64,000 bases of DNA from a virus. Made by a program: the position numbers and the translations under genes. The stretch lies in IMG/VR virus record IMGVR_UViG_3300025892_002699; one strand, written 5' to 3'. Of the stretch, positions 1 through 64,000 are shown one piece after another (the first letter of the stretch is position 1; every line of letters starts with the position of its first letter). The notes below the pieces were generated by a model. It made no database searches. It was not told the DNA's origin and worked only from the letters and a program-made list of their open reading frames with translations.

Positions 1-225
1 CCAGATGGAAAAATGCATGAAGGTTTTCATGACATGGAAACACTTTTATCTAAAGGTTGTAAGAAACAAAAATTGAGAGCACACAGCGAACGATTACCAA
101 ATCGTGCTGTAAATGAATGGGCATTGAGTTTTCTACCGCAACTAGACATACAAGTTGAAGCCAAGATGAAGAATCAAGCGGCGGAAGATTTACACAATCA
201 GGCTGTTGAGTTGGGTTTAGTATAA
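1..225 (+). CDS. uvsE: UV-damage endonuclease (UvsE/UVDE family), C-terminal part; gene starts before the window
   Basis: Frame is open from base 1. Motifs RAHSE and LDIQVEAKMKNQA resemble the UVDE C-terminal RAHxD...DIMIEAKxKE pattern. Confidence 0.6.
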   Translation, partial: PDGKMHEGFHDMETLLSKGCKKQKLRAHSERLPNRAVNEWALSFLPQLDIQVEAKMKNQAAEDLHNQAVELGLV

Positions 226-227
226 CG

Positions 228-234
228 ATAAATA
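228..234 (+). promoter_or_regulatory. T4-late-like promoter ATAAATA inside a 20-bp palindrome (222-241)
   Basis: ATAAATA lies 5 nt before the ATG at 240. ATAACGATA-AA-TATCGTTAT is an inverted repeat. Confidence 0.6.
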
Positions 235-239
235 TCGTT

Positions 240-794
240 ATGAAACTAGAACACCTTACTGAATCAAAACAAAATAGAGAATCAAAACTAGAAGTGGTAA
301 AACTGCCTTTCAAAATGAAAGAACTATCACCTGTATTATCTGAAGCAAATATCGATTATCATTACAATGTATTAACCAAAGCATACGTGAGAAGATACAA
401 TGATGGTGAAGGTGATGCAGATTTTAATTACGGTGGAGCAAAACTTCACAATATGTTTTGGTTACAATTACAAGCACCTCGTCCAGGTAATAAACCAACT
501 GGTGAAATCAAAACTTTAATAGAATCAAAACACGAATCATTTGAAGCATTCAAAAAAGAATTAATTAGATCAGCAATGACCATACAAGGTTCAGGCTGGG
601 TGTATGTTGCCAAAAATGGTAACATCAAAACTACACCAAATCAATCATATAGAACAGACATTCTAATGCCTGTAGATATGTGGGAACATTCATTTTCGGA
701 TTATGTGCCTGCAAAAGATGCCAAGAAAAAATATATAGAAGGCATGATGAGAATAATTAATTGGGAGTCAATAAATTTAAGACTACAATCTTAA
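240..794 (+). CDS. sodA: Fe/Mn superoxide dismutase, Mn-type signatures
   Basis: Metal ligands DYH, LHN and DMWEH are present, plus GSGW. The GG before the second His and the PNQ motif are MnSOD-type. Confidence 0.88.
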   Translation: MKLEHLTESKQNRESKLEVVKLPFKMKELSPVLSEANIDYHYNVLTKAYVRRYNDGEGDADFNYGGAKLHNMFWLQLQAPRPGNKPTGEIKTLIESKHESFEAFKKELIRSAMTIQGSGWVYVAKNGNIKTTPNQSYRTDILMPVDMWEHSFSDYVPAKDAKKKYIEGMMRIINWESINLRLQS

Positions 795-809
795 AAAAAG
801 GAGACTAAT

Positions 810-983
810 ATGATCAATCAAGTACAAAAATGGATTAATGCCAGAATCAAAGAAAGAACAACACTAGATGGTGCTCTTTTAATTGCGGCAGGAATTTCAT
901 TCTTAATATTCAAACCTATTGCTTCGATTGTTGCTTATGCGGCAATTGTGTATGGTGGTTGGACTATTTGGAAATCAGAATAA
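810..983 (+). CDS. Small membrane protein (57 aa), not in the ORF track
   Basis: AGGAG SD, ATG at 810, TAA at 981-983. MINQVQKWINARIKERTTLDGALLIAAGISFLIF... has two hydrophobic segments. Confidence 0.7.
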   Translation: MINQVQKWINARIKERTTLDGALLIAAGISFLIFKPIASIVAYAAIVYGGWTIWKSE

Positions 984-1271
984 TCACAATTTACTGATAG
1001 GAATATCGCTGGATGCATTCATGCCCAAAACCTGTCTTTGTTTTACACCTTGTTGTTGAGCAAAACGTTTTGGGTCGCATTCAGAACACACGTGTTTATA
1101 AAAAGTAGATAGACGCTTTTTTTCAACTTTGCCTTTGGCTCTTTTAAATTCTTTCTCACACGCATCACATTTGAAGACATGAAACGTTTTAGTGCGTTTG
1201 CATTGGTGTTTCACACCTAGTTTGCTCACACGTTCTGTCTTTGATTCTACTGTTTTTTCACCTAAATACAT
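984..1271 (-). CDS. Zinc-ribbon protein
   Basis: CDAC and CSEC pairs. It has its own GTAAATA motif 5 nt upstream on the minus strand. Confidence 0.7.
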   Translation of the reverse strand: MYLGEKTVESKTERVSKLGVKHQCKRTKTFHVFKCDACEKEFKRAKGKVEKKRLSTFYKHVCSECDPKRFAQQQGVKQRQVLGMNASSDIPISKL

Positions 1272-1276
1272 ATAGG

Positions 1277-1283
1277 TATTTAC
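1277..1283 (-). promoter_or_regulatory. Late-type promoter GTAAATA, divergent from the one at 1305
   Basis: The plus strand reads tatttac, 5 nt from the start codon at 1271. Confidence 0.5.
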
Positions 1284-1304
1284 ATTAGCATTTATAAAAT
1301 TTCC

Positions 1305-1311
1305 ATAAATA
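1305..1311 (+). promoter_or_regulatory. Late-type promoter ATAAATA heading iscA and the tail block
   Basis: Intergenic motif matching T4 late TATAAATA apart from the first base. Confidence 0.6.
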
Positions 1312-1333
1312 CAACAAACGACAACATTACATT

Positions 1334-1684
1334 ATGGCTATTTTAACACTGACGAGCACTGCACAAACACAGATTAAAGCATTGTGCGAAAAAAACAGCA
1401 AGTATGCTGTAAGATTGGGTATTAAAGGCGGTGGATGTGCTGGTTTTTCCTATGATTGGAGTTTTGCTGATCAATCTCAAATTGAATCAGGAGACGAACT
1501 GATCGAAGTAGATGGTGGAAAATTAGTGGTAGATACCAGTAGTGTGATGTTCTTGTTTGGAACTGAAATTGATTACGTCGACGAAGTATTTGGTTCACAG
1601 TTTCAAATCAACAATCCAAACACCAAGAGTGCTTGTGGTTGTGGAGAAAGTATTCAATTTGATATGGATAGGGTAAATGGCTAA
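1334..1684 (+). CDS. iscA: A-type Fe-S cluster carrier (IscA/ErpA/HesB)
   Basis: GGGCAGFSY and CGCGES motifs. Confidence 0.93.
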   Translation: MAILTLTSTAQTQIKALCEKNSKYAVRLGIKGGGCAGFSYDWSFADQSQIESGDELIEVDGGKLVVDTSSVMFLFGTEIDYVDEVFGSQFQINNPNTKSACGCGESIQFDMDRVNG

Positions 1685-4600
1685 ACAGTTTATTAATATT
1701 GGTATAGAAGGGAACGATGGTACAGGTGATAGTATCAGAGATGCGTTCAATAAATCCAATGAAAATTTTACAGAATTATATGCTGTATTTGGACAAGGTG
1801 GACAGATAGGTTTCACTTCATTAAGTGATACACCTGATACATTAGGTGCAGATAAAATTCCTGTAACCAATTCAGCAGGAACTGCCATCACAATGAAAGG
1901 AATTGCTGGAACAGGTATTTCAGTAGATTTCACAGATCCTAACAATCTTTTATTAACAGTTGATTCTATCAATTTATCAACTGACACAACACCCGACTTG
2001 GGTGGTCCATTAAATGCCAACACATATGCTATCGGTAACGTAGGCATTAATCAAACAGTGGTAGATGATTTCAACAGTGCCCATGGCACAAACATCACTC
2101 AAGATGATTTAGTTATTGATAAAGGATATGCTGACAGAAGATATTTAAGAAGTTCAGGTGTCGGTGGTGTTGCTGGTGAAGTTAGAGTTCGTACAGAACC
2201 TTCTGATGCAACAGAATACACAAAAACAATTTCAGCATATGTAAGTGGAAATTTAAATATTCCATCACACGGATTCTCAACAACATCGAATGGCTTACCG
2301 TTTGTTTATAATTCTACAGGAACAGATGCCAACAATGTTACAAGTGGACAAAATTATTATATTAGATATGTTGATGCAAACACAATTTCTTTGCACACAT
2401 CATCAGCAGAAGCAACCAACGACAATGATGCAACAAGAATCACAATCACAGTGTCAGGTGGAACCGGTGTTCAAACAGTAACTGACGGAGCATACAACAG
2501 TTCACTTTCAGGAAATTATCTTTCAACAGAAGCAATACAGAGAACATCAGCAGTAAGACGTCAAGGTGACACCATGACAGGATCTCTTTTCCTAAATGAT
2601 CATCCAGGAGATTTAGCAGGAACAGGAACTCCAAATGGTGCTGACGATTTACAAGCGGCTTCTAAATTTTATGTTGACACAACATCATATGCTTCTACAA
2701 CAAATTTATTTGTGAGTCAAGATGGTGATGACACTATGTCAGGAGTACCTGCTGACAAATATGGTAGATCATTAGCATATGCTTATAAAACTATTTCCAA
2801 AGCGGCTCAAAGAGCAGAACAAATTATTGACACGGCTCCATTTGAAACAGGACCATACACTCAGGTAATAACCTACAACAATGGTGCTAGTAATTCAGCA
2901 GTTGTCACAGCAGGAATAACAACGCCATCAGGACAAACACAATTAGAATCTTTAATGGCATCCAACAGACAGTTTATTATTAAAGAAACTATTGCTTACA
3001 TAAATGCCACGTATCCAAATTTTTCATATGATACAACATTGTGTGAAAGAGATTTAGGATTAATTGCTGATGCTGTGGTGCTTGACGTTACAAGTGGTTT
3101 AACAGCAAATCAACAATCTATCCAAGCAGGAAAAAGATATTACAACAGCAACAGTGGACTAAAAGCAATCAATCAACAAGCAACTGAAACATTAGCATCA
3201 ATCACATTTGCTCAAAATTTAGTGGTTAATTTTGTATTGACCAACACAGCACCTGGTACTTTGTATCAGACTGATGTTGCACAAACAATTGATCTAACTA
3301 AAGTGGTTCCTCAATCAGGTAAAGATTCTGCCAATGCAAAATTTATCATTATAAAAGGAATAATACAAGATTACAATTACATAGTGACACAGGTGGATGG
3401 AAGCACATACACCATAACAATTTCAAATGGTAATACAGGATTTGTAGATCAAAATCAACCAAACAACAAAGACTTGGTTCCAGGAAAAATTATCGTAGGT
3501 AAAACTTCAGGAGCAAAAGGAGAAATAGTTTCAATCACAGCAGGTGGAACCAATGACACTGTGCAGATATTTTTAAGAGAGCCAATTAATTTCACCGTTG
3601 GTGAAGAAATGGAATTTGGTAACAAAGTTAAAAACAAACAGATCACAATCAGAGTAGAATCAGGAATTTATGATGAACATTTACCAATTAAGATTCCAGC
3701 AAACGTTTCAATAAAAGGAGACGAATTTAGAAGAACTATAATCAGACCATTGGATGGTATTTCACAATCTCCATGGGCCAATGTTTATTTCTTTAGAAAC
3801 ACAACTTTTGACAGTTTAACAATTGGCACACAAGAATACGGATATCATTATGCAGACGATGTAACAAAACCAATCAACACAACAGTTCCAAGCAATGACC
3901 CTGCATACAACACAGCCATAAACAATAGTGAAATGGATGTGTTCTTAATGAACGATGCTTCTGTTGTTAGAAATATTACTTTCCAAGCACATGGTGGTTT
4001 TGCTGAAGTTCTAGATCCAAATGGTCAAGTGCTTACAAAATCTCCATACACACAAACAGGATCTTCTTTTTCACAGAGTGCAAACACTAAAAAATTCAGA
4101 GGTGGTATGTATGTTGATGGTTACGCAGGTAACGTACAAACAGCAGTCACAGGAGTTACCAATGCATTCAACCTTCAAGTTTCATCGGCGGCTGGCACTG
4201 GATTATTTTTACGTAAACCACAAACACCTTGTCCATTCTACATACTGGGAGCAAGATATCAAGTTGCGGCAATCACAGATTACGATCAAAGTGCTGGAAC
4301 AGCCACATTGTTATTAGCACCTGGTTCTAATGCAGGCAACGGTTGGGACGGAACTTATGCAACACCTTACAACATAATAATTCAAACAGCAGGTAATAGA
4401 TCATTACTTGCCAATGACTTTGTACAGATAAATGATTTAGCATATGGACTTGTTGCTACCAATGGTGGCTTATCAGAACAGGTATCCACTTTCACATACT
4501 ACACTCACATTGCCATGTATGCAAACAACGGTGGACAAATTCGTGCATTGAATTGTTCTTCTGCACACGGTGATTACGGATTAGTTGCTGAAGGTTCTAA

Positions 4601-7600
4601 TCCTAATGAAAAAATTGACGCCATCACATTGGCAAACAACATGACTCAACAAGCAATGGTGTTTGATGATGGATCTACAGATTATGATCAACCACTTTTA
4701 GGCACAGCAGTTTATGTGTATGATGTGGATTACATTCCGTATCAACAATCAGAGATAGAAATTGATCATGGTGGATCAATAGGTATTGTGAGATATGAAG
4801 TTACAAATATTGAAACAACCACAGCACCTTCACAACCAGCCACAAGAGATGGCACAGTTTACAAAATTAATTTGGGAACAGGTGGTTCAAATTTAACTTC
4901 AACAACAGGACTTAAAGCACCTCTTGTTGATGGAATGACAGTGATCATAAGATCCAGCAGAACATTTAGATTTAATGATTTAGAAGACGTTTCACCTACA
5001 AGACCTTCCACAGCAATTGTGTTTGATGAATACACTGCGGCTGTTTACAGAAGTGTATCTTTCCAAAGCAATGACCCAGTTGGAATTCCTTTACCATCGG
5101 GTGCGGCAATTATAGGAATTGATGCACCATACGACACTGTAAAAATGAATGTAAACATGGATGAAGTCGTCAACAACACATATGCAGGATCAGGTACCAC
5201 AATGGGTGACACTGCTGGTGATGTTGTGATTGCTATCGACTTAGTAACACAACAATCAGACATTGATAGAATTAATGCTGGTGACATGATATTTGGTTGG
5301 GATGGAAAAGTTCACAGAGTTACAGGTTACACAGACAGAGTCACATATGCCACAATCACAATTCAAGATGTGAGTGACATCAATGCCACTCCAATAGGAA
5401 CAGGTCTACACAGTTCTATGTACAGAGCAGGTGCGTCTGTAAATTTAAGAGCAAACCTGGCGGCATTGGAAACAGGAACTTTGACTGTGTCCATTTCAAC
5501 TTGTAGAGCCACTGGACACGATTTCTTAGATATTGGAACAGGTGGGTTCAACACAACAAACTATCCTAATGTGGTATTTGGTGATCCACAAGCACCAGTA
5601 CAAGCACAAGAAGTTGATGAACGTGGAAAAGGAAGAGTGTTTTATGTTTCAACTGACCAAGACGGATTCTTTAGAGTAGGTAAATTTTTCACAGTTGACC
5701 AAGGTACAGGAAGTGTAACATTCTCGGCATCAATTGCATTGAGTAATTTGGATGGTATTGGATTTAAACGTGGTGTTGTTGTTGCAGAATTTTCATCTGA
5801 CACAGCAATGACTGACAATGCTTCTGACACAGTGCCAACTGAATCTGCTGTTAGAGGATACACAAACAGAAGATTGCATTTTGATCAACAAGGTCAATTG
5901 GTAACCAATCCAATTGGTCCAGGTGTTGTGGCAAGAGATGGTTCTACTCCATTCACAGACAACATTGGTGCAGGTGGATATAAAATTACAAATTTACAAG
6001 ATCCTAGTCAGGATCAAGATGCGGCAACAAAATCATATGTTGACCAAGTCAACTACGACACAGATGAATTAATAGACAATAGAGATGTAAACATTTCAAC
6101 TCCAATATCATCAGGACAAATGTTGGTATTCAATGGAGCAAAAAGAATTTACACATCACCAGCAGACGGTGGACAATTTGCAGGAGGGAACACAATCACT
6201 GGAAGCAATTCAGGGGCAACAGCGGTTATCTATGATTTAATTCAAGAAACAGTTCCAGGATATGGATTGGCCACAAGAATCTCATACAATCAAACTTCTG
6301 TTGCAGATTTCAATCTTAATGATTTAATAGATAATGGTGCAGGTGTTACAGCCAATGTAATTGATAGAGGCATTGATGAAATAGGTAATGGAATTTTAGA
6401 TGCTGGCTCTGACATAACTGTTACTGCTTCAAGAACGAATTCACAAACAACAATCAACTATCAAATTAACGCAGGAACAATTATAAATGCAGATGTATCG
6501 GCAACTGCCGCAATCAGTCAAAGTAAATTGGCAATGCAGGCGGCAACCACAAGAGCCAATGACACAGGAATTACACAGGCAGATTTAGGATTAGTAAGTT
6601 TTGATTCAGGAGACTTCACAGTAACAAATGGTTGGGTAACACTGAAAAGTGCCTCAGTTGATTTTGCTGATTTACCTGAATTAGATAACGCATTCGCATT
6701 TGGTAGATCCACAGCAGGAACAGGTGCACCAGAGGCAGTTTCATTTTCAACAATAGTTGGAACAGGTGGTGGACTAGAAGATGGAGATTTTGTTAGTGAA
6801 ATAGGAGCGGCGGCTGATCCAGGCAATGCACTGATTAAAACAGGTGTCAACACTTATGCATACACCAATGTTTCTAGCACAGGTGAAGCAAACAGTATCA
6901 CAAAAACTGATGCCGCAGGACAATTAGATGTCAGTTCATTGGCAATAGACGGCAATTTAGTTTTTGATATTGACAGTTCAACTTTAGAAGTTACAACTCC
7001 AGGTGGAGTCACAGTTTACACAGCAATTGGATCTGCATCAGCAAACACAGTACAGACTTTCACAGGAAACGAATTTGGATTTGGTGGAGCAAGTGCGGCA
7101 ACATCACCAAGCAACAACAATGGAGCAAATCAAAACACAGATCCTGCGTTGGCTTCAACTTATATCTACACAAAATTTATTGAATCACAAGGTAAAGGTG
7201 CTAACTTTACAGGACTAGCATTAGGAAATGATAATCCATACATTGTGGGACTAGACGAATCTTCAGAAGGTCAAGTGGCTTTTGTGGCAGATGGTGTGGT
7301 TCCAGTAATTGCAACACCACAAGGTTTAATACCTGGTGATGACAACATGGATATTGGTTCATCATCCGGCAAACGATACAAAACTGTGTATGCAGAAACA
7401 TTTGATGGTATTGCCACTAAGGCTCAATATGCTGACTTGGCTGAGAATTATCTTGCAGACAACACTTATGATGTTGGTACAGTTTTAATATTTGGTGGAG
7501 ATGCAGAAGTTTCCACAACAACATTGAAAAACGACACAAGAGTTGCTGGAGTTGTTTCAGACAAACCGGCATACTTGATGAACAGTAAATTACACGGCGA

Positions 7601-7808
7601 TCATGTGACAGCAGTTGCATTAACTGGAAGAACCACTGTGAAGGTCATAGGCATAATAGAAAAAGGTGACCTTTTGGTTAGTTCAACAACACCAGGTTAT
7701 GCAAGAAGAAACAATGATGCATCAACAGGAACAGTGATCGGTAAAGCACTGCAAAGAAAAGTGACTGCAGGTGCAGGCATAATTGAAGCAGTGGTAGGGA
7801 GAGTATAA
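1677..7808 (+). CDS. Giant baseplate/tail-fibre protein (2043 aa)
   Basis: N-terminal INIGxxxNDGTGDxxRxAF motif (T4 gp9/gp10-like), Thr/Gly/Asn-rich beta segments, and a C-terminal AQYADLAE...VGTVL domain resembling autocleaving chaperone domains. Confidence 0.8.
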   Translation: MAKQFINIGIEGNDGTGDSIRDAFNKSNENFTELYAVFGQGGQIGFTSLSDTPDTLGADKIPVTNSAGTAITMKGIAGTGISVDFTDPNNLLLTVDSINLSTDTTPDLGGPLNANTYAIGNVGINQTVVDDFNSAHGTNITQDDLVIDKGYADRRYLRSSGVGGVAGEVRVRTEPSDATEYTKTISAYVSGNLNIPSHGFSTTSNGLPFVYNSTGTDANNVTSGQNYYIRYVDANTISLHTSSAEATNDNDATRITITVSGGTGVQTVTDGAYNSSLSGNYLSTEAIQRTSAVRRQGDTMTGSLFLNDHPGDLAGTGTPNGADDLQAASKFYVDTTSYASTTNLFVSQDGDDTMSGVPADKYGRSLAYAYKTISKAAQRAEQIIDTAPFETGPYTQVITYNNGASNSAVVTAGITTPSGQTQLESLMASNRQFIIKETIAYINATYPNFSYDTTLCERDLGLIADAVVLDVTSGLTANQQSIQAGKRYYNSNSGLKAINQQATETLASITFAQNLVVNFVLTNTAPGTLYQTDVAQTIDLTKVVPQSGKDSANAKFIIIKGIIQDYNYIVTQVDGSTYTITISNGNTGFVDQNQPNNKDLVPGKIIVGKTSGAKGEIVSITAGGTNDTVQIFLREPINFTVGEEMEFGNKVKNKQITIRVESGIYDEHLPIKIPANVSIKGDEFRRTIIRPLDGISQSPWANVYFFRNTTFDSLTIGTQEYGYHYADDVTKPINTTVPSNDPAYNTAINNSEMDVFLMNDASVVRNITFQAHGGFAEVLDPNGQVLTKSPYTQTGSSFSQSANTKKFRGGMYVDGYAGNVQTAVTGVTNAFNLQVSSAAGTGLFLRKPQTPCPFYILGARYQVAAITDYDQSAGTATLLLAPGSNAGNGWDGTYATPYNIIIQTAGNRSLLANDFVQINDLAYGLVATNGGLSEQVSTFTYYTHIAMYANNGGQIRALNCSSAHGDYGLVAEGSNPNEKIDAITLANNMTQQAMVFDDGSTDYDQPLLGTAVYVYDVDYIPYQQSEIEIDHGGSIGIVRYEVTNIETTTAPSQPATRDGTVYKINLGTGGSNLTSTTGLKAPLVDGMTVIIRSSRTFRFNDLEDVSPTRPSTAIVFDEYTAAVYRSVSFQSNDPVGIPLPSGAAIIGIDAPYDTVKMNVNMDEVVNNTYAGSGTTMGDTAGDVVIAIDLVTQQSDIDRINAGDMIFGWDGKVHRVTGYTDRVTYATITIQDVSDINATPIGTGLHSSMYRAGASVNLRANLAALETGTLTVSISTCRATGHDFLDIGTGGFNTTNYPNVVFGDPQAPVQAQEVDERGKGRVFYVSTDQDGFFRVGKFFTVDQGTGSVTFSASIALSNLDGIGFKRGVVVAEFSSDTAMTDNASDTVPTESAVRGYTNRRLHFDQQGQLVTNPIGPGVVARDGSTPFTDNIGAGGYKITNLQDPSQDQDAATKSYVDQVNYDTDELIDNRDVNISTPISSGQMLVFNGAKRIYTSPADGGQFAGGNTITGSNSGATAVIYDLIQETVPGYGLATRISYNQTSVADFNLNDLIDNGAGVTANVIDRGIDEIGNGILDAGSDITVTASRTNSQTTINYQINAGTIINADVSATAAISQSKLAMQAATTRANDTGITQADLGLVSFDSGDFTVTNGWVTLKSASVDFADLPELDNAFAFGRSTAGTGAPEAVSFSTIVGTGGGLEDGDFVSEIGAAADPGNALIKTGVNTYAYTNVSSTGEANSITKTDAAGQLDVSSLAIDGNLVFDIDSSTLEVTTPGGVTVYTAIGSASANTVQTFTGNEFGFGGASAATSPSNNNGANQNTDPALASTYIYTKFIESQGKGANFTGLALGNDNPYIVGLDESSEGQVAFVADGVVPVIATPQGLIPGDDNMDIGSSSGKRYKTVYAETFDGIATKAQYADLAENYLADNTYDVGTVLIFGGDAEVSTTTLKNDTRVAGVVSDKPAYLMNSKLHGDHVTAVALTGRTTVKVIGIIEKGDLLVSSTTPGYARRNNDASTGTVIGKALQRKVTAGAGIIEAVVGRV

Positions 7809-8800
7809 TGGCTATTCAAACAATAAACATTGGAACAAGTGCAAACAAAGGTGATGGTGATCCTTTAAGAACAGCATTTAAAAAAATCAACGATAACTTT
7901 GCAGAACTTGATGTAACCAACACAAGAAGAGATGTAGTAGGCAGTGTGTTTGGAGATGATTCAACACTGCTAGTAGATGCTGTTAACAGTTTAATACCAA
8001 GTTCGGTGTTATCTGGTAACTTACCAGCATTAGATGGTTCAGCATTAACAAACTTAACTATTCCGGCACAGACGTTTGCTTCACTTACAAGTAAACCAAC
8101 AACAGTGTCAGGATATGGTATAACAGATGCACTGGCAATACCTGGTGATAGTATTGCATTAGGAACATCATCTTCTGCAGGTGCAGAAGCAGTCGCAATA
8201 GGTAAAGGAACAGCCGGTGTTGGTGATTATGCACAAGCAATAGGTAATAATGCAGGTAACTCAGGACAAGGAGTAGCCGCAGTAGCATTAGGTAGTCAAG
8301 CAGGGGAAACCAGTCAAGGTACAAAAGCAATAGCCGTAGGTCAGTATGCAGGTCAAACAAGTCAAGGATCAAAGTCAGTAGCCATTGGTGATGCGGCAGG
8401 TAATGCAACTCAAGGTGCAGGTGCAATAGCCGTTGGATCCGAGGCAGGTGGAGTAGTTCAAGGTGCAAGTTCAGTAGCACTTGGTAAATCAGCAGGTTAT
8501 GACAATCAAGGTGACAACGCAGTGGCAGTTGGGTACGGCGCAGGTCAAACTAACCAAGCGGCAAACTCAATTGTAATTAATGCTTCAGGTATTGCATTAC
8601 AAAATACCACAGCAAGTAGTTTAGTAATTAAACCAATTAGAAATGCTACAATGACAACCATACTTGGTTACGATGCAACTTCAGGGGAAGTTACGCACAA
8701 TGCGGCTATACCAGGTTACATTAATATAGCAGATTTAAAAACAGAGGTAGCGGCAAGTGCCGACTTTGCTGACTTCAAAACAAGAATAGCGGCATTATAA
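7808..8800 (+). CDS. Tail fibre/adhesin with 14-aa QGxxAVAIGxxAG repeats
   Basis: Same N-terminal attachment motif as the gene at 1677. About 8-10 YadA-head-like repeats. Confidence 0.75.
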   Translation: MAIQTINIGTSANKGDGDPLRTAFKKINDNFAELDVTNTRRDVVGSVFGDDSTLLVDAVNSLIPSSVLSGNLPALDGSALTNLTIPAQTFASLTSKPTTVSGYGITDALAIPGDSIALGTSSSAGAEAVAIGKGTAGVGDYAQAIGNNAGNSGQGVAAVALGSQAGETSQGTKAIAVGQYAGQTSQGSKSVAIGDAAGNATQGAGAIAVGSEAGGVVQGASSVALGKSAGYDNQGDNAVAVGYGAGQTNQAANSIVINASGIALQNTTASSLVIKPIRNATMTTILGYDATSGEVTHNAAIPGYINIADLKTEVAASADFADFKTRIAAL

Positions 8801-8810
8801 GGATAAAGAT

Positions 8811-11693
8811 ATGGCAAACAGAATACCACTTATAGTAGACACAACAGACGGTAACAAGATAAAAGAATTACCGATCAATGATAATCTTGATCTTACAAAT
8901 TCAAACCTTGTAGGTGTTAATTCTGTACAAACACAAACATTGAGTATTGCTGGAACACCATTCACTTTACAATACAGTGAATTACAAGGTGCACCCACAA
9001 TACCAGCAGACATTTCTGATCTTACAGACACACAAAGTTTATTAGGACAAGGTGGTGGCGGAGGAATCACCAACATACAAGGTGGTGGTGGTTTAATTGT
9101 TACAGCAGATGATTCTGTGGCAAGAACTGTTTTACCAGGCAACACATTAAAAATTCAAGGTTCGGGCAATGTGACCACAACACTCACAGAAGAAAATGGC
9201 ACAGACGTATTAACTATCGCATCAAGTGGTGGTGGAGGTGGAGTAGCAGATGGCAATACCACATACACATTGACTGGTGCAGATGGAGATGATGCCAACA
9301 GTAAAAAATTAAGATTGAGAGACAGCACAGATGCTATACAGGATATCACTTTGGTTGCAGGCACAAATGTAGGAATCACAAGAAATTCAAATTCATTAAC
9401 ATTTACCAGCACGGATACCGATACAACCTATGGCATATCAAGTGCCCAAGATGATGATGGCGATAAAGTTATTAGATTACAAAGTTCAACTGGTGTCACT
9501 GACGATTTAAAAATAATTGCTGGAACAAATGTATCTGTAACAAGAGCAGATGAAAATTCAATCACAATCAATAACACACAGACATTGTCCAATGCTTTTG
9601 GCACAGTAAGAGTAGGAGTCACAGATGTTGTAGCAGATGCTACCAATGACACATTAACTTTATTAGCAGGCACAGGCATTGTGCTTACACCTAATGCTGG
9701 CAATGACACTATTCAGATTGATAGTTCTGTAACACAACAAAATATTTTCCAAACAATTAGTGGAGACACAGGAACTAAAACAGCAGGAACACAAACCGAC
9801 ACTTTAAATGTTGTGGGCGGCTCATCAATTTCTACCAGTCTATCAGGAAGCACATTAACAATCAATTACACAGGTAACGTAGGTGGTGAAGCCAACAACT
9901 TTGAAATAGTTGCAATAGGAACTCCAGGAGACAATGTTGAATTAATTGCAGACGATCCCAATGATGTATTGTACATAGGCGGTGGATCAGGAATCACAGT
10001 CAGTGCAACAGGAACTGGTTCAGGTCCTGGTGGAGCAGTTGACCAAGTAACAATCACAAATGATGCACCCAACGTGGATCAAAATATTTTCTACAATGTA
10101 GCAGACGATGACGACACAACAATCACAGCATCTTCTATTACAGATACTTTAAAAATTATTGGCGGCACTGACATTTCAACAAATGTTGTTGCTGGCGAAT
10201 TACAAATTTCTTACACAGGTAGCAACAGTAATTTCAATGTTGCAGACAACTTTGCTTACAAAACTTTTGCAATAACACCATCAGGTGGATCAACAACTGC
10301 TAGTTCAAATGTAGACACATTAAACTTCCAAACTGGTGTCGGTATCACAATGACTGCTGTTAATGATTTAATCACAATCACAAACTCATCACCCAATGTG
10401 GATCAAAACATATTTCAAAATGTATTAGCAGGTGGTGTCACAATCACAGCAGATACAACCACAGACACATTGGCATTTACAGCAGGTACAGGTATTACTG
10501 TCACAGGAGATGCTGTAGGTGATGCTGTTACAATCACAAACTCATCACCCAATGTGGATCAAAATATTTTTGCTTCTATAGTATATGGTGCCACTTCTAT
10601 AACTCCTGCTACTTCAAGTCAAGCATTGACATTGGTAAATGGTGGAGGAGTTGATTTTACTTTAAATAATACAAGTAAATCATTAACAATCGCCAACACA
10701 TCTCCAAATGTGGATCAAAACATTTTCAGCACAGTAAGAGTATCAGGTGAAACAGATGTAACCACTGCTTCTACAAATGGTGTGTTAACATTCGTAGCAG
10801 GTACAAACACAACTCTTACCACAGACAACACAGGAAAAAGTGTAACAATTAATTCTTCAGGTTCAACACAAAATTTATTCGCAACTGTTAGTGCTGATGC
10901 AGGCAACACAACAGCAAATTCGGCAACTGACACATTAACTGTAACAGGCGGAAGTGACATCACAACAGCCATTACTGGTGATACTCTGACAATTACAAAC
11001 GCATCACCAAATGTAGATCAAAATTTATTTGCCAATGTTGCAGTTGCAGGACAATCAACAGTTACAGCAGAAACAACAACAGATACATTAAATCTAGTTG
11101 CAGGTACAAACGTTACAATCACTACTGACGCAGGTACAGATTCAATCACAATCAACGCATCAGGTGGTGGGGGTAGTCAGAATTTATGGTCAACCATTAC
11201 AGGTGATTCTGGATTTACCACAGCAAACACAACCACAGACAATTTGACTATTGCTGGTGGTACAGGTATCACATCAGCAGTGACAGGTGACACATTAACA
11301 ATAAGTTCAGATATAGGCACAAGAGGCACAGTGGCAGGCACAACAAGTTCTATTGCCAACAACGCATCTACTAATTTAGATATCACTGGACACAAAGGTT
11401 ACTTCTTGTACAAGATTCAAACATCGGCGGCGGCATGGGTTAGAATTTATTCAAGTGCTTCTGTTAGAACATCAGATTCAGCAAGAAGTGAAACATCTGA
11501 TCCTACACCGGGTTCAGGAGTGATAGCAGAAGCAATCACAACAGGTGCTCAAACAGTTTTGATTACACCGTTTGCAGGTGGCTTTAATGATGAAAATCCG
11601 GTAACAACTACTATTCCATGTGCTGTAACTAACAAAAGTGGATCCACGCAAACAATCACAGTAACATTGACAGTAGTACCAGTAGAGGTATAA
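8811..11693 (+). CDS. Repeat-rich tail fibre-like protein (about 11 units of about 50 aa)
   Basis: Recurring SPNVDQNIF...DTLxxxAGTGI units. Confidence 0.75.
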   Translation: MANRIPLIVDTTDGNKIKELPINDNLDLTNSNLVGVNSVQTQTLSIAGTPFTLQYSELQGAPTIPADISDLTDTQSLLGQGGGGGITNIQGGGGLIVTADDSVARTVLPGNTLKIQGSGNVTTTLTEENGTDVLTIASSGGGGGVADGNTTYTLTGADGDDANSKKLRLRDSTDAIQDITLVAGTNVGITRNSNSLTFTSTDTDTTYGISSAQDDDGDKVIRLQSSTGVTDDLKIIAGTNVSVTRADENSITINNTQTLSNAFGTVRVGVTDVVADATNDTLTLLAGTGIVLTPNAGNDTIQIDSSVTQQNIFQTISGDTGTKTAGTQTDTLNVVGGSSISTSLSGSTLTINYTGNVGGEANNFEIVAIGTPGDNVELIADDPNDVLYIGGGSGITVSATGTGSGPGGAVDQVTITNDAPNVDQNIFYNVADDDDTTITASSITDTLKIIGGTDISTNVVAGELQISYTGSNSNFNVADNFAYKTFAITPSGGSTTASSNVDTLNFQTGVGITMTAVNDLITITNSSPNVDQNIFQNVLAGGVTITADTTTDTLAFTAGTGITVTGDAVGDAVTITNSSPNVDQNIFASIVYGATSITPATSSQALTLVNGGGVDFTLNNTSKSLTIANTSPNVDQNIFSTVRVSGETDVTTASTNGVLTFVAGTNTTLTTDNTGKSVTINSSGSTQNLFATVSADAGNTTANSATDTLTVTGGSDITTAITGDTLTITNASPNVDQNLFANVAVAGQSTVTAETTTDTLNLVAGTNVTITTDAGTDSITINASGGGGSQNLWSTITGDSGFTTANTTTDNLTIAGGTGITSAVTGDTLTISSDIGTRGTVAGTTSSIANNASTNLDITGHKGYFLYKIQTSAAAWVRIYSSASVRTSDSARSETSDPTPGSGVIAEAITTGAQTVLITPFAGGFNDENPVTTTIPCAVTNKSGSTQTITVTLTVVPVEV
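10374..10564 (+). repeat. Exact 35-nt direct repeat (10374-10408 and 10530-10564) within the fibre gene
   Basis: acaatcacaaactcatcacccaatgtggatcaaaa occurs twice, 156 nt apart and in frame. Confidence 0.85.
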
Positions 11694-11694
11694 T

Positions 11695-13374
11695 ATGTCA
11701 GACACTCTTAAAGAGTATATAGTAACACTTCATAACTTTGAAAATTTAGATGCTTTCTATAATGACATGGAAACTCCTGGTGGAGACCTTTATATTCCCA
11801 ACAGATCAGTAGATGTCAAGCATAGAAGAAACATAAGTAGAAACACTCACTATATGCTTAATGACGCAGAAGCAGAAACTTTACGAAATGATTCAAGAGT
11901 TCTAGCAGTAGAACAACCACCTTCAGCATTAGGTATACAAAAAATTGCACATTGGGAACAAACTTCCAATTTTGAAAAAGATAATAGCATATTGGGAAAT
12001 TTTAATAACACTGATAAAAATTGGGGATTATTAAGAGTAACAGAAGGATCTAATTTAGCCAATTGGGGAACTAACGGTTCATTTACACAAACCAATCAAA
12101 CAGTAAAAACAACAAGCAGTGGCAAAAATGTTGACGTGGTGATGGTTGATTCACATATTAAAACTGATCACCCTGAATTTGCAGTTAATTCAGACGGATC
12201 AGGAGGATCAAGAGTGCAACAATTTAATTGGTTCAGTTTAAATTCTCAACTGGGAATTAATGCAGGATCAAGCAACTATGATTATTCTGATATAAGTAGC
12301 AACCATGGCACACACACAACAGGCACAGTGGCAGGCAATACTCAAGGTTGGGCAAGAGATGCCAACATTTATTATATGGAATTTAATTACACAGGAACAT
12401 TCACTCCAGGTAATTGGGAACTTTACCTTTATGATTACATTAGAGAGTGGCACAAAACAAAAGCAGTTAATCCTGTAACAGGTAGAAGAAATCCTACTGT
12501 GTGTAATAATAGTTGGGGGTACAATTACGGTAATATTTCTCTTTCAGGTATTAACGGTCATACCTACAGAGGAACATTTACTGATATTTCAGGTCAACCA
12601 GATGCAACCAAAAAAACATCACTGGAAACAAATGGTGTGCCGGTTCCTGCAAATACATACCTATTTCGTATGCCGGCAGTATCGGCGGGAGTTGATGCTG
12701 ATGTGGTAGACGCCATTGCAGACGGAGTAATAATGGTAGGCTCTGCTGGTAACAGTTATTGGCCTTGTGTAAAAAATGCCAATGCAAATTATAACAATAG
12801 TATAAGATTTGGTGTGAGTGATTATGTTCACTCACAAGGATCAAGTCCTGCAAGAGTAATGATATGTGTCGGCAATGCTGGCACAAAAACTCAACAATAT
12901 AAAGATACAAGCAGTAATTATGGAGACAGAGTCGACATCTGGGCGCCTGGAGAAAACATTATTTCTGCAGTTTATAACGGTCCCGGAGATGAAACACCTA
13001 CTCCTTACACTAATACATTGACCGATACAAGGGACAGTAATTATTATATCGCATCTATATCAGGAACAAGTATGAGTGGTCCACAAGTCGCAGGTGTATT
13101 GGCTAGTAGAGCAGAACAAGATCCTAACATGACTCATGCCGAAGCATTAGATTATTTGATTGATAATTCAACATCAGGAGACATAAGCAGTACTGGTAGT
13201 GATTATGGGGACAGTGAATGGTTAGGTGATGGATCAATTAATGATCAAAACAAATATTTGAGATACATTTATCATAGACCATTAAACGGAACAGCATTTC
13301 CACATCAAGATCATAAAAAAAGACCAGTATCAGGGTCGGTATATCCAAGAAATAAGGTTAGACATAAAGGATAA
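11695..13374 (+). CDS. Subtilisin-like serine protease (S8) in the tail module
   Basis: Catalytic triad motifs VDVVMVDS, HGTHTTGTVAG and GTSMSGPQVAG. The N-terminal roughly 80 aa looks like a propeptide. Confidence 0.9.
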   Translation: MSDTLKEYIVTLHNFENLDAFYNDMETPGGDLYIPNRSVDVKHRRNISRNTHYMLNDAEAETLRNDSRVLAVEQPPSALGIQKIAHWEQTSNFEKDNSILGNFNNTDKNWGLLRVTEGSNLANWGTNGSFTQTNQTVKTTSSGKNVDVVMVDSHIKTDHPEFAVNSDGSGGSRVQQFNWFSLNSQLGINAGSSNYDYSDISSNHGTHTTGTVAGNTQGWARDANIYYMEFNYTGTFTPGNWELYLYDYIREWHKTKAVNPVTGRRNPTVCNNSWGYNYGNISLSGINGHTYRGTFTDISGQPDATKKTSLETNGVPVPANTYLFRMPAVSAGVDADVVDAIADGVIMVGSAGNSYWPCVKNANANYNNSIRFGVSDYVHSQGSSPARVMICVGNAGTKTQQYKDTSSNYGDRVDIWAPGENIISAVYNGPGDETPTPYTNTLTDTRDSNYYIASISGTSMSGPQVAGVLASRAEQDPNMTHAEALDYLIDNSTSGDISSTGSDYGDSEWLGDGSINDQNKYLRYIYHRPLNGTAFPHQDHKKRPVSGSVYPRNKVRHKG

Positions 13375-13377
13375 ATA
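13371..13377 (+). promoter_or_regulatory. Late-type promoter ATAAATA
   Basis: 5 nt before the ATG at 13383, with no SD. Confidence 0.6.
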
Positions 13378-13382
13378 TTGTT

Positions 13383-14060
13383 ATGGCAATCAGCACAATC
13401 AACATAGGAACACTAGCAAACGACGGTACAGGTGATGATCTGAGAGAAGCCTTTGTTAAGGTTAATAATAACTTCACTGAACTAGACGCTCGTCAGGCAG
13501 AAAACACAACAGCATCTAATAGATTGGCAGATGATGGTACTACAAAAGGTGTGTTTGCTGAAAAATCCAGTGATAACTTAATTTTTAAAAATTTAAAAGC
13601 AGGACCTAATGTTTCATTAAGTGCTGATAACAATCAAATCACAATCACATCATCAGGTATTGTGAGCATTTTGTTCACAACAGATTTAGGTTCTTTAAAT
13701 CCAATTGGATCACAAGGACAAGTTACTGTTCAAGGTACAGGTGGAACAACCACAGCAGGTTCAGGATCGAACATTACAATAGATTCATCATTATCAAATG
13801 AAACTTCTCCTACATTATCAACAACACTTGATGCTGATGGTAACAACATGATCAACGTTGGCACTATTACAGGAACCAATTTTAATGGTTTGGTAAAAGG
13901 TGTAGACGTAGATGATCTAGACAGTCTTGTAGGATTTGATTTCGGTGGTGTGCAAAACCCTGTAAACAACTTGTTGCAGTGGCTTGAATCTTTCAATCCA
14001 GTCGATATGGGCACAATTGCGTCACCATCCGCTACTGGCATTGACTTTGGATCTATCTAA
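13383..14060 (+). CDS. Baseplate wedge/fibre protein with gp9/gp10-like N-terminus
   Basis: MAISTINIGTLANDGTGDDLREAFVKVNNNFTEL, the third copy of this motif. Confidence 0.75.
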   Translation: MAISTINIGTLANDGTGDDLREAFVKVNNNFTELDARQAENTTASNRLADDGTTKGVFAEKSSDNLIFKNLKAGPNVSLSADNNQITITSSGIVSILFTTDLGSLNPIGSQGQVTVQGTGGTTTAGSGSNITIDSSLSNETSPTLSTTLDADGNNMINVGTITGTNFNGLVKGVDVDDLDSLVGFDFGGVQNPVNNLLQWLESFNPVDMGTIASPSATGIDFGSI

Positions 14061-14075
14061 GCATTTTACAACTCG

Positions 14076-14082
14076 ATAAATA
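14076..14082 (+). promoter_or_regulatory. Late-type promoter ATAAATA
   Basis: Intergenic, 8 nt before the ATG at 14091. Confidence 0.6.
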
Positions 14083-14090
14083 CATATATC

Positions 14091-17000
14091 ATGCACGATT
14101 TATGGACAGTTCAAACAGGTTATAATTTAGGTACGTATCAAGAAAGAGTGCCTACCACAATTACATTGCCCGTTTCAGGTGCTGACACAATTACAACAAT
14201 AGCAGGCACAATACCGCCTGGATTAAGATTATCAGGACAAACACTGATTGGAACACCTTTTCAAGTCAGTCGATCCACAAAATTTGAATTTTGCCTTAGA
14301 GCCAAACACGACACAAGAATACAGGATAGAACTTTTACAATTAATATTGAAGGACCTGATGCACCAACATGGATAACACCAGCAGGCACATTGCCTATTG
14401 GAGCAGACAGTCAATTGTTCATATTGGACAGTTCATATGTAGATTTTCAATTGGAGGCTCAAGATGCTGATTTAAGTGCAAACACAGTTTTAGAATATTA
14501 TATTCCAGAAGGTGGTGGAGAATTACCACCTGGATTGACATTAAGTAAATCAGGAAAAATTTCTGGATTGGTAGATCCTATTAGAGCTCTTGACATCTTA
14601 TCAAGTTCAGGGTATTATGATTCTAATGATTATGCATCTGCACCTTTTGACTTTGGTTTATCCGGTTCAATTGCCAACAGAAGTTTTTACTTTGATGTGC
14701 AAGAGTTTTCAGATTTATACAATACACAAGTCGGAACAAGAAATCAAAGAAAATTAAATCGCTATTACAGTTTTAACGTAAATGTGACAGACGGTGATAC
14801 CACCGAGACTAGAACATTCAAAATATTTGTAGTAGGTGATGATTTTTTAAGAGCAGACAACACTATCATGCAGTTGGGAACAGGTGTATTCACATCAGAT
14901 GGAACATATCTTAGAACACCACAGTGGTTAACACCAACTGATTTAGGATTCAAAAGAGCAAACAACTATGTTACAATATTTTTAGAACTTTACGATCCAA
15001 ACACAGTGCCTGGAAAAATAAGTTACATTTTAGAAAACACAAATGATGACAACACTGATTCTATCATACCACCAGGTATGACATTGGATGCTGTTACAGG
15101 AGAAATAGCAGGCAGAGTTCCTTATCAACCTGCTGTAAACAAAGAATATAAATTTACTGTGAGTGCAGTCAGAGCCGGTGTGGGTAGTGATCTGGTCACA
15201 GTGGTTGTAACTCCATACGAAGATCAACCTCAAGGTGGAGACACTTTAAAAATACAAAAATTACCAGTGGGTGAAGCAGATGGATTGGATGATTTAGAAA
15301 GTTTAGTTGGTGAAAAAATTACAATTAACAAAGAAGAATACACAGTATTAGGAGTAGATGGTTCAGATCAAGATTATGAATTACTTACACTGAACAGAAA
15401 CCTTACAGCAAACGATTTATTAGTTTACACTGGCACAGTGTACAATCCCAGTGATTACAGCAATGGAATTCAAACACCAATTGTGAGAGCAAACAACGAA
15501 ATATTTGTTTACAACAGAATATCAAAAGACAAATACAAAAATAGAACATTGAGAATTGGATCTAGTGAATATATTATTTCTGACATACAATCTTTATTGG
15601 CAGAAGGCGAACCTGCATTACAAGGAATTGCAAGTGCAACAGCAATGGAAAAATTGATTCTTAATATTCCATTAACCGATAATTTTGTTAATGAACAAAA
15701 TATAAGCATTGCCGCATTCAAAGACGAATCATACAGCAAAAACTTTTTACTTAACAGCACAGATACAGAACCCACAGCAACCAAAACATTCACAGTTAAA
15801 GTATTAGGAGAAGTTGACAGTACAATAACTTGGACAACAGCATCAGCATTGGGCACTTTGAAAGCAAACTTAACCAGTCATCTTAGATTAGAGGCTACAA
15901 GCACTGTGACTGATGCTAAAATGAAATACTTATTAATGAGTGGCAGTTTGCCTCCAGGACTTAGTCTATCTTTAGATGGTGAAATTGTAGGAAATGCAAG
16001 ATTGTATAGCGAAGATTCGTTACCGGGTATTACATCTTTTGATGATAACCTGTTGACACTTGATGGTGCTACAACCACTGTGGACGAAAGTTATTCATTC
16101 ACTGTGAAAGCTCAAGATAGATTTGGATTCAGTTCTGTTGAACGTACTTTTACTTTGGTGATTGATACAGATGTCACAAAAACATTTACAGATTTATATG
16201 CTCAACCATTATTAAAGTCAACACAACGCAATTACTTTAAAGATTTTATCAGTAACACAAACATATTTGCAATAGATAAAATTTATAGACCTAATGATTC
16301 TAATTTTGGACTACAAAAAACAATGCGTATGTTGGTGTATTCAGGAATTGAAAAGAAAGTTGTTGGTAATTATGTAACAGCAGTTGCAAAGAATCATAAA
16401 CGGGCTAGATTTAACTTTGGAGACATCAAAACAGCAGTGGCAAAATATCCAGGAACAAATAATATTGCCTACGAACTGGTTTATGCAGATGTGGTTGATG
16501 TAAGAGATTCAAAAACATCAAGCACAAGATCATCTTTAAAAATTAATCCACAAAATAAAATTAAAATCAATCAAACTCAATTGGAAGTCACAGATGATTC
16601 AACAAAATTAAATGTTGGTGGTTCTGCTTACACTATTTTTGCTCAAGCAGATTCAAGTTTAAGTGTAGCAGGTGTTGGAACCAGTTTAGAAATTTTTGCA
16701 AGAACAGGCAGACTGTTAGTGGATGTTCCTAATGGAGAATTATTGATAGATATGCAGTCAGGTCCTGATTTATCTGTGGGCACTGTGGAACAAGTGAACG
16801 GTGATCCATTCAGATTCAGACCAAAAAATTCTGTTATCAAAGTGGACAGCAATTTGTTAGAGGCAAGTATGAGCAATGACGAATTGAGATACATCAGCAA
16901 CATTTCTAATATGAGAAACAACATCAAATCTTTAGGCACAACTGAAGGAGGTTTATTACCTCTCTGGATGCGTACAGCACAGACTGGTAATCAAGCATTA

Positions 17001-17192
17001 GGATACACCACAGCAGTGCCATTGTGTTATTGTAAAGAAGGCACTAGCCAAAATATTGCTCTAGCAGTAAAAAACAGTGGATTTGATATCAAAAATATCA
17101 ACTTTGAAATTGATAGATACATAGTTGAAGGAACAGAGGGCAATAGTGCTGATCAGTACATTCTTTTTCCTAACTATCAATACAATGTATAA
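14091..17192 (+). CDS. Baseplate protein with Ig/cadherin-like (LPPGLTL) repeats
   Basis: IPPGLRL, LPPGLTL, IPPGMTL and LPPGLSL repeats, located in the structural block. Confidence 0.7.
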   Translation: MHDLWTVQTGYNLGTYQERVPTTITLPVSGADTITTIAGTIPPGLRLSGQTLIGTPFQVSRSTKFEFCLRAKHDTRIQDRTFTINIEGPDAPTWITPAGTLPIGADSQLFILDSSYVDFQLEAQDADLSANTVLEYYIPEGGGELPPGLTLSKSGKISGLVDPIRALDILSSSGYYDSNDYASAPFDFGLSGSIANRSFYFDVQEFSDLYNTQVGTRNQRKLNRYYSFNVNVTDGDTTETRTFKIFVVGDDFLRADNTIMQLGTGVFTSDGTYLRTPQWLTPTDLGFKRANNYVTIFLELYDPNTVPGKISYILENTNDDNTDSIIPPGMTLDAVTGEIAGRVPYQPAVNKEYKFTVSAVRAGVGSDLVTVVVTPYEDQPQGGDTLKIQKLPVGEADGLDDLESLVGEKITINKEEYTVLGVDGSDQDYELLTLNRNLTANDLLVYTGTVYNPSDYSNGIQTPIVRANNEIFVYNRISKDKYKNRTLRIGSSEYIISDIQSLLAEGEPALQGIASATAMEKLILNIPLTDNFVNEQNISIAAFKDESYSKNFLLNSTDTEPTATKTFTVKVLGEVDSTITWTTASALGTLKANLTSHLRLEATSTVTDAKMKYLLMSGSLPPGLSLSLDGEIVGNARLYSEDSLPGITSFDDNLLTLDGATTTVDESYSFTVKAQDRFGFSSVERTFTLVIDTDVTKTFTDLYAQPLLKSTQRNYFKDFISNTNIFAIDKIYRPNDSNFGLQKTMRMLVYSGIEKKVVGNYVTAVAKNHKRARFNFGDIKTAVAKYPGTNNIAYELVYADVVDVRDSKTSSTRSSLKINPQNKIKINQTQLEVTDDSTKLNVGGSAYTIFAQADSSLSVAGVGTSLEIFARTGRLLVDVPNGELLIDMQSGPDLSVGTVEQVNGDPFRFRPKNSVIKVDSNLLEASMSNDELRYISNISNMRNNIKSLGTTEGGLLPLWMRTAQTGNQALGYTTAVPLCYCKEGTSQNIALAVKNSGFDIKNINFEIDRYIVEGTEGNSADQYILFPNYQYNV

Positions 17193-17193
17193 G

Positions 17194-17200
17194 ATAAATA
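17194..17200 (+). promoter_or_regulatory. Late-type promoter ATAAATA
   Basis: Intergenic motif before 17220. Confidence 0.55.
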
Positions 17201-17219
17201 ACAGTAGGAAACAAAAATT

Positions 17220-17774
17220 ATGAGTGATATAGATTCAACAAGCATAGACGCAACATATCCTATAGCAGGACAAGACAACAATAGTCAAGGATTTAGAGAT
17301 AATTTCAACACAATCAAAACTGGTTTAGCCACAGCGAAAACAGAAATCACTGCTTTAGAAACCAATTCAGCAAAACTTAACGCAACCAACAACTTTGCAG
17401 GCAACGAAGTTAGTGGTGCTTTATTCAAAGGTAACTTTACAAAAAGTCATAGTGCAGGATCAGTAACTACTGATCAAAACATCAGTTTGTCCAATGGTAA
17501 TTTTCAAACAATTACTGTGGGAGCAAATGTAACATTAACATTGGCTGATTGGAGTTCACAAGCAAATGCATTAGAAAGTGTTGTTGTACAACTTGTAAAA
17601 TCAGGTGGAGACAGAACAGTGACTTGGGCGGCAGATGGTGGCACAATCAAAACTGCATCTGGATTTCCAGATCCATTTACTGTTGACAGCACAACAAATC
17701 CTTTGGTTGTAGAATTTTACACATACGACAGCGGAGTAACTGTGTTTGCCAGATATATTGGTCAATTCAGTTAA
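17220..17774 (+). CDS. Virion structural protein, hypothetical
   Basis: N-terminal GQDNNSQGFRDNF coiled-coil and beta-rich C-terminus; late promoter upstream. Confidence 0.6.
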   Translation: MSDIDSTSIDATYPIAGQDNNSQGFRDNFNTIKTGLATAKTEITALETNSAKLNATNNFAGNEVSGALFKGNFTKSHSAGSVTTDQNISLSNGNFQTITVGANVTLTLADWSSQANALESVVVQLVKSGGDRTVTWAADGGTIKTASGFPDPFTVDSTTNPLVVEFYTYDSGVTVFARYIGQFS

Positions 17775-17780
17775 TATTTT

Positions 17781-18014
17781 ATGTTCCATCCATTGGACAA
17801 AGACTACAAAGACATTTCAACTCAAGAATTAGAAAACAAACTCACGGAGTTGCGTACCAAATATTTGAGAGCAACCAATCCACAAGTACGCAATCAAATC
17901 AATATGTTCATCGCAGGTTACACAGAAGAATTGAAAATGCGTTGGTACCAAGAGCAAAAAGAAATAGACAAAAATTCTGGTAAAGATATAGATGATTTAA
18001 TCAAAGTAGATTAA
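17781..18014 (+). CDS. Hypothetical protein
   Basis: ORF fits the gene tiling; helical and charged. Confidence 0.7.
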   Translation: MFHPLDKDYKDISTQELENKLTELRTKYLRATNPQVRNQINMFIAGYTEELKMRWYQEQKEIDKNSGKDIDDLIKVD

Positions 18015-18017
18015 TCA

Positions 18018-18046
18018 TTGACTTTTTGAGTTAAATCACATATAAT
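18018..18046 (+). promoter_or_regulatory. sigma70 promoter TTGACT-N17-TATAAT, leaderless geometry
   Basis: The -10 box ends 6 nt before the ATG at 18053. Confidence 0.8.
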
Positions 18047-18052
18047 ACACTT

Positions 18053-18574
18053 ATGAAAATTGACACTTTAGGTTTGCCGAAGTACGGTGTAGAAGATTGT
18101 ATGGATCTTATATACAAAGGCAAGTTGGATACACTGTTCAAAGTGTATGTGGAAAAAAATTCAGAAACTGAACAATTTAATCTGTCTATCAAAGAAACAG
18201 GTGACGGACAAATGCTGAAGTTTTATGAGCCATTAGACATAAGTTTGAAAGATTTTGACAATCTTTTACAATCAGAATGGTTTATGCCAAACAGTTACAA
18301 GCAGTTTGATATTGAAAAATTTTTGATAGCACAGTGTCCAGACAAACCAGAAGCAAAAACAAGAGTTATTGAAGAATTAAACAAGTTCAAAGAATTAGGA
18401 CATCTAAATTTATTGAAGTTTTTACATTTTTTGGTAACATTTATGAAAGAAAACAAGATTGTGTGGGGTGTAGGCAGAGGCAGTTCGGTAGCAAGTTACG
18501 TATTGTATCTATTGGGCATACACAAAATTGATTCGATCCAGTATCGACTAGACTGGAAGGAATTCATCAGATAA
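18053..18574 (+). CDS. Stand-alone fragment of DNA polymerase III alpha (DnaE-like)
   Basis: VWGVGRGSSVASYVLYLLGIHKID matches DnaE VGPGRGSxAGSLVAYxLGITxID. It ends before the catalytic PDIDxD motif. Confidence 0.8.
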   Translation: MKIDTLGLPKYGVEDCMDLIYKGKLDTLFKVYVEKNSETEQFNLSIKETGDGQMLKFYEPLDISLKDFDNLLQSEWFMPNSYKQFDIEKFLIAQCPDKPEAKTRVIEELNKFKELGHLNLLKFLHFLVTFMKENKIVWGVGRGSSVASYVLYLLGIHKIDSIQYRLDWKEFIR

Positions 18575-18577
18575 ATA
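18571..18577 (+). promoter_or_regulatory. Late-type promoter ATAAATA
   Basis: Overlaps the stop of the DnaE fragment; followed by an AGGAG SD. Confidence 0.55.
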
Positions 18578-18600
18578 CACATATAATAGGAGAATAGAAA

Positions 18601-18948
18601 ATGGCAGTAAAACAAACAGGCAAAAAAGTTTATAAGACCATGCAGGGTAAAACCGTGGACATGGATCTTTTGAGAAAAAGAAATGAATTAACTCCAGCAG
18701 TTGGCAATGCCAAAGTAAATGCTAGAGGTGACGAATTAGGAGCAGGTGGCAAAATCATCAAAAAAAGAGAAGATGTTTTAGCAGATTATTACAGAGATAA
18801 TCCTGAAACTGTTTCTCATAAAGAAAAAACTCCAGAGCCTGTAGCACAACCAGTTGTAGAAGAACCTGTTGCAGAAGCACCAGCACAAGAAAACAACGAT
18901 TGGGTTGAAGATGCAGACGGCAACTTTGTTAAAAAAGATCAAGAATAA
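18601..18948 (+). CDS. Hypothetical phage protein
   Basis: SD present; acidic Pro-rich C-terminus. Confidence 0.75.
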   Translation: MAVKQTGKKVYKTMQGKTVDMDLLRKRNELTPAVGNAKVNARGDELGAGGKIIKKREDVLADYYRDNPETVSHKEKTPEPVAQPVVEEPVAEAPAQENNDWVEDADGNFVKKDQE

Positions 18949-19328
18949 TGGTGTCTACACAAATCTATCAAGGCACACTTACTCCAATACATAACAGAGT
19001 AATAGTAACTGATATGGATTTCGGCGAGCAAAAAACTGCTGGCGGAATTATTATTGCATCAGATGATGGTCAATCCAGAGGTATTCATCCTCGTTGGGGC
19101 AAAGTTTTTGCCAAAGGTCATGAGAACGATGACGACTATCAAATAGGAGATTGGATTTTAGTTGAACACGGAAGATGGAGCAGAGGCGTTACCATGGAAG
19201 ATGAAAATGGTATCAAAACTGTTGTGCGTGTTGTCGAAGCAGAATCCGTTTTAGGAACTTCCAAAGAAAAACCATCAGATGTATTGTCTAGAAAAGTAGA
19301 CAATGATACGCCATATTTGGCTGAATAA
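18948..19328 (+). CDS. groES: GroES-like co-chaperonin (gp31 analogue)
   Basis: PIHNRVIV, KTAGGIII and GDWILV match the Cpn10 pattern. Confidence 0.85.
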   Translation: MVSTQIYQGTLTPIHNRVIVTDMDFGEQKTAGGIIIASDDGQSRGIHPRWGKVFAKGHENDDDYQIGDWILVEHGRWSRGVTMEDENGIKTVVRVVEAESVLGTSKEKPSDVLSRKVDNDTPYLAE

Positions 19329-19331
19329 TAC

Positions 19332-19360
19332 TTGACAAATTGCAGTATATCACATATACT
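19332..19360 (+). promoter_or_regulatory. sigma70 promoter TTGACA-N17-TATACT, leaderless geometry
   Basis: The -10 box ends 6 nt before the ATG at 19367. Confidence 0.75.
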
Positions 19361-19366
19361 GTATGA

Positions 19367-19534
19367 ATGAAACTTCCAGTAATACAATCTAAAGGATTAA
19401 ACACAACCGGCGTAACTGGCATTGTGTTAATGACTTTACACTTAACAGGCACAATCACAGGATGGGGTTGGCCTTTGTTATACATCATATTAATATTAAG
19501 TGGCATGGGCCAAGAATACATGAGGAGAGATTGA
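19367..19534 (+). CDS. Small membrane protein (55 aa), not in the ORF track
   Basis: MKLPVIQSKGLNTTGVTGIVLMTLHLTG...GWGWPLLYIILIL; promoter directly upstream. Confidence 0.65.
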   Translation: MKLPVIQSKGLNTTGVTGIVLMTLHLTGTITGWGWPLLYIILILSGMGQEYMRRD

Positions 19535-19540
19535 TATAGT

Positions 19541-19690
19541 ATGGATTTATTTTTATTGATGCTTTTTATAATATTGTGTGCTTTGTCAATCGCATATTTT
19601 GTAGAGGCTAGGTTCTACATTTACCTAGTATTAGGTTCAATGATTAGAGATATTAAACAGTTTATTAACAAAATTTTAGGTAAAAAATAA
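19541..19690 (+). CDS. Small membrane protein (49 aa), not in the ORF track
   Basis: GAGGAG upstream; hydrophobic N-terminal half; stop abuts the next ATG. Confidence 0.55.
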   Translation: MDLFLLMLFIILCALSIAYFVEARFYIYLVLGSMIRDIKQFINKILGKK

Positions 19691-19691
19691 C

Positions 19692-20606
19692 ATGAAAGAT
19701 TTATGGGTAGAAAAATATCGTCCTAAAACAGTAGACGGTTATGTGTTCAGAGATGAACATCAAAAGAATCAAGTAAAACAATGGATCAACGAAAAGACTA
19801 TTCCGCATTTATTATTCAGTGGTAATGCAGGTATTGGTAAGACAACACTTGCAAAACTTTTGTTCAATGAACTTGAAGTAAATGACTTGGATATATTAGA
19901 AATAAATGCAAGTAGAACAAACAGTGTAGATGATATAAGAAATACAATCATTAACTTTGTACAAATGATTCCATTTGGTGACTTTAAAATTGTACTGCTA
20001 GATGAAGCAGATTATCTATCACCTAATGCACAGGCGGCACTGCGTGGTGTGATGGAAGAATATCACACAACAAGTAGATTTATTTTGACTTGTAACTATC
20101 CCAACAGAATTATTCCTGCACTGCACAGCAGATGCCAAGGCTTCCATATAGAACGTATTGATCAAACAGAATTTACCACAAGAGTTGCTAAAATTTTAAT
20201 GGATGAAGGCGTAACTCCGGACTTAGATATATTAGACACATATGTAAAAGCAACATATCCAGATTTAAGAAAATGTATTAACACTGTGCAAATGAATTCA
20301 CAAGAAGGCACACTGATTGCTCCTGCCAATGCAGACAAAGGCGAAGCAGATTATAAATTGGAAATGACTGAATTGTTTAAAGCAGGCAAGATCACTGAAG
20401 CAAGAAAACTGGTTTGCAGTCAAGCACGTCCAGATGAAATTGAAGACATTTACAAATGGCTGTATGATAACATCACATTGTTTGGTGATGAAGTACGTCA
20501 AGAAAAAGCAATATTGGTTATCAAACAAGGACTGGTAGATCACACATTGGTTGCTGATCCAGAAATAAATCTTGCGGCTACAATGATTAAACTACAAAAT
20601 ATCTAA
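19692..20606 (+). CDS. Sliding-clamp loader AAA+ subunit (RFC small/T4 gp44-like)
   Basis: WVEKYRP, Walker A GNAGIGKT, LLDEAD and HSRC motifs. Confidence 0.93.
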   Translation: MKDLWVEKYRPKTVDGYVFRDEHQKNQVKQWINEKTIPHLLFSGNAGIGKTTLAKLLFNELEVNDLDILEINASRTNSVDDIRNTIINFVQMIPFGDFKIVLLDEADYLSPNAQAALRGVMEEYHTTSRFILTCNYPNRIIPALHSRCQGFHIERIDQTEFTTRVAKILMDEGVTPDLDILDTYVKATYPDLRKCINTVQMNSQEGTLIAPANADKGEADYKLEMTELFKAGKITEARKLVCSQARPDEIEDIYKWLYDNITLFGDEVRQEKAILVIKQGLVDHTLVADPEINLAATMIKLQNI

Positions 20607-20607
20607 A

Positions 20608-20778
20608 ATGCGTAATTGGTTCAAAGTTTGGCTGTATGCACTAGGCAGTTTTTCAGATAAGAAAACCAAACCTTACGACAAACAAGTTGCTATGGTGAGA
20701 ACTTTTTGGGTGGTGCTACACATATTAACTTGCACTATGATAATTGTAGGCAATGGTAGAATATTAGGTTGGTGGTAA
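20608..20778 (+). CDS. Small membrane protein (56 aa), not in the ORF track
   Basis: MRNWFKVWLYALGSFSD...; tiles exactly between its neighbours. Confidence 0.6.
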   Translation: MRNWFKVWLYALGSFSDKKTKPYDKQVAMVRTFWVVLHILTCTMIIVGNGRILGWW

Positions 20779-20779
20779 A

Positions 20780-21025
20780 ATGAAAATTAGATATTACAAA
20801 AATATTGATGGCTGGAGATGGTTAGGATTTATATTGGCAATGGTGAGTGCCTTTTTGTTGAGCAGTGGTCAATCAGAAATACAATGGATAGGTTGGGCTG
20901 TTGCCTGTTTCAGTTGCAGTATATGGATAAGAATGGGAATTAAAGACAAAGACACACCAAGAGCATTAATGGAATTGATGTATTTGCTGTTGGCAATCAG
21001 AGGTGTGTGGAACTGGTTGGCATAA
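20780..21025 (+). CDS. Small multi-pass membrane protein
   Basis: Three hydrophobic, Trp-rich helices; similar in character to 41945-42184. Confidence 0.7.
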
Positions 21026-21348
21026 TGACTTATGTAGTTAATGATAAATGCATCATGTGTAAACACACTACCTGTGTGTCCGTTTGCCCTGTAGATTGCT
21101 TCTATGAGGGCGACAATATGCTGGTTATTAAACCCGACGAGTGTATTGATTGTGGTGTGTGTGAACCAGAATGTCCTGAAGATGCCATTAAAGCAGACAC
21201 AGATCCTGAGGGAGAAGGTTGGGTAGAGTTTAATAGACAATGGGCAGAAGCATGGCAAGTATTAGACACACAAAAAGAACCAATGCCAGGCTACGAAAAG
21301 CATTCAGGCGAAGCAGACAAATTAAAGAAATATTTTAAAGACAAATGA
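21025..21348 (+). CDS. fdxA: 7Fe/8Fe dicluster ferredoxin (FdxA type)
   Basis: [29 protein letters not shown]...[12 protein letters not shown]. Start corrected to the ATG at 21025 (TAATG overlap). Confidence 0.92.
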
Positions 21349-21974
21349 TCGTAGAACTAGTAGACAAAATGGGTACAGACTTATCTGTGGTGAATGCCGC
21401 AAGAGTAAGTTACAGTAAAAACAAAGAAACATTTGAAGCATCAGATGAAAAATTAATCAAGTATCTTGCTGAACACAATCACTGGTCTCCTTTTGCTCAT
21501 GCATCATTACAATTTAGAATCAAAGCACCAATATTTGTTGCAAGACAACTTGTGAAACATCAAGTTGGTTTAGTATGGAATGAAGTATCAAGACGATACG
21601 TTGACTTTCCGCCTGAATTATACAGCACAAAAACATGGAGAGGTAGACCACAAAATTCTAAACAAGGCAGTGCTGGCGAAATTGAATTAGATCCCACAAT
21701 GAAACATATGATGGAAACAACAATGGAAAGTTGTCTAATTTTATACAATGCATTGATACAAAAAGGTGTAGCACCAGAACAGGCACGTATGGTTTTACCA
21801 CAAAATATGATGACCGAATGGTATTGGTCAGGCACACTATATGCCTTTGCTAGAGTTTGCAATCTACGTTGTGCTAAAGATACTCAAGAAGAAACACGTG
21901 ATATAGCAGATAGAATACATAATATTTGTAAAGAGGAGTTTCCAACAAGTTGGAAGTATTTAAAAAATGAGTAG
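21345..21974 (+). CDS. thyX: Flavin-dependent thymidylate synthase
   Basis: [21 protein letters not shown] and ARMVLP motifs. Confidence 0.93.
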
Positions 21975-22308
21975 ATGTAGTCACATATTAATTGCACACG
22001 AAGACGCAACAAGAAGTCAACGAAATGTATCAAGAGAAGAAGCACTATTTTTAATTGCTGATATTCAAAAAAAGATGTTGGACAACGAATTAACATTCGA
22101 GCAAGCCGCAAAAATGTATAGCGATTGTCCTAGTGGAAAAGCCAATGGCGGTGATCTAGGAAAAATTAAACGTGAACAAATGGATAAAGATTTTATGATT
22201 TACCTAGACGGATTACAGCCTGGTGACACCAGCGGTATTTGTTGTACAGCATTTGGTTTCCACATTATTCGTAGAAATCAAGATGTAACTATAAATCAGT
22301 CTCCGTAA
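21967..22308 (+). CDS. ppiC: Parvulin-type peptidyl-prolyl isomerase
   Basis: CSHILI, FEQAAKMYSDCPSG, GGDLG and FGFHII motifs. Confidence 0.9.
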   Translation: MSRCSHILIAHEDATRSQRNVSREEALFLIADIQKKMLDNELTFEQAAKMYSDCPSGKANGGDLGKIKREQMDKDFMIYLDGLQPGDTSGICCTAFGFHIIRRNQDVTINQSP

Positions 22309-23009
22309 ATACTTAAAACTTCTTTGACTGCTTCGTGCCTTTGAACATCACTTTTAATAAAGTTCACAATATCAATTAAACTACTTGACTTTTGATTAAG
22401 TTTATCAATGAAGTCAGACAATCCATTGTCATTGGGTCTATCTGTCTGAGCGAGATCTCCAGTTACTGCTAATTTGCTTCGACTGCCTATTCTCGTTAAC
22501 AACATCTTCATCTGATTTGCTGAGGCGTTTTGCATTTCATCTGCCACTATGTAACAATTATGAAAAGTTCTACCTCGCATAAAAGCCAAGGGTGATATTT
22601 CAATCACACCTTCAAACAGCATATTTTGTATATCTGCTGTGGTGAAGTATAATTTAAACACATCGAATATAGGTATAGTCCATGGAGCCATTTTTTCTTC
22701 TAAATTACCTGGAAGAAAACCTATGTCTTCATCTACACTTACTACCGGACGTGTTACTACTATTTTATTGATTTGTTTGTCTTTGAACATTTTGATAGCC
22801 ACCTGAACAGCGATCAACGTCTTTCCCGTACCTGCCGGACCTACACCAAACACAATGTCTTTGGCTGGATCCAATAACTTAAGAAGGTAAGATTCCTGAT
22901 TAACGTTTCTAGGAACGATCTTGACATCTTGAGGTTTCTCTGGAAGGTATTGTTTAATTGGTAGGACGTTTGCCCTGTTATGGCGCTTTCTGGATGTTTT
23001 TTTACCCAT
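22296..23009 (-). CDS. phoH: PhoH family ATPase
   Basis: GPAGTGKT, RGRTF and DEMQN motifs. Start moved to the ATG at 23009, which has an AAGGAG SD. A GTAAATA motif lies at 23055-23061 on the minus strand. Confidence 0.93.
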   Translation of the reverse strand: MGKKTSRKRHNRANVLPIKQYLPEKPQDVKIVPRNVNQESYLLKLLDPAKDIVFGVGPAGTGKTLIAVQVAIKMFKDKQINKIVVTRPVVSVDEDIGFLPGNLEEKMAPWTIPIFDVFKLYFTTADIQNMLFEGVIEISPLAFMRGRTFHNCYIVADEMQNASANQMKMLLTRIGSRSKLAVTGDLAQTDRPNDNGLSDFIDKLNQKSSSLIDIVNFIKSDVQRHEAVKEVLSIYGD

Positions 23010-23107
23010 TAGCACTCCTTTGTTTATTAAGCAAAATAATTGTTTGCATACTATTATTTACGGTATATCATAGGAGACATAAATGCTCACATAAGTTTAG
23101 GCTTATG

Positions 23108-23114
23108 ATAAATA
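23108..23114 (+). promoter_or_regulatory. Late-type promoter ATAAATA, divergent from the phoH promoter
   Basis: Intergenic motif. Confidence 0.55.
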
Positions 23115-23134
23115 CATAAAAAAGGTATCTATCA

Positions 23135-23647
23135 ATGCAAGACATAAAAGACGTCATAAAAACCATAGAAAATGTGTACGATAATGACACAGCATTCACT
23201 ATTCTTAAAGATTTTGAACGTGTGCTGGATGAGTTAAATCTATACGTATATGACAACTGGATGGATGGTGAATTAGCAGAAGGTCCTGAAATTTTAAGAC
23301 ATTTTGTGACTGCCACGTTCATGTGGCCCAGAGATAAAATGCCTGATCCAGATGGTGGTAAAAGACTTACAGATTATGGTTGCAAAGTTTTTTACAAAAA
23401 AGATGTTTATGTCTATCCAAGACAGGTGTTACAATCAGACGATTTCAGACCAGGCACTAAAAAAGGCAAACTGGATCAAATGCCAATATGGTTAGTAACC
23501 ATCAGAATGCCTAAAGATTTAATTAGAACAATATACAGTGGATACGAGATAGAACAAGAATACAACAAAGAGCCTGCCAATGCAGAAATAGTTGACGGTG
23601 CTGATTCTGTTGAGGCCGCAGACGAAATTGCACCAGAAGGTTTATAA
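23135..23647 (+). CDS. Hypothetical phage protein
   Basis: Long ORF with normal codon use. Confidence 0.8.
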   Translation: MQDIKDVIKTIENVYDNDTAFTILKDFERVLDELNLYVYDNWMDGELAEGPEILRHFVTATFMWPRDKMPDPDGGKRLTDYGCKVFYKKDVYVYPRQVLQSDDFRPGTKKGKLDQMPIWLVTIRMPKDLIRTIYSGYEIEQEYNKEPANAEIVDGADSVEAADEIAPEGL

Positions 23648-24372
23648 TGGGTTTAAGACAGAACGATCTACAATACACTATCGACAACGTTTTTGAAATT
23701 GATTCTTACAAATCAAAAATGGGAGATGACGCAGATATCGTCACTCTAAGTTTTGCTGTAAAAGGTGATCAACCTGCACAAGATTTAGTAAAATTTATTG
23801 AAACAGGATATGACTATGTGTTGGATGCTGACAAAACTTCAGGCGAACAAGCAGATGGAAAGTACAGAGTGTTTGTAGAAATAGAACGTTCAAAAAAATC
23901 ACCAGATCAAATAATAGAAATTTTAGATGGAATCAAGAAGATTTCTAATCAAGAAGATTTACGTTTTAGATACTATAAAAATTTCAGAAGTCATTCAGCA
24001 GATGAATCCAACATTAACGAACAAATTCCATTAGATCCAGGTGCTTATGATATCAAAACCAACGAGACGCAGATGGAGAATTATAAAAATTTCTTTGCTG
24101 ACAGTTACATTGATGAAGTGTACATGGAAGACAACACAGTGATTTTAACCAAAAAATATGCTGATAAAATTATGTTTGAATTTGTTGACATGGGATTCAA
24201 AACACAAATACTTGAAAACATAAAAGAATCAATTCAAATCGAAGCCTTTCCAGAAGTTATATTCTTAAGTAAGTACGTAGGTGATTACAATATTACCAAA
24301 TTTGGAAACAAATTGGTATTTGAAAACAAAGGTCACTGCGTGGTACTGGAGAAAAAATATGAGACTATCTAA
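23647..24372 (+). CDS. Hypothetical phage protein
   Basis: TAATG-coupled ORF. Confidence 0.8.
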   Translation: MGLRQNDLQYTIDNVFEIDSYKSKMGDDADIVTLSFAVKGDQPAQDLVKFIETGYDYVLDADKTSGEQADGKYRVFVEIERSKKSPDQIIEILDGIKKISNQEDLRFRYYKNFRSHSADESNINEQIPLDPGAYDIKTNETQMENYKNFFADSYIDEVYMEDNTVILTKKYADKIMFEFVDMGFKTQILENIKESIQIEAFPEVIFLSKYVGDYNITKFGNKLVFENKGHCVVLEKKYETI

Positions 24373-24820
24373 AAATTTTACATTACAAGAATACACAAAA
24401 AGTCAGACAGCAACAAGAAAAGGGTTAGACAACACACCTGGAGAAGAACATCTTGCAAAGGCAAAATCATTATTTGAAAAAGTGGTACAGCCTGTAAGAG
24501 ACAAATTTGGTGTGACCACTATCAACTCAGGATACAGAGGACCAGCATTGAATGAAGCAGTGGGTGGATCGAGCAGATCTCAACATTGTAAAGGAGAAGC
24601 AGTAGATATAGAATGTCCAGGTACATCCAATTACACAGTGGCGAAATTCATCGAAGACACACTGGATTACGATCAATTGATATTAGAATTTTACACTCCG
24701 GGCATACCTGATTCAGGATGGGTTCATGTGAGTTACATAGGTGAAGGCAACAGAAAACAGAGCCTTACTGCCATGAAAGAAAATGGCAAGACTGTGTACA
24801 AACCTGGACTGATTGAATAA
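24359..24820 (+). CDS. Endolysin, peptidase M15 family
   Basis: MRLSKNFTL, SGYR, SQH...AVD and WVHVS motifs. Start corrected to the ATG at 24359. Confidence 0.88.
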   Translation: MRLSKNFTLQEYTKSQTATRKGLDNTPGEEHLAKAKSLFEKVVQPVRDKFGVTTINSGYRGPALNEAVGGSSRSQHCKGEAVDIECPGTSNYTVAKFIEDTLDYDQLILEFYTPGIPDSGWVHVSYIGEGNRKQSLTAMKENGKTVYKPGLIE

Positions 24821-24835
24821 TTCATTTTTCCATTG

Positions 24836-24842
24836 ATAAATA
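24836..24842 (+). promoter_or_regulatory. Late-type promoter ATAAATA heading the spanin operon
   Basis: Intergenic motif. Confidence 0.55.
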
Positions 24843-24857
24843 GTAGCATATAATACT

Positions 24858-25007
24858 ATGACTACAAAAGACACACAACATTGTTTAAACTGCGGTAACG
24901 AAGCACATGACGGGCCTCTGTACAGAACAGAAAAAGATTATGATGGCAGAGAATACAAAATTGAGGTGTGTAGACACAGTCGTAGCGGAGAATTAGAATC
25001 AGAATGA
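24858..25007 (+). CDS. Small Cys/His protein (49 aa), not in the ORF track
   Basis: CLNCGNEAH...CRH; ATGA overlap with the next gene. Confidence 0.6.
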   Translation: MTTKDTQHCLNCGNEAHDGPLYRTEKDYDGREYKIEVCRHSRSGELESE

Positions 25008-25480
25008 TATTTGGACAAATAAAAATGATGATCACAATCTTGCTAATCACAGGAATAGCAGGAGCAGGCATCTATGTGATGAAATTGAGAGCGGACAATG
25101 CCACACTCAAAGCAAATCAAATTAAATTAGAAACAGCAGTTGAAGAACAGAACAAAGTGTTGGAACAACAGAAGGCGGACTTCACTGCCATACTGGAAAG
25201 CAACAAGAAACTTAATGTGTTGATAAACACATTCAAAAAAGATTTACAAGACCTAGACAAAAGATTCACAAAGAAAAATAGAGACATTGGCAAACTGGCA
25301 ATAGACAGAACAAAAGCCATTGAGAGAATCATCAACAAAGGTGGTAAGAATGCGGCTAGATGTATAGAGTTGGCATCAGGTGCAGAGCATACTGAAGCAG
25401 AATTAAAAGCAACTTTGAAATCAGAAATCAACCCAGAGTGCCCGGCACTTGCAAATCCAAACTATGTACCATATCAATAA
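25004..25480 (+). CDS. Inner-membrane spanin (Rz-like)
   Basis: N-terminal TM helix followed by a long coiled coil and two Cys; follows the endolysin. Confidence 0.7.
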   Translation: MIFGQIKMMITILLITGIAGAGIYVMKLRADNATLKANQIKLETAVEEQNKVLEQQKADFTAILESNKKLNVLINTFKKDLQDLDKRFTKKNRDIGKLAIDRTKAIERIINKGGKNAARCIELASGAEHTEAELKATLKSEINPECPALANPNYVPYQ

Positions 25481-25826
25481 AATATTTGCACTAGCAATAA
25501 TCGTATTACTCACAGGATGTAGCATCGGTGGTGAGAAGCGGATCAAGATATTCTCAGTGGAAGAACCAAGACAGAAACTGGATTATCCAATGCCCACGGC
25601 ACTGCAACTTGAAGAATTAAAATGGATCATAATCACTTCAGAGAACGCACAGGAAGTATTCAAGAAACTAGAAGAGTCAGGTATAGATCCTGTGTTGTTT
25701 GGAATCACTGACAAGGACTTCCAAGTGCTGGCTAGGAACTTCGCACAGATAAGACAGAAGTTACAAGAGACAAATAACCTACTGGAAGAATATAAAAAAT
25801 ATTACGAATCAGAGGAGAAGGAATAA
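25464..25826 (+). CDS. Outer-membrane lipoprotein spanin (Rz1-like)
   Basis: MYHINKIFALAIIVLLTGC lipobox; overlaps the 3' end of the i-spanin gene. Confidence 0.72.
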   Translation: MYHINKIFALAIIVLLTGCSIGGEKRIKIFSVEEPRQKLDYPMPTALQLEELKWIIITSENAQEVFKKLEESGIDPVLFGITDKDFQVLARNFAQIRQKLQETNNLLEEYKKYYESEEKE

Positions 25827-26503
25827 TGGCAACAAAAGCAAAAGCAAAGACAACAAAGAGCTCAGCCAAGGCGGGTGCAAACGCAGACACATCAAAGAAC
25901 CTGGGTAAAGGCACAACAGCCAACGCAGGTGCATACGCAGAAACAGAAGCAGGTGCAGTAGCAAAAGCAAAAAAAGGCAACGCAAGTGCCAACGTAGGTG
26001 CTCACGCAGAAGTGGGAGCATACTCAAACGTGGAGAATGAAACCAAGGTCGGTGGAGTTGGAGTCAAATCAGAAGCACACGCAGGAACAAAAGTTTATTC
26101 AGACGTGGGAGTCTCAGGTCAGATAGGAACCAACGGTGCCAAGGGTGAAGCAGGTGCAATAGCAGGTTCATGTGCTGAAGTGGGAGCAAGTACCACGGTT
26201 GGTGGCGAAAGAAACAATGCAGGAATTGGTGCAAAAGTTTCAGTTGGTCCACAGATCGGTGCCAAAGTGGGCGGCGGTGCAACAGTGGAAGATGGCAAAC
26301 TGACAGTGGGTGCAGACATTAAACTGGCACTTGGTGTTGGTGTTACACTATCACCACAAATTACAGTTGACACGAGACCAGTTGCAAACGCAACTAAAAA
26401 AGTTATCGTGGAACCAGCAAAGAAGGTTGGTAACGCAATCGCGGCTCCATTCAAAAAAATAAAAAAACCATCAAATCCCTTCAAGAGAAAGAAAAAGAAA
26501 TAG
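25826..26503 (+). CDS. Gly/Ala/Val-rich beta-strand protein with Lys-rich termini
   Basis: Alternating-residue strands such as AGAYAETEAG and AGIGAKVSVG; coupled to the spanin gene. Confidence 0.75.
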   Translation: MATKAKAKTTKSSAKAGANADTSKNLGKGTTANAGAYAETEAGAVAKAKKGNASANVGAHAEVGAYSNVENETKVGGVGVKSEAHAGTKVYSDVGVSGQIGTNGAKGEAGAIAGSCAEVGASTTVGGERNNAGIGAKVSVGPQIGAKVGGGATVEDGKLTVGADIKLALGVGVTLSPQITVDTRPVANATKKVIVEPAKKVGNAIAAPFKKIKKPSNPFKRKKKK

Positions 26504-26507
26504 AACA

Positions 26508-26963
26508 ATGAAAAGACTAGATATCAGCGATCAAACTGCAATCAGTATGCCAATGAAAAATTTGATATCCATCGTGGCGGCAGTCGCAGTTGGAGTATGG
26601 GGATATTTTGGTCTAGTGGAAAGAATTACACTGTTGGAAATGAGAAATGCATCACTGACAAAAGATCTAGAACACGCAGAACAAAAACTTACAGCAGACA
26701 TTGAGAAGAACAACGAATTCCGAATCAAATATCCAAGAGGTGAGTTAGGACAGAGCTCACAGGACATAGAACAGTTCATGCTGATAGAAGACCTTTACAC
26801 CACTGTGGATAGAATGCAAAAGCATCTAGACAGTATGTCCAACAACAAGATCAACATAGAATTTCTTAACAAGCAGATGGAGAAAGCACAGAGCAACATC
26901 GAAGCACTCAAAGACGCTGACAGAGAAATTGTGTACAAGAACGGTAATGGAGACTCACACTAA
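26508..26963 (+). CDS. Membrane-anchored coiled-coil hypothetical protein
   Basis: One TM segment followed by a coiled coil. Confidence 0.7.
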   Translation: MKRLDISDQTAISMPMKNLISIVAAVAVGVWGYFGLVERITLLEMRNASLTKDLEHAEQKLTADIEKNNEFRIKYPRGELGQSSQDIEQFMLIEDLYTTVDRMQKHLDSMSNNKINIEFLNKQMEKAQSNIEALKDADREIVYKNGNGDSH

Positions 26964-27178
26964 TGGTTATAGAAACAGTTGTAGCATTGTTGATGATTAT
27001 AAATGGTGAGATCAAAGAACATCGTATACAAGATTCAATGGCAATGTGCCTAAGAGGTAAGCGTACAGCAGAAAGACAGTACAGTCAAGGAACAAAATAT
27101 CAATGTCTCAAAGTAAAAGCAGAACTTGAGTCCAACATAGACGGCAGTAAATCAATTAAGAAAATCATACTGGAGTAA
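26963..27178 (+). CDS. Hypothetical protein
   Basis: Coupled ORF with two Cys. Confidence 0.7.
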   Translation: MVIETVVALLMIINGEIKEHRIQDSMAMCLRGKRTAERQYSQGTKYQCLKVKAELESNIDGSKSIKKIILE

Positions 27179-27179
27179 G

Positions 27180-27186
27180 ATAAATA
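27180..27186 (+). promoter_or_regulatory. Late-type promoter ATAAATA
   Basis: Intergenic, followed by a GAGG SD. Confidence 0.55.
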
Positions 27187-27211
27187 CGGGTATTAAACGA
27201 GGGATAAAAAA

Positions 27212-27817
27212 ATGGAAATATTTGGATTAGACATCATAGCATTGGCAATGAAATTTTGGCAGTGGACAGTATTGATCGCTGTTGTATTAGTAGCGGCGGT
27301 AATCAATCACTTCGACGACAACTACGGCAAAGTAAAATTAAAATTTTCTTTCTTGGAACTACCACACTTACAACCTTTGAAACTAGACACAAAGGGACAT
27401 GGATTCTGGAAAGGCATAATCACTTGGTTGCTTGGAACAAGGAACTGGGAGATCACAAAGGACTGGCACTACAAGATAGATGGCACTGACTATGTCATCC
27501 CAGCAGGTTTCCAATTTGATGGTGCGAGTATTCCAAAATTCCTGAGAGCATTCTTCTCACCAGTTGGAGTTCTATTGGTGGGCGGACTGGTGCACGACTA
27601 CGCATACAAGTACACGACACTTTTAAAAGATAATAAAAAAGACACCATGGGTGATATCACACAGAAGAGAGCAGATCAAATATTCAGAGACATCAACTGT
27701 AACGTGAATGGTTTCTACACCATGAACTACCTGGCATACTGGTCATTGAGAATAGGTGGCTTCGTTGCTTGGAATGGACACAGAAAAAGAAACGCAAAAA
27801 TCAAAGGTGTAAAATAA
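27212..27817 (+). CDS. DUF1353-like protein with N-terminal TM segment
   Basis: IPAGFQFDGASIP, LVHDYAY and RADQIF motifs. Confidence 0.75.
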   Translation: MEIFGLDIIALAMKFWQWTVLIAVVLVAAVINHFDDNYGKVKLKFSFLELPHLQPLKLDTKGHGFWKGIITWLLGTRNWEITKDWHYKIDGTDYVIPAGFQFDGASIPKFLRAFFSPVGVLLVGGLVHDYAYKYTTLLKDNKKDTMGDITQKRADQIFRDINCNVNGFYTMNYLAYWSLRIGGFVAWNGHRKRNAKIKGVK

Positions 27818-28134
27818 TGGCTGAACAACTGAACGAAGACAAACTTGTACAAAAGAAAAAAATTAACATAGAACTTGATGTAGACACAAATGTGCATGAC
27901 AGTTCTAAAAACAAGTTTCAAGTATTAATTGACCTAGCAAGAGCAGTAGACAGTTGGAGAATATTTCCAAGAGTGTTTATTTCTACCTACATATTCCTAC
28001 TGTACAAAGTGGTAATATGGTACATGGATCTAGCGGCTCCCACAATGGAACAATCAGGTTTGGTAAGTATCGTTGTTGGTGCGGGTGCGGCATGGTTTGG
28101 TCTGTACACAGGTTCAAGAGCAAAATCCAAATAA
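27817..28134 (+). CDS. Two-TM membrane protein, holin candidate
   Basis: Start corrected to the ATG at 27817 (TAATG). WRIFPRVF... has two TM segments and a basic C-terminus, near the lysis genes. Confidence 0.55.
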   Translation: MAEQLNEDKLVQKKKINIELDVDTNVHDSSKNKFQVLIDLARAVDSWRIFPRVFISTYIFLLYKVVIWYMDLAAPTMEQSGLVSIVVGAGAAWFGLYTGSRAKSK

Positions 28135-28139
28135 TATCG

Positions 28140-28232
28140 TTGACTTTTAAACCAAAATCCTATACAATATAGTTGTGACTTTAAAAATTTAATATTAAAT
28201 ACTATTGACATTTAAAAAAGAATTACTATATT
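28140..28232 (+). promoter_or_regulatory. Tandem sigma70 promoters (TTGACT-N17-TACAAT at 28140-28168; TTGACA-N16-TATATT at 28205-28232)
   Basis: The second -10 box ends 6 nt before the dnaJ ATG. Confidence 0.7.
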
Positions 28233-28238
28233 AAACAC

Positions 28239-29087
28239 ATGGATTATTATAAAACACTAGGCGTCAACAGAAACGCATCCGAAACAGAAATCAAACAGGC
28301 ATACAAAAAGCAAGCCATGAAACATCATCCAGACAAAGGTGGAAATGGCACAGAGTTTCAAAAAATTAATGAAGCATATGACACACTTAAAAATCCTCAA
28401 AAGAAAACACACTATGATAGATTTGGTACTAGTCCAGGAATGAATCAAGGCGGTAATCGTTCATATGAATTCAGATCAGATGATTTTCCACAAGACATAG
28501 GAGATGTGTTTAATCAATTTTTCGGTGGAGGAGGCAGTCCATTTAGAAGACCACAAGCACAAAGAAAAAATAGAGACATCATCATAGAAGCACAAATAGA
28601 ACTTGAAGATGTTTTAAAAGGAAAAGAATTAGTGGCTTCTTACAGATTAACTAATGGTCGTGAACAAAGTGTAAATTTAACTTTGCCTAAAGGTATTGAA
28701 AACAACAGCACAATTAAATTTCCTTCACTAGGAGATGATTTACAAAAAAGTCTACCTAGAGGAGATTTACTTGTTAGAATTAAAATTAGACCACATGCCA
28801 AATGGGCAAGAGATGGTATCAACTTGCATTGTATTGAAAGAGTCAATGTGTTTGATTTAATGCTAGGCACAAAACAAACTATTAAGACATTAGAAGGAAG
28901 AAACTTGGCAATATCAGTTCCTAAAGGCACACAACCAGGCACTGTGTTAAGTGTAAGTGAACAAGGATTACCCACTAGAGGTGGACGCAGAGGCAATATA
29001 TATTTGACAATACAAGCAGACATACCATCTGTCAGCAAACAAGAATGGGTAGAAACATTAACTAGGATTCGAAATGAAATTAATTAA
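28239..29087 (+). CDS. dnaJ: DnaJ-class chaperone (type II, CbpA-like, no Zn finger)
   Basis: J-domain with HPD (KHHPDKGG), a G/F-rich linker and the C-terminal GDLLVRI domain. Confidence 0.92.
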   Translation: MDYYKTLGVNRNASETEIKQAYKKQAMKHHPDKGGNGTEFQKINEAYDTLKNPQKKTHYDRFGTSPGMNQGGNRSYEFRSDDFPQDIGDVFNQFFGGGGSPFRRPQAQRKNRDIIIEAQIELEDVLKGKELVASYRLTNGREQSVNLTLPKGIENNSTIKFPSLGDDLQKSLPRGDLLVRIKIRPHAKWARDGINLHCIERVNVFDLMLGTKQTIKTLEGRNLAISVPKGTQPGTVLSVSEQGLPTRGGRRGNIYLTIQADIPSVSKQEWVETLTRIRNEIN

Positions 29088-29565
29088 AGCACCAGACGAT
29101 TTTTTAGAAAAGAAAGTTAACGATTTTGATTTTAATCAAATGGATGCTGAGAAAATATCTTCAGAAATGTTTGATATAATGAAAAAATATGAAGGTGTTG
29201 GACTTGCCGCAAACCAAGTAGGCATAGACGCACAAATCTTTATCATGGGAGAAGATAAACCCATGACCATTATCAATCCTTTGGTAACAGAAGTCAGCAC
29301 AAATCAAGTGGAAATGATGGAAGGTTGTTTAAGTTTTCCTGGATTGTTTATGAAAGTAAAAAGACCAGACACAGTGGCAGTGAAATACCTTGACACACAA
29401 CAAAAAGAATGTATAATAAAGTTAGAAGGTTTTCATGCAAGAGTATTTCTTCATGAATACGACCATCTTCAAGGCATTACCTTTGATCAAAGAGTTTCAA
29501 AAATGCGTTTGGATATGGCAAGAAAGAAACAAGAAAAAATATTAAAAGGATTTATAAATGGTTGA
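29074..29565 (+). CDS. def: Peptide deformylase
   Basis: GVGLAANQVG, EGCLS and HEYDH motifs. Confidence 0.95.
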   Translation: MKLIKAPDDFLEKKVNDFDFNQMDAEKISSEMFDIMKKYEGVGLAANQVGIDAQIFIMGEDKPMTIINPLVTEVSTNQVEMMEGCLSFPGLFMKVKRPDTVAVKYLDTQQKECIIKLEGFHARVFLHEYDHLQGITFDQRVSKMRLDMARKKQEKILKGFING

Positions 29566-31807
29566 ACCTAGCAGTGCTTTACAAAGTGTTTTTGATAGAG
29601 CAGTAAAATTATCTAAATCTTATACGCATGAATATGTAACACTTGAACATATGTTGTATTCTATGTGTGAAGATGAAAAATTTTGTAATATCTTAAAAGG
29701 ATATGGCACAGATGTGGATAATTTAAAGAATCATTTAATAACGTATTTGGATAATAAATTAGATGGGATTAAATTAAAAGTTACCAAATTTAAACCTAAA
29801 AAAACTATCAGTGTTGAAAGAGTTCTCAACAGAGCATTTACACAAGTTTTATTCAGTGGTAGAACAAACATAGACTTAACAGATGTATTTTTAAGTTTAA
29901 TGAGTGAATCAAAAAGTTGGGCATACTATTATCTAGTTGAAGCAAAAGTTGATAAAGATAAGTTTATGGATTATCTACACAGCGAAATTGAAGAAATATA
30001 TGAAGATGAAGTTGATCAAAGTGAAACTAAAAGAGCACTTAACAAATACACATCAAACTTAAATGCCGAAGTTAAGAAGAAAAAAATTGATCCTGTAATA
30101 GGAAGAATTGATGAGTTAAATCAGATAGCATTAACCATTGGACGTAGAATGAAGAACAATGTTATACTTGTAGGTGATCCAGGTGTTGGTAAAACTGCGA
30201 TAGCAGAAGGATTAGCATTCAATATTGTGAATGAAACTTGTCCGGAATTTTTAAAAGGATATGAAGTGTACAATCTAGACATAGGTGCAATGTTGGCTGG
30301 ATCTAAATATCGAGGAGATTTTGAAGAAAGATTCAAAATGGTATTGAACGGATTGAAGAAAAAAGGCAAAGCAATATGTTTTATAGATGAAGCACACAAT
30401 ATTTCAGGTGCAGGTGCAGGTGGTGGCGGAAACACTGCTAATGACTTGGCTAACCTTTTAAAACCAGTTTTAACAAAAGGAGAACTTAAAGTGGTTGCTT
30501 CTACAACTTGGGAAGAATACAGAAAGTACTTCGAAAAAGACAGAGCATTAATGAGACGTTTTGCTAGAATAACTGTGGACGAGCCTGACAAAACAACTTC
30601 ATTAGAAATATTACAAGGACTTAAAAAGTATTACGAAGAATATCATAATGCAACAATAACAGATGATGCAATTTCTTCTGCTGTAAAATTAAGTGTAAAG
30701 TATCAAACAGATAAAAAACTGCCAGATAAAGCAATAGATTTAATCGACCTTGCTTGTTCACGTTTTAATTTGATAGAGAAACAATCAGATAGGATTGTTA
30801 ACGATGAAGCAATTCAATACGAACTGTCCAAGTTGGTGAAAATGCCTGTAGAAAATATTGCAGAAAAAGAATCCAGTAACCTTGCTAATTTGTCTAAAAA
30901 TATGAAAGCCAATGTGTATGGACAAGATGACGCAATAGACATGGTTGTAGACAAAGTGTTAGTTGCTCAAGCAGGACTTAAACGTGACAACAAGCCTATT
31001 GGTTCATTTGTATTCATGGGTCCTACCGGCTGTGGTAAAACAGAAACTGCCAAACAACTGTCTGAACAACTGGGTGTAAAATTAATTAGATTTGATATGT
31101 CAGAATATCAAGAAAAACATGCAGTGGCAAAACTTATTGGTTCGCCTCCAGGATATGTAGGTTTTGAAGAGAACACAGGATTGTTGGTAACAAAATTACA
31201 AGAAAATCCAAACTGTGTGTTATTGTTGGATGAAATAGAAAAAGCCCATCCAGATGTATCGCAAATATTATTACAGATCATGGACGAAGGATCAATTCAA
31301 GGTAACAATGGTAAAACAGCAAGTGCTAAAAACATAGTGCTTGTTCTAACTACTAACCTTGGTGCTGAAGAAAATGAAAAAAATGTAATGGGATTCGGTG
31401 CAGTGAAAGATTCTACATATGATGATAAGGATATCAAACGTTATTTTGCTCCTGAATTTAGAAATAGACTAGATGGCACAGTTGTATTCAAGAAACTTGC
31501 TAAAGAAGTTTTGATCAAAATTGTTGGTAAGTTTATGCTAGAGTTGAAAACTCAATTGAAAGAAAAAGATGTGGCATTAGAACTTACAGATGAAGCCATA
31601 GATTATCTAGTAGAAAATGGGTATGATGATAAAATGGGTGCTAGACCTATGCAAAGATTAATAGATAATAAGATCAAAAAAGACCTTTCAAAAGAATTAC
31701 TGTTTGGATCGCTAAAAAATGGTGGTGTCGTTAAGGTCACAGTTAAAGATAAAAAATTGGCTTTGGACGTTGGCGATGGTGTCAAACTGCTTGAAAAACA
31801 AGCCTAA
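29558..31807 (+). CDS. clpA: ATP-dependent Clp protease ATPase subunit ClpA
   Basis: Clp N-domain; two AAA modules (GDPGVGKT, GPTGCGKT); KLPDKAIDLID; no ClpB middle domain. Confidence 0.92.
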   Translation: MVEPSSALQSVFDRAVKLSKSYTHEYVTLEHMLYSMCEDEKFCNILKGYGTDVDNLKNHLITYLDNKLDGIKLKVTKFKPKKTISVERVLNRAFTQVLFSGRTNIDLTDVFLSLMSESKSWAYYYLVEAKVDKDKFMDYLHSEIEEIYEDEVDQSETKRALNKYTSNLNAEVKKKKIDPVIGRIDELNQIALTIGRRMKNNVILVGDPGVGKTAIAEGLAFNIVNETCPEFLKGYEVYNLDIGAMLAGSKYRGDFEERFKMVLNGLKKKGKAICFIDEAHNISGAGAGGGGNTANDLANLLKPVLTKGELKVVASTTWEEYRKYFEKDRALMRRFARITVDEPDKTTSLEILQGLKKYYEEYHNATITDDAISSAVKLSVKYQTDKKLPDKAIDLIDLACSRFNLIEKQSDRIVNDEAIQYELSKLVKMPVENIAEKESSNLANLSKNMKANVYGQDDAIDMVVDKVLVAQAGLKRDNKPIGSFVFMGPTGCGKTETAKQLSEQLGVKLIRFDMSEYQEKHAVAKLIGSPPGYVGFEENTGLLVTKLQENPNCVLLLDEIEKAHPDVSQILLQIMDEGSIQGNNGKTASAKNIVLVLTTNLGAEENEKNVMGFGAVKDSTYDDKDIKRYFAPEFRNRLDGTVVFKKLAKEVLIKIVGKFMLELKTQLKEKDVALELTDEAIDYLVENGYDDKMGARPMQRLIDNKIKKDLSKELLFGSLKNGGVVKVTVKDKKLALDVGDGVKLLEKQA

Positions 31808-31828
31808 TCATTCAAACCGCCCAATAGG

Positions 31829-31835
31829 CTAAATA
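31829..31835 (+). promoter_or_regulatory. Late-type promoter variant CTAAATA
   Basis: 7 nt before the ATG at 31843. Confidence 0.45.
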
Positions 31836-31842
31836 TACACAT

Positions 31843-32196
31843 ATGCCAGCAACAAGCGAAATAATATTGTCAGCAACAACACATCCGGGAGATAGTACGG
31901 TTGAAACAGTTGTGAGTGAAAAATTCAAAGGTGACGGTTATTATGGTAGATCAGATGGATTTCACACTGTGCAAATCAATGTAAATGGAGTTGCAGGAAC
32001 AGTTCAAATACAAGGTACATTAGCAACCACACCAGCAACTGCTGATTGGTTCAATATAGACGGTGCTTTGTACGACAGTCAAACTGCTGGTAAAGACGGT
32101 GCCTTTGTGTATAATTTTACAGGAAATTTTGTTTGGATAAGAGCAAGTATTTCTTATACCGACGGAACAATTAACAACATATTATTAAATCATTAA
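31843..32196 (+). CDS. Hypothetical beta-rich virion-type protein
   Basis: VQIQGTLATTP...WF and GNFVWIRA segments. Confidence 0.7.
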   Translation: MPATSEIILSATTHPGDSTVETVVSEKFKGDGYYGRSDGFHTVQINVNGVAGTVQIQGTLATTPATADWFNIDGALYDSQTAGKDGAFVYNFTGNFVWIRASISYTDGTINNILLNH

Positions 32197-32199
32197 ACT

Positions 32200-32787
32200 A
32201 TGCATCATTATATTAACATTATTAAAGATACACCTTTTACAGAAGACGAAATTAATACAGCAATCAATTTAAGCACAATTGGTTTATTGGAAGACGAAAC
32301 AAAATATATCACATACGAAAACACTGAAGGACAACATGTGTTAACTGTTGAACTACATAGACAATTAGATGTAGTAGAATCTGATGATTTTGTGGAAGAT
32401 TTAGAATTAGTTTACAATAAACAAGGACTAAAAGATTACGTGGTTGAAGTGAGTGACAATGATCCTATGGAAGAAACATACAATGGTGATGATTTTTTTG
32501 AAGCATACGGAGACATGTGGTTTGATGAAGATGAGTCATTAGACGAAGCAGAATATCAAGGACGTAAAGTTAAACTTGGTAAACCAATGCAAGGTGATGT
32601 AAAAAAATTTAAAGTGTATGTTCGTGATCCAAAAACTAAAAATGTTAAAAAAGTTAATTTTGGTGATCCAAACATGAGAATTAAAAAATCAAATCCTGCA
32701 AGACGTAGAAGTTTTAGAGCAAGACATAATTGTGCTAATCCTGGTCCAAGAACAAAAGCAAGATATTGGAGTTGTAGAAAATGGTAA
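32200..32787 (+). CDS. Hypothetical protein: acidic N-domain plus basic Cys-containing C-module after LDEAE
   Basis: Sharp switch from acidic to basic at SLDEAEYQG. Confidence 0.75.
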   Translation: MHHYINIIKDTPFTEDEINTAINLSTIGLLEDETKYITYENTEGQHVLTVELHRQLDVVESDDFVEDLELVYNKQGLKDYVVEVSDNDPMEETYNGDDFFEAYGDMWFDEDESLDEAEYQGRKVKLGKPMQGDVKKFKVYVRDPKTKNVKKVNFGDPNMRIKKSNPARRRSFRARHNCANPGPRTKARYWSCRKW

Positions 32788-33086
32788 GACTGAACGAATT
32801 CAATCAAATAGAACAAGAACCTAAATTAGATTATGATCTAATGGATGACATGTATTTCTATGCAATAAATGATGACGATTTTTATAGAAAAAATTACTAC
32901 CCTGTAATGAACAAGTGTAAGCAAACTGGTGACAACGAAGGTGTTATGCCTTTAATTGATTCTTTAATTAATGCATATTGCACCAAGTACAAAATTCCAA
33001 AACAATTAGCAGATCAAATAACTACTCAAGACAAAACTTTGTTGATGCAAAGAATGATGGACGCCGAAAAAGAAAATGAGGAATAA
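32781..33086 (+). CDS. Probable internal head protein
   Basis: N-terminus MVRLNEF resembles a capsid-targeting sequence. Confidence 0.6.
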   Translation: MVRLNEFNQIEQEPKLDYDLMDDMYFYAINDDDFYRKNYYPVMNKCKQTGDNEGVMPLIDSLINAYCTKYKIPKQLADQITTQDKTLLMQRMMDAEKENEE

Positions 33087-33088
33087 TC

Positions 33089-33664
33089 ATGTTGATCACG
33101 GAGATAGTAGAAGCACCAAATAAGACTGCGGCGTTTGCCTTTGGCAGAATGAATCCACCAACAGCAGGACACAAAAAAATTGGAGAAGTGATCAAAGCAC
33201 AACCAGGTGATCCTTTTATCTTTATCACTCACACTCAAAACGCAAAAACTGATCCTTTATCATTTGCACAAAAATTAACCTTTGCTCAAAAAATGTTTCC
33301 CATGATTAAAGTAGGAGACACAGCAGTGCGAACATGGGTACAAGCCATGCAGAAATTAGAACAAATGGGATATACAGATATCATCTATGTGGCAGGTTCT
33401 GACAGGGTAAATCAATTCAATGAATTGCTGAACAAATACAATGGCAAAGAATACAATTTCAATTCAATAAAAGTGGTGAGTGCAGGTGAAAGAGATCCGG
33501 ATGCACAAGGTCTAGAAGGCATGAGTGCTTCTAAAATGCGTGATTTAGCCGCTCGTGGAGACAAAAAAACTTTTATAAATGCTGTTCCTATTGACCCTAA
33601 AACAGCAGAAGAGATGTATAATCAAGTGAGAACAGGACTCAAACTAAATCCTGTAACTGTATAA
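33089..33664 (+). CDS. Cytidylyltransferase-like (HxGH) nucleotidyltransferase with CTS-like N-terminus
   Basis: FGRMNPPTAGH, VAGSDR and MSASKMR motifs; starts MLITEIVEA. Confidence 0.82.
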   Translation: MLITEIVEAPNKTAAFAFGRMNPPTAGHKKIGEVIKAQPGDPFIFITHTQNAKTDPLSFAQKLTFAQKMFPMIKVGDTAVRTWVQAMQKLEQMGYTDIIYVAGSDRVNQFNELLNKYNGKEYNFNSIKVVSAGERDPDAQGLEGMSASKMRDLAARGDKKTFINAVPIDPKTAEEMYNQVRTGLKLNPVTV

Positions 33665-33676
33665 AACAATATAAAT

Positions 33677-33886
33677 ATGAATATAAGTGATTTAAAACGT
33701 TTAGCAGGCATTGGCACAGACAACAATGAACCGTCTATGGGCGAAAACATTAGTCAAACTGCTACTGCTTTAAAACAAAAAGAAAGAAAACTAGGCTTAA
33801 AGCCAGGTGATCAAGATTGGTTTAAATTATGGTTCTCAAAACCATACATGACTGGCCCTGTAAAGTTTAGAGGTAGAAAGAAATGA
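33677..33886 (+). CDS. Probable internal head protein
   Basis: MNISDLKRLAGI N-terminus. Confidence 0.65.
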   Translation: MNISDLKRLAGIGTDNNEPSMGENISQTATALKQKERKLGLKPGDQDWFKLWFSKPYMTGPVKFRGRKK

Positions 33887-35868
33887 AATTAAGAGATTTA
33901 TTTGTAGTAGAATTTAAAATAGCAAATCAACCTGATCCAAAAGACAGAGATGATTACAAAGCCAAAATGGCTTCATTACAAGACATTCAAAAAGATCCTA
34001 AAATGGCTGATGCTAGAACGCAGGCGGTGATAGCCAAAAGGAAAGAAGAATTACGTAGATGGGCTGAGAAAAATTTAAGAACAGAAGACAATGTTCAAGA
34101 AAGAATGCCAGCATCAGTTATCAAAAGCAAACAAAGATATGCAGATATGACTGACCAAGAACTTGCAGATAGATTTAAAGATTCAGATGAAAAAACTTTA
34201 AGACAGATGGCTTGGAGACACGGCTATGGCAATATGAGTTCACACTATTTTGATAGAGTTCAAAAAGGCAAATCTCAAACAGAAGATGGTGTACAGCCTA
34301 CAGATATGAAAAGAATGGGTGCAGAAACTAAAACATTGTACGTTCACAAAGATGGTAAAACAATTATGATTCCAGCAGAACGTGAAAAAGATTTTATTCA
34401 AAAAGGATTCAAAAGATCAGCATTGAGAACAGAAGAAACTAACGAAGGCGAAATGCGTTTAGACAAATCAGCATTTGTTCAAATGTTAGCAGACAAAATT
34501 AAAGAACCTCAAAAAGGACATGGAAGACCAGAGTACGACAACAGACTGTTGGCAAAGATGTACAAATTGATTACAGGTAAAGATGTAGATTTTGAAGGCA
34601 ACAAGTTTACTATCACAATGAATAAACCAACAACTGAAGGAACTTATCTGGATGAAGGTTGGTTAGACACTTTAAAAGCGGCAGGCAGAAAAATTGTTCC
34701 GGATCAAGTCAGAGCATTGTATGATCCAGCAACAGCGGCAAAAGTTCAAGCAGATGATCAAGCAAAAGTTCAAATGGATACTTTATTCAAAGACATTAAC
34801 ACCGTGGCAGGTTTAAATCAAACCGATGTGTCTCAAGGATATCCTGCAGATTTAGTTGTAGCATATTTGAGAAAGTATGTTGCGCCTAAACATCCTGATG
34901 CATTTAAAAGAATGGATGCTCAAGGAGATTTAAAAAAAATGTTTCCAGCAGGACAAAAAATAAGTTCAGGTACGTTAAAAGGAAATTTAAATAAAGTTGC
35001 TGTCGAACTTGGTAAAGTAAATTTAAGTCCAGATCAAGGACAACAACCTACACAACAACCTACACAACAACCTCAATTAGTTCCGGCTTCTATGGACAAT
35101 GAAGAAACAGTTTCAGAAGAGGCACCGTTTGGATCAGGCATGGATCTTGTGAGAATGGCTGTGATGAGAAAATTTATATCAGCAGAAGAATATACGGCTT
35201 ACGCAAAAGAATTAAAAGCGGCGGGAGAGGAAGTAGAACAAGAATATGATGATTGGCCAGATGGAGAAGGATTTGGTTCATCAGATGGAAACTTTGCTAT
35301 TAAAGATTTAATGGGAAAAGCAGGCTACGAGTTTGACGAGCAGGATAAAGGCGGTAGGTTCATAGTCACAAAGATGCCTGAGAAATTAGAAAAGATGGGC
35401 ATTAAAAATGTAAGAATGAAAGATGCAGTTGCAACTGAAGATTCAGTTAAAGAAGGTGCATCAATGATTCCTTATTTTAAAACTGAAAAAGATTTTGATG
35501 GAGAGAAAACTACTGTGTATGAATTTCCAATGGCTTGGGCAAAAGATAAAGAGTTGGATACTCCTTACTTGAGTAACGCCAGCATGAGACAATTTTTAAT
35601 GGATCTTGGTTACGGTGGCGACTTTGAGAATATGAGTGCTGTGCCTGTGGAAGAATTTATTGCTGTAACAACACAATGGTTGCAAAAGAATATAGATAAA
35701 AAATCGCCAGAAGAACCAACCACAATAGATAAAAATCCAGATGGGCCAACCATGATATCAGGTGGTAAACCAGAAGGTTACATGAATAGGCAAGTGAAAC
35801 TCCACAACGAACTTGCTAGAAAAATTAAACAAAAATATCCAGAAGTCACGCATTTAGGTTTCAATTAA
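33883..35868 (+). CDS. Modular internal-head polyprotein candidate (661 aa)
   Basis: MKLRDLFVVEF start and repeated xTE(D/E/G) linkers separating unrelated blocks. Confidence 0.65.
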   Translation: MKLRDLFVVEFKIANQPDPKDRDDYKAKMASLQDIQKDPKMADARTQAVIAKRKEELRRWAEKNLRTEDNVQERMPASVIKSKQRYADMTDQELADRFKDSDEKTLRQMAWRHGYGNMSSHYFDRVQKGKSQTEDGVQPTDMKRMGAETKTLYVHKDGKTIMIPAEREKDFIQKGFKRSALRTEETNEGEMRLDKSAFVQMLADKIKEPQKGHGRPEYDNRLLAKMYKLITGKDVDFEGNKFTITMNKPTTEGTYLDEGWLDTLKAAGRKIVPDQVRALYDPATAAKVQADDQAKVQMDTLFKDINTVAGLNQTDVSQGYPADLVVAYLRKYVAPKHPDAFKRMDAQGDLKKMFPAGQKISSGTLKGNLNKVAVELGKVNLSPDQGQQPTQQPTQQPQLVPASMDNEETVSEEAPFGSGMDLVRMAVMRKFISAEEYTAYAKELKAAGEEVEQEYDDWPDGEGFGSSDGNFAIKDLMGKAGYEFDEQDKGGRFIVTKMPEKLEKMGIKNVRMKDAVATEDSVKEGASMIPYFKTEKDFDGEKTTVYEFPMAWAKDKELDTPYLSNASMRQFLMDLGYGGDFENMSAVPVEEFIAVTTQWLQKNIDKKSPEEPTTIDKNPDGPTMISGGKPEGYMNRQVKLHNELARKIKQKYPEVTHLGFN

Positions 35869-36593
35869 TGCGTATTTTGGAACTAAATTCCAATATTGAC
35901 AAATACAACAAAAAGTTGTATAATGAAGATATGGAAACGAAACCAATTGTGTATCTAGACATGGACGGAGTTATGGCAGACTTCTTTGGTGGTATCGAAA
36001 AACTGTACGGTGTTGCACACTGGAAAGAACTTACATCAGATAGAACCAAAGACTTGAAAGCAGAAGTGATTGAAAAAATTACTGGCACAAACTTTTTTGA
36101 AACTTTACCTAAATTTACAAGTGCAGATCAATTGATTAAAATGGTTAAAGAATTCACAGGTGGAACTTTTTCAATTTGTTCTTCACCATTAAGAGGCGAC
36201 AATGCCAATTCAGCAAAATGGAAAAAAGTATGGATCAACAAAAACATTGAACAGCCTCAAGAAACAATTATTACTGGTAGAAAAGAATCTTATGCTGTAA
36301 ACAAGCAAACCAAACAGCCCAACATATTGATAGATGACAGACCAATCAATATTCAAAAATGGAACAGTGCTGGTGGATTTGGAATACTGTATCAAGCCAA
36401 CAGAGATTCATTAAGCAAGATCAAAACAGAATTAGAAGCATACACACAGCAACATCAAACAAAACAGGAAGGTGTTGGAATTATCACCAAACAAAACACA
36501 ACCGCAGATGTTAAGCCTGGCGAAACACAACGTCAAGCGGCAAAGTTTGGATTCAAAATAGATAAAAAAGGTAATCCACCTAGATTAAGATGA
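35868..36593 (+). CDS. 5'(3')-deoxyribonucleotidase-like HAD hydrolase with CTS-like extension; internal start at 35931
   Basis: YLDMDGVMADF and LIDD motifs; N-terminal MRILEL. Confidence 0.82.
   Translation: MRILELNSNIDKYNKKLYNEDMETKPIVYLDMDGVMADFFGGIEKLYGVAHWKELTSDRTKDLKAEVIEKITGTNFFETLPKFTSADQLIKMVKEFTGGTFSICSSPLRGDNANSAKWKKVWINKNIEQPQETIITGRKESYAVNKQTKQPNILIDDRPINIQKWNSAGGFGILYQANRDSLSKIKTELEAYTQQHQTKQEGVGIITKQNTTADVKPGETQRQAAKFGFKIDKKGNPPRLR
35896..35924 (+). promoter_or_regulatory. Perfect sigma70 promoter TTGACA-N17-TATAAT embedded in the CDS
   Basis: The -10 box ends 6 nt before the in-frame ATG at 35931. Confidence 0.8.
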
Positions 36594-37585
36594 AACTGAG
36601 AGACATCATTGGCGAATTCATAATCATGCCTCAAACCATCAAGCCTCAAGGTTTGATTCATAAAAAAGGCACAGGCCCAAACAACAGGTTTGATTTCAAG
36701 AACAAGGGTAACAACAGAGCCAACGAAAACAAAATAAAACTGTCAACAGACCCAAAATATTTTGGTGCAATCGGCGTGGAAAAATACAAAGCCACAGGCC
36801 CACAAGTCAACATTCCTATTAAACAATTGGTTGGGTTCGAACCCGAAGACAAGATGAGAGACCCTAAGAGCATGGCCAAAGTGGATCAAATAGCAAAGGC
36901 TGTACAAAGTAAAAAACCCATGGGACCTATACTTGCAAGAAAATACAAGAACGGTTACCAGGTCATCGATGGACACCATCGTTTCTGGGGACATAGGAAA
37001 GCAGGTGCCGATTCCATAAAGGCACAAATTGTTCCACCTCAAGACATAGAAGAAGAGGCTGAATTCCTAGAAAACATTGATCCAAAAGTGTGGACTGAAC
37101 TACGGGCAAAAGGACTCGTGAGGCCAATGCACTTTGATAGTCCCGAGGTCAGAGCGGCATACAAAGAAAAAGGACTACCTTACAAACCCGACATCAGTAT
37201 TATCACCAAAGATAACTTGGATCAGTTTAGAACAAAAGAGCCGGAGAGATTAAAACAATTGAAACCAATCCAAGTAAGTGATCAGCAGTGGATTAATTAC
37301 ATGGATAAGTGGTGGAGGACTGAAAGGTTGAAACCTAAGGCAAAAGATAAAGTGCAACAGATAAAAAATGCCTATAAACTTTTATATAAAAAAGATATGG
37401 TGGAGAACTTCGCAGACGGTAAGAAAAAGGGCAAAAGCAGACCAGGCAGAGTAAAGAAGTCAGGTGCCAGTTGCAATGGTAGTGTAACATCATTGCGTAA
37501 GAAGGCTAAAAACGCATCCGGAGAGAAGGCTAAGATGTATCATTGGTGTGCTAACATGAAGTCTGGCAGAGCAAAATCTAAATAA
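36590..37585 (+). CDS. ParB/Srx-domain protein with CTS-like N-terminus and basic C-module
   Basis: YQVIDGHHR motif; MKLRDIIGEF start; MVENFADGKK...HWCANMK module. Confidence 0.75.
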   Translation: MKLRDIIGEFIIMPQTIKPQGLIHKKGTGPNNRFDFKNKGNNRANENKIKLSTDPKYFGAIGVEKYKATGPQVNIPIKQLVGFEPEDKMRDPKSMAKVDQIAKAVQSKKPMGPILARKYKNGYQVIDGHHRFWGHRKAGADSIKAQIVPPQDIEEEAEFLENIDPKVWTELRAKGLVRPMHFDSPEVRAAYKEKGLPYKPDISIITKDNLDQFRTKEPERLKQLKPIQVSDQQWINYMDKWWRTERLKPKAKDKVQQIKNAYKLLYKKDMVENFADGKKKGKSRPGRVKKSGASCNGSVTSLRKKAKNASGEKAKMYHWCANMKSGRAKSK

Positions 37586-37588
37586 ATA
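37582..37588 (+). promoter_or_regulatory. Late-type promoter ATAAATA
   Basis: Overlaps the stop codon; GAGGA SD downstream. Confidence 0.5.
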
Positions 37589-37612
37589 AACACAAACAAA
37601 GAGGAATAAACA

Positions 37613-37855
37613 ATGGCTGAATTTATAGAAAGATTAATTGAAGCACGTGACTCAAAAACAGGTTGGGTACAAGAAACTGCTTCTTCAATGCTATCATTAA
37701 AACGTAGATTTGAAAATGGTGATATTACAGAAGCAAAATACATCGCAGGCTTAGATGCATTAAAATCTGGTGATAATGAAGTTGGATCAGGTGGTAGTTA
37801 TAATGAACGAGCAATCGTTGATAATGGTATTATCTGTCTAAAAGAATTAATTTAA
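37613..37855 (+). CDS. Hypothetical protein
   Basis: SD present; starts MAEFIERLIEAR. Confidence 0.7.
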   Translation: MAEFIERLIEARDSKTGWVQETASSMLSLKRRFENGDITEAKYIAGLDALKSGDNEVGSGGSYNERAIVDNGIICLKELI

Positions 37856-37859
37856 TATT

Positions 37860-37952
37860 ATGTGGAAAAAAGCAAAGAAAAAATTAAAAACGTGGTACAC
37901 TTGTTCTAAAGTAAGTTTACTTGTAGACAAAATTAAGAAAAAATTCAAGTAG
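37860..37952 (+). CDS. 30-aa Lys-rich peptide, not in the ORF track
   Basis: MWKKAKKKLKTWYTCSKVSLLVDKIKKKFK; fills the gap between neighbours exactly. Confidence 0.5.
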   Translation: MWKKAKKKLKTWYTCSKVSLLVDKIKKKFK

Positions 37953-37953
37953 T

Positions 37954-38136
37954 ATGCGTTATAAGGACATCAAAATGGTGGAGGCTCGTGTGGACTATCA
38001 TTATGGATTGGATCCTGAAATGCTGGTATACACTCACAAGGTGGGCGACATATACGGTAAAAAGAACCTCAAAGTGCCACACGCCAAATACACCACATCT
38101 AAACGTGTTAAAAATTTACACAAAGACGGTAAATAA
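37954..38136 (+). CDS. Probable internal head protein
   Basis: MRYKDIKMVEAR N-terminus. Confidence 0.65.
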   Translation: MRYKDIKMVEARVDYHYGLDPEMLVYTHKVGDIYGKKNLKVPHAKYTTSKRVKNLHKDGK

Positions 38137-38140
38137 TATT

Positions 38141-38371
38141 ATGCGTATCAGAGACATTATATCAGAAGTTGCAACAGCAGGTGCTACATCGGCTGGCAGT
38201 ATTGCAACAGTGGCTAATCCACAAATAGCAATAGGTGATAAAAAAGCACGTGATGCCTATGGCAAAAAAGGTGCTTCTGCAAAACCACCTAAAGCAAAAA
38301 TGCAAAAACCAACTGACAATGCTTTAGATATGAAAGGGACATCGATATTTGGTGCTCCAATAAAGAGATAA
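38141..38371 (+). CDS. Probable internal head protein
   Basis: Start corrected to 38141 (MRIRDIISEVA); GTAAATA at 38129-38135 lies 5 nt upstream. Confidence 0.7.
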   Translation: MRIRDIISEVATAGATSAGSIATVANPQIAIGDKKARDAYGKKGASAKPPKAKMQKPTDNALDMKGTSIFGAPIKR

Positions 38372-38379
38372 ATATTACT

Positions 38380-39057
38380 ATGAAACATTCAGATTTAACA
38401 AAAAAAGACGTTGCTAAAGAAGGTAAAATGCCACAAGCGGCTATTGACGCTCTAGCAAAGAAGAACGGCAAAAGCAACAAAAAAGATTCTAAAAAAGAAG
38501 TACAAACAGAAGACCTAGCACTGATGGCTCAGAAAGCAGAGATGGATCATGAAGTTCAAATGGCAAGATCAGATTTGTACAAAGCGGCAAAATATTCAAT
38601 CAAACTGCACGAACTGTTAAAAAATGTTTCTGAAGAACAAGGTTTAGAAGGTTGGGTAGCGGCTAAGATTACCAAAGCGGCAGATTATTTGAGTTCAGTA
38701 AAACATTACATGGAATATGAAATGATATCTGGACAAGAGACAGCAATGGCTGAACCAACTGAAGCAATAGCAGAAAATATTTGCAAAACGTGTGGTTGTG
38801 ATATTGAAATGCCTAAACCAGCATGTAAATGCACACATGATTACAAAGAATCATTAGCAAACAAATTACAGAATAAATTAAAAGAATCCGCAAAAACTTG
38901 TAAAGAGTGTAACAAACCAACATGGGAAACACTGGATGAAGCAGAAAAGCAAAAAGGTGTTGATGGTAAAGTGTGTTGGAAAGGCTACAAAAGAATGGGC
39001 ACCAAGATGAAGGGTGGCAAAAGAGTAGACAACTGCGTTCCAATTAAGAAAAAATAA
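38380..39057 (+). CDS. Modular protein with Glu linkers and small Cys modules
   Basis: VQTED, IAEN, LKES and LDEAE linkers; CxxC and CWKGY...NCV modules; ATAAATA at 38368-38374. Confidence 0.7.
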   Translation: MKHSDLTKKDVAKEGKMPQAAIDALAKKNGKSNKKDSKKEVQTEDLALMAQKAEMDHEVQMARSDLYKAAKYSIKLHELLKNVSEEQGLEGWVAAKITKAADYLSSVKHYMEYEMISGQETAMAEPTEAIAENICKTCGCDIEMPKPACKCTHDYKESLANKLQNKLKESAKTCKECNKPTWETLDEAEKQKGVDGKVCWKGYKRMGTKMKGGKRVDNCVPIKKK

Positions 39058-39108
39058 AAATCCAATAAATACACACAGTTATTATTTAAACCATGAGAGG
39101 ACTGTGTC

Positions 39109-39759
39109 TTGAACTTTGTTGCAAATATACCATACATCAAATGTTGGGTCAAAAAAGAATACGTACACGATTTCCAACGTGGGCATGGTGATTTCATAGA
39201 AGCAATTCTTATAGCAGTTAAATCAGTACAGGGTAGAGCATTAATGTTTGAAGCATACTTGCCAGAGTATGGAGCCTGTTACGACAAGTTTCCAATATCA
39301 GCATTTGTTTGGCGCACAGACATCAAAGAAGAAGAACAACTTCCACTTGGTACACTTGAACTTTGGGATTCATTCAGTTCCAATATACAAGTTTGGACCA
39401 AAGCCATGTTGAAAAATTGTGATGTCGAAATCATGTTGAAGGGTGGTGGCAGAATGAAAGGTGAATATTTGTTCACTGTTGATGCATGTCATGGAGATCC
39501 CAACACCGTCAATACCGGAGTTTCCGAAGTACCCTCAGAACACAAACAACACAATTTTGGTAGATTGGCAAATGGACAATACTTTGCACAACCAAATAAT
39601 AGAATGCTTTGGTTTGAACAATCACTCACGGCATCAGAATTAAAAATACCAGACTTTCAAGTCAGCACCAAAGAGTTTTTCTGTGAAAATGAAAGCACAG
39701 TTACTTTTGGTGATTCCGACGATTATTTCTACGAAGATAAATTAAGAGATTCCAAATAA
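39109..39759 (+). CDS. Hypothetical phage protein (TTG start)
   Basis: GAGG SD and ATAAATA at 39065-39071. Confidence 0.75.
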   Translation: MNFVANIPYIKCWVKKEYVHDFQRGHGDFIEAILIAVKSVQGRALMFEAYLPEYGACYDKFPISAFVWRTDIKEEEQLPLGTLELWDSFSSNIQVWTKAMLKNCDVEIMLKGGGRMKGEYLFTVDACHGDPNTVNTGVSEVPSEHKQHNFGRLANGQYFAQPNNRMLWFEQSLTASELKIPDFQVSTKEFFCENESTVTFGDSDDYFYEDKLRDSK

Positions 39760-39764
39760 GACAC

Positions 39765-39793
39765 TTGACTTCTTGAAAAAAATTAAGTATAAT
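39765..39793 (+). promoter_or_regulatory. sigma70 promoter TTGACT-N17-TATAAT
   Basis: Consensus match; the leader contains AGGAG. Confidence 0.8.
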
Positions 39794-39814
39794 AGCGAAT
39801 AAGAAGGAGAACAT

Positions 39815-40240
39815 ATGTCTTTAAAAGGAACAAAAACATCAGATAATCTGAGAGCCGCGTTTGCAGGCGAGAGTGAAGCAAACAGAAGATACCTTTATTT
39901 TGCTCAAAAGGCAGACATTGAAGGTGCACCAGATGTTGCATCAGTATTTAGAAGCACAGCAGAAGGTGAAACAGGACACGCACACGGACATCTAGAATAT
40001 TTAGAAGAAGTGGGAGATCCTGCAACAGGTGAACCAATGGGTGAAACTGAAGACAATCTTAAATCAGCAGTGAAAGGTGAAGTGCATGAGTACACTGATA
40101 TGTACCCAGGCATGGCAAGAACTGCTAGAGAAGAAGGTTTTGAAGAAATCGCAGATTGGTTTGAAACACTTGCAAAGGCTGAGAAGTCACACGCAGGTAA
40201 GTTTCAAAAAACACTAGACGCATATCTAGAAAGCAAATAA
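39815..40240 (+). CDS. rbr: Rubrerythrin-like ferritin-fold protein (no rubredoxin domain)
   Basis: AFAGESEANRRY, ETGHAHGH, EVHEYTDMYP and EKSH motifs. Confidence 0.9.
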   Translation: MSLKGTKTSDNLRAAFAGESEANRRYLYFAQKADIEGAPDVASVFRSTAEGETGHAHGHLEYLEEVGDPATGEPMGETEDNLKSAVKGEVHEYTDMYPGMARTAREEGFEEIADWFETLAKAEKSHAGKFQKTLDAYLESK

Positions 40241-40247
40241 TTATATC

Positions 40248-40268
40248 GGAGCGGCATCATGTCGCTCC
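40248..40268 (+). other. GC-rich stem-loop (9-bp stem) in the intergenic gap
   Basis: GGAGCGGCA-TCA-TGTCGCTCC, with no U-tract. Confidence 0.55.
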
Positions 40269-40292
40269 ATACAACCACACAAGGAGAACAAA

Positions 40293-40553
40293 ATGGCAGG
40301 CAGAACATACGGTCCAGAAGAACAAGCAAAACTTAAAAGAATTATAGATGAAGGAGCCAACGTTCTTTCAGAAGTTGAAGATTTAAGTGGCGGATTAAAA
40401 GACACTGTGAAAGCAGTTGCAGAAGAATTAGAAATCAAACCAGCACTTATAAACAAGGCAATTAAGATTGCTCACAAAGGTGAATGGCACAAATATTCAG
40501 ACGACTTTGATTCATTAGAAAACTTGATTATTGCAGTTGGTAAAGACCAATAG
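40293..40553 (+). CDS. Small dsDNA-binding protein (T4 DsbA/DUF2312-like)
   Basis: LKRIIDE...KDTVKAVAEELEIKPALINKAIKIAHK pattern. Confidence 0.6.
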   Translation: MAGRTYGPEEQAKLKRIIDEGANVLSEVEDLSGGLKDTVKAVAEELEIKPALINKAIKIAHKGEWHKYSDDFDSLENLIIAVGKDQ

Positions 40554-40566
40554 TCGTGTACAACTT

Positions 40567-40893
40567 ATGAAGTATATGGTTGACATTGACAACACAATTT
40601 GTTATAATGAAAACAGTAACTATGTAGACAGTAAGCCAGACCTTGTTCGCATAGCGAAACTTAACGCACTGTACGATAAAGGCAACGAAATACATTATTG
40701 GACAGCACGAGGTGGTAATTCAGGCAAAGACTGGACTGAACTTACACATCAACAGTTAAAGGATTGGAATGTAAAGCACACTTCAATCACAATGAAAAAA
40801 CCGGTGTACGATGTCTGGATAGATGACAGAGCCATAAATGCAACAGACTTTTTTGGCGGATATGAGTTGAGAACAACAGACGAAGGAATATGA
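40567..40893 (+). CDS. Small HAD phosphatase (capsule-biosynthesis-phosphatase-like)
   Basis: VDIDNTI, YWTARG, KP and WIDDRA motifs; start corrected to 40567. Confidence 0.8.
   Translation: MKYMVDIDNTICYNENSNYVDSKPDLVRIAKLNALYDKGNEIHYWTARGGNSGKDWTELTHQQLKDWNVKHTSITMKKPVYDVWIDDRAINATDFFGGYELRTTDEGI
40580..40608 (+). promoter_or_regulatory. sigma70 consensus TTGACA-N17-TATAAT with TGn extension, inside the HAD gene
   Basis: Exact consensus overlapping the DxD codons; would drive guaC. Confidence 0.5.
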
Positions 40894-41942
40894 GAATAGA
40901 TTATAACATACATTTAGATTACTCAGACGTACTATTACAACCTAAAAGATCAACATTAAATTCAAGACGTGATGTAGATATCATGCGTGAGTTTAAATTT
41001 AAAAACAGTGGCAAGACTCTTTCATATGTGCCGATCATGGCATCGAACATGGATGGTGTTGGCACATTTTCAATGGCAAGAGTGCTACAAGAATTTAAAA
41101 TGCTTACAGTAATTAGAAAGCATTACACTATAGATGATTGGAAAAACGCCGCAGGCACAGGATTAAAATTCAAATATGTTTCTGCCTGTGTTGGTACAGG
41201 AGCGATGTGGGACGAAAACGCACAGGACTATCAAACATTGAAACAAGTGATGTCTGCATTTCCTGACATTCCATGTATTACAGTTGATGTTGCCAATGCT
41301 TATCATGAATCATTTGTGGATTTTGTTACAAAAATTAGAGAGGAGTATCCGGAAAAAGTTATCATTGCAGGTAACGTTGTTACTCCTAACATGACAGAAG
41401 AATTAATTATTAAAGGTGCAGATATTGTCAAGGTAGGAATTGGACCTGGATCAGTTTGCACAACAAGAACGCAGACAGGAGTAGGTGTTCCACAATTTTC
41501 AGCGATCATGGAATGTTCAGATGCCGCAAATGGTGTGGGAGGACATATCATTGCAGACGGTGGATGCACTCAGCCAGGTGATGTTGCCAAAGCATTGAGT
41601 GGTGGTGCACATTTTGTCATGCTAGGTGGAATGTTAGCAGGACATGATGAATCAGAATTAGAGTTAAAAGATGGCAAGAGAGTGTTTTATGGTATGGCTT
41701 CACAGACAGCATTAAGCACACATGGACAAAGAAAAGACGGATACAGAGGCGTAGAAGGCAAAACAGTAACACTACAAGACAAAGGCTCAGTTAAAGAAAC
41801 TGTTGAACAAATACTAGGTGGAGTCAGAAGCACTTGCACTTACATTGGAGCAAGACGAATCAAAGACATGCCTAAAGCGGCACACTTTGTAAGAGTCAAC
41901 AATGTGATCAACAGAGTCTTTGATAGATTCGAAACAAAATAA
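40890..41942 (+). CDS. guaC: GMP reductase
   Basis: DVANAY, KVGIGPGSVCTTR, ADGGC, FYGMAS and EGK motifs; no CBS domains. Confidence 0.9.
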   Translation: MRIDYNIHLDYSDVLLQPKRSTLNSRRDVDIMREFKFKNSGKTLSYVPIMASNMDGVGTFSMARVLQEFKMLTVIRKHYTIDDWKNAAGTGLKFKYVSACVGTGAMWDENAQDYQTLKQVMSAFPDIPCITVDVANAYHESFVDFVTKIREEYPEKVIIAGNVVTPNMTEELIIKGADIVKVGIGPGSVCTTRTQTGVGVPQFSAIMECSDAANGVGGHIIADGGCTQPGDVAKALSGGAHFVMLGGMLAGHDESELELKDGKRVFYGMASQTALSTHGQRKDGYRGVEGKTVTLQDKGSVKETVEQILGGVRSTCTYIGARRIKDMPKAAHFVRVNNVINRVFDRFETK

Positions 41943-41944
41943 TT

Positions 41945-42184
41945 ATGGAAAAAGTAAACACAGGCAACAACCTAAAATGGTTAGCAACAGCAATTTTAAT
42001 TATAGGCACATTCGTAAATGCGGGATTTCCTGAACTATATCCTGCAGGTCCACTGCTTCTGGCAATGGGCGGAATAGTTTGGTTAATAGTATCCATTCTT
42101 TGGAAAGAACCGGCACTGATTGTAACAAATTTAGTATTGACAGCAATGGGTTTCGGAGGTATACTATTATATTATATAAAGTAA
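41945..42184 (+). CDS. Small three-TM membrane protein
   Basis: Hydrophobic; LKWLATAILIIG start. Confidence 0.7.
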   Translation: MEKVNTGNNLKWLATAILIIGTFVNAGFPELYPAGPLLLAMGGIVWLIVSILWKEPALIVTNLVLTAMGFGGILLYYIK

Positions 42185-42190
42185 GGCAAT

Positions 42191-42243
42191 ATCAGCCACA
42201 ATTGATTTTAGGTATTTTGTCAGCCACAAATGACAAAAAGGAG
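42191..42243 (+). promoter_or_regulatory. Tandem hairpins with GCCACAAW loops abutting the polB SD (candidate translational operator)
   Basis: ATCA-GCCACAAT-TGAT at 42191-42206, TTTTGTCA-GCCACAAA-TGACAAAA at 42215-42238, then AGGAG at 42239-42243. Confidence 0.65.
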
Positions 42244-42248
42244 AACAA

Positions 42249-44918
42249 ATGAGTTACATAGACGGATACTTTGACAGAAATTCTGATATTATAAGAATTG
42301 TTGAAAGACAAAACAAAGAAAGAGTATTCAAAGAATATCCAATCAAATACACATTCTATCACGAAGATCCAGGTGGCAAATACAAGAGTACTACAGGTAA
42401 GCCTTTAAACAGAATCGTATCTAAGAACACAAAAGATTTTCATAAAGAACTTGCAATCAATAGAAATAAAACTTTATTCGAATCAGACATAAATCCAATC
42501 TTTCAATGTTTAAGTGAAAATTATCTTAATCAAAATGCACCCGATTTAAATATAGCATTCTTTGATATTGAAGCAGACTTTGATCCTGAAAAAGGATTCA
42601 GTCAACCTAGTGATCCATTTATGCCAATCACAGCAATCACAGTTTCATTGCAATGGTTAAACACTATGGTTACGTTTGCTATACCTCCTAAAACAATGGG
42701 TATAGAAGAAGCAAAAGAATTAACAAAAGGCATAGAGAATGTGTATCTTTATAAAGATGAAGCAGATATGCTTAAAGCATTTTTAGATATCATCCAAGAT
42801 GCTGATGTAATATCAGGATGGAATTCAGAAGGTTATGACTTGCCATACATCATAAACAGAATTAAAAAGGTAATGAGTAAAGATGACACAAGACGTTTGT
42901 GTTTATGGAAACAGATGCCAAAGAAAAGAACTTTTGAAAGATATGGTAGAGAACAGGAAACTTATGACCTAGTGGGCAGAGTGCATTTAGATTCATTAGA
43001 ACTTTATAGAAAATACACCTATGAAGAAAGACATTCGTACAGGTTAGATGCTATAGGTGAACATGAAATAGGTGAAAGAAAAACTGTGTATGAAGGTAGT
43101 TTGGATCAACTTTATAATCAAGACTTCAGAACATTTATAGAATACAACAGACAAGATACTGCGTTGTTAGACAAATTGGATCGTAAACTTAGATTCATAG
43201 CACTTTCAAATGAATTAGCACACGCCAACACTGTGTTACTTCAAACAACACTAGGAGCAGTGGCAGTAACAGAACAAGCAATTATAAATGAAGCACATAG
43301 ACGAGGAGTGCAAGTTCCTAATAGACCAAAACGAGATGAAGATTCTACAACAGCCGCAGGTGCATATGTGGCATATCCAAGAAAAGGTTTACACAGTTGG
43401 ATAGGTTCGATGGATATTAATTCACTGTATCCATCTGTGATTAGAGCCTTGAACATGGCTCCAGAATGTGTGATGGGACAATTGAGACCAACATACACAG
43501 ACGAATACATCGAAGAACAAATGACATTGCAGAAGAAGTCATTTGCTGGTGCTTGGGAAAATCATTTTGGATCATTGGAATATGATGCTGTGATGGATAA
43601 AAGAAAAGATATCAGTATTAATGTAGATTGGGAAGATGGTAAATCAGATGTAATGAGTGGTGCTGAAATTTACAAGATGGTATTTGACAGCAACAATCCT
43701 ATGATGATCAGTGCAAATGGAACAATATTTACAAGTGAGTTTGAAGGTGTAATACCTGGACTACTTGCTCGTTGGTACAAAGAAAGAAAAGAAATGCAGG
43801 CAATGTTGAAAAAAGCCAAAGAGGCAAAGAATGATGCAGAGATTGAATTTTGGGATAAACGACAGTTGGTTAAGAAGATTAACTTGAACAGTTTGTATGG
43901 TGCTATTCTAAATCCTGGTTGTAGATTCTTTGACAAACGTATTGGACAATCAACAACACTGTCGGGCAGACAGATATCCAAACACATGGCATCCAAGATC
44001 AATGAAGTAATAACAGGCGAATACAATCATGTTGGTAAAGCAATGATATATGGTGATACAGATTCAGCATACTTTTCAGCATATGAAGTATTGAAAAAAG
44101 AAATAGACGAAGGAAAAATTCCTTGGACTAAAGAAAGTGTTGTGAAACTGTATGATCAAGTGGCAGGTGAAGTGAACAATTCATTTAAAAAGTTTATGGG
44201 ACAAGCATTTCATTGTATGAGATCAAGAGCAGAAGTTATTCAAGCAGGTAGAGAAAGTGTGGCAACATCAGGTTTGTTTATTACAAAGAAAAGATATGCC
44301 ATATTGATATATGACTTAGAAGGATTTAGAACTGATCAAGAAGGCAAAAGTGGAAAAATTAAAGCAATGGGATTAGATTTAAAAAGATCAGATACACCTG
44401 TTTACATTCAAAATTTTTTATCTGAATTATTATTAATGGTGCTGAACAATAACACAGAAGAACAAGTGTTGGATAAAATCACACAATTCAGAAATGAATT
44501 TAAAACTAGACCTGGCTGGGAGAAAGGATCTCCACGTAGAGCAAACAACATAGGCGAATATGCTAAAAAAGAAGCACGTCAAGGTAAAGCAAATATGCCT
44601 GGACACGTTAGAGCAAGTATCAACTGGAACACACTTAAACGTATGAACAGCGACAAGTATTCACAAGAAATTATGGATGGCATGAAAGTAATTGTATGTA
44701 AATTGAAAAAGAATCCATTGGACTTTACTAGTGTTGCATATCCTGTAGACGAATTGCATATTCCACAATGGTTTAAAGAATTGCCATTTGATGATGCTAC
44801 AATGGAAAGCACAATAATTGATAACAAATTAGGCAACTTGCTTGGAGTATTAGGTTGGGATATCAAGTCAACTGAAAGCAAAAATACATTTAACAACCTA
44901 TTTGATTTTGGAGGATAG
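42249..44918 (+). CDS. polB: Family B DNA polymerase (T4 gp43-like)
   Basis: Exonuclease motifs FDIEAD, GWNSEGYD and YNRQD; polymerase motifs MDINSLYPS, KINLNSLYG and YGDTDS. Confidence 0.96.
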   Translation: MSYIDGYFDRNSDIIRIVERQNKERVFKEYPIKYTFYHEDPGGKYKSTTGKPLNRIVSKNTKDFHKELAINRNKTLFESDINPIFQCLSENYLNQNAPDLNIAFFDIEADFDPEKGFSQPSDPFMPITAITVSLQWLNTMVTFAIPPKTMGIEEAKELTKGIENVYLYKDEADMLKAFLDIIQDADVISGWNSEGYDLPYIINRIKKVMSKDDTRRLCLWKQMPKKRTFERYGREQETYDLVGRVHLDSLELYRKYTYEERHSYRLDAIGEHEIGERKTVYEGSLDQLYNQDFRTFIEYNRQDTALLDKLDRKLRFIALSNELAHANTVLLQTTLGAVAVTEQAIINEAHRRGVQVPNRPKRDEDSTTAAGAYVAYPRKGLHSWIGSMDINSLYPSVIRALNMAPECVMGQLRPTYTDEYIEEQMTLQKKSFAGAWENHFGSLEYDAVMDKRKDISINVDWEDGKSDVMSGAEIYKMVFDSNNPMMISANGTIFTSEFEGVIPGLLARWYKERKEMQAMLKKAKEAKNDAEIEFWDKRQLVKKINLNSLYGAILNPGCRFFDKRIGQSTTLSGRQISKHMASKINEVITGEYNHVGKAMIYGDTDSAYFSAYEVLKKEIDEGKIPWTKESVVKLYDQVAGEVNNSFKKFMGQAFHCMRSRAEVIQAGRESVATSGLFITKKRYAILIYDLEGFRTDQEGKSGKIKAMGLDLKRSDTPVYIQNFLSELLLMVLNNNTEEQVLDKITQFRNEFKTRPGWEKGSPRRANNIGEYAKKEARQGKANMPGHVRASINWNTLKRMNSDKYSQEIMDGMKVIVCKLKKNPLDFTSVAYPVDELHIPQWFKELPFDDATMESTIIDNKLGNLLGVLGWDIKSTESKNTFNNLFDFGG

Positions 44919-45467
44919 ATGGCTATACACGGAATGATAGATTTAGAAACATTGAGCACCAGACCAGATGCTACTGTATTGACATTGGGTGCTATAAAGT
45001 TTGATCCTTACACAGATTCAGAACCACACGCAGGATTGTACCTACGAGTAGATGTAGATGAACAAAGTGAATTAAGTCGACACGTTGATGAAGGCACTTT
45101 AGAATGGTGGGGTCGACAAGATGAAAAAATTAGAGATGAAGCACTAGGAGATGAAGATAGAGTTTCATTAAACAGTATGGTAAAACAATTAAACAAATGG
45201 TGTGTAGGCATAGACGAATTATGGTGCCAAGGTCCACTTTTTGATTACGCCATATTACAGAATTTGTATGCTCAATTGGGACAACCGGTCCCATGGAACT
45301 ATTGGCAAATTAGAGATTCAAGAACTCTATTCAATATGTTACCAAAAGATCCAAGAAAAGACATACAAATGTCACTACACAACGCATTGGCTGATTGTTA
45401 TTTTCAAGCCAAAAGTGTGCAGAAGGCTTATAAACATTTTGGAGTGAAATCAAGATGGAACAATTAG
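44919..45467 (+). CDS. DEDD 3'-5' exonuclease (DexA-like)
   Basis: MIDLETL, FDYAIL, RDSRTL and HNALADC motifs. Confidence 0.85.
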   Translation: MAIHGMIDLETLSTRPDATVLTLGAIKFDPYTDSEPHAGLYLRVDVDEQSELSRHVDEGTLEWWGRQDEKIRDEALGDEDRVSLNSMVKQLNKWCVGIDELWCQGPLFDYAILQNLYAQLGQPVPWNYWQIRDSRTLFNMLPKDPRKDIQMSLHNALADCYFQAKSVQKAYKHFGVKSRWNN

Positions 45468-45470
45468 TCA

Positions 45471-45499
45471 TTGACTTTTCGTCAAAACCTAAATATAAT
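45471..45499 (+). promoter_or_regulatory. sigma70 promoter TTGACT-N17-TATAAT
   Basis: Consensus match; AGGAG leader. Confidence 0.8.
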
Positions 45500-45522
45500 G
45501 TAATAAACAGGAGAATAATAAT

Positions 45523-46251
45523 ATGAAAGACATCTTACAAGACATCGTTGCACATACACACTCGCTAGGATTTCTTAGCCTTGTAAAAGTAAGCAATGAA
45601 GAACAAACAAAAATAGAAAGTATGGCTGAAGACAGATCAGTTATTCTTTCAGCAAACACAAATAATAAAGTAAATGAATTTGATGGTGTATTTGGTATGC
45701 CTAATTTAGACAAATTGGCTTTGCACTTGAAATGTCCAGAGTATCAAAAAGAAGCAAAGATCGAAGTTAAGTCAGCAGAGAGAAATGGCAAAACTATTCC
45801 AACGCATATTCACTTTGAAAATGCAGGCGGTGATTTTAAAAATGATTACAGATTTATGAGTACTGAAATTATTAATGAAAAATTAAAATCTGTTAAATTT
45901 AAAGGATCCAATTGGGATATTGATTTTGAACCTAAACTTGCGGCAATACAAAGATTAAAATTACAAGCGGCGGCACACGTTGAAGAAACTGTGTTTACTG
46001 TGAAGACAGAAAATAATGCATTGATGTTTTATTTTGGTGATGCTAATTCACACGCAGGATCATTTGTATTTCAATCTGATATAACAGGTGAATTAAAAAA
46101 CACTTGGAGTTGGCCGATACAACAAGTAATCAGTATTTTAAGTCTTGATGGGAAAGTTAAAATGAGTATTTCTGATCAAGGAGCAATGCAGATAACAGTT
46201 GATAGTGGAATTGGTGAATACAATTACATACTACCAGCACAGACAAAATAA
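45523..46251 (+). CDS. Probable DNA sliding clamp (gp45/PCNA-like)
   Basis: 242 aa alpha/beta protein next to polB; ends YILPA as PCNA-like clamps do; clamp loader is present in the window. Confidence 0.55.
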   Translation: MKDILQDIVAHTHSLGFLSLVKVSNEEQTKIESMAEDRSVILSANTNNKVNEFDGVFGMPNLDKLALHLKCPEYQKEAKIEVKSAERNGKTIPTHIHFENAGGDFKNDYRFMSTEIINEKLKSVKFKGSNWDIDFEPKLAAIQRLKLQAAAHVEETVFTVKTENNALMFYFGDANSHAGSFVFQSDITGELKNTWSWPIQQVISILSLDGKVKMSISDQGAMQITVDSGIGEYNYILPAQTK

Positions 46252-46252
46252 T

Positions 46253-46450
46253 ATGCAAAAAAAGAAAAAACCAGGCATAATAGATAGAATAGGTAAAATG
46301 CATTCTAAAGTTTTTACCTATGTGAGTAAAAAAGCAAAAACATCTAGACTTTGGGCTATACTACTGACAGTTCTTGTGATCTATGAATTGATAGAACACT
46401 TGATATATCCTTGGTTAGTTCCACTTTTAGCAATTAAGGCATTTGGATAA
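46253..46450 (+). CDS. Small membrane protein
   Basis: Start corrected to 46253; basic N-terminus and a TM segment. Confidence 0.65.
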   Translation: MQKKKKPGIIDRIGKMHSKVFTYVSKKAKTSRLWAILLTVLVIYELIEHLIYPWLVPLLAIKAFG

Positions 46451-47933
46451 TATGGATAAGAAAATCATACCCACTGACAACCTAACTGAAAAGCAAAAAG
46501 ACTACGCAACATTTTTGCCAGCATTAAGCAGTTTTTATGCTAGGGATCTTGGTAAAGCAAGACATCAAGAAGACTATATAAAACCTGAAAGAGTGCCTCA
46601 AAACTTTGAACATGGTGTTGAAGGAATGAATTACATGAGTTCCAAAGACACTTATTTCTATTACAAGTGGCATCTATATTCGGCGGGTCATGCTGATTTA
46701 AACATGGATCATTTTTCTGTAAGAGATGATATAATCAGAAACAGAGACAGAAAAGACAATTGGGTATTAGGTGATTCAGGGGGATTTCAGATAGGTAAAG
46801 GTGTTTGGGAAGGCGATTGGAAAGATCCTAATTGCCCTAAAGCCAAAAAGAAACGTGAACAGGTGTTGGCGTTTATGGATGGTAACATGGACTATGGTAT
46901 GATATTGGATATACCTGCTTGGGTATCTCGTTCTCCTGCGGGTGCGGCGGCAAGTAAAATCAGTTCATATCAAGAAGCAGTTGATGGCACAAAAATTAAC
47001 AATGACTATTTTATGAAAAATCGTAATGGTAATTGTAAGTTCTTAAATGTATTACAAGGTGAAAACTTTCAACAAGCAGATGATTGGTACACACAGATGA
47101 AACACTATTGTGATCCTAAACAATTTCCTAGCACACATTTTAATGGTTGGGCAATGGGTGGTCAAAATATGTGTGATATACACTTGGCATTGAAACGTTT
47201 GGTTGCTTTGAGATTTGATGGATTATTGGAAAAGGGTGTGCATGATGTTATGCACTTCTTAGGTACAAGTAAATTAGAGTGGGCAGTGTTGCTGACAGAC
47301 GTTCAGAGAGCGATTAGAAAGTATCATAATGAGAACTTTATGATCACATTTGATTGTGCTTCACCGTTCCTAGCCAGTGCTAATGGACAAATTTATACAG
47401 ATATTGAAATTGAAGACAAAAAGAAATGGACTTATAGAATGCAACCTAGTGTTGACAACAAGGATTTTTCATCTGAAACAAAATTGTTTAGAGAGGCTGT
47501 GTTAGAAAAAGGCATCTTTAATAATTTCATGGACAGTGCAATCAGCAAAAGACTGATGCTGAAAGACATCACTTGTTACAAGCCAGGTGATCTAAACAAA
47601 ATGGGCAACGAAGGTAAAACTTCTTGGGATTCATTCAGTTACACATTACAAATGGCACACAATGTTTGGACACACATTTCAGCAGTACAAGAAGCAAATC
47701 GTCAATACGATGCAGGATTAAATCCTAAAATGTTAGTGGAAGAAAAATTTGACAGAGTTGCTTTTAAAGATATTGTGAATGCTGTGTTTGCCACAAGCAG
47801 TAGAGATGAAGCAAATGCAGTAGTAGAAGAGTTTTCCAGATTCTGGATGTCAATTATTGGCACTAGAGGAGCAACAGGTAAAAAGACTGTGAATGCAAGT
47901 ACACAGTTTTCTAACTTATTTGAGGAGGCATAA
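46443..47933 (+). CDS. dpdA: TGT-fold base-exchange transglycosylase (DpdA-like)
   Basis: GDSGGFQ, MILDIP, VLQG, HFLG, TFDCASP and HN motifs; no CxCxxC; same cluster as folE and queE. Confidence 0.78.
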   Translation: MDNMDKKIIPTDNLTEKQKDYATFLPALSSFYARDLGKARHQEDYIKPERVPQNFEHGVEGMNYMSSKDTYFYYKWHLYSAGHADLNMDHFSVRDDIIRNRDRKDNWVLGDSGGFQIGKGVWEGDWKDPNCPKAKKKREQVLAFMDGNMDYGMILDIPAWVSRSPAGAAASKISSYQEAVDGTKINNDYFMKNRNGNCKFLNVLQGENFQQADDWYTQMKHYCDPKQFPSTHFNGWAMGGQNMCDIHLALKRLVALRFDGLLEKGVHDVMHFLGTSKLEWAVLLTDVQRAIRKYHNENFMITFDCASPFLASANGQIYTDIEIEDKKKWTYRMQPSVDNKDFSSETKLFREAVLEKGIFNNFMDSAISKRLMLKDITCYKPGDLNKMGNEGKTSWDSFSYTLQMAHNVWTHISAVQEANRQYDAGLNPKMLVEEKFDRVAFKDIVNAVFATSSRDEANAVVEEFSRFWMSIIGTRGATGKKTVNASTQFSNLFEEA

Positions 47934-47934
47934 T

Positions 47935-48108
47935 ATGGTACAACCAAAAGAAAGTAAAACATCAAGACACTTTAAATTTAGTATAGCAAAGAGTGGAATA
48001 CGATTTGTTGGATACGGCTTAATGGCATTTTCTGGAATCAATATTATTGCGTTAGCAGGCATTTTGTTGATAGGTGCAGAGGTGTTAGGAATAATGGAGG
48101 AGATGTAA
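47935..48108 (+). CDS. Small membrane protein
   Basis: GAGGAGG SD; start corrected to 47935. Confidence 0.65.
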   Translation: MVQPKESKTSRHFKFSIAKSGIRFVGYGLMAFSGINIIALAGILLIGAEVLGIMEEM

Positions 48109-48109
48109 A

Positions 48110-48301
48110 ATGGCAAATAAAAGTAAAAAAGTAAAAGCAATAGAAAAAGAGTACCACTGGTACAAAGGCAAAGTAGATGAAATGGAATCTGAACGTTCAT
48201 ATGACAGATCATGGGACGGGAAAGAATTGCTTTTAAAATTTAAAAAAATGAAACTGTTTTTAAAAACACAGTTGAAGAAAATGCAGGAAACATTACAATA
48301 A
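48110..48301 (+). CDS. Hypothetical helical protein
   Basis: GGAGG SD; coupled to the next gene. Confidence 0.7.
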   Translation: MANKSKKVKAIEKEYHWYKGKVDEMESERSYDRSWDGKELLLKFKKMKLFLKTQLKKMQETLQ

Positions 48302-49212
48302 TGAAAAGTTTGGTTGTTGGGTTAGGGTTCGGACAGTTATACGTTGACATTCTAAAAAGAATGGGGCATGAAGTGATCACTGTTGATATAAATCCTGATG
48401 CTAATGGAGACTTTACTGAACTCACCACAGCCATAAGTGCTCATGCACCATTTGACACTGCTCATATTTGTGTGCCTAATCATTTGCATTACAAGACAGC
48501 ATTAAAATTAGCAGAACACACAAAGATTGTGTTTGTAGAAAAGCCAGGAGTTGAAACAATCAATCACTGGAGATTGCTTACGAACCTAAATAAGTCCACA
48601 AGATTTATGATGACAAAGAACAATCAATGGAGAAATAATATAAAAGATATCACAAAAAATTGTGAAGCAAGTGATTTGATACAGATTAATTGGGTTAATA
48701 AAAATAGAATTCCTGGACCAGGAACATGGTTTACAGATAAGAGCAAAGCATTTGGAGGAGTGAGCAGAGATCTATTACCTCACTTGATGAGTATAATGAT
48801 GTCTGTGAACAAGAACACTTATCAAGATTTTAAAGTTAAAAAATATCATACAGAGCAAAGATGGAACTTGTCGGATTGTACAGGTACAGATTATGGTGTT
48901 GTTAATGAAAATGGAGTTTATGATGTGGATGATTCAGCCACTATGGAATTGACAGATGGTAACAAAACCTATATACTGTATGCTAATTGGAAAAATAACT
49001 TACACGATGATATGGCTATACATTTTTACAAAGACGGAGAATCGCATTTAGAATCAATATCTTTAGGATTATGTCCAGAACAAGCATATGAAGAAATGAT
49101 TAAAAACAGTTTGATACATCTAGAAGATGATATGTTTTGGAACAACCAACTAGAACAAGATTTATACATACAGGAAAAAATTAATGACGAAAGTAAAGAT
49201 ATTATACACTGA
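48301..49212 (+). CDS. Gfo/Idh/MocA family oxidoreductase
   Basis: VVGLGFG Rossmann motif, ICVPNHLH and VEKP. Confidence 0.85.
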   Translation: MKSLVVGLGFGQLYVDILKRMGHEVITVDINPDANGDFTELTTAISAHAPFDTAHICVPNHLHYKTALKLAEHTKIVFVEKPGVETINHWRLLTNLNKSTRFMMTKNNQWRNNIKDITKNCEASDLIQINWVNKNRIPGPGTWFTDKSKAFGGVSRDLLPHLMSIMMSVNKNTYQDFKVKKYHTEQRWNLSDCTGTDYGVVNENGVYDVDDSATMELTDGNKTYILYANWKNNLHDDMAIHFYKDGESHLESISLGLCPEQAYEEMIKNSLIHLEDDMFWNNQLEQDLYIQEKINDESKDIIH

Positions 49213-50086
49213 AGGCAAAGGCGAATTCAAAGAAGGTGAATTTGATGTTCCCGATATCATGCCTAATCAAATAAGAGTAAAAAGTATTTTTACTGGCGTA
49301 TGTAGAAGCGATATTGATATGATGAACGGCGACTTTGGTCCACTTCCTATGAATATGCAAGGTCATGAAGGTTTAGGTGAAGTATTAGAAATAGGCAAGG
49401 ACGTAAAAGATGTCAACATTGGAGACTATGTTGCAACACGAGGCGAGCCTGCATATGCTGATCAGTACAATGCAGACATAGGAACTTATGTAAATGTTCC
49501 AGAGGCAGACCCTAAATACATTATAGAACCAGTTGCTTGTGGTTTGAATGTGGTAATGCAAGAAGAACATCAATTTGAAAAACGTAACAGTAAAGAATCA
49601 AGAATTGCTATTATAGGCAGTGGATTTTTAAGTTGGGTTGTGTATCAATATCTAAATGCAAATTATTTCTTTCAAATAGATGTAATAGGCAGTCATAACA
49701 AAGAACGTTGGGGCGATAATTTGAAAAACTCATTTGAAGGGACATACGACATTGTGATAGATTTAAACACAAGAGACGAAGTGTTTGTGAGAGATATCAT
49801 AAAACCACAAGGATTGATTGTGCTTGGAGCAGAAAAAACAAATAAAATCACAACATCATTCAGTAAACTGTTGTGGAATGCTGTTACAGTGATTTTTCCA
49901 AGTCCGAGACAAAAAGACTTTCATAGATGCATGAAGATGGCAGTAAACATGATTGAAAAAGGTGCTTTAAACATAGACAAATTTTGGAGCATGGGGTATG
50001 ATAGAAAAACTGAATGGCAAGATGCTTTTAAAGAAGGCAATCAAAGAATGCCAGGATACAGCAGAGGATACATAGAATGGCTTTAG
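49184..50086 (+). CDS. Zn-dependent medium-chain (sugar/polyol) dehydrogenase
   Basis: GVCRSD, GHEGLG, EPVAC and IIGSGF motifs. Confidence 0.85.
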   Translation: MTKVKILYTEGKGEFKEGEFDVPDIMPNQIRVKSIFTGVCRSDIDMMNGDFGPLPMNMQGHEGLGEVLEIGKDVKDVNIGDYVATRGEPAYADQYNADIGTYVNVPEADPKYIIEPVACGLNVVMQEEHQFEKRNSKESRIAIIGSGFLSWVVYQYLNANYFFQIDVIGSHNKERWGDNLKNSFEGTYDIVIDLNTRDEVFVRDIIKPQGLIVLGAEKTNKITTSFSKLLWNAVTVIFPSPRQKDFHRCMKMAVNMIEKGALNIDKFWSMGYDRKTEWQDAFKEGNQRMPGYSRGYIEWL

Positions 50087-50604
50087 ACACAGCAAAAAGA
50101 AAACAGGTAATATACTTCACAGGCACAGAGATTGAAAACACAATAGCAAAAGGCTGGCAAACATTGTTTGTGGTTGGTACACGTCCAGTAGATGAAATTG
50201 CAAAATTGGCAACACAACATAATGCAAAACACATTTACTTTGGAACAAGTCAAAGTTTTGTGATTAATACCCCAGAAGATTTGAAACCATGGCACGAAAT
50301 GATCCAGTCATTGTTAGACAAAGATTTTTGGGTTACACTTGATTTTGGTATAGAATATATGGAAACTGTTACAAGCACAGGTTTAATGAGTTATAAAAAG
50401 TTTATTCCAATGATAAGTGCCAAAATTCCCAACATCTACAAAGTAAATGGTAATGCTACTCTTAAAATAGATGATGTGACGTGGGGACATTCAAACACAG
50501 GTGTTTGGAGCAGGAATCTTAATGAAATTACAAAAGATATGCACTATACAGATTGGAAAGAATATGTGGGGGACACAGTAATTGACGTTGACACAGACGA
50601 ATAA
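50077..50604 (+). CDS. Hypothetical protein in the modification cluster
   Basis: Overlapping ORF; no motif recognised. Confidence 0.75.
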   Translation: MALDTAKRKQVIYFTGTEIENTIAKGWQTLFVVGTRPVDEIAKLATQHNAKHIYFGTSQSFVINTPEDLKPWHEMIQSLLDKDFWVTLDFGIEYMETVTSTGLMSYKKFIPMISAKIPNIYKVNGNATLKIDDVTWGHSNTGVWSRNLNEITKDMHYTDWKEYVGDTVIDVDTDE

Positions 50605-50616
50605 AATTGCTATAAT
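50588..50616 (+). promoter_or_regulatory. sigma70 promoter TTGACA-N17-TATAAT, leaderless geometry
   Basis: The -35 box lies inside the upstream CDS; the -10 box ends 5 nt before the ATG at 50622. Confidence 0.75.
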
Positions 50617-50621
50617 TAATT

Positions 50622-51005
50622 ATGAATAAAAAAACATTTATATGGGTAACATTTAAAAAAGAAGGCATTCATAAATATCCTGCGGCATTGGATGATCCAA
50701 AGTTAGCAACAGGTGATGAATATGATGTATCATTTTTAGGATATCCTCACAGACATATATTTCATTTTAAAGTAGAAATAGAAGTATTTCACGATGATCG
50801 AGACATCGAATTTATTCAATTCAAAAGATGGTTAGAAAAACTGTATGCAGAAAAAACTTTACAGTTAGATTATAAATCTTGCGAAATGATAAGTGATGAT
50901 CTATATGAAACAATTACTAAAAGATATCCAGGTAGAGAGATTATCATCAACGTTAGCGAAGATGGTGAGAATGGTAGTGAGACCATCTACCATGTTGAGG
51001 ACTAG
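50622..51005 (+). CDS. QueD-like T-fold protein (LxxxHRHxF motif; QueD or DpdL-type)
   Basis: FLGYPHRHIFHF and SCEMI motifs. Confidence 0.7.
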   Translation: MNKKTFIWVTFKKEGIHKYPAALDDPKLATGDEYDVSFLGYPHRHIFHFKVEIEVFHDDRDIEFIQFKRWLEKLYAEKTLQLDYKSCEMISDDLYETITKRYPGREIIINVSEDGENGSETIYHVED

Positions 51006-51008
51006 TCC

Positions 51009-51176
51009 TTGACATACGTGTTCGGCATTATTGCTTTTGTTTGTCTGATAGGGTATAGTATTACTATGCCTCATCCATTGACAGGCAATGGCAATGAAAT
51101 GCTGAGTGACATTTTCTTTATGTCATTCATAGCATTTGCCGGATTAAGTTTTATTTTTAATATGAAAGACCAATGA
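51009..51176 (+). CDS. Small two-TM protein (TTG start), not in the ORF track
   Basis: GAGG SD at 50997-51000; ATGA overlap with the glycosyltransferase. Confidence 0.55.
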   Translation: MTYVFGIIAFVCLIGYSITMPHPLTGNGNEMLSDIFFMSFIAFAGLSFIFNMKDQ

Positions 51177-52249
51177 CAGTTTATATTGTAGATTTAGAAG
51201 CAGTTGACACAAGGTACACGAAAGAGTGGAAGTACAATCTTCCTAAACAACTCAAACGTGCTACTAATTCAGATGTTGTATCTATCAGTGGTGGCGATAC
51301 TCCACAAGCAACTACACCTGGAGCATTTTTAAACTTTGGTGGTACTAATGTTTACAAAGCCAATCAAATGCAACAAATAGGTAAACTGTTCTGCGATGGC
51401 AAAATAAAAGATGGCGATTACTTCTTGTACACAGACGCATGGAATCCAACAGTACTACAATTGAAGTATATGGCAGAACTGTTAAAAGTAAAAATTAAAA
51501 TAGGTGGTATGTGGCACGCCGGTTCATATGATCCACAAGACTTCTTAGGTAGACTGATTGGAGATAAACCTTGGGTAAGAAACACAGAACAGGCAATGTT
51601 TGATGTGTTTGATAATAATTTTTATGCCACAGACTTTCATATTGATTTATTCTGTGAAACATTTACAAAAGCAGAACAGTATGTAGGTTTAAATGCTCCA
51701 AAAGGTAACAAGGTATGTAGAGTAGGTTGGCCCATGGAGTACATGGAACACACTTTGGATATATATCAGAACATGGATAAGAAAAATATTATTCTTTTTC
51801 CGCACAGATTGGCTCCTGAAAAGCAACCTGCTATATTTCAAGATTTAAAAAATTCTTTACCACAATATGAATTTATTACGTGTCAAGAAAAGCCTTTAAC
51901 TAAAAATGAATATCACAACTTAATAGGTCAAGCAAAATTAATGTTCTCTGCTAATTTACAGGAAACATTAGGTATCAGTTGGTATGAAGGTGCTATACTT
52001 GGAGTTATTCCAATGATGCCTGATAGATTGAGTTATAAAGAAATGGCACTAAATGAATTCTTATATCCAAGCGATTGGACCGAGAATATGGAAACTTACA
52101 AAAAAAATAAAAAACAGTTAATGGCAAAGATTGAAGACTACATGGAAAATTATTCAAAATATGCTCCTGCTGTTTTAAAACAAAAAACAAAACTGAGAGA
52201 TCAATATTTTTCAGGTAACAAACTATATGGAGTAGTATCAAATGGCTAA
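51173..52249 (+). CDS. GT-B fold glycosyltransferase
   Basis: IILFPHRLAPEK and QETLGISWYEG (GT4-like ExxGxxxxE) motifs. Confidence 0.78.
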   Translation: MTVYIVDLEAVDTRYTKEWKYNLPKQLKRATNSDVVSISGGDTPQATTPGAFLNFGGTNVYKANQMQQIGKLFCDGKIKDGDYFLYTDAWNPTVLQLKYMAELLKVKIKIGGMWHAGSYDPQDFLGRLIGDKPWVRNTEQAMFDVFDNNFYATDFHIDLFCETFTKAEQYVGLNAPKGNKVCRVGWPMEYMEHTLDIYQNMDKKNIILFPHRLAPEKQPAIFQDLKNSLPQYEFITCQEKPLTKNEYHNLIGQAKLMFSANLQETLGISWYEGAILGVIPMMPDRLSYKEMALNEFLYPSDWTENMETYKKNKKQLMAKIEDYMENYSKYAPAVLKQKTKLRDQYFSGNKLYGVVSNG

Positions 52250-52805
52250 AAAAGGTTTATCATCACCAGTACCACAAAATCATCTAGCATCTAATGGTGT
52301 GTATGTTTTAATGGAAGAAATTACAATGGAGTCTTGTAGAAATTGTTTAACTTGGATTATGAATCATAATCTAGCAGAAACAAGACTTCCACAATTAACT
52401 TTAATTATTAATTCACCAGGTGGCGATGTTCACGCCGCATTTGCATTAATTGACACAATGAAAGCAAGTACTATACCAATTAAAACTGTGGGATTAGGAT
52501 TAATTGCTTCGTGTGGATTTTTATTATTCATAGCAGGGAAAAAAGGTTCAAGAATATTAACACCTAACACTGCAATACTATCACACCAATACAGTTGGGG
52601 CAGTGCAGGAAAAGAACATGAACTGTATGCAAGAGTAAAAGAGTTTGAATTGAGTACAAACAGAATGATTGAACACTACAAAAAATGTATTGGTATGAGC
52701 GAGAAGCAAATAAGAGAAATTTTACTTCCACCGCAAGACGTTTGGTTATCTGCCAAAGAAGCAAAGAGACTTAAAATTTGTGACAAAGTAGAAGAGTTAT
52801 ACTAA
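52242..52805 (+). CDS. clpP: ClpP-like protease subunit
   Basis: INSPGG; catalytic Ser in IASCG, His in LSHQ and Asp in QDVWLSA. Confidence 0.85.
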   Translation: MAKKGLSSPVPQNHLASNGVYVLMEEITMESCRNCLTWIMNHNLAETRLPQLTLIINSPGGDVHAAFALIDTMKASTIPIKTVGLGLIASCGFLLFIAGKKGSRILTPNTAILSHQYSWGSAGKEHELYARVKEFELSTNRMIEHYKKCIGMSEKQIREILLPPQDVWLSAKEAKRLKICDKVEELY

Positions 52806-53209
52806 TGCGTGAAGACTTGATGGTGCAACAACAAGTTTCAAACACTTGGCAACACATGGTGGGTGTTATTTGCTTGAATCAAACTAATCGTAAACAAGTC
52901 AAAGCAGTACTGCCTAAACTGTTTAAAAAATGGGCAACACATACAGAACTTCTCAGTTCTGCAAACATTTCTGATCTTGAGAAAATACTCAAGCCATTAG
53001 GAATGCAAAAAAAGAAAGCAGAAAGAATATACAGAATGAGTCAACAATTTAGCGGTTGGAACGGTGATGATGCCACAGAGTTATACGGCATAGGCAAATA
53101 CGGTTCAGACAGTTATAGATTGTTTTATAAAAATGAAGTACCAACGAATGTTGGTGATCATGAACTTAACAGATATATCATAGAGGAGTTAAATTTATAT
53201 GGCGAGTAA
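52805..53209 (+). CDS. MBD4-like HhH DNA glycosylase (stand-alone catalytic domain)
   Basis: LNQT, KPLG, ELYGIGKYGSDSYRLF and DHELNRY closely follow the MBD4 glycosylase signature. Confidence 0.8.
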   Translation: MREDLMVQQQVSNTWQHMVGVICLNQTNRKQVKAVLPKLFKKWATHTELLSSANISDLEKILKPLGMQKKKAERIYRMSQQFSGWNGDDATELYGIGKYGSDSYRLFYKNEVPTNVGDHELNRYIIEELNLYGE

Positions 53210-53585
53210 AAAAGATAAAGACGAAGTTAAAGAAGTATGGAGTGTGAGTGAAGATTCAATTACAGGAGGTTGGGCACCACAGGCAGAAAATTATACAGTT
53301 TCTTATGAAACAGAACCTATGGGAGTAACACATGGCACATTAGATTCCACGTATTCAGGACCAATTGACTTTGGAGCAGATGCAGGTAAAGGGTTTGAAA
53401 ATATGACATTTAAGGATTACTTACCTGGGAAACCTTTTGAAGATACAGTACCAACTTTAGAAACTATAGATAAAGTATGTGAAGATTATCCTTCATTACA
53501 AATAGCATACGAAAAGTTTAAGAACGTTTGGAGAATCTGTTACACAGATTACTGTTCTAAAAACCCAGATGAGGAGAACTATTAA
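53199..53585 (+). CDS. Hypothetical acidic protein
   Basis: Coupled ORF. Confidence 0.7.
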   Translation: MASKKDKDEVKEVWSVSEDSITGGWAPQAENYTVSYETEPMGVTHGTLDSTYSGPIDFGADAGKGFENMTFKDYLPGKPFEDTVPTLETIDKVCEDYPSLQIAYEKFKNVWRICYTDYCSKNPDEENY

Positions 53586-54034
53586 TGGACAATAAAGTTT
53601 ATTTTACAATGATACAGATTCGAAACGGTATGGATAAAATCTGTGAGCAAATGGGTAAAGATGGATTTGAACCTGACCTTGTTATGGGTATTAACAGAGG
53701 TGGATGTATTCCGGGTGTGTATATGAGTCATCGATTACATATACCACATGAAGCATTGGATGTTAGATTGAGAGATCATAAAGCAAAACCAGATTTACGT
53801 AATCTAGAAAAAGCCTATGCATTTCAAAAAAAAATATTGATAATAGACGACATCAATGATTCTGGTAATACATTCAAATTCATTCGTGAAAATTTTGGTG
53901 GAGAAGATAGAGTAAAAACAGCCGCAATCATACACAATGAGCCAAGCAAGTTTGACACATTAGATTATTGGTGCTATAATATAAACAAAGAGGAAAATCC
54001 GCAGTGGATTGTATTTCCTTGGGAACAGTGGTAA
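53585..54034 (+). CDS. Type I phosphoribosyltransferase (purine PRT-like)
   Basis: GINRGG, ILIIDDINDSGNT and WIVFPWE motifs. Confidence 0.87.
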   Translation: MDNKVYFTMIQIRNGMDKICEQMGKDGFEPDLVMGINRGGCIPGVYMSHRLHIPHEALDVRLRDHKAKPDLRNLEKAYAFQKKILIIDDINDSGNTFKFIRENFGGEDRVKTAAIIHNEPSKFDTLDYWCYNINKEENPQWIVFPWEQW

Positions 54035-54417
54035 TGATAAAAGTAGACACATTAGAAAAAGCAAGAGAAGATGGCAGAGCACCTTGGACAGACGTTGTGT
54101 ATGATTTTAAAGATATGATGTGGTACAATGACGGATATCCAGTTACAGAAGGACATTCTTTGATAGTGCCTAAAGAAGCAACACAAGAAAGACTTATTAG
54201 ATGTGTTGAACTTGCAATTAAAATAGGCAATGATAATGTTGCCAAAGGTGTTGTTGACGGATACAATGTTGGGATCAATGTTGGTGAAGCGGCAGGACAA
54301 ACTGTGATGTATCCACACGTTCATCTTATTCCTAGGAAAAAAGGTGATTGTGAAAATCCCAAAGGTGGTGTAAGGAATGTTATACCAGGCAAAGGGGATT
54401 ACACAAAAAATGAATAA
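54034..54417 (+). CDS. HIT family nucleotide hydrolase
   Basis: GHSLIVPK and GQTVMYPHVHLIPR (first triad His replaced by Tyr); start corrected to 54034. Confidence 0.85.
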   Translation: MIKVDTLEKAREDGRAPWTDVVYDFKDMMWYNDGYPVTEGHSLIVPKEATQERLIRCVELAIKIGNDNVAKGVVDGYNVGINVGEAAGQTVMYPHVHLIPRKKGDCENPKGGVRNVIPGKGDYTKNE

Positions 54418-54976
54418 TGAACCATTTATCAAAGTTTATGATGATTTAATACCTGCTTATTTGCAAGATCATCTTGAGTTGATTACATTAGGTGTTAAGA
54501 GCAAAGGTGAAGAGTTTATTGACCCCAGTGTTGATTTTAAATGCAAATATGAAATAACTGCTAAAGAAACAAATCAACCGCCATTAAGTTTTGTACATTT
54601 GCTTAAATCACATACATCGATCAGTAAACACCTTGACAATTTCGGAATGGTGGCTCAGGCTTTGTGCAATGTAAATGATTTAATATTGCAAAATATTATG
54701 TTAGCAAGAGTGTTTATCACAGTGCCACACCAAACAGATTTAAAACATTATGCACCTCACATTGATATAGAAGTTGAACACATGGTTGTGATTTATTTTA
54801 TTAATGATGCTGATGGTGACACAGTATTTTTTGACAATGATGGAAAAATTATAAAATCAGTTGAACCAAGAAAAGGTAGAGCAATTATCTTTGATGGTAA
54901 AATAAAGCATGGAGGCGGTATTCCTAAAAACGGCCCACGTTGTATTGCAAACTTTGATTTAAAGGTAAAACAATGA
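54410..54976 (+). CDS. 2OG-Fe(II) oxygenase
   Basis: PHID (HxD), GDTVF, distal His in KH, and RCIANF; start corrected to 54410. Confidence 0.8.
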   Translation: MNNEPFIKVYDDLIPAYLQDHLELITLGVKSKGEEFIDPSVDFKCKYEITAKETNQPPLSFVHLLKSHTSISKHLDNFGMVAQALCNVNDLILQNIMLARVFITVPHQTDLKHYAPHIDIEVEHMVVIYFINDADGDTVFFDNDGKIIKSVEPRKGRAIIFDGKIKHGGGIPKNGPRCIANFDLKVKQ

Positions 54977-55791
54977 GTAGAACACTTTTTATAGGCGATA
55001 GCCACACAGTAGGATATAAGACTATTGAAGGTCAGATTGGACCTGGCAGTTTTACATTCTGGAACGATAATAATTACGCAGTAAAATATTCTGAAATACA
55101 TGAAAAGGATATCGTAATTTATGCTCAACCAGGAGCAACCAATAACTTATATACAACCTGGTTGGCTAATATGTTTTCTAAATACAATGATATAGATGAA
55201 GTGTTTATTTGTTTGGCTCCGTTGAATAGAATTGAATTAAGTTTCGATCCAAACTTAGAATATGAAGCAGGTCCGTTAGATCAATTTACATATGAACATC
55301 CGGAATCAACTGAGAATGTTAGAAAATTTTCTGATCAACCTATTGCTGGAAGCACTGTGCAGATATTACAGAAGCCTGTGGGAGATGATTATAAAAAAAT
55401 ACCAAGTATTGGCTTTTCAGCAGAACAAGGATTGACTTCACCTGATTTGAGAAAAGACTCTTATATGTCTGTAAAACTATTTTATGAATGTAACACAATA
55501 ATAGAAAAAAGAGAATTTCTTAAAAATATGTATATGTGGGATAAGATGTGTACAGAAAACAACACAAAGTTGTATGTGTTTAATTTTAGATCCAGAGGCG
55601 TATGGCCCAGTGAAACAGATTATTTTGGTAAGATTGATACCATGAAAAGAGCCAACCAGAGTGTGGAACAACATCTAAATACATTAGGGCACAAAGCAGA
55701 AGATTATTTTATTGAAGACAAAGAACATTTTAATAATCAATATCATAATTTAATAGCAACAGAATATTTGAAATGGCTAAAAGAATATTAA
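54973..55791 (+). CDS. SGNH/GDSL-like protein
   Basis: FIGDSH and C-terminal DKEH (DxxH). Confidence 0.65.
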   Translation: MSRTLFIGDSHTVGYKTIEGQIGPGSFTFWNDNNYAVKYSEIHEKDIVIYAQPGATNNLYTTWLANMFSKYNDIDEVFICLAPLNRIELSFDPNLEYEAGPLDQFTYEHPESTENVRKFSDQPIAGSTVQILQKPVGDDYKKIPSIGFSAEQGLTSPDLRKDSYMSVKLFYECNTIIEKREFLKNMYMWDKMCTENNTKLYVFNFRSRGVWPSETDYFGKIDTMKRANQSVEQHLNTLGHKAEDYFIEDKEHFNNQYHNLIATEYLKWLKEY

Positions 55792-56381
55792 TAGCAGGCG
55801 ACAGTTTTGGTTGTGAATGGCCCAACGGTGAAGGCATTGGATGGCCTTTGATTCTATCTGAAACCCATGCTGTAAACAACGTGGCTCAGGCTGGAGTGGG
55901 AGAATACAAAATATTAAAACAACTGCACGATTTAAGTGCCCGTGATTCTTATTGGGTAAACAATTACGATTGCGTGATTGTGTGTCATACAAGTCCTAGC
56001 AGAATACACACACCCAAACATCCTGTACACAAACAAGGTTTACATGCAGATTGTGATTTAATATATTCAGACATTACCAACAAGTTTGATTGGTTCAATC
56101 CTAGATTGAAAACTGCGAAAAATTGGTTTTATCATCATTATGACGATGACTACCAAAAAGATCTATATCAAATATTACGTGAAGAAATAAACAGATATGT
56201 TACAATTCCATATTTGGCTGTGGATAATTTTAGTATCAGTAACCAATTTGCTAAAGAAACACACACATTGGATTTAACAGATATTTGGCCCGAACACCGA
56301 GGCGAAGTCAATCACTATACCAAAGAAGGCAACCAAATTGTACTTAAACAAATCATTGACAAATTGGATAAAATTTGTTAA
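55773..56381 (+). CDS. SGNH/GDSL-like protein
   Basis: IAGDSF, NVAQAG and VNHY motifs. Confidence 0.65.
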   Translation: MAKRILIAGDSFGCEWPNGEGIGWPLILSETHAVNNVAQAGVGEYKILKQLHDLSARDSYWVNNYDCVIVCHTSPSRIHTPKHPVHKQGLHADCDLIYSDITNKFDWFNPRLKTAKNWFYHHYDDDYQKDLYQILREEINRYVTIPYLAVDNFSISNQFAKETHTLDLTDIWPEHRGEVNHYTKEGNQIVLKQIIDKLDKIC

Positions 56382-56384
56382 TAT
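56356..56384 (+). promoter_or_regulatory. sigma70 promoter TTGACA-N17-TAATAT (TGn-extended) for the folE-queE operon
   Basis: Embedded in the 3' end of the upstream CDS; AGGAG leader. Confidence 0.6.
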
Positions 56385-56411
56385 TAATAATATAAAAATA
56401 GGAGAAAAACA

Positions 56412-56624
56412 ATGGCAAGTAGACAACACATATATGACGCAATGGTGGCACACGCCAAAGGACATATAGAAAAACACGCAACAAATGTGCAAATTTATAT
56501 GGAAAAGGCTGTGGGAATTGGTGAACACGGAGACATTCTTGAAACTATAGAAAAAGAATTAAAAGTGATTGCTGAATATCATGATCAATTAGAAGTTTTA
56601 GAAAAATATATCAAGAGGGACTAA
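56412..56624 (+). CDS. Hypothetical helical protein
   Basis: SD present; coupled to folE. Confidence 0.75.
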   Translation: MASRQHIYDAMVAHAKGHIEKHATNVQIYMEKAVGIGEHGDILETIEKELKVIAEYHDQLEVLEKYIKRD

Positions 56625-57298
56625 TGAAAGCATCAGAACGAATAAGACAAAGGCTGAAGGAAAAAGATATTAGATTTCACAGTAATGATAATATCGCTGA
56701 TTTTATAGAACAAGGTGAACTGGAAGAACTTCAAAAAGAAGTTGAAGAAAATTTTGCAGGAGTTCTTGATGCATTGGTGATTGATACTGAAAATGATCAC
56801 AACACAAAAGAAACTGCAAGACGTGTTGCTAAAATGTACATAAAAGAAATATTTGGTGGTAGATTTGTTCAACCGCCTAAAGTTACTTCTTTTCCTAATA
56901 TGGGATATAGAAGTTTATACACTAGCGGTCCGATTAGTGTTAAGTCTACGTGTGCTCACCATTTTCAGAACATTGTAGGAAAATGTTGGGTTGGTGTATT
57001 GCCGGAGAAGGAAGTAATAGGACTTTCTAAATTTAATAGAATAGTTCATCATATTGCAGAACGTCCGCAGATACAAGAAGAGATGACAACACAGATTGCA
57101 GAAGCATTACAGAAATATGCAAAAACTCCTAACGTGGCTGTATTGATAAAAGCAGAACATCATTGTATGACACACAGAGGTGTAAGAGAACATGAATCAG
57201 ATATGACAACTGCTATCATGCTAGGTGCATTTGATAGCCATGCTCCACTTAAGAAAGAGTTTTATGATATTTGTATGAGTATGAAGGGTCATGAGTAA
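56624..57298 (+). CDS. folE: GTP cyclohydrolase I
   Basis: TARRVAK, STCAHH, GLSKFNR, RPQIQEE and HHCM..RG motifs. Confidence 0.95.
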   Translation: MKASERIRQRLKEKDIRFHSNDNIADFIEQGELEELQKEVEENFAGVLDALVIDTENDHNTKETARRVAKMYIKEIFGGRFVQPPKVTSFPNMGYRSLYTSGPISVKSTCAHHFQNIVGKCWVGVLPEKEVIGLSKFNRIVHHIAERPQIQEEMTTQIAEALQKYAKTPNVAVLIKAEHHCMTHRGVREHESDMTTAIMLGAFDSHAPLKKEFYDICMSMKGHE

Positions 57299-58187
57299 AC
57301 TTAGATATTCAGAAGCATTTTATTCCATACAGGGCGAAGGTCGTTTTGTGGGAGTACCAAGTGTATTCTTGAGAACATTCGGTTGTAATTTTCGTTGTAT
57401 GAACTTTGGTTTAGATAAAGAACCAAACAGAGCAGAAAAACTCAAACAAGGAATAAAATTCAATCCGGAAGTTAAAAAGTTATTGGATGAAGGGATTACT
57501 GACAAAGTGGATAAGTTTGAAGACTTGCCAATAGTACACACAGGCTGTGACACTTATGCCAGTATATACCCTGAGTTCAAAAAGTATATGATGGACAAGA
57601 CCATTGACGAAGTGGTGGATCATGTGTTATCATTAACTCCTGAAGGAAAGTGGACTATGTCTAATGGACAAGATGTACACTTTATATTAACAGGTGGTGA
57701 GCCTTTGTTAGGATGGCAAAGAACTTACATAGAATTATTTGAACATCCTAGAATGAAGGATTTAAAAAATGTTACTTTCGAAACAAATACAACGCAGACT
57801 TTACATAAGGATTTTGAAGATTATCTCAGAAAACAAGACAGATTCCAGGTCACTTGGTCATGCTCTCCAAAACTTTCCGTATCAGGTGAACCTTGGGACA
57901 CTGCTATCAAGCCTGAAATTGCTAGGTCTTATAATGGGATTCCTAATAGCGAAATGTATTTCAAATTTGTGGTTGCTGATGCTTCCGATGTTGATGAAGT
58001 TGCACAGGCAGTTGCCGAGTTCAATCAAGTGGGAATCAACGTTCCCGTTTATGTCATGCCACTGGGAGGAAGATCAGAAACATACAGCCTCAACACAAAA
58101 AAGGTTGCCGAACTTGCAATGGCAAGAGGATGGAGATACACTCCAAGACTACACGTCGACATATTCGGAAATGCCTGGGGGACTTGA
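57291..58187 (+). CDS. queE: 7-carboxy-7-deazaguanine synthase (radical SAM)
   Basis: FYSIQGEG, FLRTFGCNFRC...GCDT, LTGGEP, ETN, SPK and RLH motifs. Confidence 0.9.
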   Translation: MSKLRYSEAFYSIQGEGRFVGVPSVFLRTFGCNFRCMNFGLDKEPNRAEKLKQGIKFNPEVKKLLDEGITDKVDKFEDLPIVHTGCDTYASIYPEFKKYMMDKTIDEVVDHVLSLTPEGKWTMSNGQDVHFILTGGEPLLGWQRTYIELFEHPRMKDLKNVTFETNTTQTLHKDFEDYLRKQDRFQVTWSCSPKLSVSGEPWDTAIKPEIARSYNGIPNSEMYFKFVVADASDVDEVAQAVAEFNQVGINVPVYVMPLGGRSETYSLNTKKVAELAMARGWRYTPRLHVDIFGNAWGT

Positions 58188-58226
58188 TAAGATCAACACA
58201 GACAAAAAAGAAATGGAGAATAAAAA

Positions 58227-58622
58227 ATGGATATCATAAAAAAGATTAAAGAAGTAAAAGACAAATTTGTTAAAAAGAAAGAAACAACTGCGGAAGACAC
58301 TGGTAAAAATCCTAAGTTGGATGCTTTGATGAAAGAGAAACAAGAAGCAACAGCAAAAGGTGAACCTTGGGTTGCTGTGTTAGATACAAAGATTAATAAA
58401 GAAAATATTAAAAACGGGTTCTTTGAATTGGATTGGAACAATGAATTTATTGAACAGTTGTTGAATGCAGGCTATAAAGGTGAAACAAATGAACAAATAG
58501 TGGATGGTTGGTTCAGAACAATAGCACAAAACATACTGCAAGAAGAAGGTTTAGATCCATCAAGAGGTGCTGGATATATCAACACTAAAAACTTAGGCAA
58601 AGATAAATCAGAAATTAGTTAA
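58227..58622 (+). CDS. Hypothetical phage protein
   Basis: Coupled ORF. Confidence 0.75.
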   Translation: MDIIKKIKEVKDKFVKKKETTAEDTGKNPKLDALMKEKQEATAKGEPWVAVLDTKINKENIKNGFFELDWNNEFIEQLLNAGYKGETNEQIVDGWFRTIAQNILQEEGLDPSRGAGYINTKNLGKDKSEIS

Positions 58623-59620
58623 TGAATTATATAATTGTAGACACAGCCAATACATTTTTTAGAGCCAAACACGCAATACAAAGCGATTTGGATTCTAAGA
58701 TAGGAATGGCTCTACATATCACATTAAACAGTATTCGTAAAGTATGGCAAGATTTCAAAGGTGACCATGTTGTATTTTGCTTGGAAGGTAGAAGTTGGCG
58801 TAAAGACTTTTATGAACCTTATAAACGCAATAGAAAGAATGCTAGAGATGCCAGAACAGAAAAAGAAGTTGAAGAGGATTTAGTGTTCTGGGAAACTTTT
58901 GATAACTTCAAGGAATTCATAGATACAAAAACAAACTGCACAGCAATTCAGAATCCACAACTTGAAGCAGATGATTTAATTGCAGGCTGGGTACAAGCAC
59001 ATCCAAATGACAATCATATAATTGTATCAACAGATGGTGACTTTGCTCAATTGATTGCTCCTAATGTGTGTCAATACAACGGTATCACAGAAGTTACAAT
59101 CACACATGAAGGATATTTTGACGCAAAAGGAAATAGAGTAATAGACAAAAAGACTAAAGAAGAAAAACCTGCACCCAATCCTGCATGGTTATTGTTTGAA
59201 AAATGCATGAGAGGTGATACTGCTGACAATGTGTTTTCAGCATATCCTGGTGTAAGAACAAAAGGAACCAAAAAGAAGGTTGGTTTACAAGATGCATTCG
59301 ACGACAGAGATTCTAAAGGATACAACTGGAACAACATGATGCTACAACGTTGGGTTGATCATAATGGCGATGAGCATAGAGTTATGGAAGACTTTCAAAG
59401 AAATGTAACACTGTGTGATTTGACAGCACAACCTAAGGAAATAAGAACATTAATTGACGACACTATAAACAGTGTGAAACCTAAAGAGGTAGAACAAGTA
59501 GGATTAAAACTAATAAAATTTTGTGCTAAATGGGACATGCAAAAAATTGCAGAATATCCGCAAACATATGCTGAGCCATTGAATGCAAAATATAAACTTA
59601 AAGAGGAGGCAACAGCATGA
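58622..59620 (+). CDS. rnh: 5'-3' exonuclease/flap endonuclease (T4 RNase H-like)
   Basis: IVD, YKRNR, EADD, STDGD and GDTADN motifs. Confidence 0.9.
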   Translation: MNYIIVDTANTFFRAKHAIQSDLDSKIGMALHITLNSIRKVWQDFKGDHVVFCLEGRSWRKDFYEPYKRNRKNARDARTEKEVEEDLVFWETFDNFKEFIDTKTNCTAIQNPQLEADDLIAGWVQAHPNDNHIIVSTDGDFAQLIAPNVCQYNGITEVTITHEGYFDAKGNRVIDKKTKEEKPAPNPAWLLFEKCMRGDTADNVFSAYPGVRTKGTKKKVGLQDAFDDRDSKGYNWNNMMLQRWVDHNGDEHRVMEDFQRNVTLCDLTAQPKEIRTLIDDTINSVKPKEVEQVGLKLIKFCAKWDMQKIAEYPQTYAEPLNAKYKLKEEATA

Positions 59621-60114
59621 CGAATAAATTTTTTGCAAAGCCGATATTGGAGAATAGATTCTGGATACTAGAATCTGATGGAGAAAAAGTAGGAACAATC
59701 TGTAGACAAGAGGATAGACGGTACATGTACAGTTGTCCAGATGGTACAAGAATATTTGACAATCAGCAACAACTTCAAAAGAATTTTAGTGGAGAATGGA
59801 TGTGGGGTTCAACTGTAAGTGCTCCAAAAGAAGAAAAAGAAAATGAAGATAATTCGGTTTATGATTATCCTTCAAAGTTTAAGCCATACAACATGGTGTT
59901 TGATGTAAAACGTAAACTACCACTGTTTAACAAAAGTAAAAAGTCAAAAAGTTTATACTGTGCTGGATACTATATCATTCAATTTGAAAAAGGTTGGGTA
60001 CGAAGTTATTGTCCTAAACTATTAACATTGGACAGTTATGCTTTTAAAGGACCATTCAGAACATCATTAGAAATGAAAACGGAGTTGAGCAATGCAAACA
60101 AAAGACCCTATTAA
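59617..60114 (+). CDS. Hypothetical phage protein
   Basis: ATGA-coupled ORF. Confidence 0.75.
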   Translation: MTNKFFAKPILENRFWILESDGEKVGTICRQEDRRYMYSCPDGTRIFDNQQQLQKNFSGEWMWGSTVSAPKEEKENEDNSVYDYPSKFKPYNMVFDVKRKLPLFNKSKKSKSLYCAGYYIIQFEKGWVRSYCPKLLTLDSYAFKGPFRTSLEMKTELSNANKRPY

Positions 60115-60331
60115 CACAGCAAGTCTACAACAGTTTATACAGCAAGTTAAAGGTGCTGACCTCAGCAACCAAAAAGAAGTGCGTTTAGACATCAATACAG
60201 CCAAGCAAGTCACATATAGCCTAGCCACAGTGTTGGCCCGTTTAGCAGGCGACTATGAGGGTCTAATGGCACAAAAAAGTAACACAGAAGCCGAAGCAAT
60301 AGAAGTCAAAGTAGACGGCGGTAATTTATAA
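60092..60331 (+). CDS. Hypothetical phage protein
   Basis: GGAG SD; helical. Confidence 0.7.
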   Translation: MQTKDPINTASLQQFIQQVKGADLSNQKEVRLDINTAKQVTYSLATVLARLAGDYEGLMAQKSNTEAEAIEVKVDGGNL

Positions 60332-60347
60332 TACTACCATAAAATAG

Positions 60348-60354
60348 ATAAATA
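60348..60354 (+). promoter_or_regulatory. Late-type promoter ATAAATA
   Basis: Intergenic motif. Confidence 0.55.
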
Positions 60355-60364
60355 CTCATATAAC

Positions 60365-60652
60365 ATGAGTAGACCTAAACCGACTATATTACTAGAATTC
60401 ACAGATCGCAAATCATACAAGAGCGAACAGGTACTTGCGGCTGAAGGTATATGGGCTGTATTCTATAAAAATAAGCCATTCAATTTGAAATCAGCAAACA
60501 TGCTGAACAACTATCCAGGACCAAAATACAAGAAGGTATCATTTTCGAATCCTGGACATGCATTCAATCTAGCCAAAAAATTGAACACCATGTTCAACAC
60601 TGAACACTTCACAGTGGTCAAATTGACCGAAGGTGAAACTGTTAGTGAATAA
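60365..60652 (+). CDS. Hypothetical phage protein
   Basis: MSRPKPTILLE start. Confidence 0.75.
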   Translation: MSRPKPTILLEFTDRKSYKSEQVLAAEGIWAVFYKNKPFNLKSANMLNNYPGPKYKKVSFSNPGHAFNLAKKLNTMFNTEHFTVVKLTEGETVSE

Positions 60653-61041
60653 TGAACTGGAAAGAAACCTACACCAAAATATTCTTAAAACATGCTGAAA
60701 TAGGCATCAGCGAAAGTACTCTCAAAGAGTATATGCCTACTTGGTGGAAGAACACTAGAGATAAAGGTTCAGGAGGTTTGCGACTTACTGACGATGGATT
60801 AACATTTGTCAAAGACAAGTTACAACTGCAAACATATGATGTACCATTTCCTGTTGATTTCAACCTTACCACTCAAACCATAATATTCTTAGACAAGTAT
60901 ATCAATTGTCCATACTATCTAGCAGACGATGGTGTAATTGTGACCAATGAAAAGAAAGCCATGGAATTGATGTTGTTTTCTGGAGATATCCGAAAATATG
61001 GTCTCAACAAAGCACTTTCTAGACTAGAATCCTCAGAATAA
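60652..61041 (+). CDS. Hypothetical phage protein
   Basis: TAATG-coupled ORF. Confidence 0.75.
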   Translation: MNWKETYTKIFLKHAEIGISESTLKEYMPTWWKNTRDKGSGGLRLTDDGLTFVKDKLQLQTYDVPFPVDFNLTTQTIIFLDKYINCPYYLADDGVIVTNEKKAMELMLFSGDIRKYGLNKALSRLESSE

Positions 61042-61042
61042 G

Positions 61043-61051
61043 TTATCCACA
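61043..61051 (+). promoter_or_regulatory. Single perfect DnaA-box sequence TTATCCACA
   Basis: Intergenic, upstream of the promoter at 61089. Confidence 0.3.
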
Positions 61052-61088
61052 GACGCTAGAACCCGCATAAACCTTGACTTCTTCGTGG

Positions 61089-61117
61089 TTGACTTTTGGT
61101 ATGTCAGAATGTATTAT
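61089..61117 (+). promoter_or_regulatory. sigma70 promoter TTGACT-N17-TATTAT
   Basis: Near-consensus; GAGGAG SD downstream. Confidence 0.7.
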
Positions 61118-61151
61118 TAGTACATAACAACAAATTAACGAGGAGTACAAA

Positions 61152-62264
61152 ATGGTAAAACAAAGTAAAACACAAGATGCTGGTCTTACAACTAGACAAC
61201 TTTCGCCTAACAAAGCAAAGGCAAGTATATTACACGCATTAAAAATTAAAAGACCAATATTTTTATGGGGCGGCCCTGGAATTGGTAAATCAGATATTAT
61301 TCACCAAATTTCAAAAGATATCAATGCTAAAGTGATTGATATTAGATTAAGTTTGTGGGAGCCTACAGATATTAAAGGTATTCCGTATTACAATTCAAAA
61401 GAAAACAACATGACGTGGGCTTCTCCTTCAGAATTGCCTACACAGGCAATGGCTAAAAAACACAAGAACATTGTGTTATTTTTAGATGAGATGAATTCTG
61501 CGGCACCTTCAGTACAGGCGGCGGCATACCAACTTATATTGAACAGAAGAGTAGGTCAATATGAATTGCCTGACAATGTGTTAATTGTAGCGGCTGGTAA
61601 CAGAGAGGCTGACAAAGGTGTTGTTTACAGAATGCCTGCTCCGTTGGCAAACAGATTTATCCACTTAGAAATGAAACCAGAGTTTGATGATTGGTTTGAA
61701 TGGTCAGTGGCTAACAACGTGAACAAAGACGTTGTTGGATATCTAACTTTTAGCAAAAAGGACCTATACGACTTTGATCCTAAATCACCTAGTCGTTCTT
61801 TTGCTACTCCGAGATCTTGGTCATTTGTGAGTGAATTACTTTCAGATGATTTAGATGAAAACACTATAACTGACCTGGTCAGTGGTGCAGTGGGTGAAGG
61901 ACTTGCAGTTAAGTTCATGGCTCACAGAAAGGTGGCTTCACAGTTACCTAATCCTTCAGAAATACTTGAAGGTAAAATAACAGAACTGAAATCGAAAGAA
62001 ATATCAGCAATGTACTCGCTTACGGTTTCATTATGTTATGAACTCAAAGAAGCAAATGACAAAAAAGATAAGAAGTTTAATGACAAAGTTAATAAATTTC
62101 TTAGATTTATGATGGACAATTTTGATACAGAACTTGTTGTTATGGGTATCAAGATGGCATTAACTCAGTATCAATTACCGATTGATCCTGATGCTGTCAA
62201 ATGTTTTGATGAATTCCACGAAAAATACGGCAAATATATTACTGCCGCTCAAAGCATCAAATAA
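61152..62264 (+). CDS. MoxR-like AAA+ ATPase
   Basis: GGPGIGKS, FLDEMN, AAGNR, LANRF and TPRSW motifs. Confidence 0.88.
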   Translation: MVKQSKTQDAGLTTRQLSPNKAKASILHALKIKRPIFLWGGPGIGKSDIIHQISKDINAKVIDIRLSLWEPTDIKGIPYYNSKENNMTWASPSELPTQAMAKKHKNIVLFLDEMNSAAPSVQAAAYQLILNRRVGQYELPDNVLIVAAGNREADKGVVYRMPAPLANRFIHLEMKPEFDDWFEWSVANNVNKDVVGYLTFSKKDLYDFDPKSPSRSFATPRSWSFVSELLSDDLDENTITDLVSGAVGEGLAVKFMAHRKVASQLPNPSEILEGKITELKSKEISAMYSLTVSLCYELKEANDKKDKKFNDKVNKFLRFMMDNFDTELVVMGIKMALTQYQLPIDPDAVKCFDEFHEKYGKYITAAQSIK

Positions 62265-62274
62265 TAGTGTTGAA

Positions 62275-62303
62275 TATAGGGCACTTTTTACCGGTGCCCT
62301 ATA
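62275..62303 (+). terminator. 10-bp stem-loop after the ATPase gene (no U-tract)
   Basis: TATAGGGCAC-N9-GTGCCCTATA. Confidence 0.45.
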
Positions 62304-62314
62304 CCAAAAAAGAG

Positions 62315-62343
62315 TTGACTAATTTACCAAAAGAAAGTATAAT
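62315..62343 (+). promoter_or_regulatory. sigma70 promoter TTGACT-N17-TATAAT, leaderless geometry
   Basis: The -10 box ends 6 nt before the ATG at 62350. Confidence 0.8.
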
Positions 62344-62349
62344 AGTATT

Positions 62350-63606
62350 ATGAACACAGACACTTTAGAAATAGAAAAAAAAGAATTAAGTCCAGAAGAG
62401 TTGAAAACCCTTAGAGCAGAAGTTATTGATAAAATTGTGGTTGCTAGAGTTGGATTATTATTAAGACATCCTTTCTTTGGTAATATGGCGACAAGATTAC
62501 AAATTAAAGAATGTGATGAATGGTGTCCTACTGCCGCAACTGATGGCAGAAACTTATTTTTTAACACAGAGTTTTTTAGCAAGATGACATCTAAAGAAAT
62601 TGAATTCGTTATAGCACACGAAATACTTCATTGTGTATTTGATCATATGACAAGAAGAGAAGACCGAGATCCACAACTTCATAATATTGCTTGTGATTAT
62701 ATTGTGAACAATACTTTGGTTAGAGATAACATTGGAGAAAAACCAAAAGATGTACAAATATTTCAAGATTGGAAATATGATGGTTGGGCAAGTGAAGCCG
62801 TGTATGATGATATCTACAAAAAAGGTAAAGAACAAATGGAACAGTTGGGTAAACTGTTAGATGAACACATTGATTGGGAAAATGGTGAAAGCACAGGTGG
62901 TGGTGGAGATAAACAGGACAATAAAGATAAAAAGAAAGGTCCTTCATACTCTAAAGAAGAATTAGAAAATATTAAGAATGAAATTAAAGAAAGCATGATG
63001 GCGGCGGCACAGGCATCAGGTGCGGGTAATATGCCTAAAGAAATTGAAAGAATTATTCAACAATTCACAGAACCTAAAATGAATTGGAGAGAATTATTAC
63101 AACAACAAATACAGAGTGTGATTAAAAATGATTATACATTTGCTAGACCTAGTAGAAAAGGTTGGCACTCAGGTGTTATACTTCCAGGCACTAATTACGA
63201 TGACACAATAGATATTTGTATTGCTATTGACACATCAGGTTCAATACAGAATGAACAGGTTGAAGATTTCTTAGGCGAAGTTCAAAGTATTATGGATCAA
63301 TACAAAGATTACAATATTAAGATATGGTGCTTTGACACAGACGTACACAATGAACAAGACTTTAATGCATCTGGTCAAGCACTAGACACATACAAAATAG
63401 AAGGTGGCGGTGGTACAGATTTTATGGCTAATTGGGAGTATATGAAAGAAAATGACATTGTGCCTAAAAAATTCATCATGTTTACAGATGGTTACACATG
63501 GGACGGTTGGGGAGAAGATGATTACTGTGATACTGTGTTTGTTATTAATGGTCATCATGACAAGAACATGGAAGCACCTTTTGGTACTACTGTTCATTAT
63601 GAATAA
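62350..63606 (+). CDS. Metallopeptidase-like plus VWA domain protein (DUF2201-type), MoxR partner
   Basis: TAATDG, HEILH (HExxH), MIDAS IDTSGS, GGGGTDF and FTDG motifs. Confidence 0.87.
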   Translation: MNTDTLEIEKKELSPEELKTLRAEVIDKIVVARVGLLLRHPFFGNMATRLQIKECDEWCPTAATDGRNLFFNTEFFSKMTSKEIEFVIAHEILHCVFDHMTRREDRDPQLHNIACDYIVNNTLVRDNIGEKPKDVQIFQDWKYDGWASEAVYDDIYKKGKEQMEQLGKLLDEHIDWENGESTGGGGDKQDNKDKKKGPSYSKEELENIKNEIKESMMAAAQASGAGNMPKEIERIIQQFTEPKMNWRELLQQQIQSVIKNDYTFARPSRKGWHSGVILPGTNYDDTIDICIAIDTSGSIQNEQVEDFLGEVQSIMDQYKDYNIKIWCFDTDVHNEQDFNASGQALDTYKIEGGGGTDFMANWEYMKENDIVPKKFIMFTDGYTWDGWGEDDYCDTVFVINGHHDKNMEAPFGTTVHYE

Positions 63607-63893
63607 TGTTTTCAAAAACTAATCAAGTAAATCCGTTAAATTATTTCAACTGTAGACAGTTTACCAAAAAACCTCGTGGGTTAGAATTCCTAAAATTAAA
63701 TTATGATTGGAACGACAACGAAGAACTTATGGAAAAATGGATTCTAGAAAACCTTAGAGGAAGATTCTATATTGGTAAACATCAAGGTGTAGACACAGAT
63801 GGAAAAATAGTAAACCAAATTTTGGTAGGATTCGAAAACTCAAAAGAACTGTCAATATTCAATCTTAGTTGCCCTTTCATCAAACGTTATTAA
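63606..63893 (+). CDS. Hypothetical phage protein
   Basis: TAATG-coupled ORF. Confidence 0.7.
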   Translation: MFSKTNQVNPLNYFNCRQFTKKPRGLEFLKLNYDWNDNEELMEKWILENLRGRFYIGKHQGVDTDGKIVNQILVGFENSKELSIFNLSCPFIKRY

Positions 63894-63929
63894 ATACTTC
63901 TGTATACAATAATAAAGGAGCATTTTAAA

Positions 63930-64000
63930 ATGACAGATACAAACCAAACAAAAACTGCCACAACTCCGACTCAAGATCAAATAGTTGGAAAAGATGTAGC
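63930..64000 (+). CDS. Start of a gene truncated by the window end
   Basis: AAGGAG SD followed by MTDTNQTKTATTPTQDQIVGK. Confidence 0.6.
   Translation, partial: MTDTNQTKTATTPTQDQIVGKDV

Follow-up and report, generated by a model that had tools for sequence, protein, structure and literature searches.

The DNA of phage phiST carries plain dDG as a complete substitution, and this phage encodes DpdL and DpdA (PMC10516641). DpdL, defined by the signature LxxxHRHxF, was proposed in that work to be a decarboxylase of 7-carboxy-7-deazaguanine (CDG), an activity that was never demonstrated; expression of the ACP17 DpdL and DpdA in E. coli without the glycosyltransferase (GT) gave no dDG, and the authors suggested further enzymes (PMC10516641). 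Cui et al. also argue that the known deazaguanine DNA modifications are all post-replicative (PMC10516641). The virion DNA of the Pseudomonas jumbo phage PA5oct resists restriction at G-containing sites and contains an unidentified modified G, the mass of which was not reported (PMC12191111). In huimycin, the proposed role of the GT HuiG (PF13439) is the transfer of GlcNAc to N2 of a preQ0-derived base (PMC7439116; bioRxiv 10.64898/2026.04.15.718813), and the characterised 7-deazapurine secondary-metabolite clusters are without DpdA (bioRxiv 10.64898/2026.04.15.718813). No glycosylated deazaguanine in DNA is described in the literature that we searched.

We analysed a window of 64,000 nucleotides (IMG/VR record IMGVR_UViG_3300025892_002699) from a marine giant phage that is a relative of PA5oct. 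All genes between positions 46443 and 58187 are on the + strand, as are all other features described below, and they are closely packed or overlapping; replication genes (polB, clamp and RNase H) surround the cluster. The original prediction, made from the sequence alone, had listed a DpdA-like enzyme, two dehydrogenases, a GT and deazaguanine, purine and tailoring genes in this run. The listed genes are all present, and three more, encoding ClpP, an HhH-GPD glycosylase and an acidic protein, had been omitted between the GT and the phosphoribosyltransferase (PRTase). Gene identities were taken from Pfam, PHROGs and NCBIfam, while those at 46443-47933, 51173-52249, 54973-55791 and 55773-56381 come from folding or motifs alone. 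Conservation among marine relatives is given out of 58 GT-centred loci with enough flanking DNA, or out of 39 for the other genes.

FolE (GTP cyclohydrolase I, 56624..57298; PF01227, E 3.9e-46) and QueE (radical-SAM 7-carboxy-7-deazaguanine synthase, 57291..58187; phrog_2076, E 1.2e-51) were each found in 39/39 relatives. The T-fold protein at 50622..51005 (phrog_17812, E 1.5e-35; 58/58 relatives) had been taken for a QueD-like protein. We rejected this identity because its sequence LGYPHRHIF fits the DpdL signature and it aligns end to end with CGPG_00067, the phiST DpdL, at 36% identity; it is DpdL, a QueD paralogue, and the expected aglycone is therefore 7-deazaguanine or CDG. Just before this gene lies a putative sigma-70 promoter (TTGACA-17-TATAAT with TG, 50588..50616), recognised only by its 12/12 consensus match. 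None of the window ORFs that we compared or scanned is a canonical QueD (PF01242). In relatives it either adjoins a GMP reductase gene or lies about 52 kb upstream, a position that would fall outside the window. As the original prediction had noted, no queC was found among the scanned window ORFs, and PF06508 (QueC) likewise had no match in the complete genome of the PA5oct-like phage PAC2 or in four related contigs 90-148 kb long; the same search matched 14/14 control genomes, in 12 cases above the curated cut-off. This absence is as expected from the published DpdL pathway (PMC10516641). For queF, the other gene noted as lacking, no scanned window ORF gave a match in the general family scans. 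Cui et al. 2023 (PMC10516641) had already published a base pathway of this kind, DpdL-type and QueC-less.

The protein at 46443..47933, which may in fact begin at the ATG at 46452, had no family match in Pfam, PHROGs or NCBIfam. Its AF2 model (pLDDT 92.5) gave Z. mobilis TGT as the top Foldseek PDB matches (probability 1.0, E 4e-6), and D111-S112-G114 (DSGG), D156, H271 and D304 (FDCAS) are invariant across 56 homologues, none of which matched PF01702. Judged by this model, the protein is a divergent DpdA-type DNA guanine transglycosylase from a TGT-fold subfamily that Pfam misses. The family profile matches DpdA of PAC2 (E-165), Phosso (E-122) and ACP17 (1e-8) and retrieved neither the phiST nor the X1 DpdA. 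Two small basic ORFs of 71 and 63 amino acids (47893..48301, pI about 10) follow, the first kept in 3/58 and the second in 24/58 marine relatives.

The GT at 51173..52249 also had no family match in Pfam, PHROGs or NCBIfam. Its AF2 model (pLDDT 86.5) matched BshA, MshA, glycogen synthase and PimA in Foldseek (probability 1.0), as expected for a GT4-type GT-B enzyme, and because E264-x7-E272 (EX7E), R212 and K217 are invariant, it is probably an active sugar transferase. BshA and MshA, its closest structural matches, use small-molecule acceptors and not nucleic acids, and the pI of the GT family (5.4-7.6) is not basic.

Co-occurrence with dpdA in other genomes, on which the original prediction had made its case depend, is clear for the GT. 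DpdA and DpdL are both present in 58/58 GT-centred marine loci, and the GT adjoins one or both in every one. Since marine and PA5oct synteny is largely inherited, those loci are not independent observations. Seven more phage lineages, which differ in gene order and DpdA subfamily, also have the GT adjoining DpdA, DpdL or both. The DpdA partners of the GT fall into at least three subfamilies. The order is DpdA-GT-DpdL in PAC2/PA5oct, DpdL-DpdA-GT-FolE-PRTase-QueE in L090, GT-DpdA-DpdL-QueE in Xanthomonas phage X1 and DpdL-GT in both Phosso and cyanophage BUCT-ZZ01 (hhalign 99.1%), and in ACP17 the 175-aa protein described below is followed by DpdA, GT, DpdL and QueE. In Burkholderia phage BCSR5, DpdL and four other genes precede a GT beside a 446-aa ORF that we take as a candidate DpdA by position alone. 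In alphaproteobacterial chromosomes, the GT adjoins a DpdA-like gene in 12/12 loci, 4 of which have DpdL, and in 9 the gene immediately upstream of the GT encodes a 7-deazapurine precursor transporter of the PF02592/YhhQ type (PF02592 being YhhQ; PMC5372724); these islands also carry a LuxR-type regulator and are without FolE. DpdL occurs without this GT in phiST, RHph_I1_18 and Vibrio phage Bakedbeans. No such GT was found in phiST, which has DpdL and DpdA and whose dDG substitution is complete, so the GT is not needed for the DpdL pathway as such.

For the two dehydrogenases, co-occurrence extends only to 14/58 marine relatives and PA5oct-like phages, always in a cassette with the 175-aa protein. 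The first (48301..49212; PF01408, E 1.7e-7) is a Gfo/Idh/MocA-family NAD(P) sugar or cyclitol dehydrogenase that in NCBIfam weakly matches UDP-GlcNAc 3-dehydrogenase, glycoside 3-dehydrogenase and IolG; its PAC2 homologue, 33% identical, lies within the same three-gene cassette. The second, overlapping gene (49184..50086; PF08240 ADH_N, E 4e-11) encodes a Zn-dependent medium-chain (MDR) dehydrogenase, whose sequence shows the catalytic-zinc ligands, Cys and His-Glu. It weakly matches scyllo-inosose 3-dehydrogenase IolM, among others, and has a full-length PAC2 homologue (35% identical, annotated 'ADH N domain'); five further phages that have the GT do not carry it, nor do five marine contigs. 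The pair is missing from ACP17, Phosso, X1, BCSR5, BUCT-ZZ01 and a 256-kb GT-bearing marine contig, which indicates that the GT is independent of it and, on gene content, that the two dehydrogenases are accessory. The 175-aa protein (50077..50604), in contrast to the pair, is core in the marine group (58/58). In PAC2 it comes third in the cassette (E 2.6e-64), and in ACP17 it lies directly upstream of DpdA (E 3.7e-49); invariant KIDD and NPGVW blocks mark a sequence that matched nothing in Pfam, NCBIfam, PHROGs or the PDB sequences.

Between the GT and FolE, conservation varies. All 39 of 39 relatives have the xanthine/guanine-type purine PRTase (53585..54034; PF00156, E 4.7e-12; NF006613 xanthine PRTase, E 4e-12), which also stands beside QueE in PAC2, L090 and BUCT-ZZ01. 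The HIT-family (Fhit-like) nucleotide hydrolase or transferase (54004..54417, likely start ATG at 54034; PF01230, E 2.2e-11) is in 34/39, and a small 70-aa ORF (56412..56624) in 33/39. An SGNH-type hydrolase or acyl-esterase candidate (54973..55791; 18/39) has invariant GDSH and DxxH blocks (G8, S10, H11 and D249-x-x-H252) and viral ESM Atlas neighbours, some with DUF6071. The idea that SGNH and 2OG enzymes decorate the sugar further is weakened by the sporadic occurrence of the 2OG-Fe(II) oxygenase (54377..54976; PF13640, E 1.4e-6; 4/39) and of a second GDS-motif protein (55773..56381; 5/39), a putative SGNH protein that has only an N-terminal GDSFG and no Pfam, PHROG or NCBIfam match. The ClpP-family protease subunit (52242..52805; PF00574, E 8.5e-29; 5/39) is probably a sporadic insert outside the pathway. 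Also variable are a small HhH-GPD DNA glycosylase-fold protein (52805..53209; PF00730, E 2.8e-9; 15/39), which has no sequence match to the annotated 'glycosylase' at the equivalent place in Phosso, and an acidic 128-aa protein (53199..53585; pI 4.3; 13/39) with no match in the three family databases. Outside the cluster, a GMP reductase/IMPDH-family enzyme (40890..41942; PF00478, E 9e-70) is possibly associated with purine rebalancing; in a 77%-identity relative, a canonical QueD gene is immediately upstream of its homologue.

The explanation that we favour, with about an even chance of being correct, is that the DpdL-type module and the GT together make a glycosylated 7-deazaguanine in phage DNA. 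FolE, QueD (encoded beyond the window) and QueE would convert GTP to CDG. From the gene identities, folds, motifs and conserved linkage, we infer each chemical step thereafter. DpdL would process CDG, by the published proposal through decarboxylation to 7-deazaguanine, and the divergent DpdA would exchange guanine in phage DNA for 7-deazaguanine after replication. The guanine set free by this exchange may be returned by the PRTase and GMP reductase to the GTP pool on which the pathway draws. The GT4-type enzyme, genetically locked to DpdA/DpdL, would use an NDP-sugar to glycosylate the deazaguanine, either as the free base before insertion or in DNA after it. Since 7-deazaguanine has no hydroxyl, a T4-like O-glycoside is impossible without further chemistry. 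The exocyclic N2 amine has chemical precedent as a sugar site in huimycin and is a speculative choice for the phage system. The dehydrogenase and 175-aa cassette, HIT, SGNH and 2OG proteins would be lineage-specific additions, whose most likely role is to tailor the sugar or the sugar donor.

The strongest competitor, which we consider unlikely although a serious one, is that the DNA contains plain dDG (or dCDG) as in phiST, made there without a GT. The GT would then work with DpdA in a manner that leaves no sugar on DNA, or would glycosylate something else, such as another base, a protein or a polymer of the host surface. The small-molecule acceptors of its nearest structural neighbours favour this reading. 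The dehydrogenases, HIT and SGNH proteins would be unrelated auxiliary metabolism in a hypervariable early-gene region, and the sporadic ClpP, 2OG and HhH-GPD genes do mark the DpdA-QueE interval as a hot spot of gene gain and loss. However, an unrelated GT would not be expected to stay beside DpdA/DpdL while gene order was rearranged in eight phage lineages, or to adjoin a DpdA-like gene in every bacterial locus, mostly with a 7-deazapurine transporter, and its invariant catalytic residues point to an active sugar transferase.

It is improbable that the GT makes a free, huimycin- or dapiramicin-like glycosylated 7-deazapurine that serves not as a DNA base but perhaps as an antimetabolite, or to store or export the base. 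HuiG, proposed to act on a free 7-deazapurine and with a PF13439 domain, which we take to be of the GT4 type, would be a precedent, and the transporter and LuxR-type regulator of the bacterial islands are common in secondary-metabolite clusters. Against this, a DpdA-like gene always adjoins the GT here and not in the characterised clusters, PA5oct DNA itself is G-modified, and YhhQ-family transporters are known importers of Q precursors.

Slighter still is the probability of a nucleotide-level, tubercidin- or toyocamycin-like route, in which the PRTase would couple CDG or 7-deazaguanine to PRPP, the GMP reductase homologue and HIT protein would process the nucleotide, a polymerase would incorporate the 7-deazapurine dNTP and the TGT-like protein would have another role. 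In tubercidin biosynthesis, too, CDG is the starting point, QueC is not needed, and a PRTase and an enzyme resembling GMP reductase take part. The universal PRTase, which recurs beside QueE in four lineages, and the GMP reductase homologue 5 kb upstream, adjoining QueD in a relative, are consistent with such a route. Yet the PRTase is equally well explained by salvage of DpdA-released guanine, ACP17, X1, BCSR5 and the bacterial islands have GT-DpdA(-DpdL) with no PRTase in the stretches examined, and the known modifications are argued to be post-replicative.

The original alternative of a tRNA target, a glyco-queuosine-like modification protecting or retuning tRNAs, appears very improbable. 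It draws on the tRNA-guanine transglycosylase fold of DpdA and on the eukaryotic GT4 enzyme QTMAN, which mannosylates queuosine in tRNA and was found at ranks 14 and 20 of the GT structural matches, where dozens of other GT4 enzymes score at least as well. The restriction resistance of PA5oct virion DNA (PMC12191111), the dDG that the DpdL pathway yields in phiST DNA (PMC10516641) and the position among replication genes all speak for DNA. Least probable of all is a pteridine GT like the cyanobacterial UDP-glucose:tetrahydrobiopterin glucosyltransferase acting on the FolE/PTPS pterin branch, with the dehydrogenases reducing the pterin side chain: FolE, T-fold proteins and two nearby dehydrogenases would fit, but the BGluT structures 9v0l and 9v0w (ranks 21 and 37) score no better than generic GT4 enzymes, the constant partners QueE and DpdA have no role in that branch, and in the bacterial islands the GT goes with a 7-deazapurine transporter, FolE being absent.

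Glycosylated 7-deazaguanine in phage DNA is the reading that we favour. The new result is comparative and drawn from gene neighbourhoods: the GT is linked to DpdA/DpdL across many unrelated phages and bacterial islands. A sugar-bearing deazaguanine, unproven and as yet undescribed, is a plausible product of this linkage.

From the literature, FolE, QueD and QueE make 7-carboxy-7-deazaguanine (CDG), and DpdA puts 7-deazaguanines into DNA. DpdL has been defined as a QueD paralogue in which the CxxxHGH motif is changed to LxxxHRHxF, and was proposed to be a CDG decarboxylase yielding 7-deazaguanine (DG); phages that carry it encode DpdA, FolE, QueD and QueE without QueC, examples being phiST, in which all G is replaced by the deoxynucleoside dDG, and ACP17 (PMC10516641). 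CDG decarboxylation by DpdL was left undemonstrated in the defining paper, where heterologous expression failed and E. coli given just ACP17 DpdL and DpdA produced no dDG (PMC10516641). The 127-aa window protein (50622-51005) reads LGYPHRHIF, which is the DpdL signature, and in full-length alignment shares 36% identity with phiST CGPG_00067 and 59% with the ACP17 homologue (tblastn E values of 1e-10 and 1e-37, respectively). Its context is that of the DpdL phages: DpdA, FolE and QueE are present, QueC is absent, and QueD, which lies outside the window, is present in relatives. Because of the signature, and because relatives have a separate canonical QueD, we rejected this T-fold protein as the missing QueD. 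The canonical gene in relatives is found beside a GMP reductase gene or approximately 52 kb upstream, a distance that would put it just outside the window. QueC was absent from the complete genome of the PA5oct-like Pseudomonas phage vB_Pa-PAC2 (PAC2) and from four related contigs, while control genomes matched. The base pathway is of an already known and published kind, and the cluster (46443-58187, + strand) is very probably a DpdL-type DNA deazaguanine module.

The window also contains a GMP reductase/IMPDH-family gene (40890-41942) 5 kb upstream of the cluster. A relative with 77% identity (contig L084, G004) has canonical QueD directly before its GMP reductase homologue, so that purine interconversion may be linked to the deazaguanine pathway. 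Perfect matches to the sigma-70 promoter consensus (TTGACA-17-TATAAT, extended TG) were seen immediately before DpdL (50588-50616) and within the 3' part of PRTase, ahead of HIT (53952-53980), and a third match of 11/12 precedes the clamp gene (45471-45499).

The 496-aa window protein (46443-47933) has DSGGFQ and FDCAS blocks, and its AlphaFold model, made from an alignment of 56 diverse homologues recovered in an exhaustive search, had a pLDDT of 92.5. The best PDB matches of this model were all tRNA-guanine transglycosylases (TGT), with the Z. mobilis enzyme at a Foldseek probability of 1.0 (E 4e-6, TM 0.53 by target), and D111 (of DSGG), D156 and D304, candidates for the catalytic and substrate-binding aspartates, were invariant in the 56 homologues. 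PF01702 matched none of the 56 family members, a direct PDB sequence search returned nothing, and the family profile gave only marginal TGT matches (E ~0.9); a weak profile match puts residues 98-221 on TGT 98-231. Among other phages, the family profile was strong for PAC2 and Phosso and weak for ACP17, and it did not match phiST or Xanthomonas phage X1. A phiST-type DpdA3 assignment was ruled out, as the profile finds nothing in the phiST genome and DpdA3 has 259 aa against 496 aa here; from its sequence, the protein is filed as a putative separate DpdA subfamily, apart from DpdA3. Two small, integrase-bearing phage contigs from ENA (approximately 33 kb; L091, L092) encode a 443-aa DpdA of the same subfamily alone, without GT, DpdL, FolE or QueE, and these phages presumably rely on host-made deazaguanines.

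The main result of this analysis is that the glycosyltransferase (GT; 51173-52249, 358 aa) is a core partner of DpdA and DpdL. As GT4-type features we considered a GT-B fold, an EX7E motif near the C terminus and two basic residues that would bind the NDP-sugar. The GT model (pLDDT 86.5) is GT-B with two Rossmann domains, and its top PDB and Swiss-Prot structural matches were all GT-B at a probability of 1.0, led by the GT4 enzymes BshA, MshA, PimA, glycogen synthase and ALG2. The EX7E motif (E264-x7-E272), R212 and K217 were invariant in sets of 14 and 32 homologues. Searches of Pfam (including Glycos_transf_1 and Glyco_transf_4), NCBIfam and PHROG gave no match to the window GT, a direct PDB sequence search returned nothing, and no T4 glucosyltransferase was among its top 50 PDB structural matches. 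The pI of the GT family (5.4-7.6) is compatible with an enzyme that binds DNA as well as with one that acts on small molecules, and the predicted DpdA-GT complex scored 0.00 against a mark of 0.32, which counts neither for nor against an interaction. Elsewhere in the window, a protein encoded at 33089-33664 gave a weak cytidylyltransferase-like match (PF01467, E 0.004), and PAC2 has a 'CTP transf-like' gene (198081-198653) upstream of its polymerase; such a cytidylyltransferase-like protein, if real, could supply a nucleotide-activated donor for the GT.

The predicted link between the GT and deazaguanine genes was borne out in marine loci, in further phage lineages and in bacterial islands. 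DpdA, DpdL and a 175-aa protein (50077-50604 in the window) are present in 58/58 GT-centred marine loci, and PRTase, FolE and QueE in 39/39; these counts cover loci with enough flanking DNA, and because the phages are related they amount to roughly one observation. The linkage recurs in independent lineages whose gene orders differ. In PAC2 and PA5oct the genes run DpdA-GT-DpdL and the stop of DpdA overlaps the start of the GT gene, and ACP17 has QueD, FolE, 175-aa protein, DpdA, GT, DpdL and QueE. The order is glycosylase, DpdL, GT, one small ORF and FolE in Phosso; DpdL, DpdA, GT, FolE, PRTase and QueE on a metagenomic contig; and GT, DpdA, DpdL and QueE in X1. Burkholderia phage BCSR5 has DpdL, four other genes, GT, a 446-aa ORF, one small ORF and QueE, where the 446-aa ORF is read from its position only as a putative DpdA. 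In the T4-like cyanophage BUCT-ZZ01 a GT homologue (hhalign 99.1%) comes after DpdL. The GT is very likely a functional part of the deazaguanine module. It was found in none of phiST, RHph_I1_18 and Vibrio phage Bakedbeans, which all have DpdL, while positive controls matched.

The BUCT-ZZ01 locus (freshwater, Synechococcus; L182, 59862-74215) comprises QueE, XGPRT, QueD, FolE, 447-aa and 416-aa proteins, DpdL, the GT homologue and a 174-aa protein; neither the 447-aa nor the 416-aa protein matched the DpdA or GT profiles. GT homologues in PhiXhv and Ep026 were not counted as co-occurrence, as they lie in a GlmS/BshB-like context without deazaguanine genes and were treated as a paralogous branch. 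Xanthomonas phage PhiXhv-15 (L185, 98820-113560) encodes such a distant paralogue (27% identity) in the order GlmS, BshB-like deacetylase, GT, and loci of this type in Xanthomonas and Erwinia jumbo phages possibly specify a different amino-sugar modification pathway for DNA or the surface.

Scanning one genome of each prokaryotic species with a profile identified chromosomal GT homologues with 38-48% identity in Magnetospirillum, Methylobacterium, Pelagibacterium, Azospirillum, Sulfitobacter, Shimia, Roseobacter and others. The GT adjoins a DpdA-like gene in all 12 bacterial loci analysed, and DpdL is present in 4 of the 12, with QueD additionally in Magnetospirillum. Directly upstream of the GT, 9/12 loci have a gene of a single family; the three members scanned all matched PF02592, the COG1738/YhhQ family of preQ0/queuosine-precursor transporters (PMC5372724). 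Taken together, the phage and bacterial linkage gives a minimal conserved unit of GT, DpdA and either DpdL or a 7-deazapurine importer. The alphaproteobacterial islands (L199-L218; for example L210:7492-10557 and L203:6324-12053), with YhhQ-type transporter, GT4 homologue and DpdA-like gene, often have a MASE1 sensor kinase and a LuxR-type response regulator upstream and a tyrosine recombinase nearby, and the Magnetospirillum island also has DpdL, QueD, a CoiA-like nuclease and a HEPN protein. They resemble the bacterial Dpd system (dpdA-K; dPreQ0/dADG restriction-modification) in that a DpdA-like transglycosylase and an integrase share a chromosomal island. However, they pair DpdA with a GT4 enzyme and a YhhQ-type transporter or DpdL rather than with DpdB/DpdC. 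These islands may encode a system by which cells use deazaguanines for modification or restriction.

The genes listed in the original prediction are present in the window. Family searches confirmed the Gfo/Idh/MocA oxidoreductase (48301-49212), the Zn-dependent dehydrogenase (49184-50086), PRTase (53585-54034), HIT, 2OG oxygenase, FolE and QueE, and four listed genes without a family match (496, 358, 272 and 202 aa) were judged by fold or motif. While the identities held, three genes between the GT and PRTase had been omitted (ClpP, 52242-52805; an HhH-GPD protein, 52805-53209; and an acidic ORF) and one gene is renamed here. The 272-aa SGNH candidate (54973-55791) has an invariant block I GDS serine (S10) and an invariant block V D249/H252 (DxxH); in the 202-aa protein (55773-56381), the second SGNH candidate, the GDS block alone was seen.

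The prediction went on to couple the two dehydrogenases to the GT through the remodelling of a sugar or cyclitol. The connection between GT and deazaguanine is strong; that of the dehydrogenases is real but clade-specific. Both dehydrogenases are present in 14/58 marine relatives, mostly the nearest ones (12 of the 14 have a GT at least 70% identical to that of the window), and in PAC2 they overlap with the 175-aa gene in a three-gene cassette far from the main block. Neither was found in ACP17, Phosso, X1, BCSR5, BUCT-ZZ01 and a 256-kb contig of the other marine clade, and on this distribution we rejected a dependence of the GT on them. Weak family matches to UDP-GlcNAc 3-dehydrogenase, glycoside 3-dehydrogenase, IolG and IolM fit the predicted role in sugar or cyclitol redox, which would be a lineage-specific elaboration. 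The 175-aa protein gave no match in Pfam, NCBIfam, PHROG or PDB sequences and no usable one in the ESM Atlas, and it is unrelated to the PAC2 'epimerase domain' protein, phiST CGPG_00066 and the bacterial transporter.

The remaining accessory genes vary among the 39 relatives: HIT is present in 34, the first SGNH in 18, HhH-GPD in 15, ClpP and the second SGNH in 5 each, and the 2OG oxygenase in 4. PRTase, whose best family match is xanthine/guanine PRTase, is universal in the marine group, and PA5oct, BUCT-ZZ01 and the metagenomic contig also have it next to QueE. Because DpdA frees one guanine per exchange and GTP is the pathway precursor, the simplest reading would be guanine salvage.

The window has a G+C content of 33-41% and, over its 64 kb, nearly all genes on the + strand. 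Other genes encode T4-like baseplate and tail proteins, a clamp loader, DnaJ, ClpB, the GMP reductase-family enzyme, a B-family polymerase, ThyX and an Fe/Mn superoxide dismutase. No close DNA-level relative was found among GenBank phages, and protein searches and gene order tie the window to the PA5oct group (Arenbergviridae, Wroclawvirus). The order polB, clamp, TGT-like, GT, T-fold protein, PRTase, QueE, RNase H, ATPase is common to the window and PAC2, with 31-58% amino-acid identity across the block except for PRTase, which gave a partial 23% match. The phage group is highly abundant: in IMG/VR, DpdA has 269 relatives and the GT at least 590, metagenome proteins include approximately 7,950 close DpdA relatives, from sources that include contigs of up to 333 kb, and at least seven marine metagenome studies contain phage DNA nearly identical to the window. 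The phage has its own DnaJ, ClpB and ClpP (28239-31807 and 52242-52805), ClpP being inside the modification cluster only in the five relatives noted. The superoxide dismutase (240-794; PF02777/PF00081) has a homologue in PAC2 (158309-158857), where it follows the second PTPS-like gene at a distance of approximately 1 kb. A 173-aa fragment matching the DNA polymerase III alpha NTPase domain occurs alongside full PolB, together with the ThyX-type thymidylate synthase (18053-18574, 21345-21974).

The module resembles the phiST system in having FolE, QueD, QueE, a DpdL with LxxxHRHxF and a TGT-superfamily DpdA without QueC (PMC10516641), and in the placement of the cluster beside DNA polymerase. 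It differs in that phiST lacks GT, PRTase and the 175-aa protein and has the shorter DpdA3, while ACP17, a DpdL phage of the same study, has the same GT and 175-aa protein as the window. PA5oct and PAC2 share with the window a syntenic block (identities of 34% for DpdA, 43% for GT and 58% for DpdL), the cassette (33%, 35% and 47% for Gfo/Idh/MocA, Zn-dehydrogenase and 175-aa protein) and the absence of QueC. However, the PAC2 cassette, FolE and QueD are at other loci, and homologues of the window HIT, SGNH, 2OG, ClpP and HhH-GPD proteins were not found in the 24-kb PAC2 stretch compared. PA5oct DNA contains a modified G whose structure is undetermined (PMC12191111). The T-even alpha- and beta-glucosyltransferases, which act on 5-hydroxymethylcytosine, are a further likeness: phage NDP-sugar-dependent GT-B-type enzymes tied genetically to a base-modification pathway and presumed to decorate DNA against restriction. 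Here, however, the base would be a purine analogue rather than hmC, it has no hydroxymethyl acceptor, and the fold matches are to GT4.

From its genetic linkage to DpdA and DpdL, we infer that the GT glycosylates the deazaguanine, and this GT4 enzyme would place a sugar on 7-deazaguanine, most plausibly at N2 or the freed C7. Because 7-deazaguanine has no hydroxyl, the acceptor site is the difficulty. N2 is common to DG, CDG and preQ0, so it would fit a GT serving both DpdL-type phages and transporter-type islands. HuiG of Kutzneria albida (PF13439) was proposed to use UDP-GlcNAc as a donor and to add GlcNAc at the exocyclic N2 of a 7-deazaguanine-derived base, itself a product of FolE/QueD/QueE (PMC7439116; bioRxiv 10.64898/2026.04.15.718813). 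By analogy, this precedent shows that an N2 acceptor site would be chemically and enzymatically feasible. However, huimycin is a free secondary metabolite whose cluster has QueC and a methyltransferase and no DpdA, and the likeness to HuiG is one of proposed reaction.

The modified G of PA5oct and the failure of ACP17 DpdL and DpdA alone both fit a requirement for the GT, and neither proves it. The GT could equally work on the free base before insertion, or make a product that never enters DNA. That the DNA base finally carries a sugar has, in our estimate, an even chance or slightly less. Our fuller model is more tentative, and the odds lean somewhat against it: a GT-made sugar at N2 or C7 would be the first known glycosylated purine analogue in DNA, with the cassette, SGNH, HIT and 2OG proteins remodelling the sugar in the window clade and PA5oct. 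Transfer RNA, which had been put forward as another possible target, is unlikely. QTMAN, a eukaryotic GT4 enzyme that glycosylates queuosine in tRNA, was among the structural matches of the GT, but it was not preferred over other GT4 enzymes. A toyocamycin/tubercidin-type nucleotide pathway would have a PRTase accepting a 7-deazapurine base and no nucleic-acid transglycosylase, and the presence of a DpdA-type transglycosylase makes it very unlikely here; the PRTase itself best matches a xanthine PRTase family.

To our knowledge, every DNA glycosylation described so far is on a hydroxymethyl-pyrimidine, and none of the eight known DNA 7-deazaguanines carries a sugar. The literature searched contained no description of a GT in such clusters or of glycosylated deazaguanine in DNA, and a 2026 genome-mining preprint deliberately left out dpdA-containing regions (bioRxiv 10.64898/2026.04.15.718813). 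The conserved GT partner, the 175-aa protein with the dehydrogenase cassette and the bacterial GT-DpdA-transporter islands all appear to be undescribed. If true, a sugar on deazaguanine would add a new class to the known hypermodifications of DNA, and it would explain both the modified G of PA5oct and the failed reconstitution with DpdL and DpdA in E. coli. Tests of PA5oct, a jumbo phage, have been made in models of airway infection. Carriers of the modification would include very abundant marine jumbo phages, PA5oct-like therapeutic phages, several phages of plant pathogens and the alphaproteobacterial islands, and END nucleases and other defences that sense modifications would have in it a concrete candidate target. 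The GT-DpdA unit beside a 7-deazapurine transporter in chromosomes suggests that cells, too, may put this chemistry to epigenetic or restriction-modification use.
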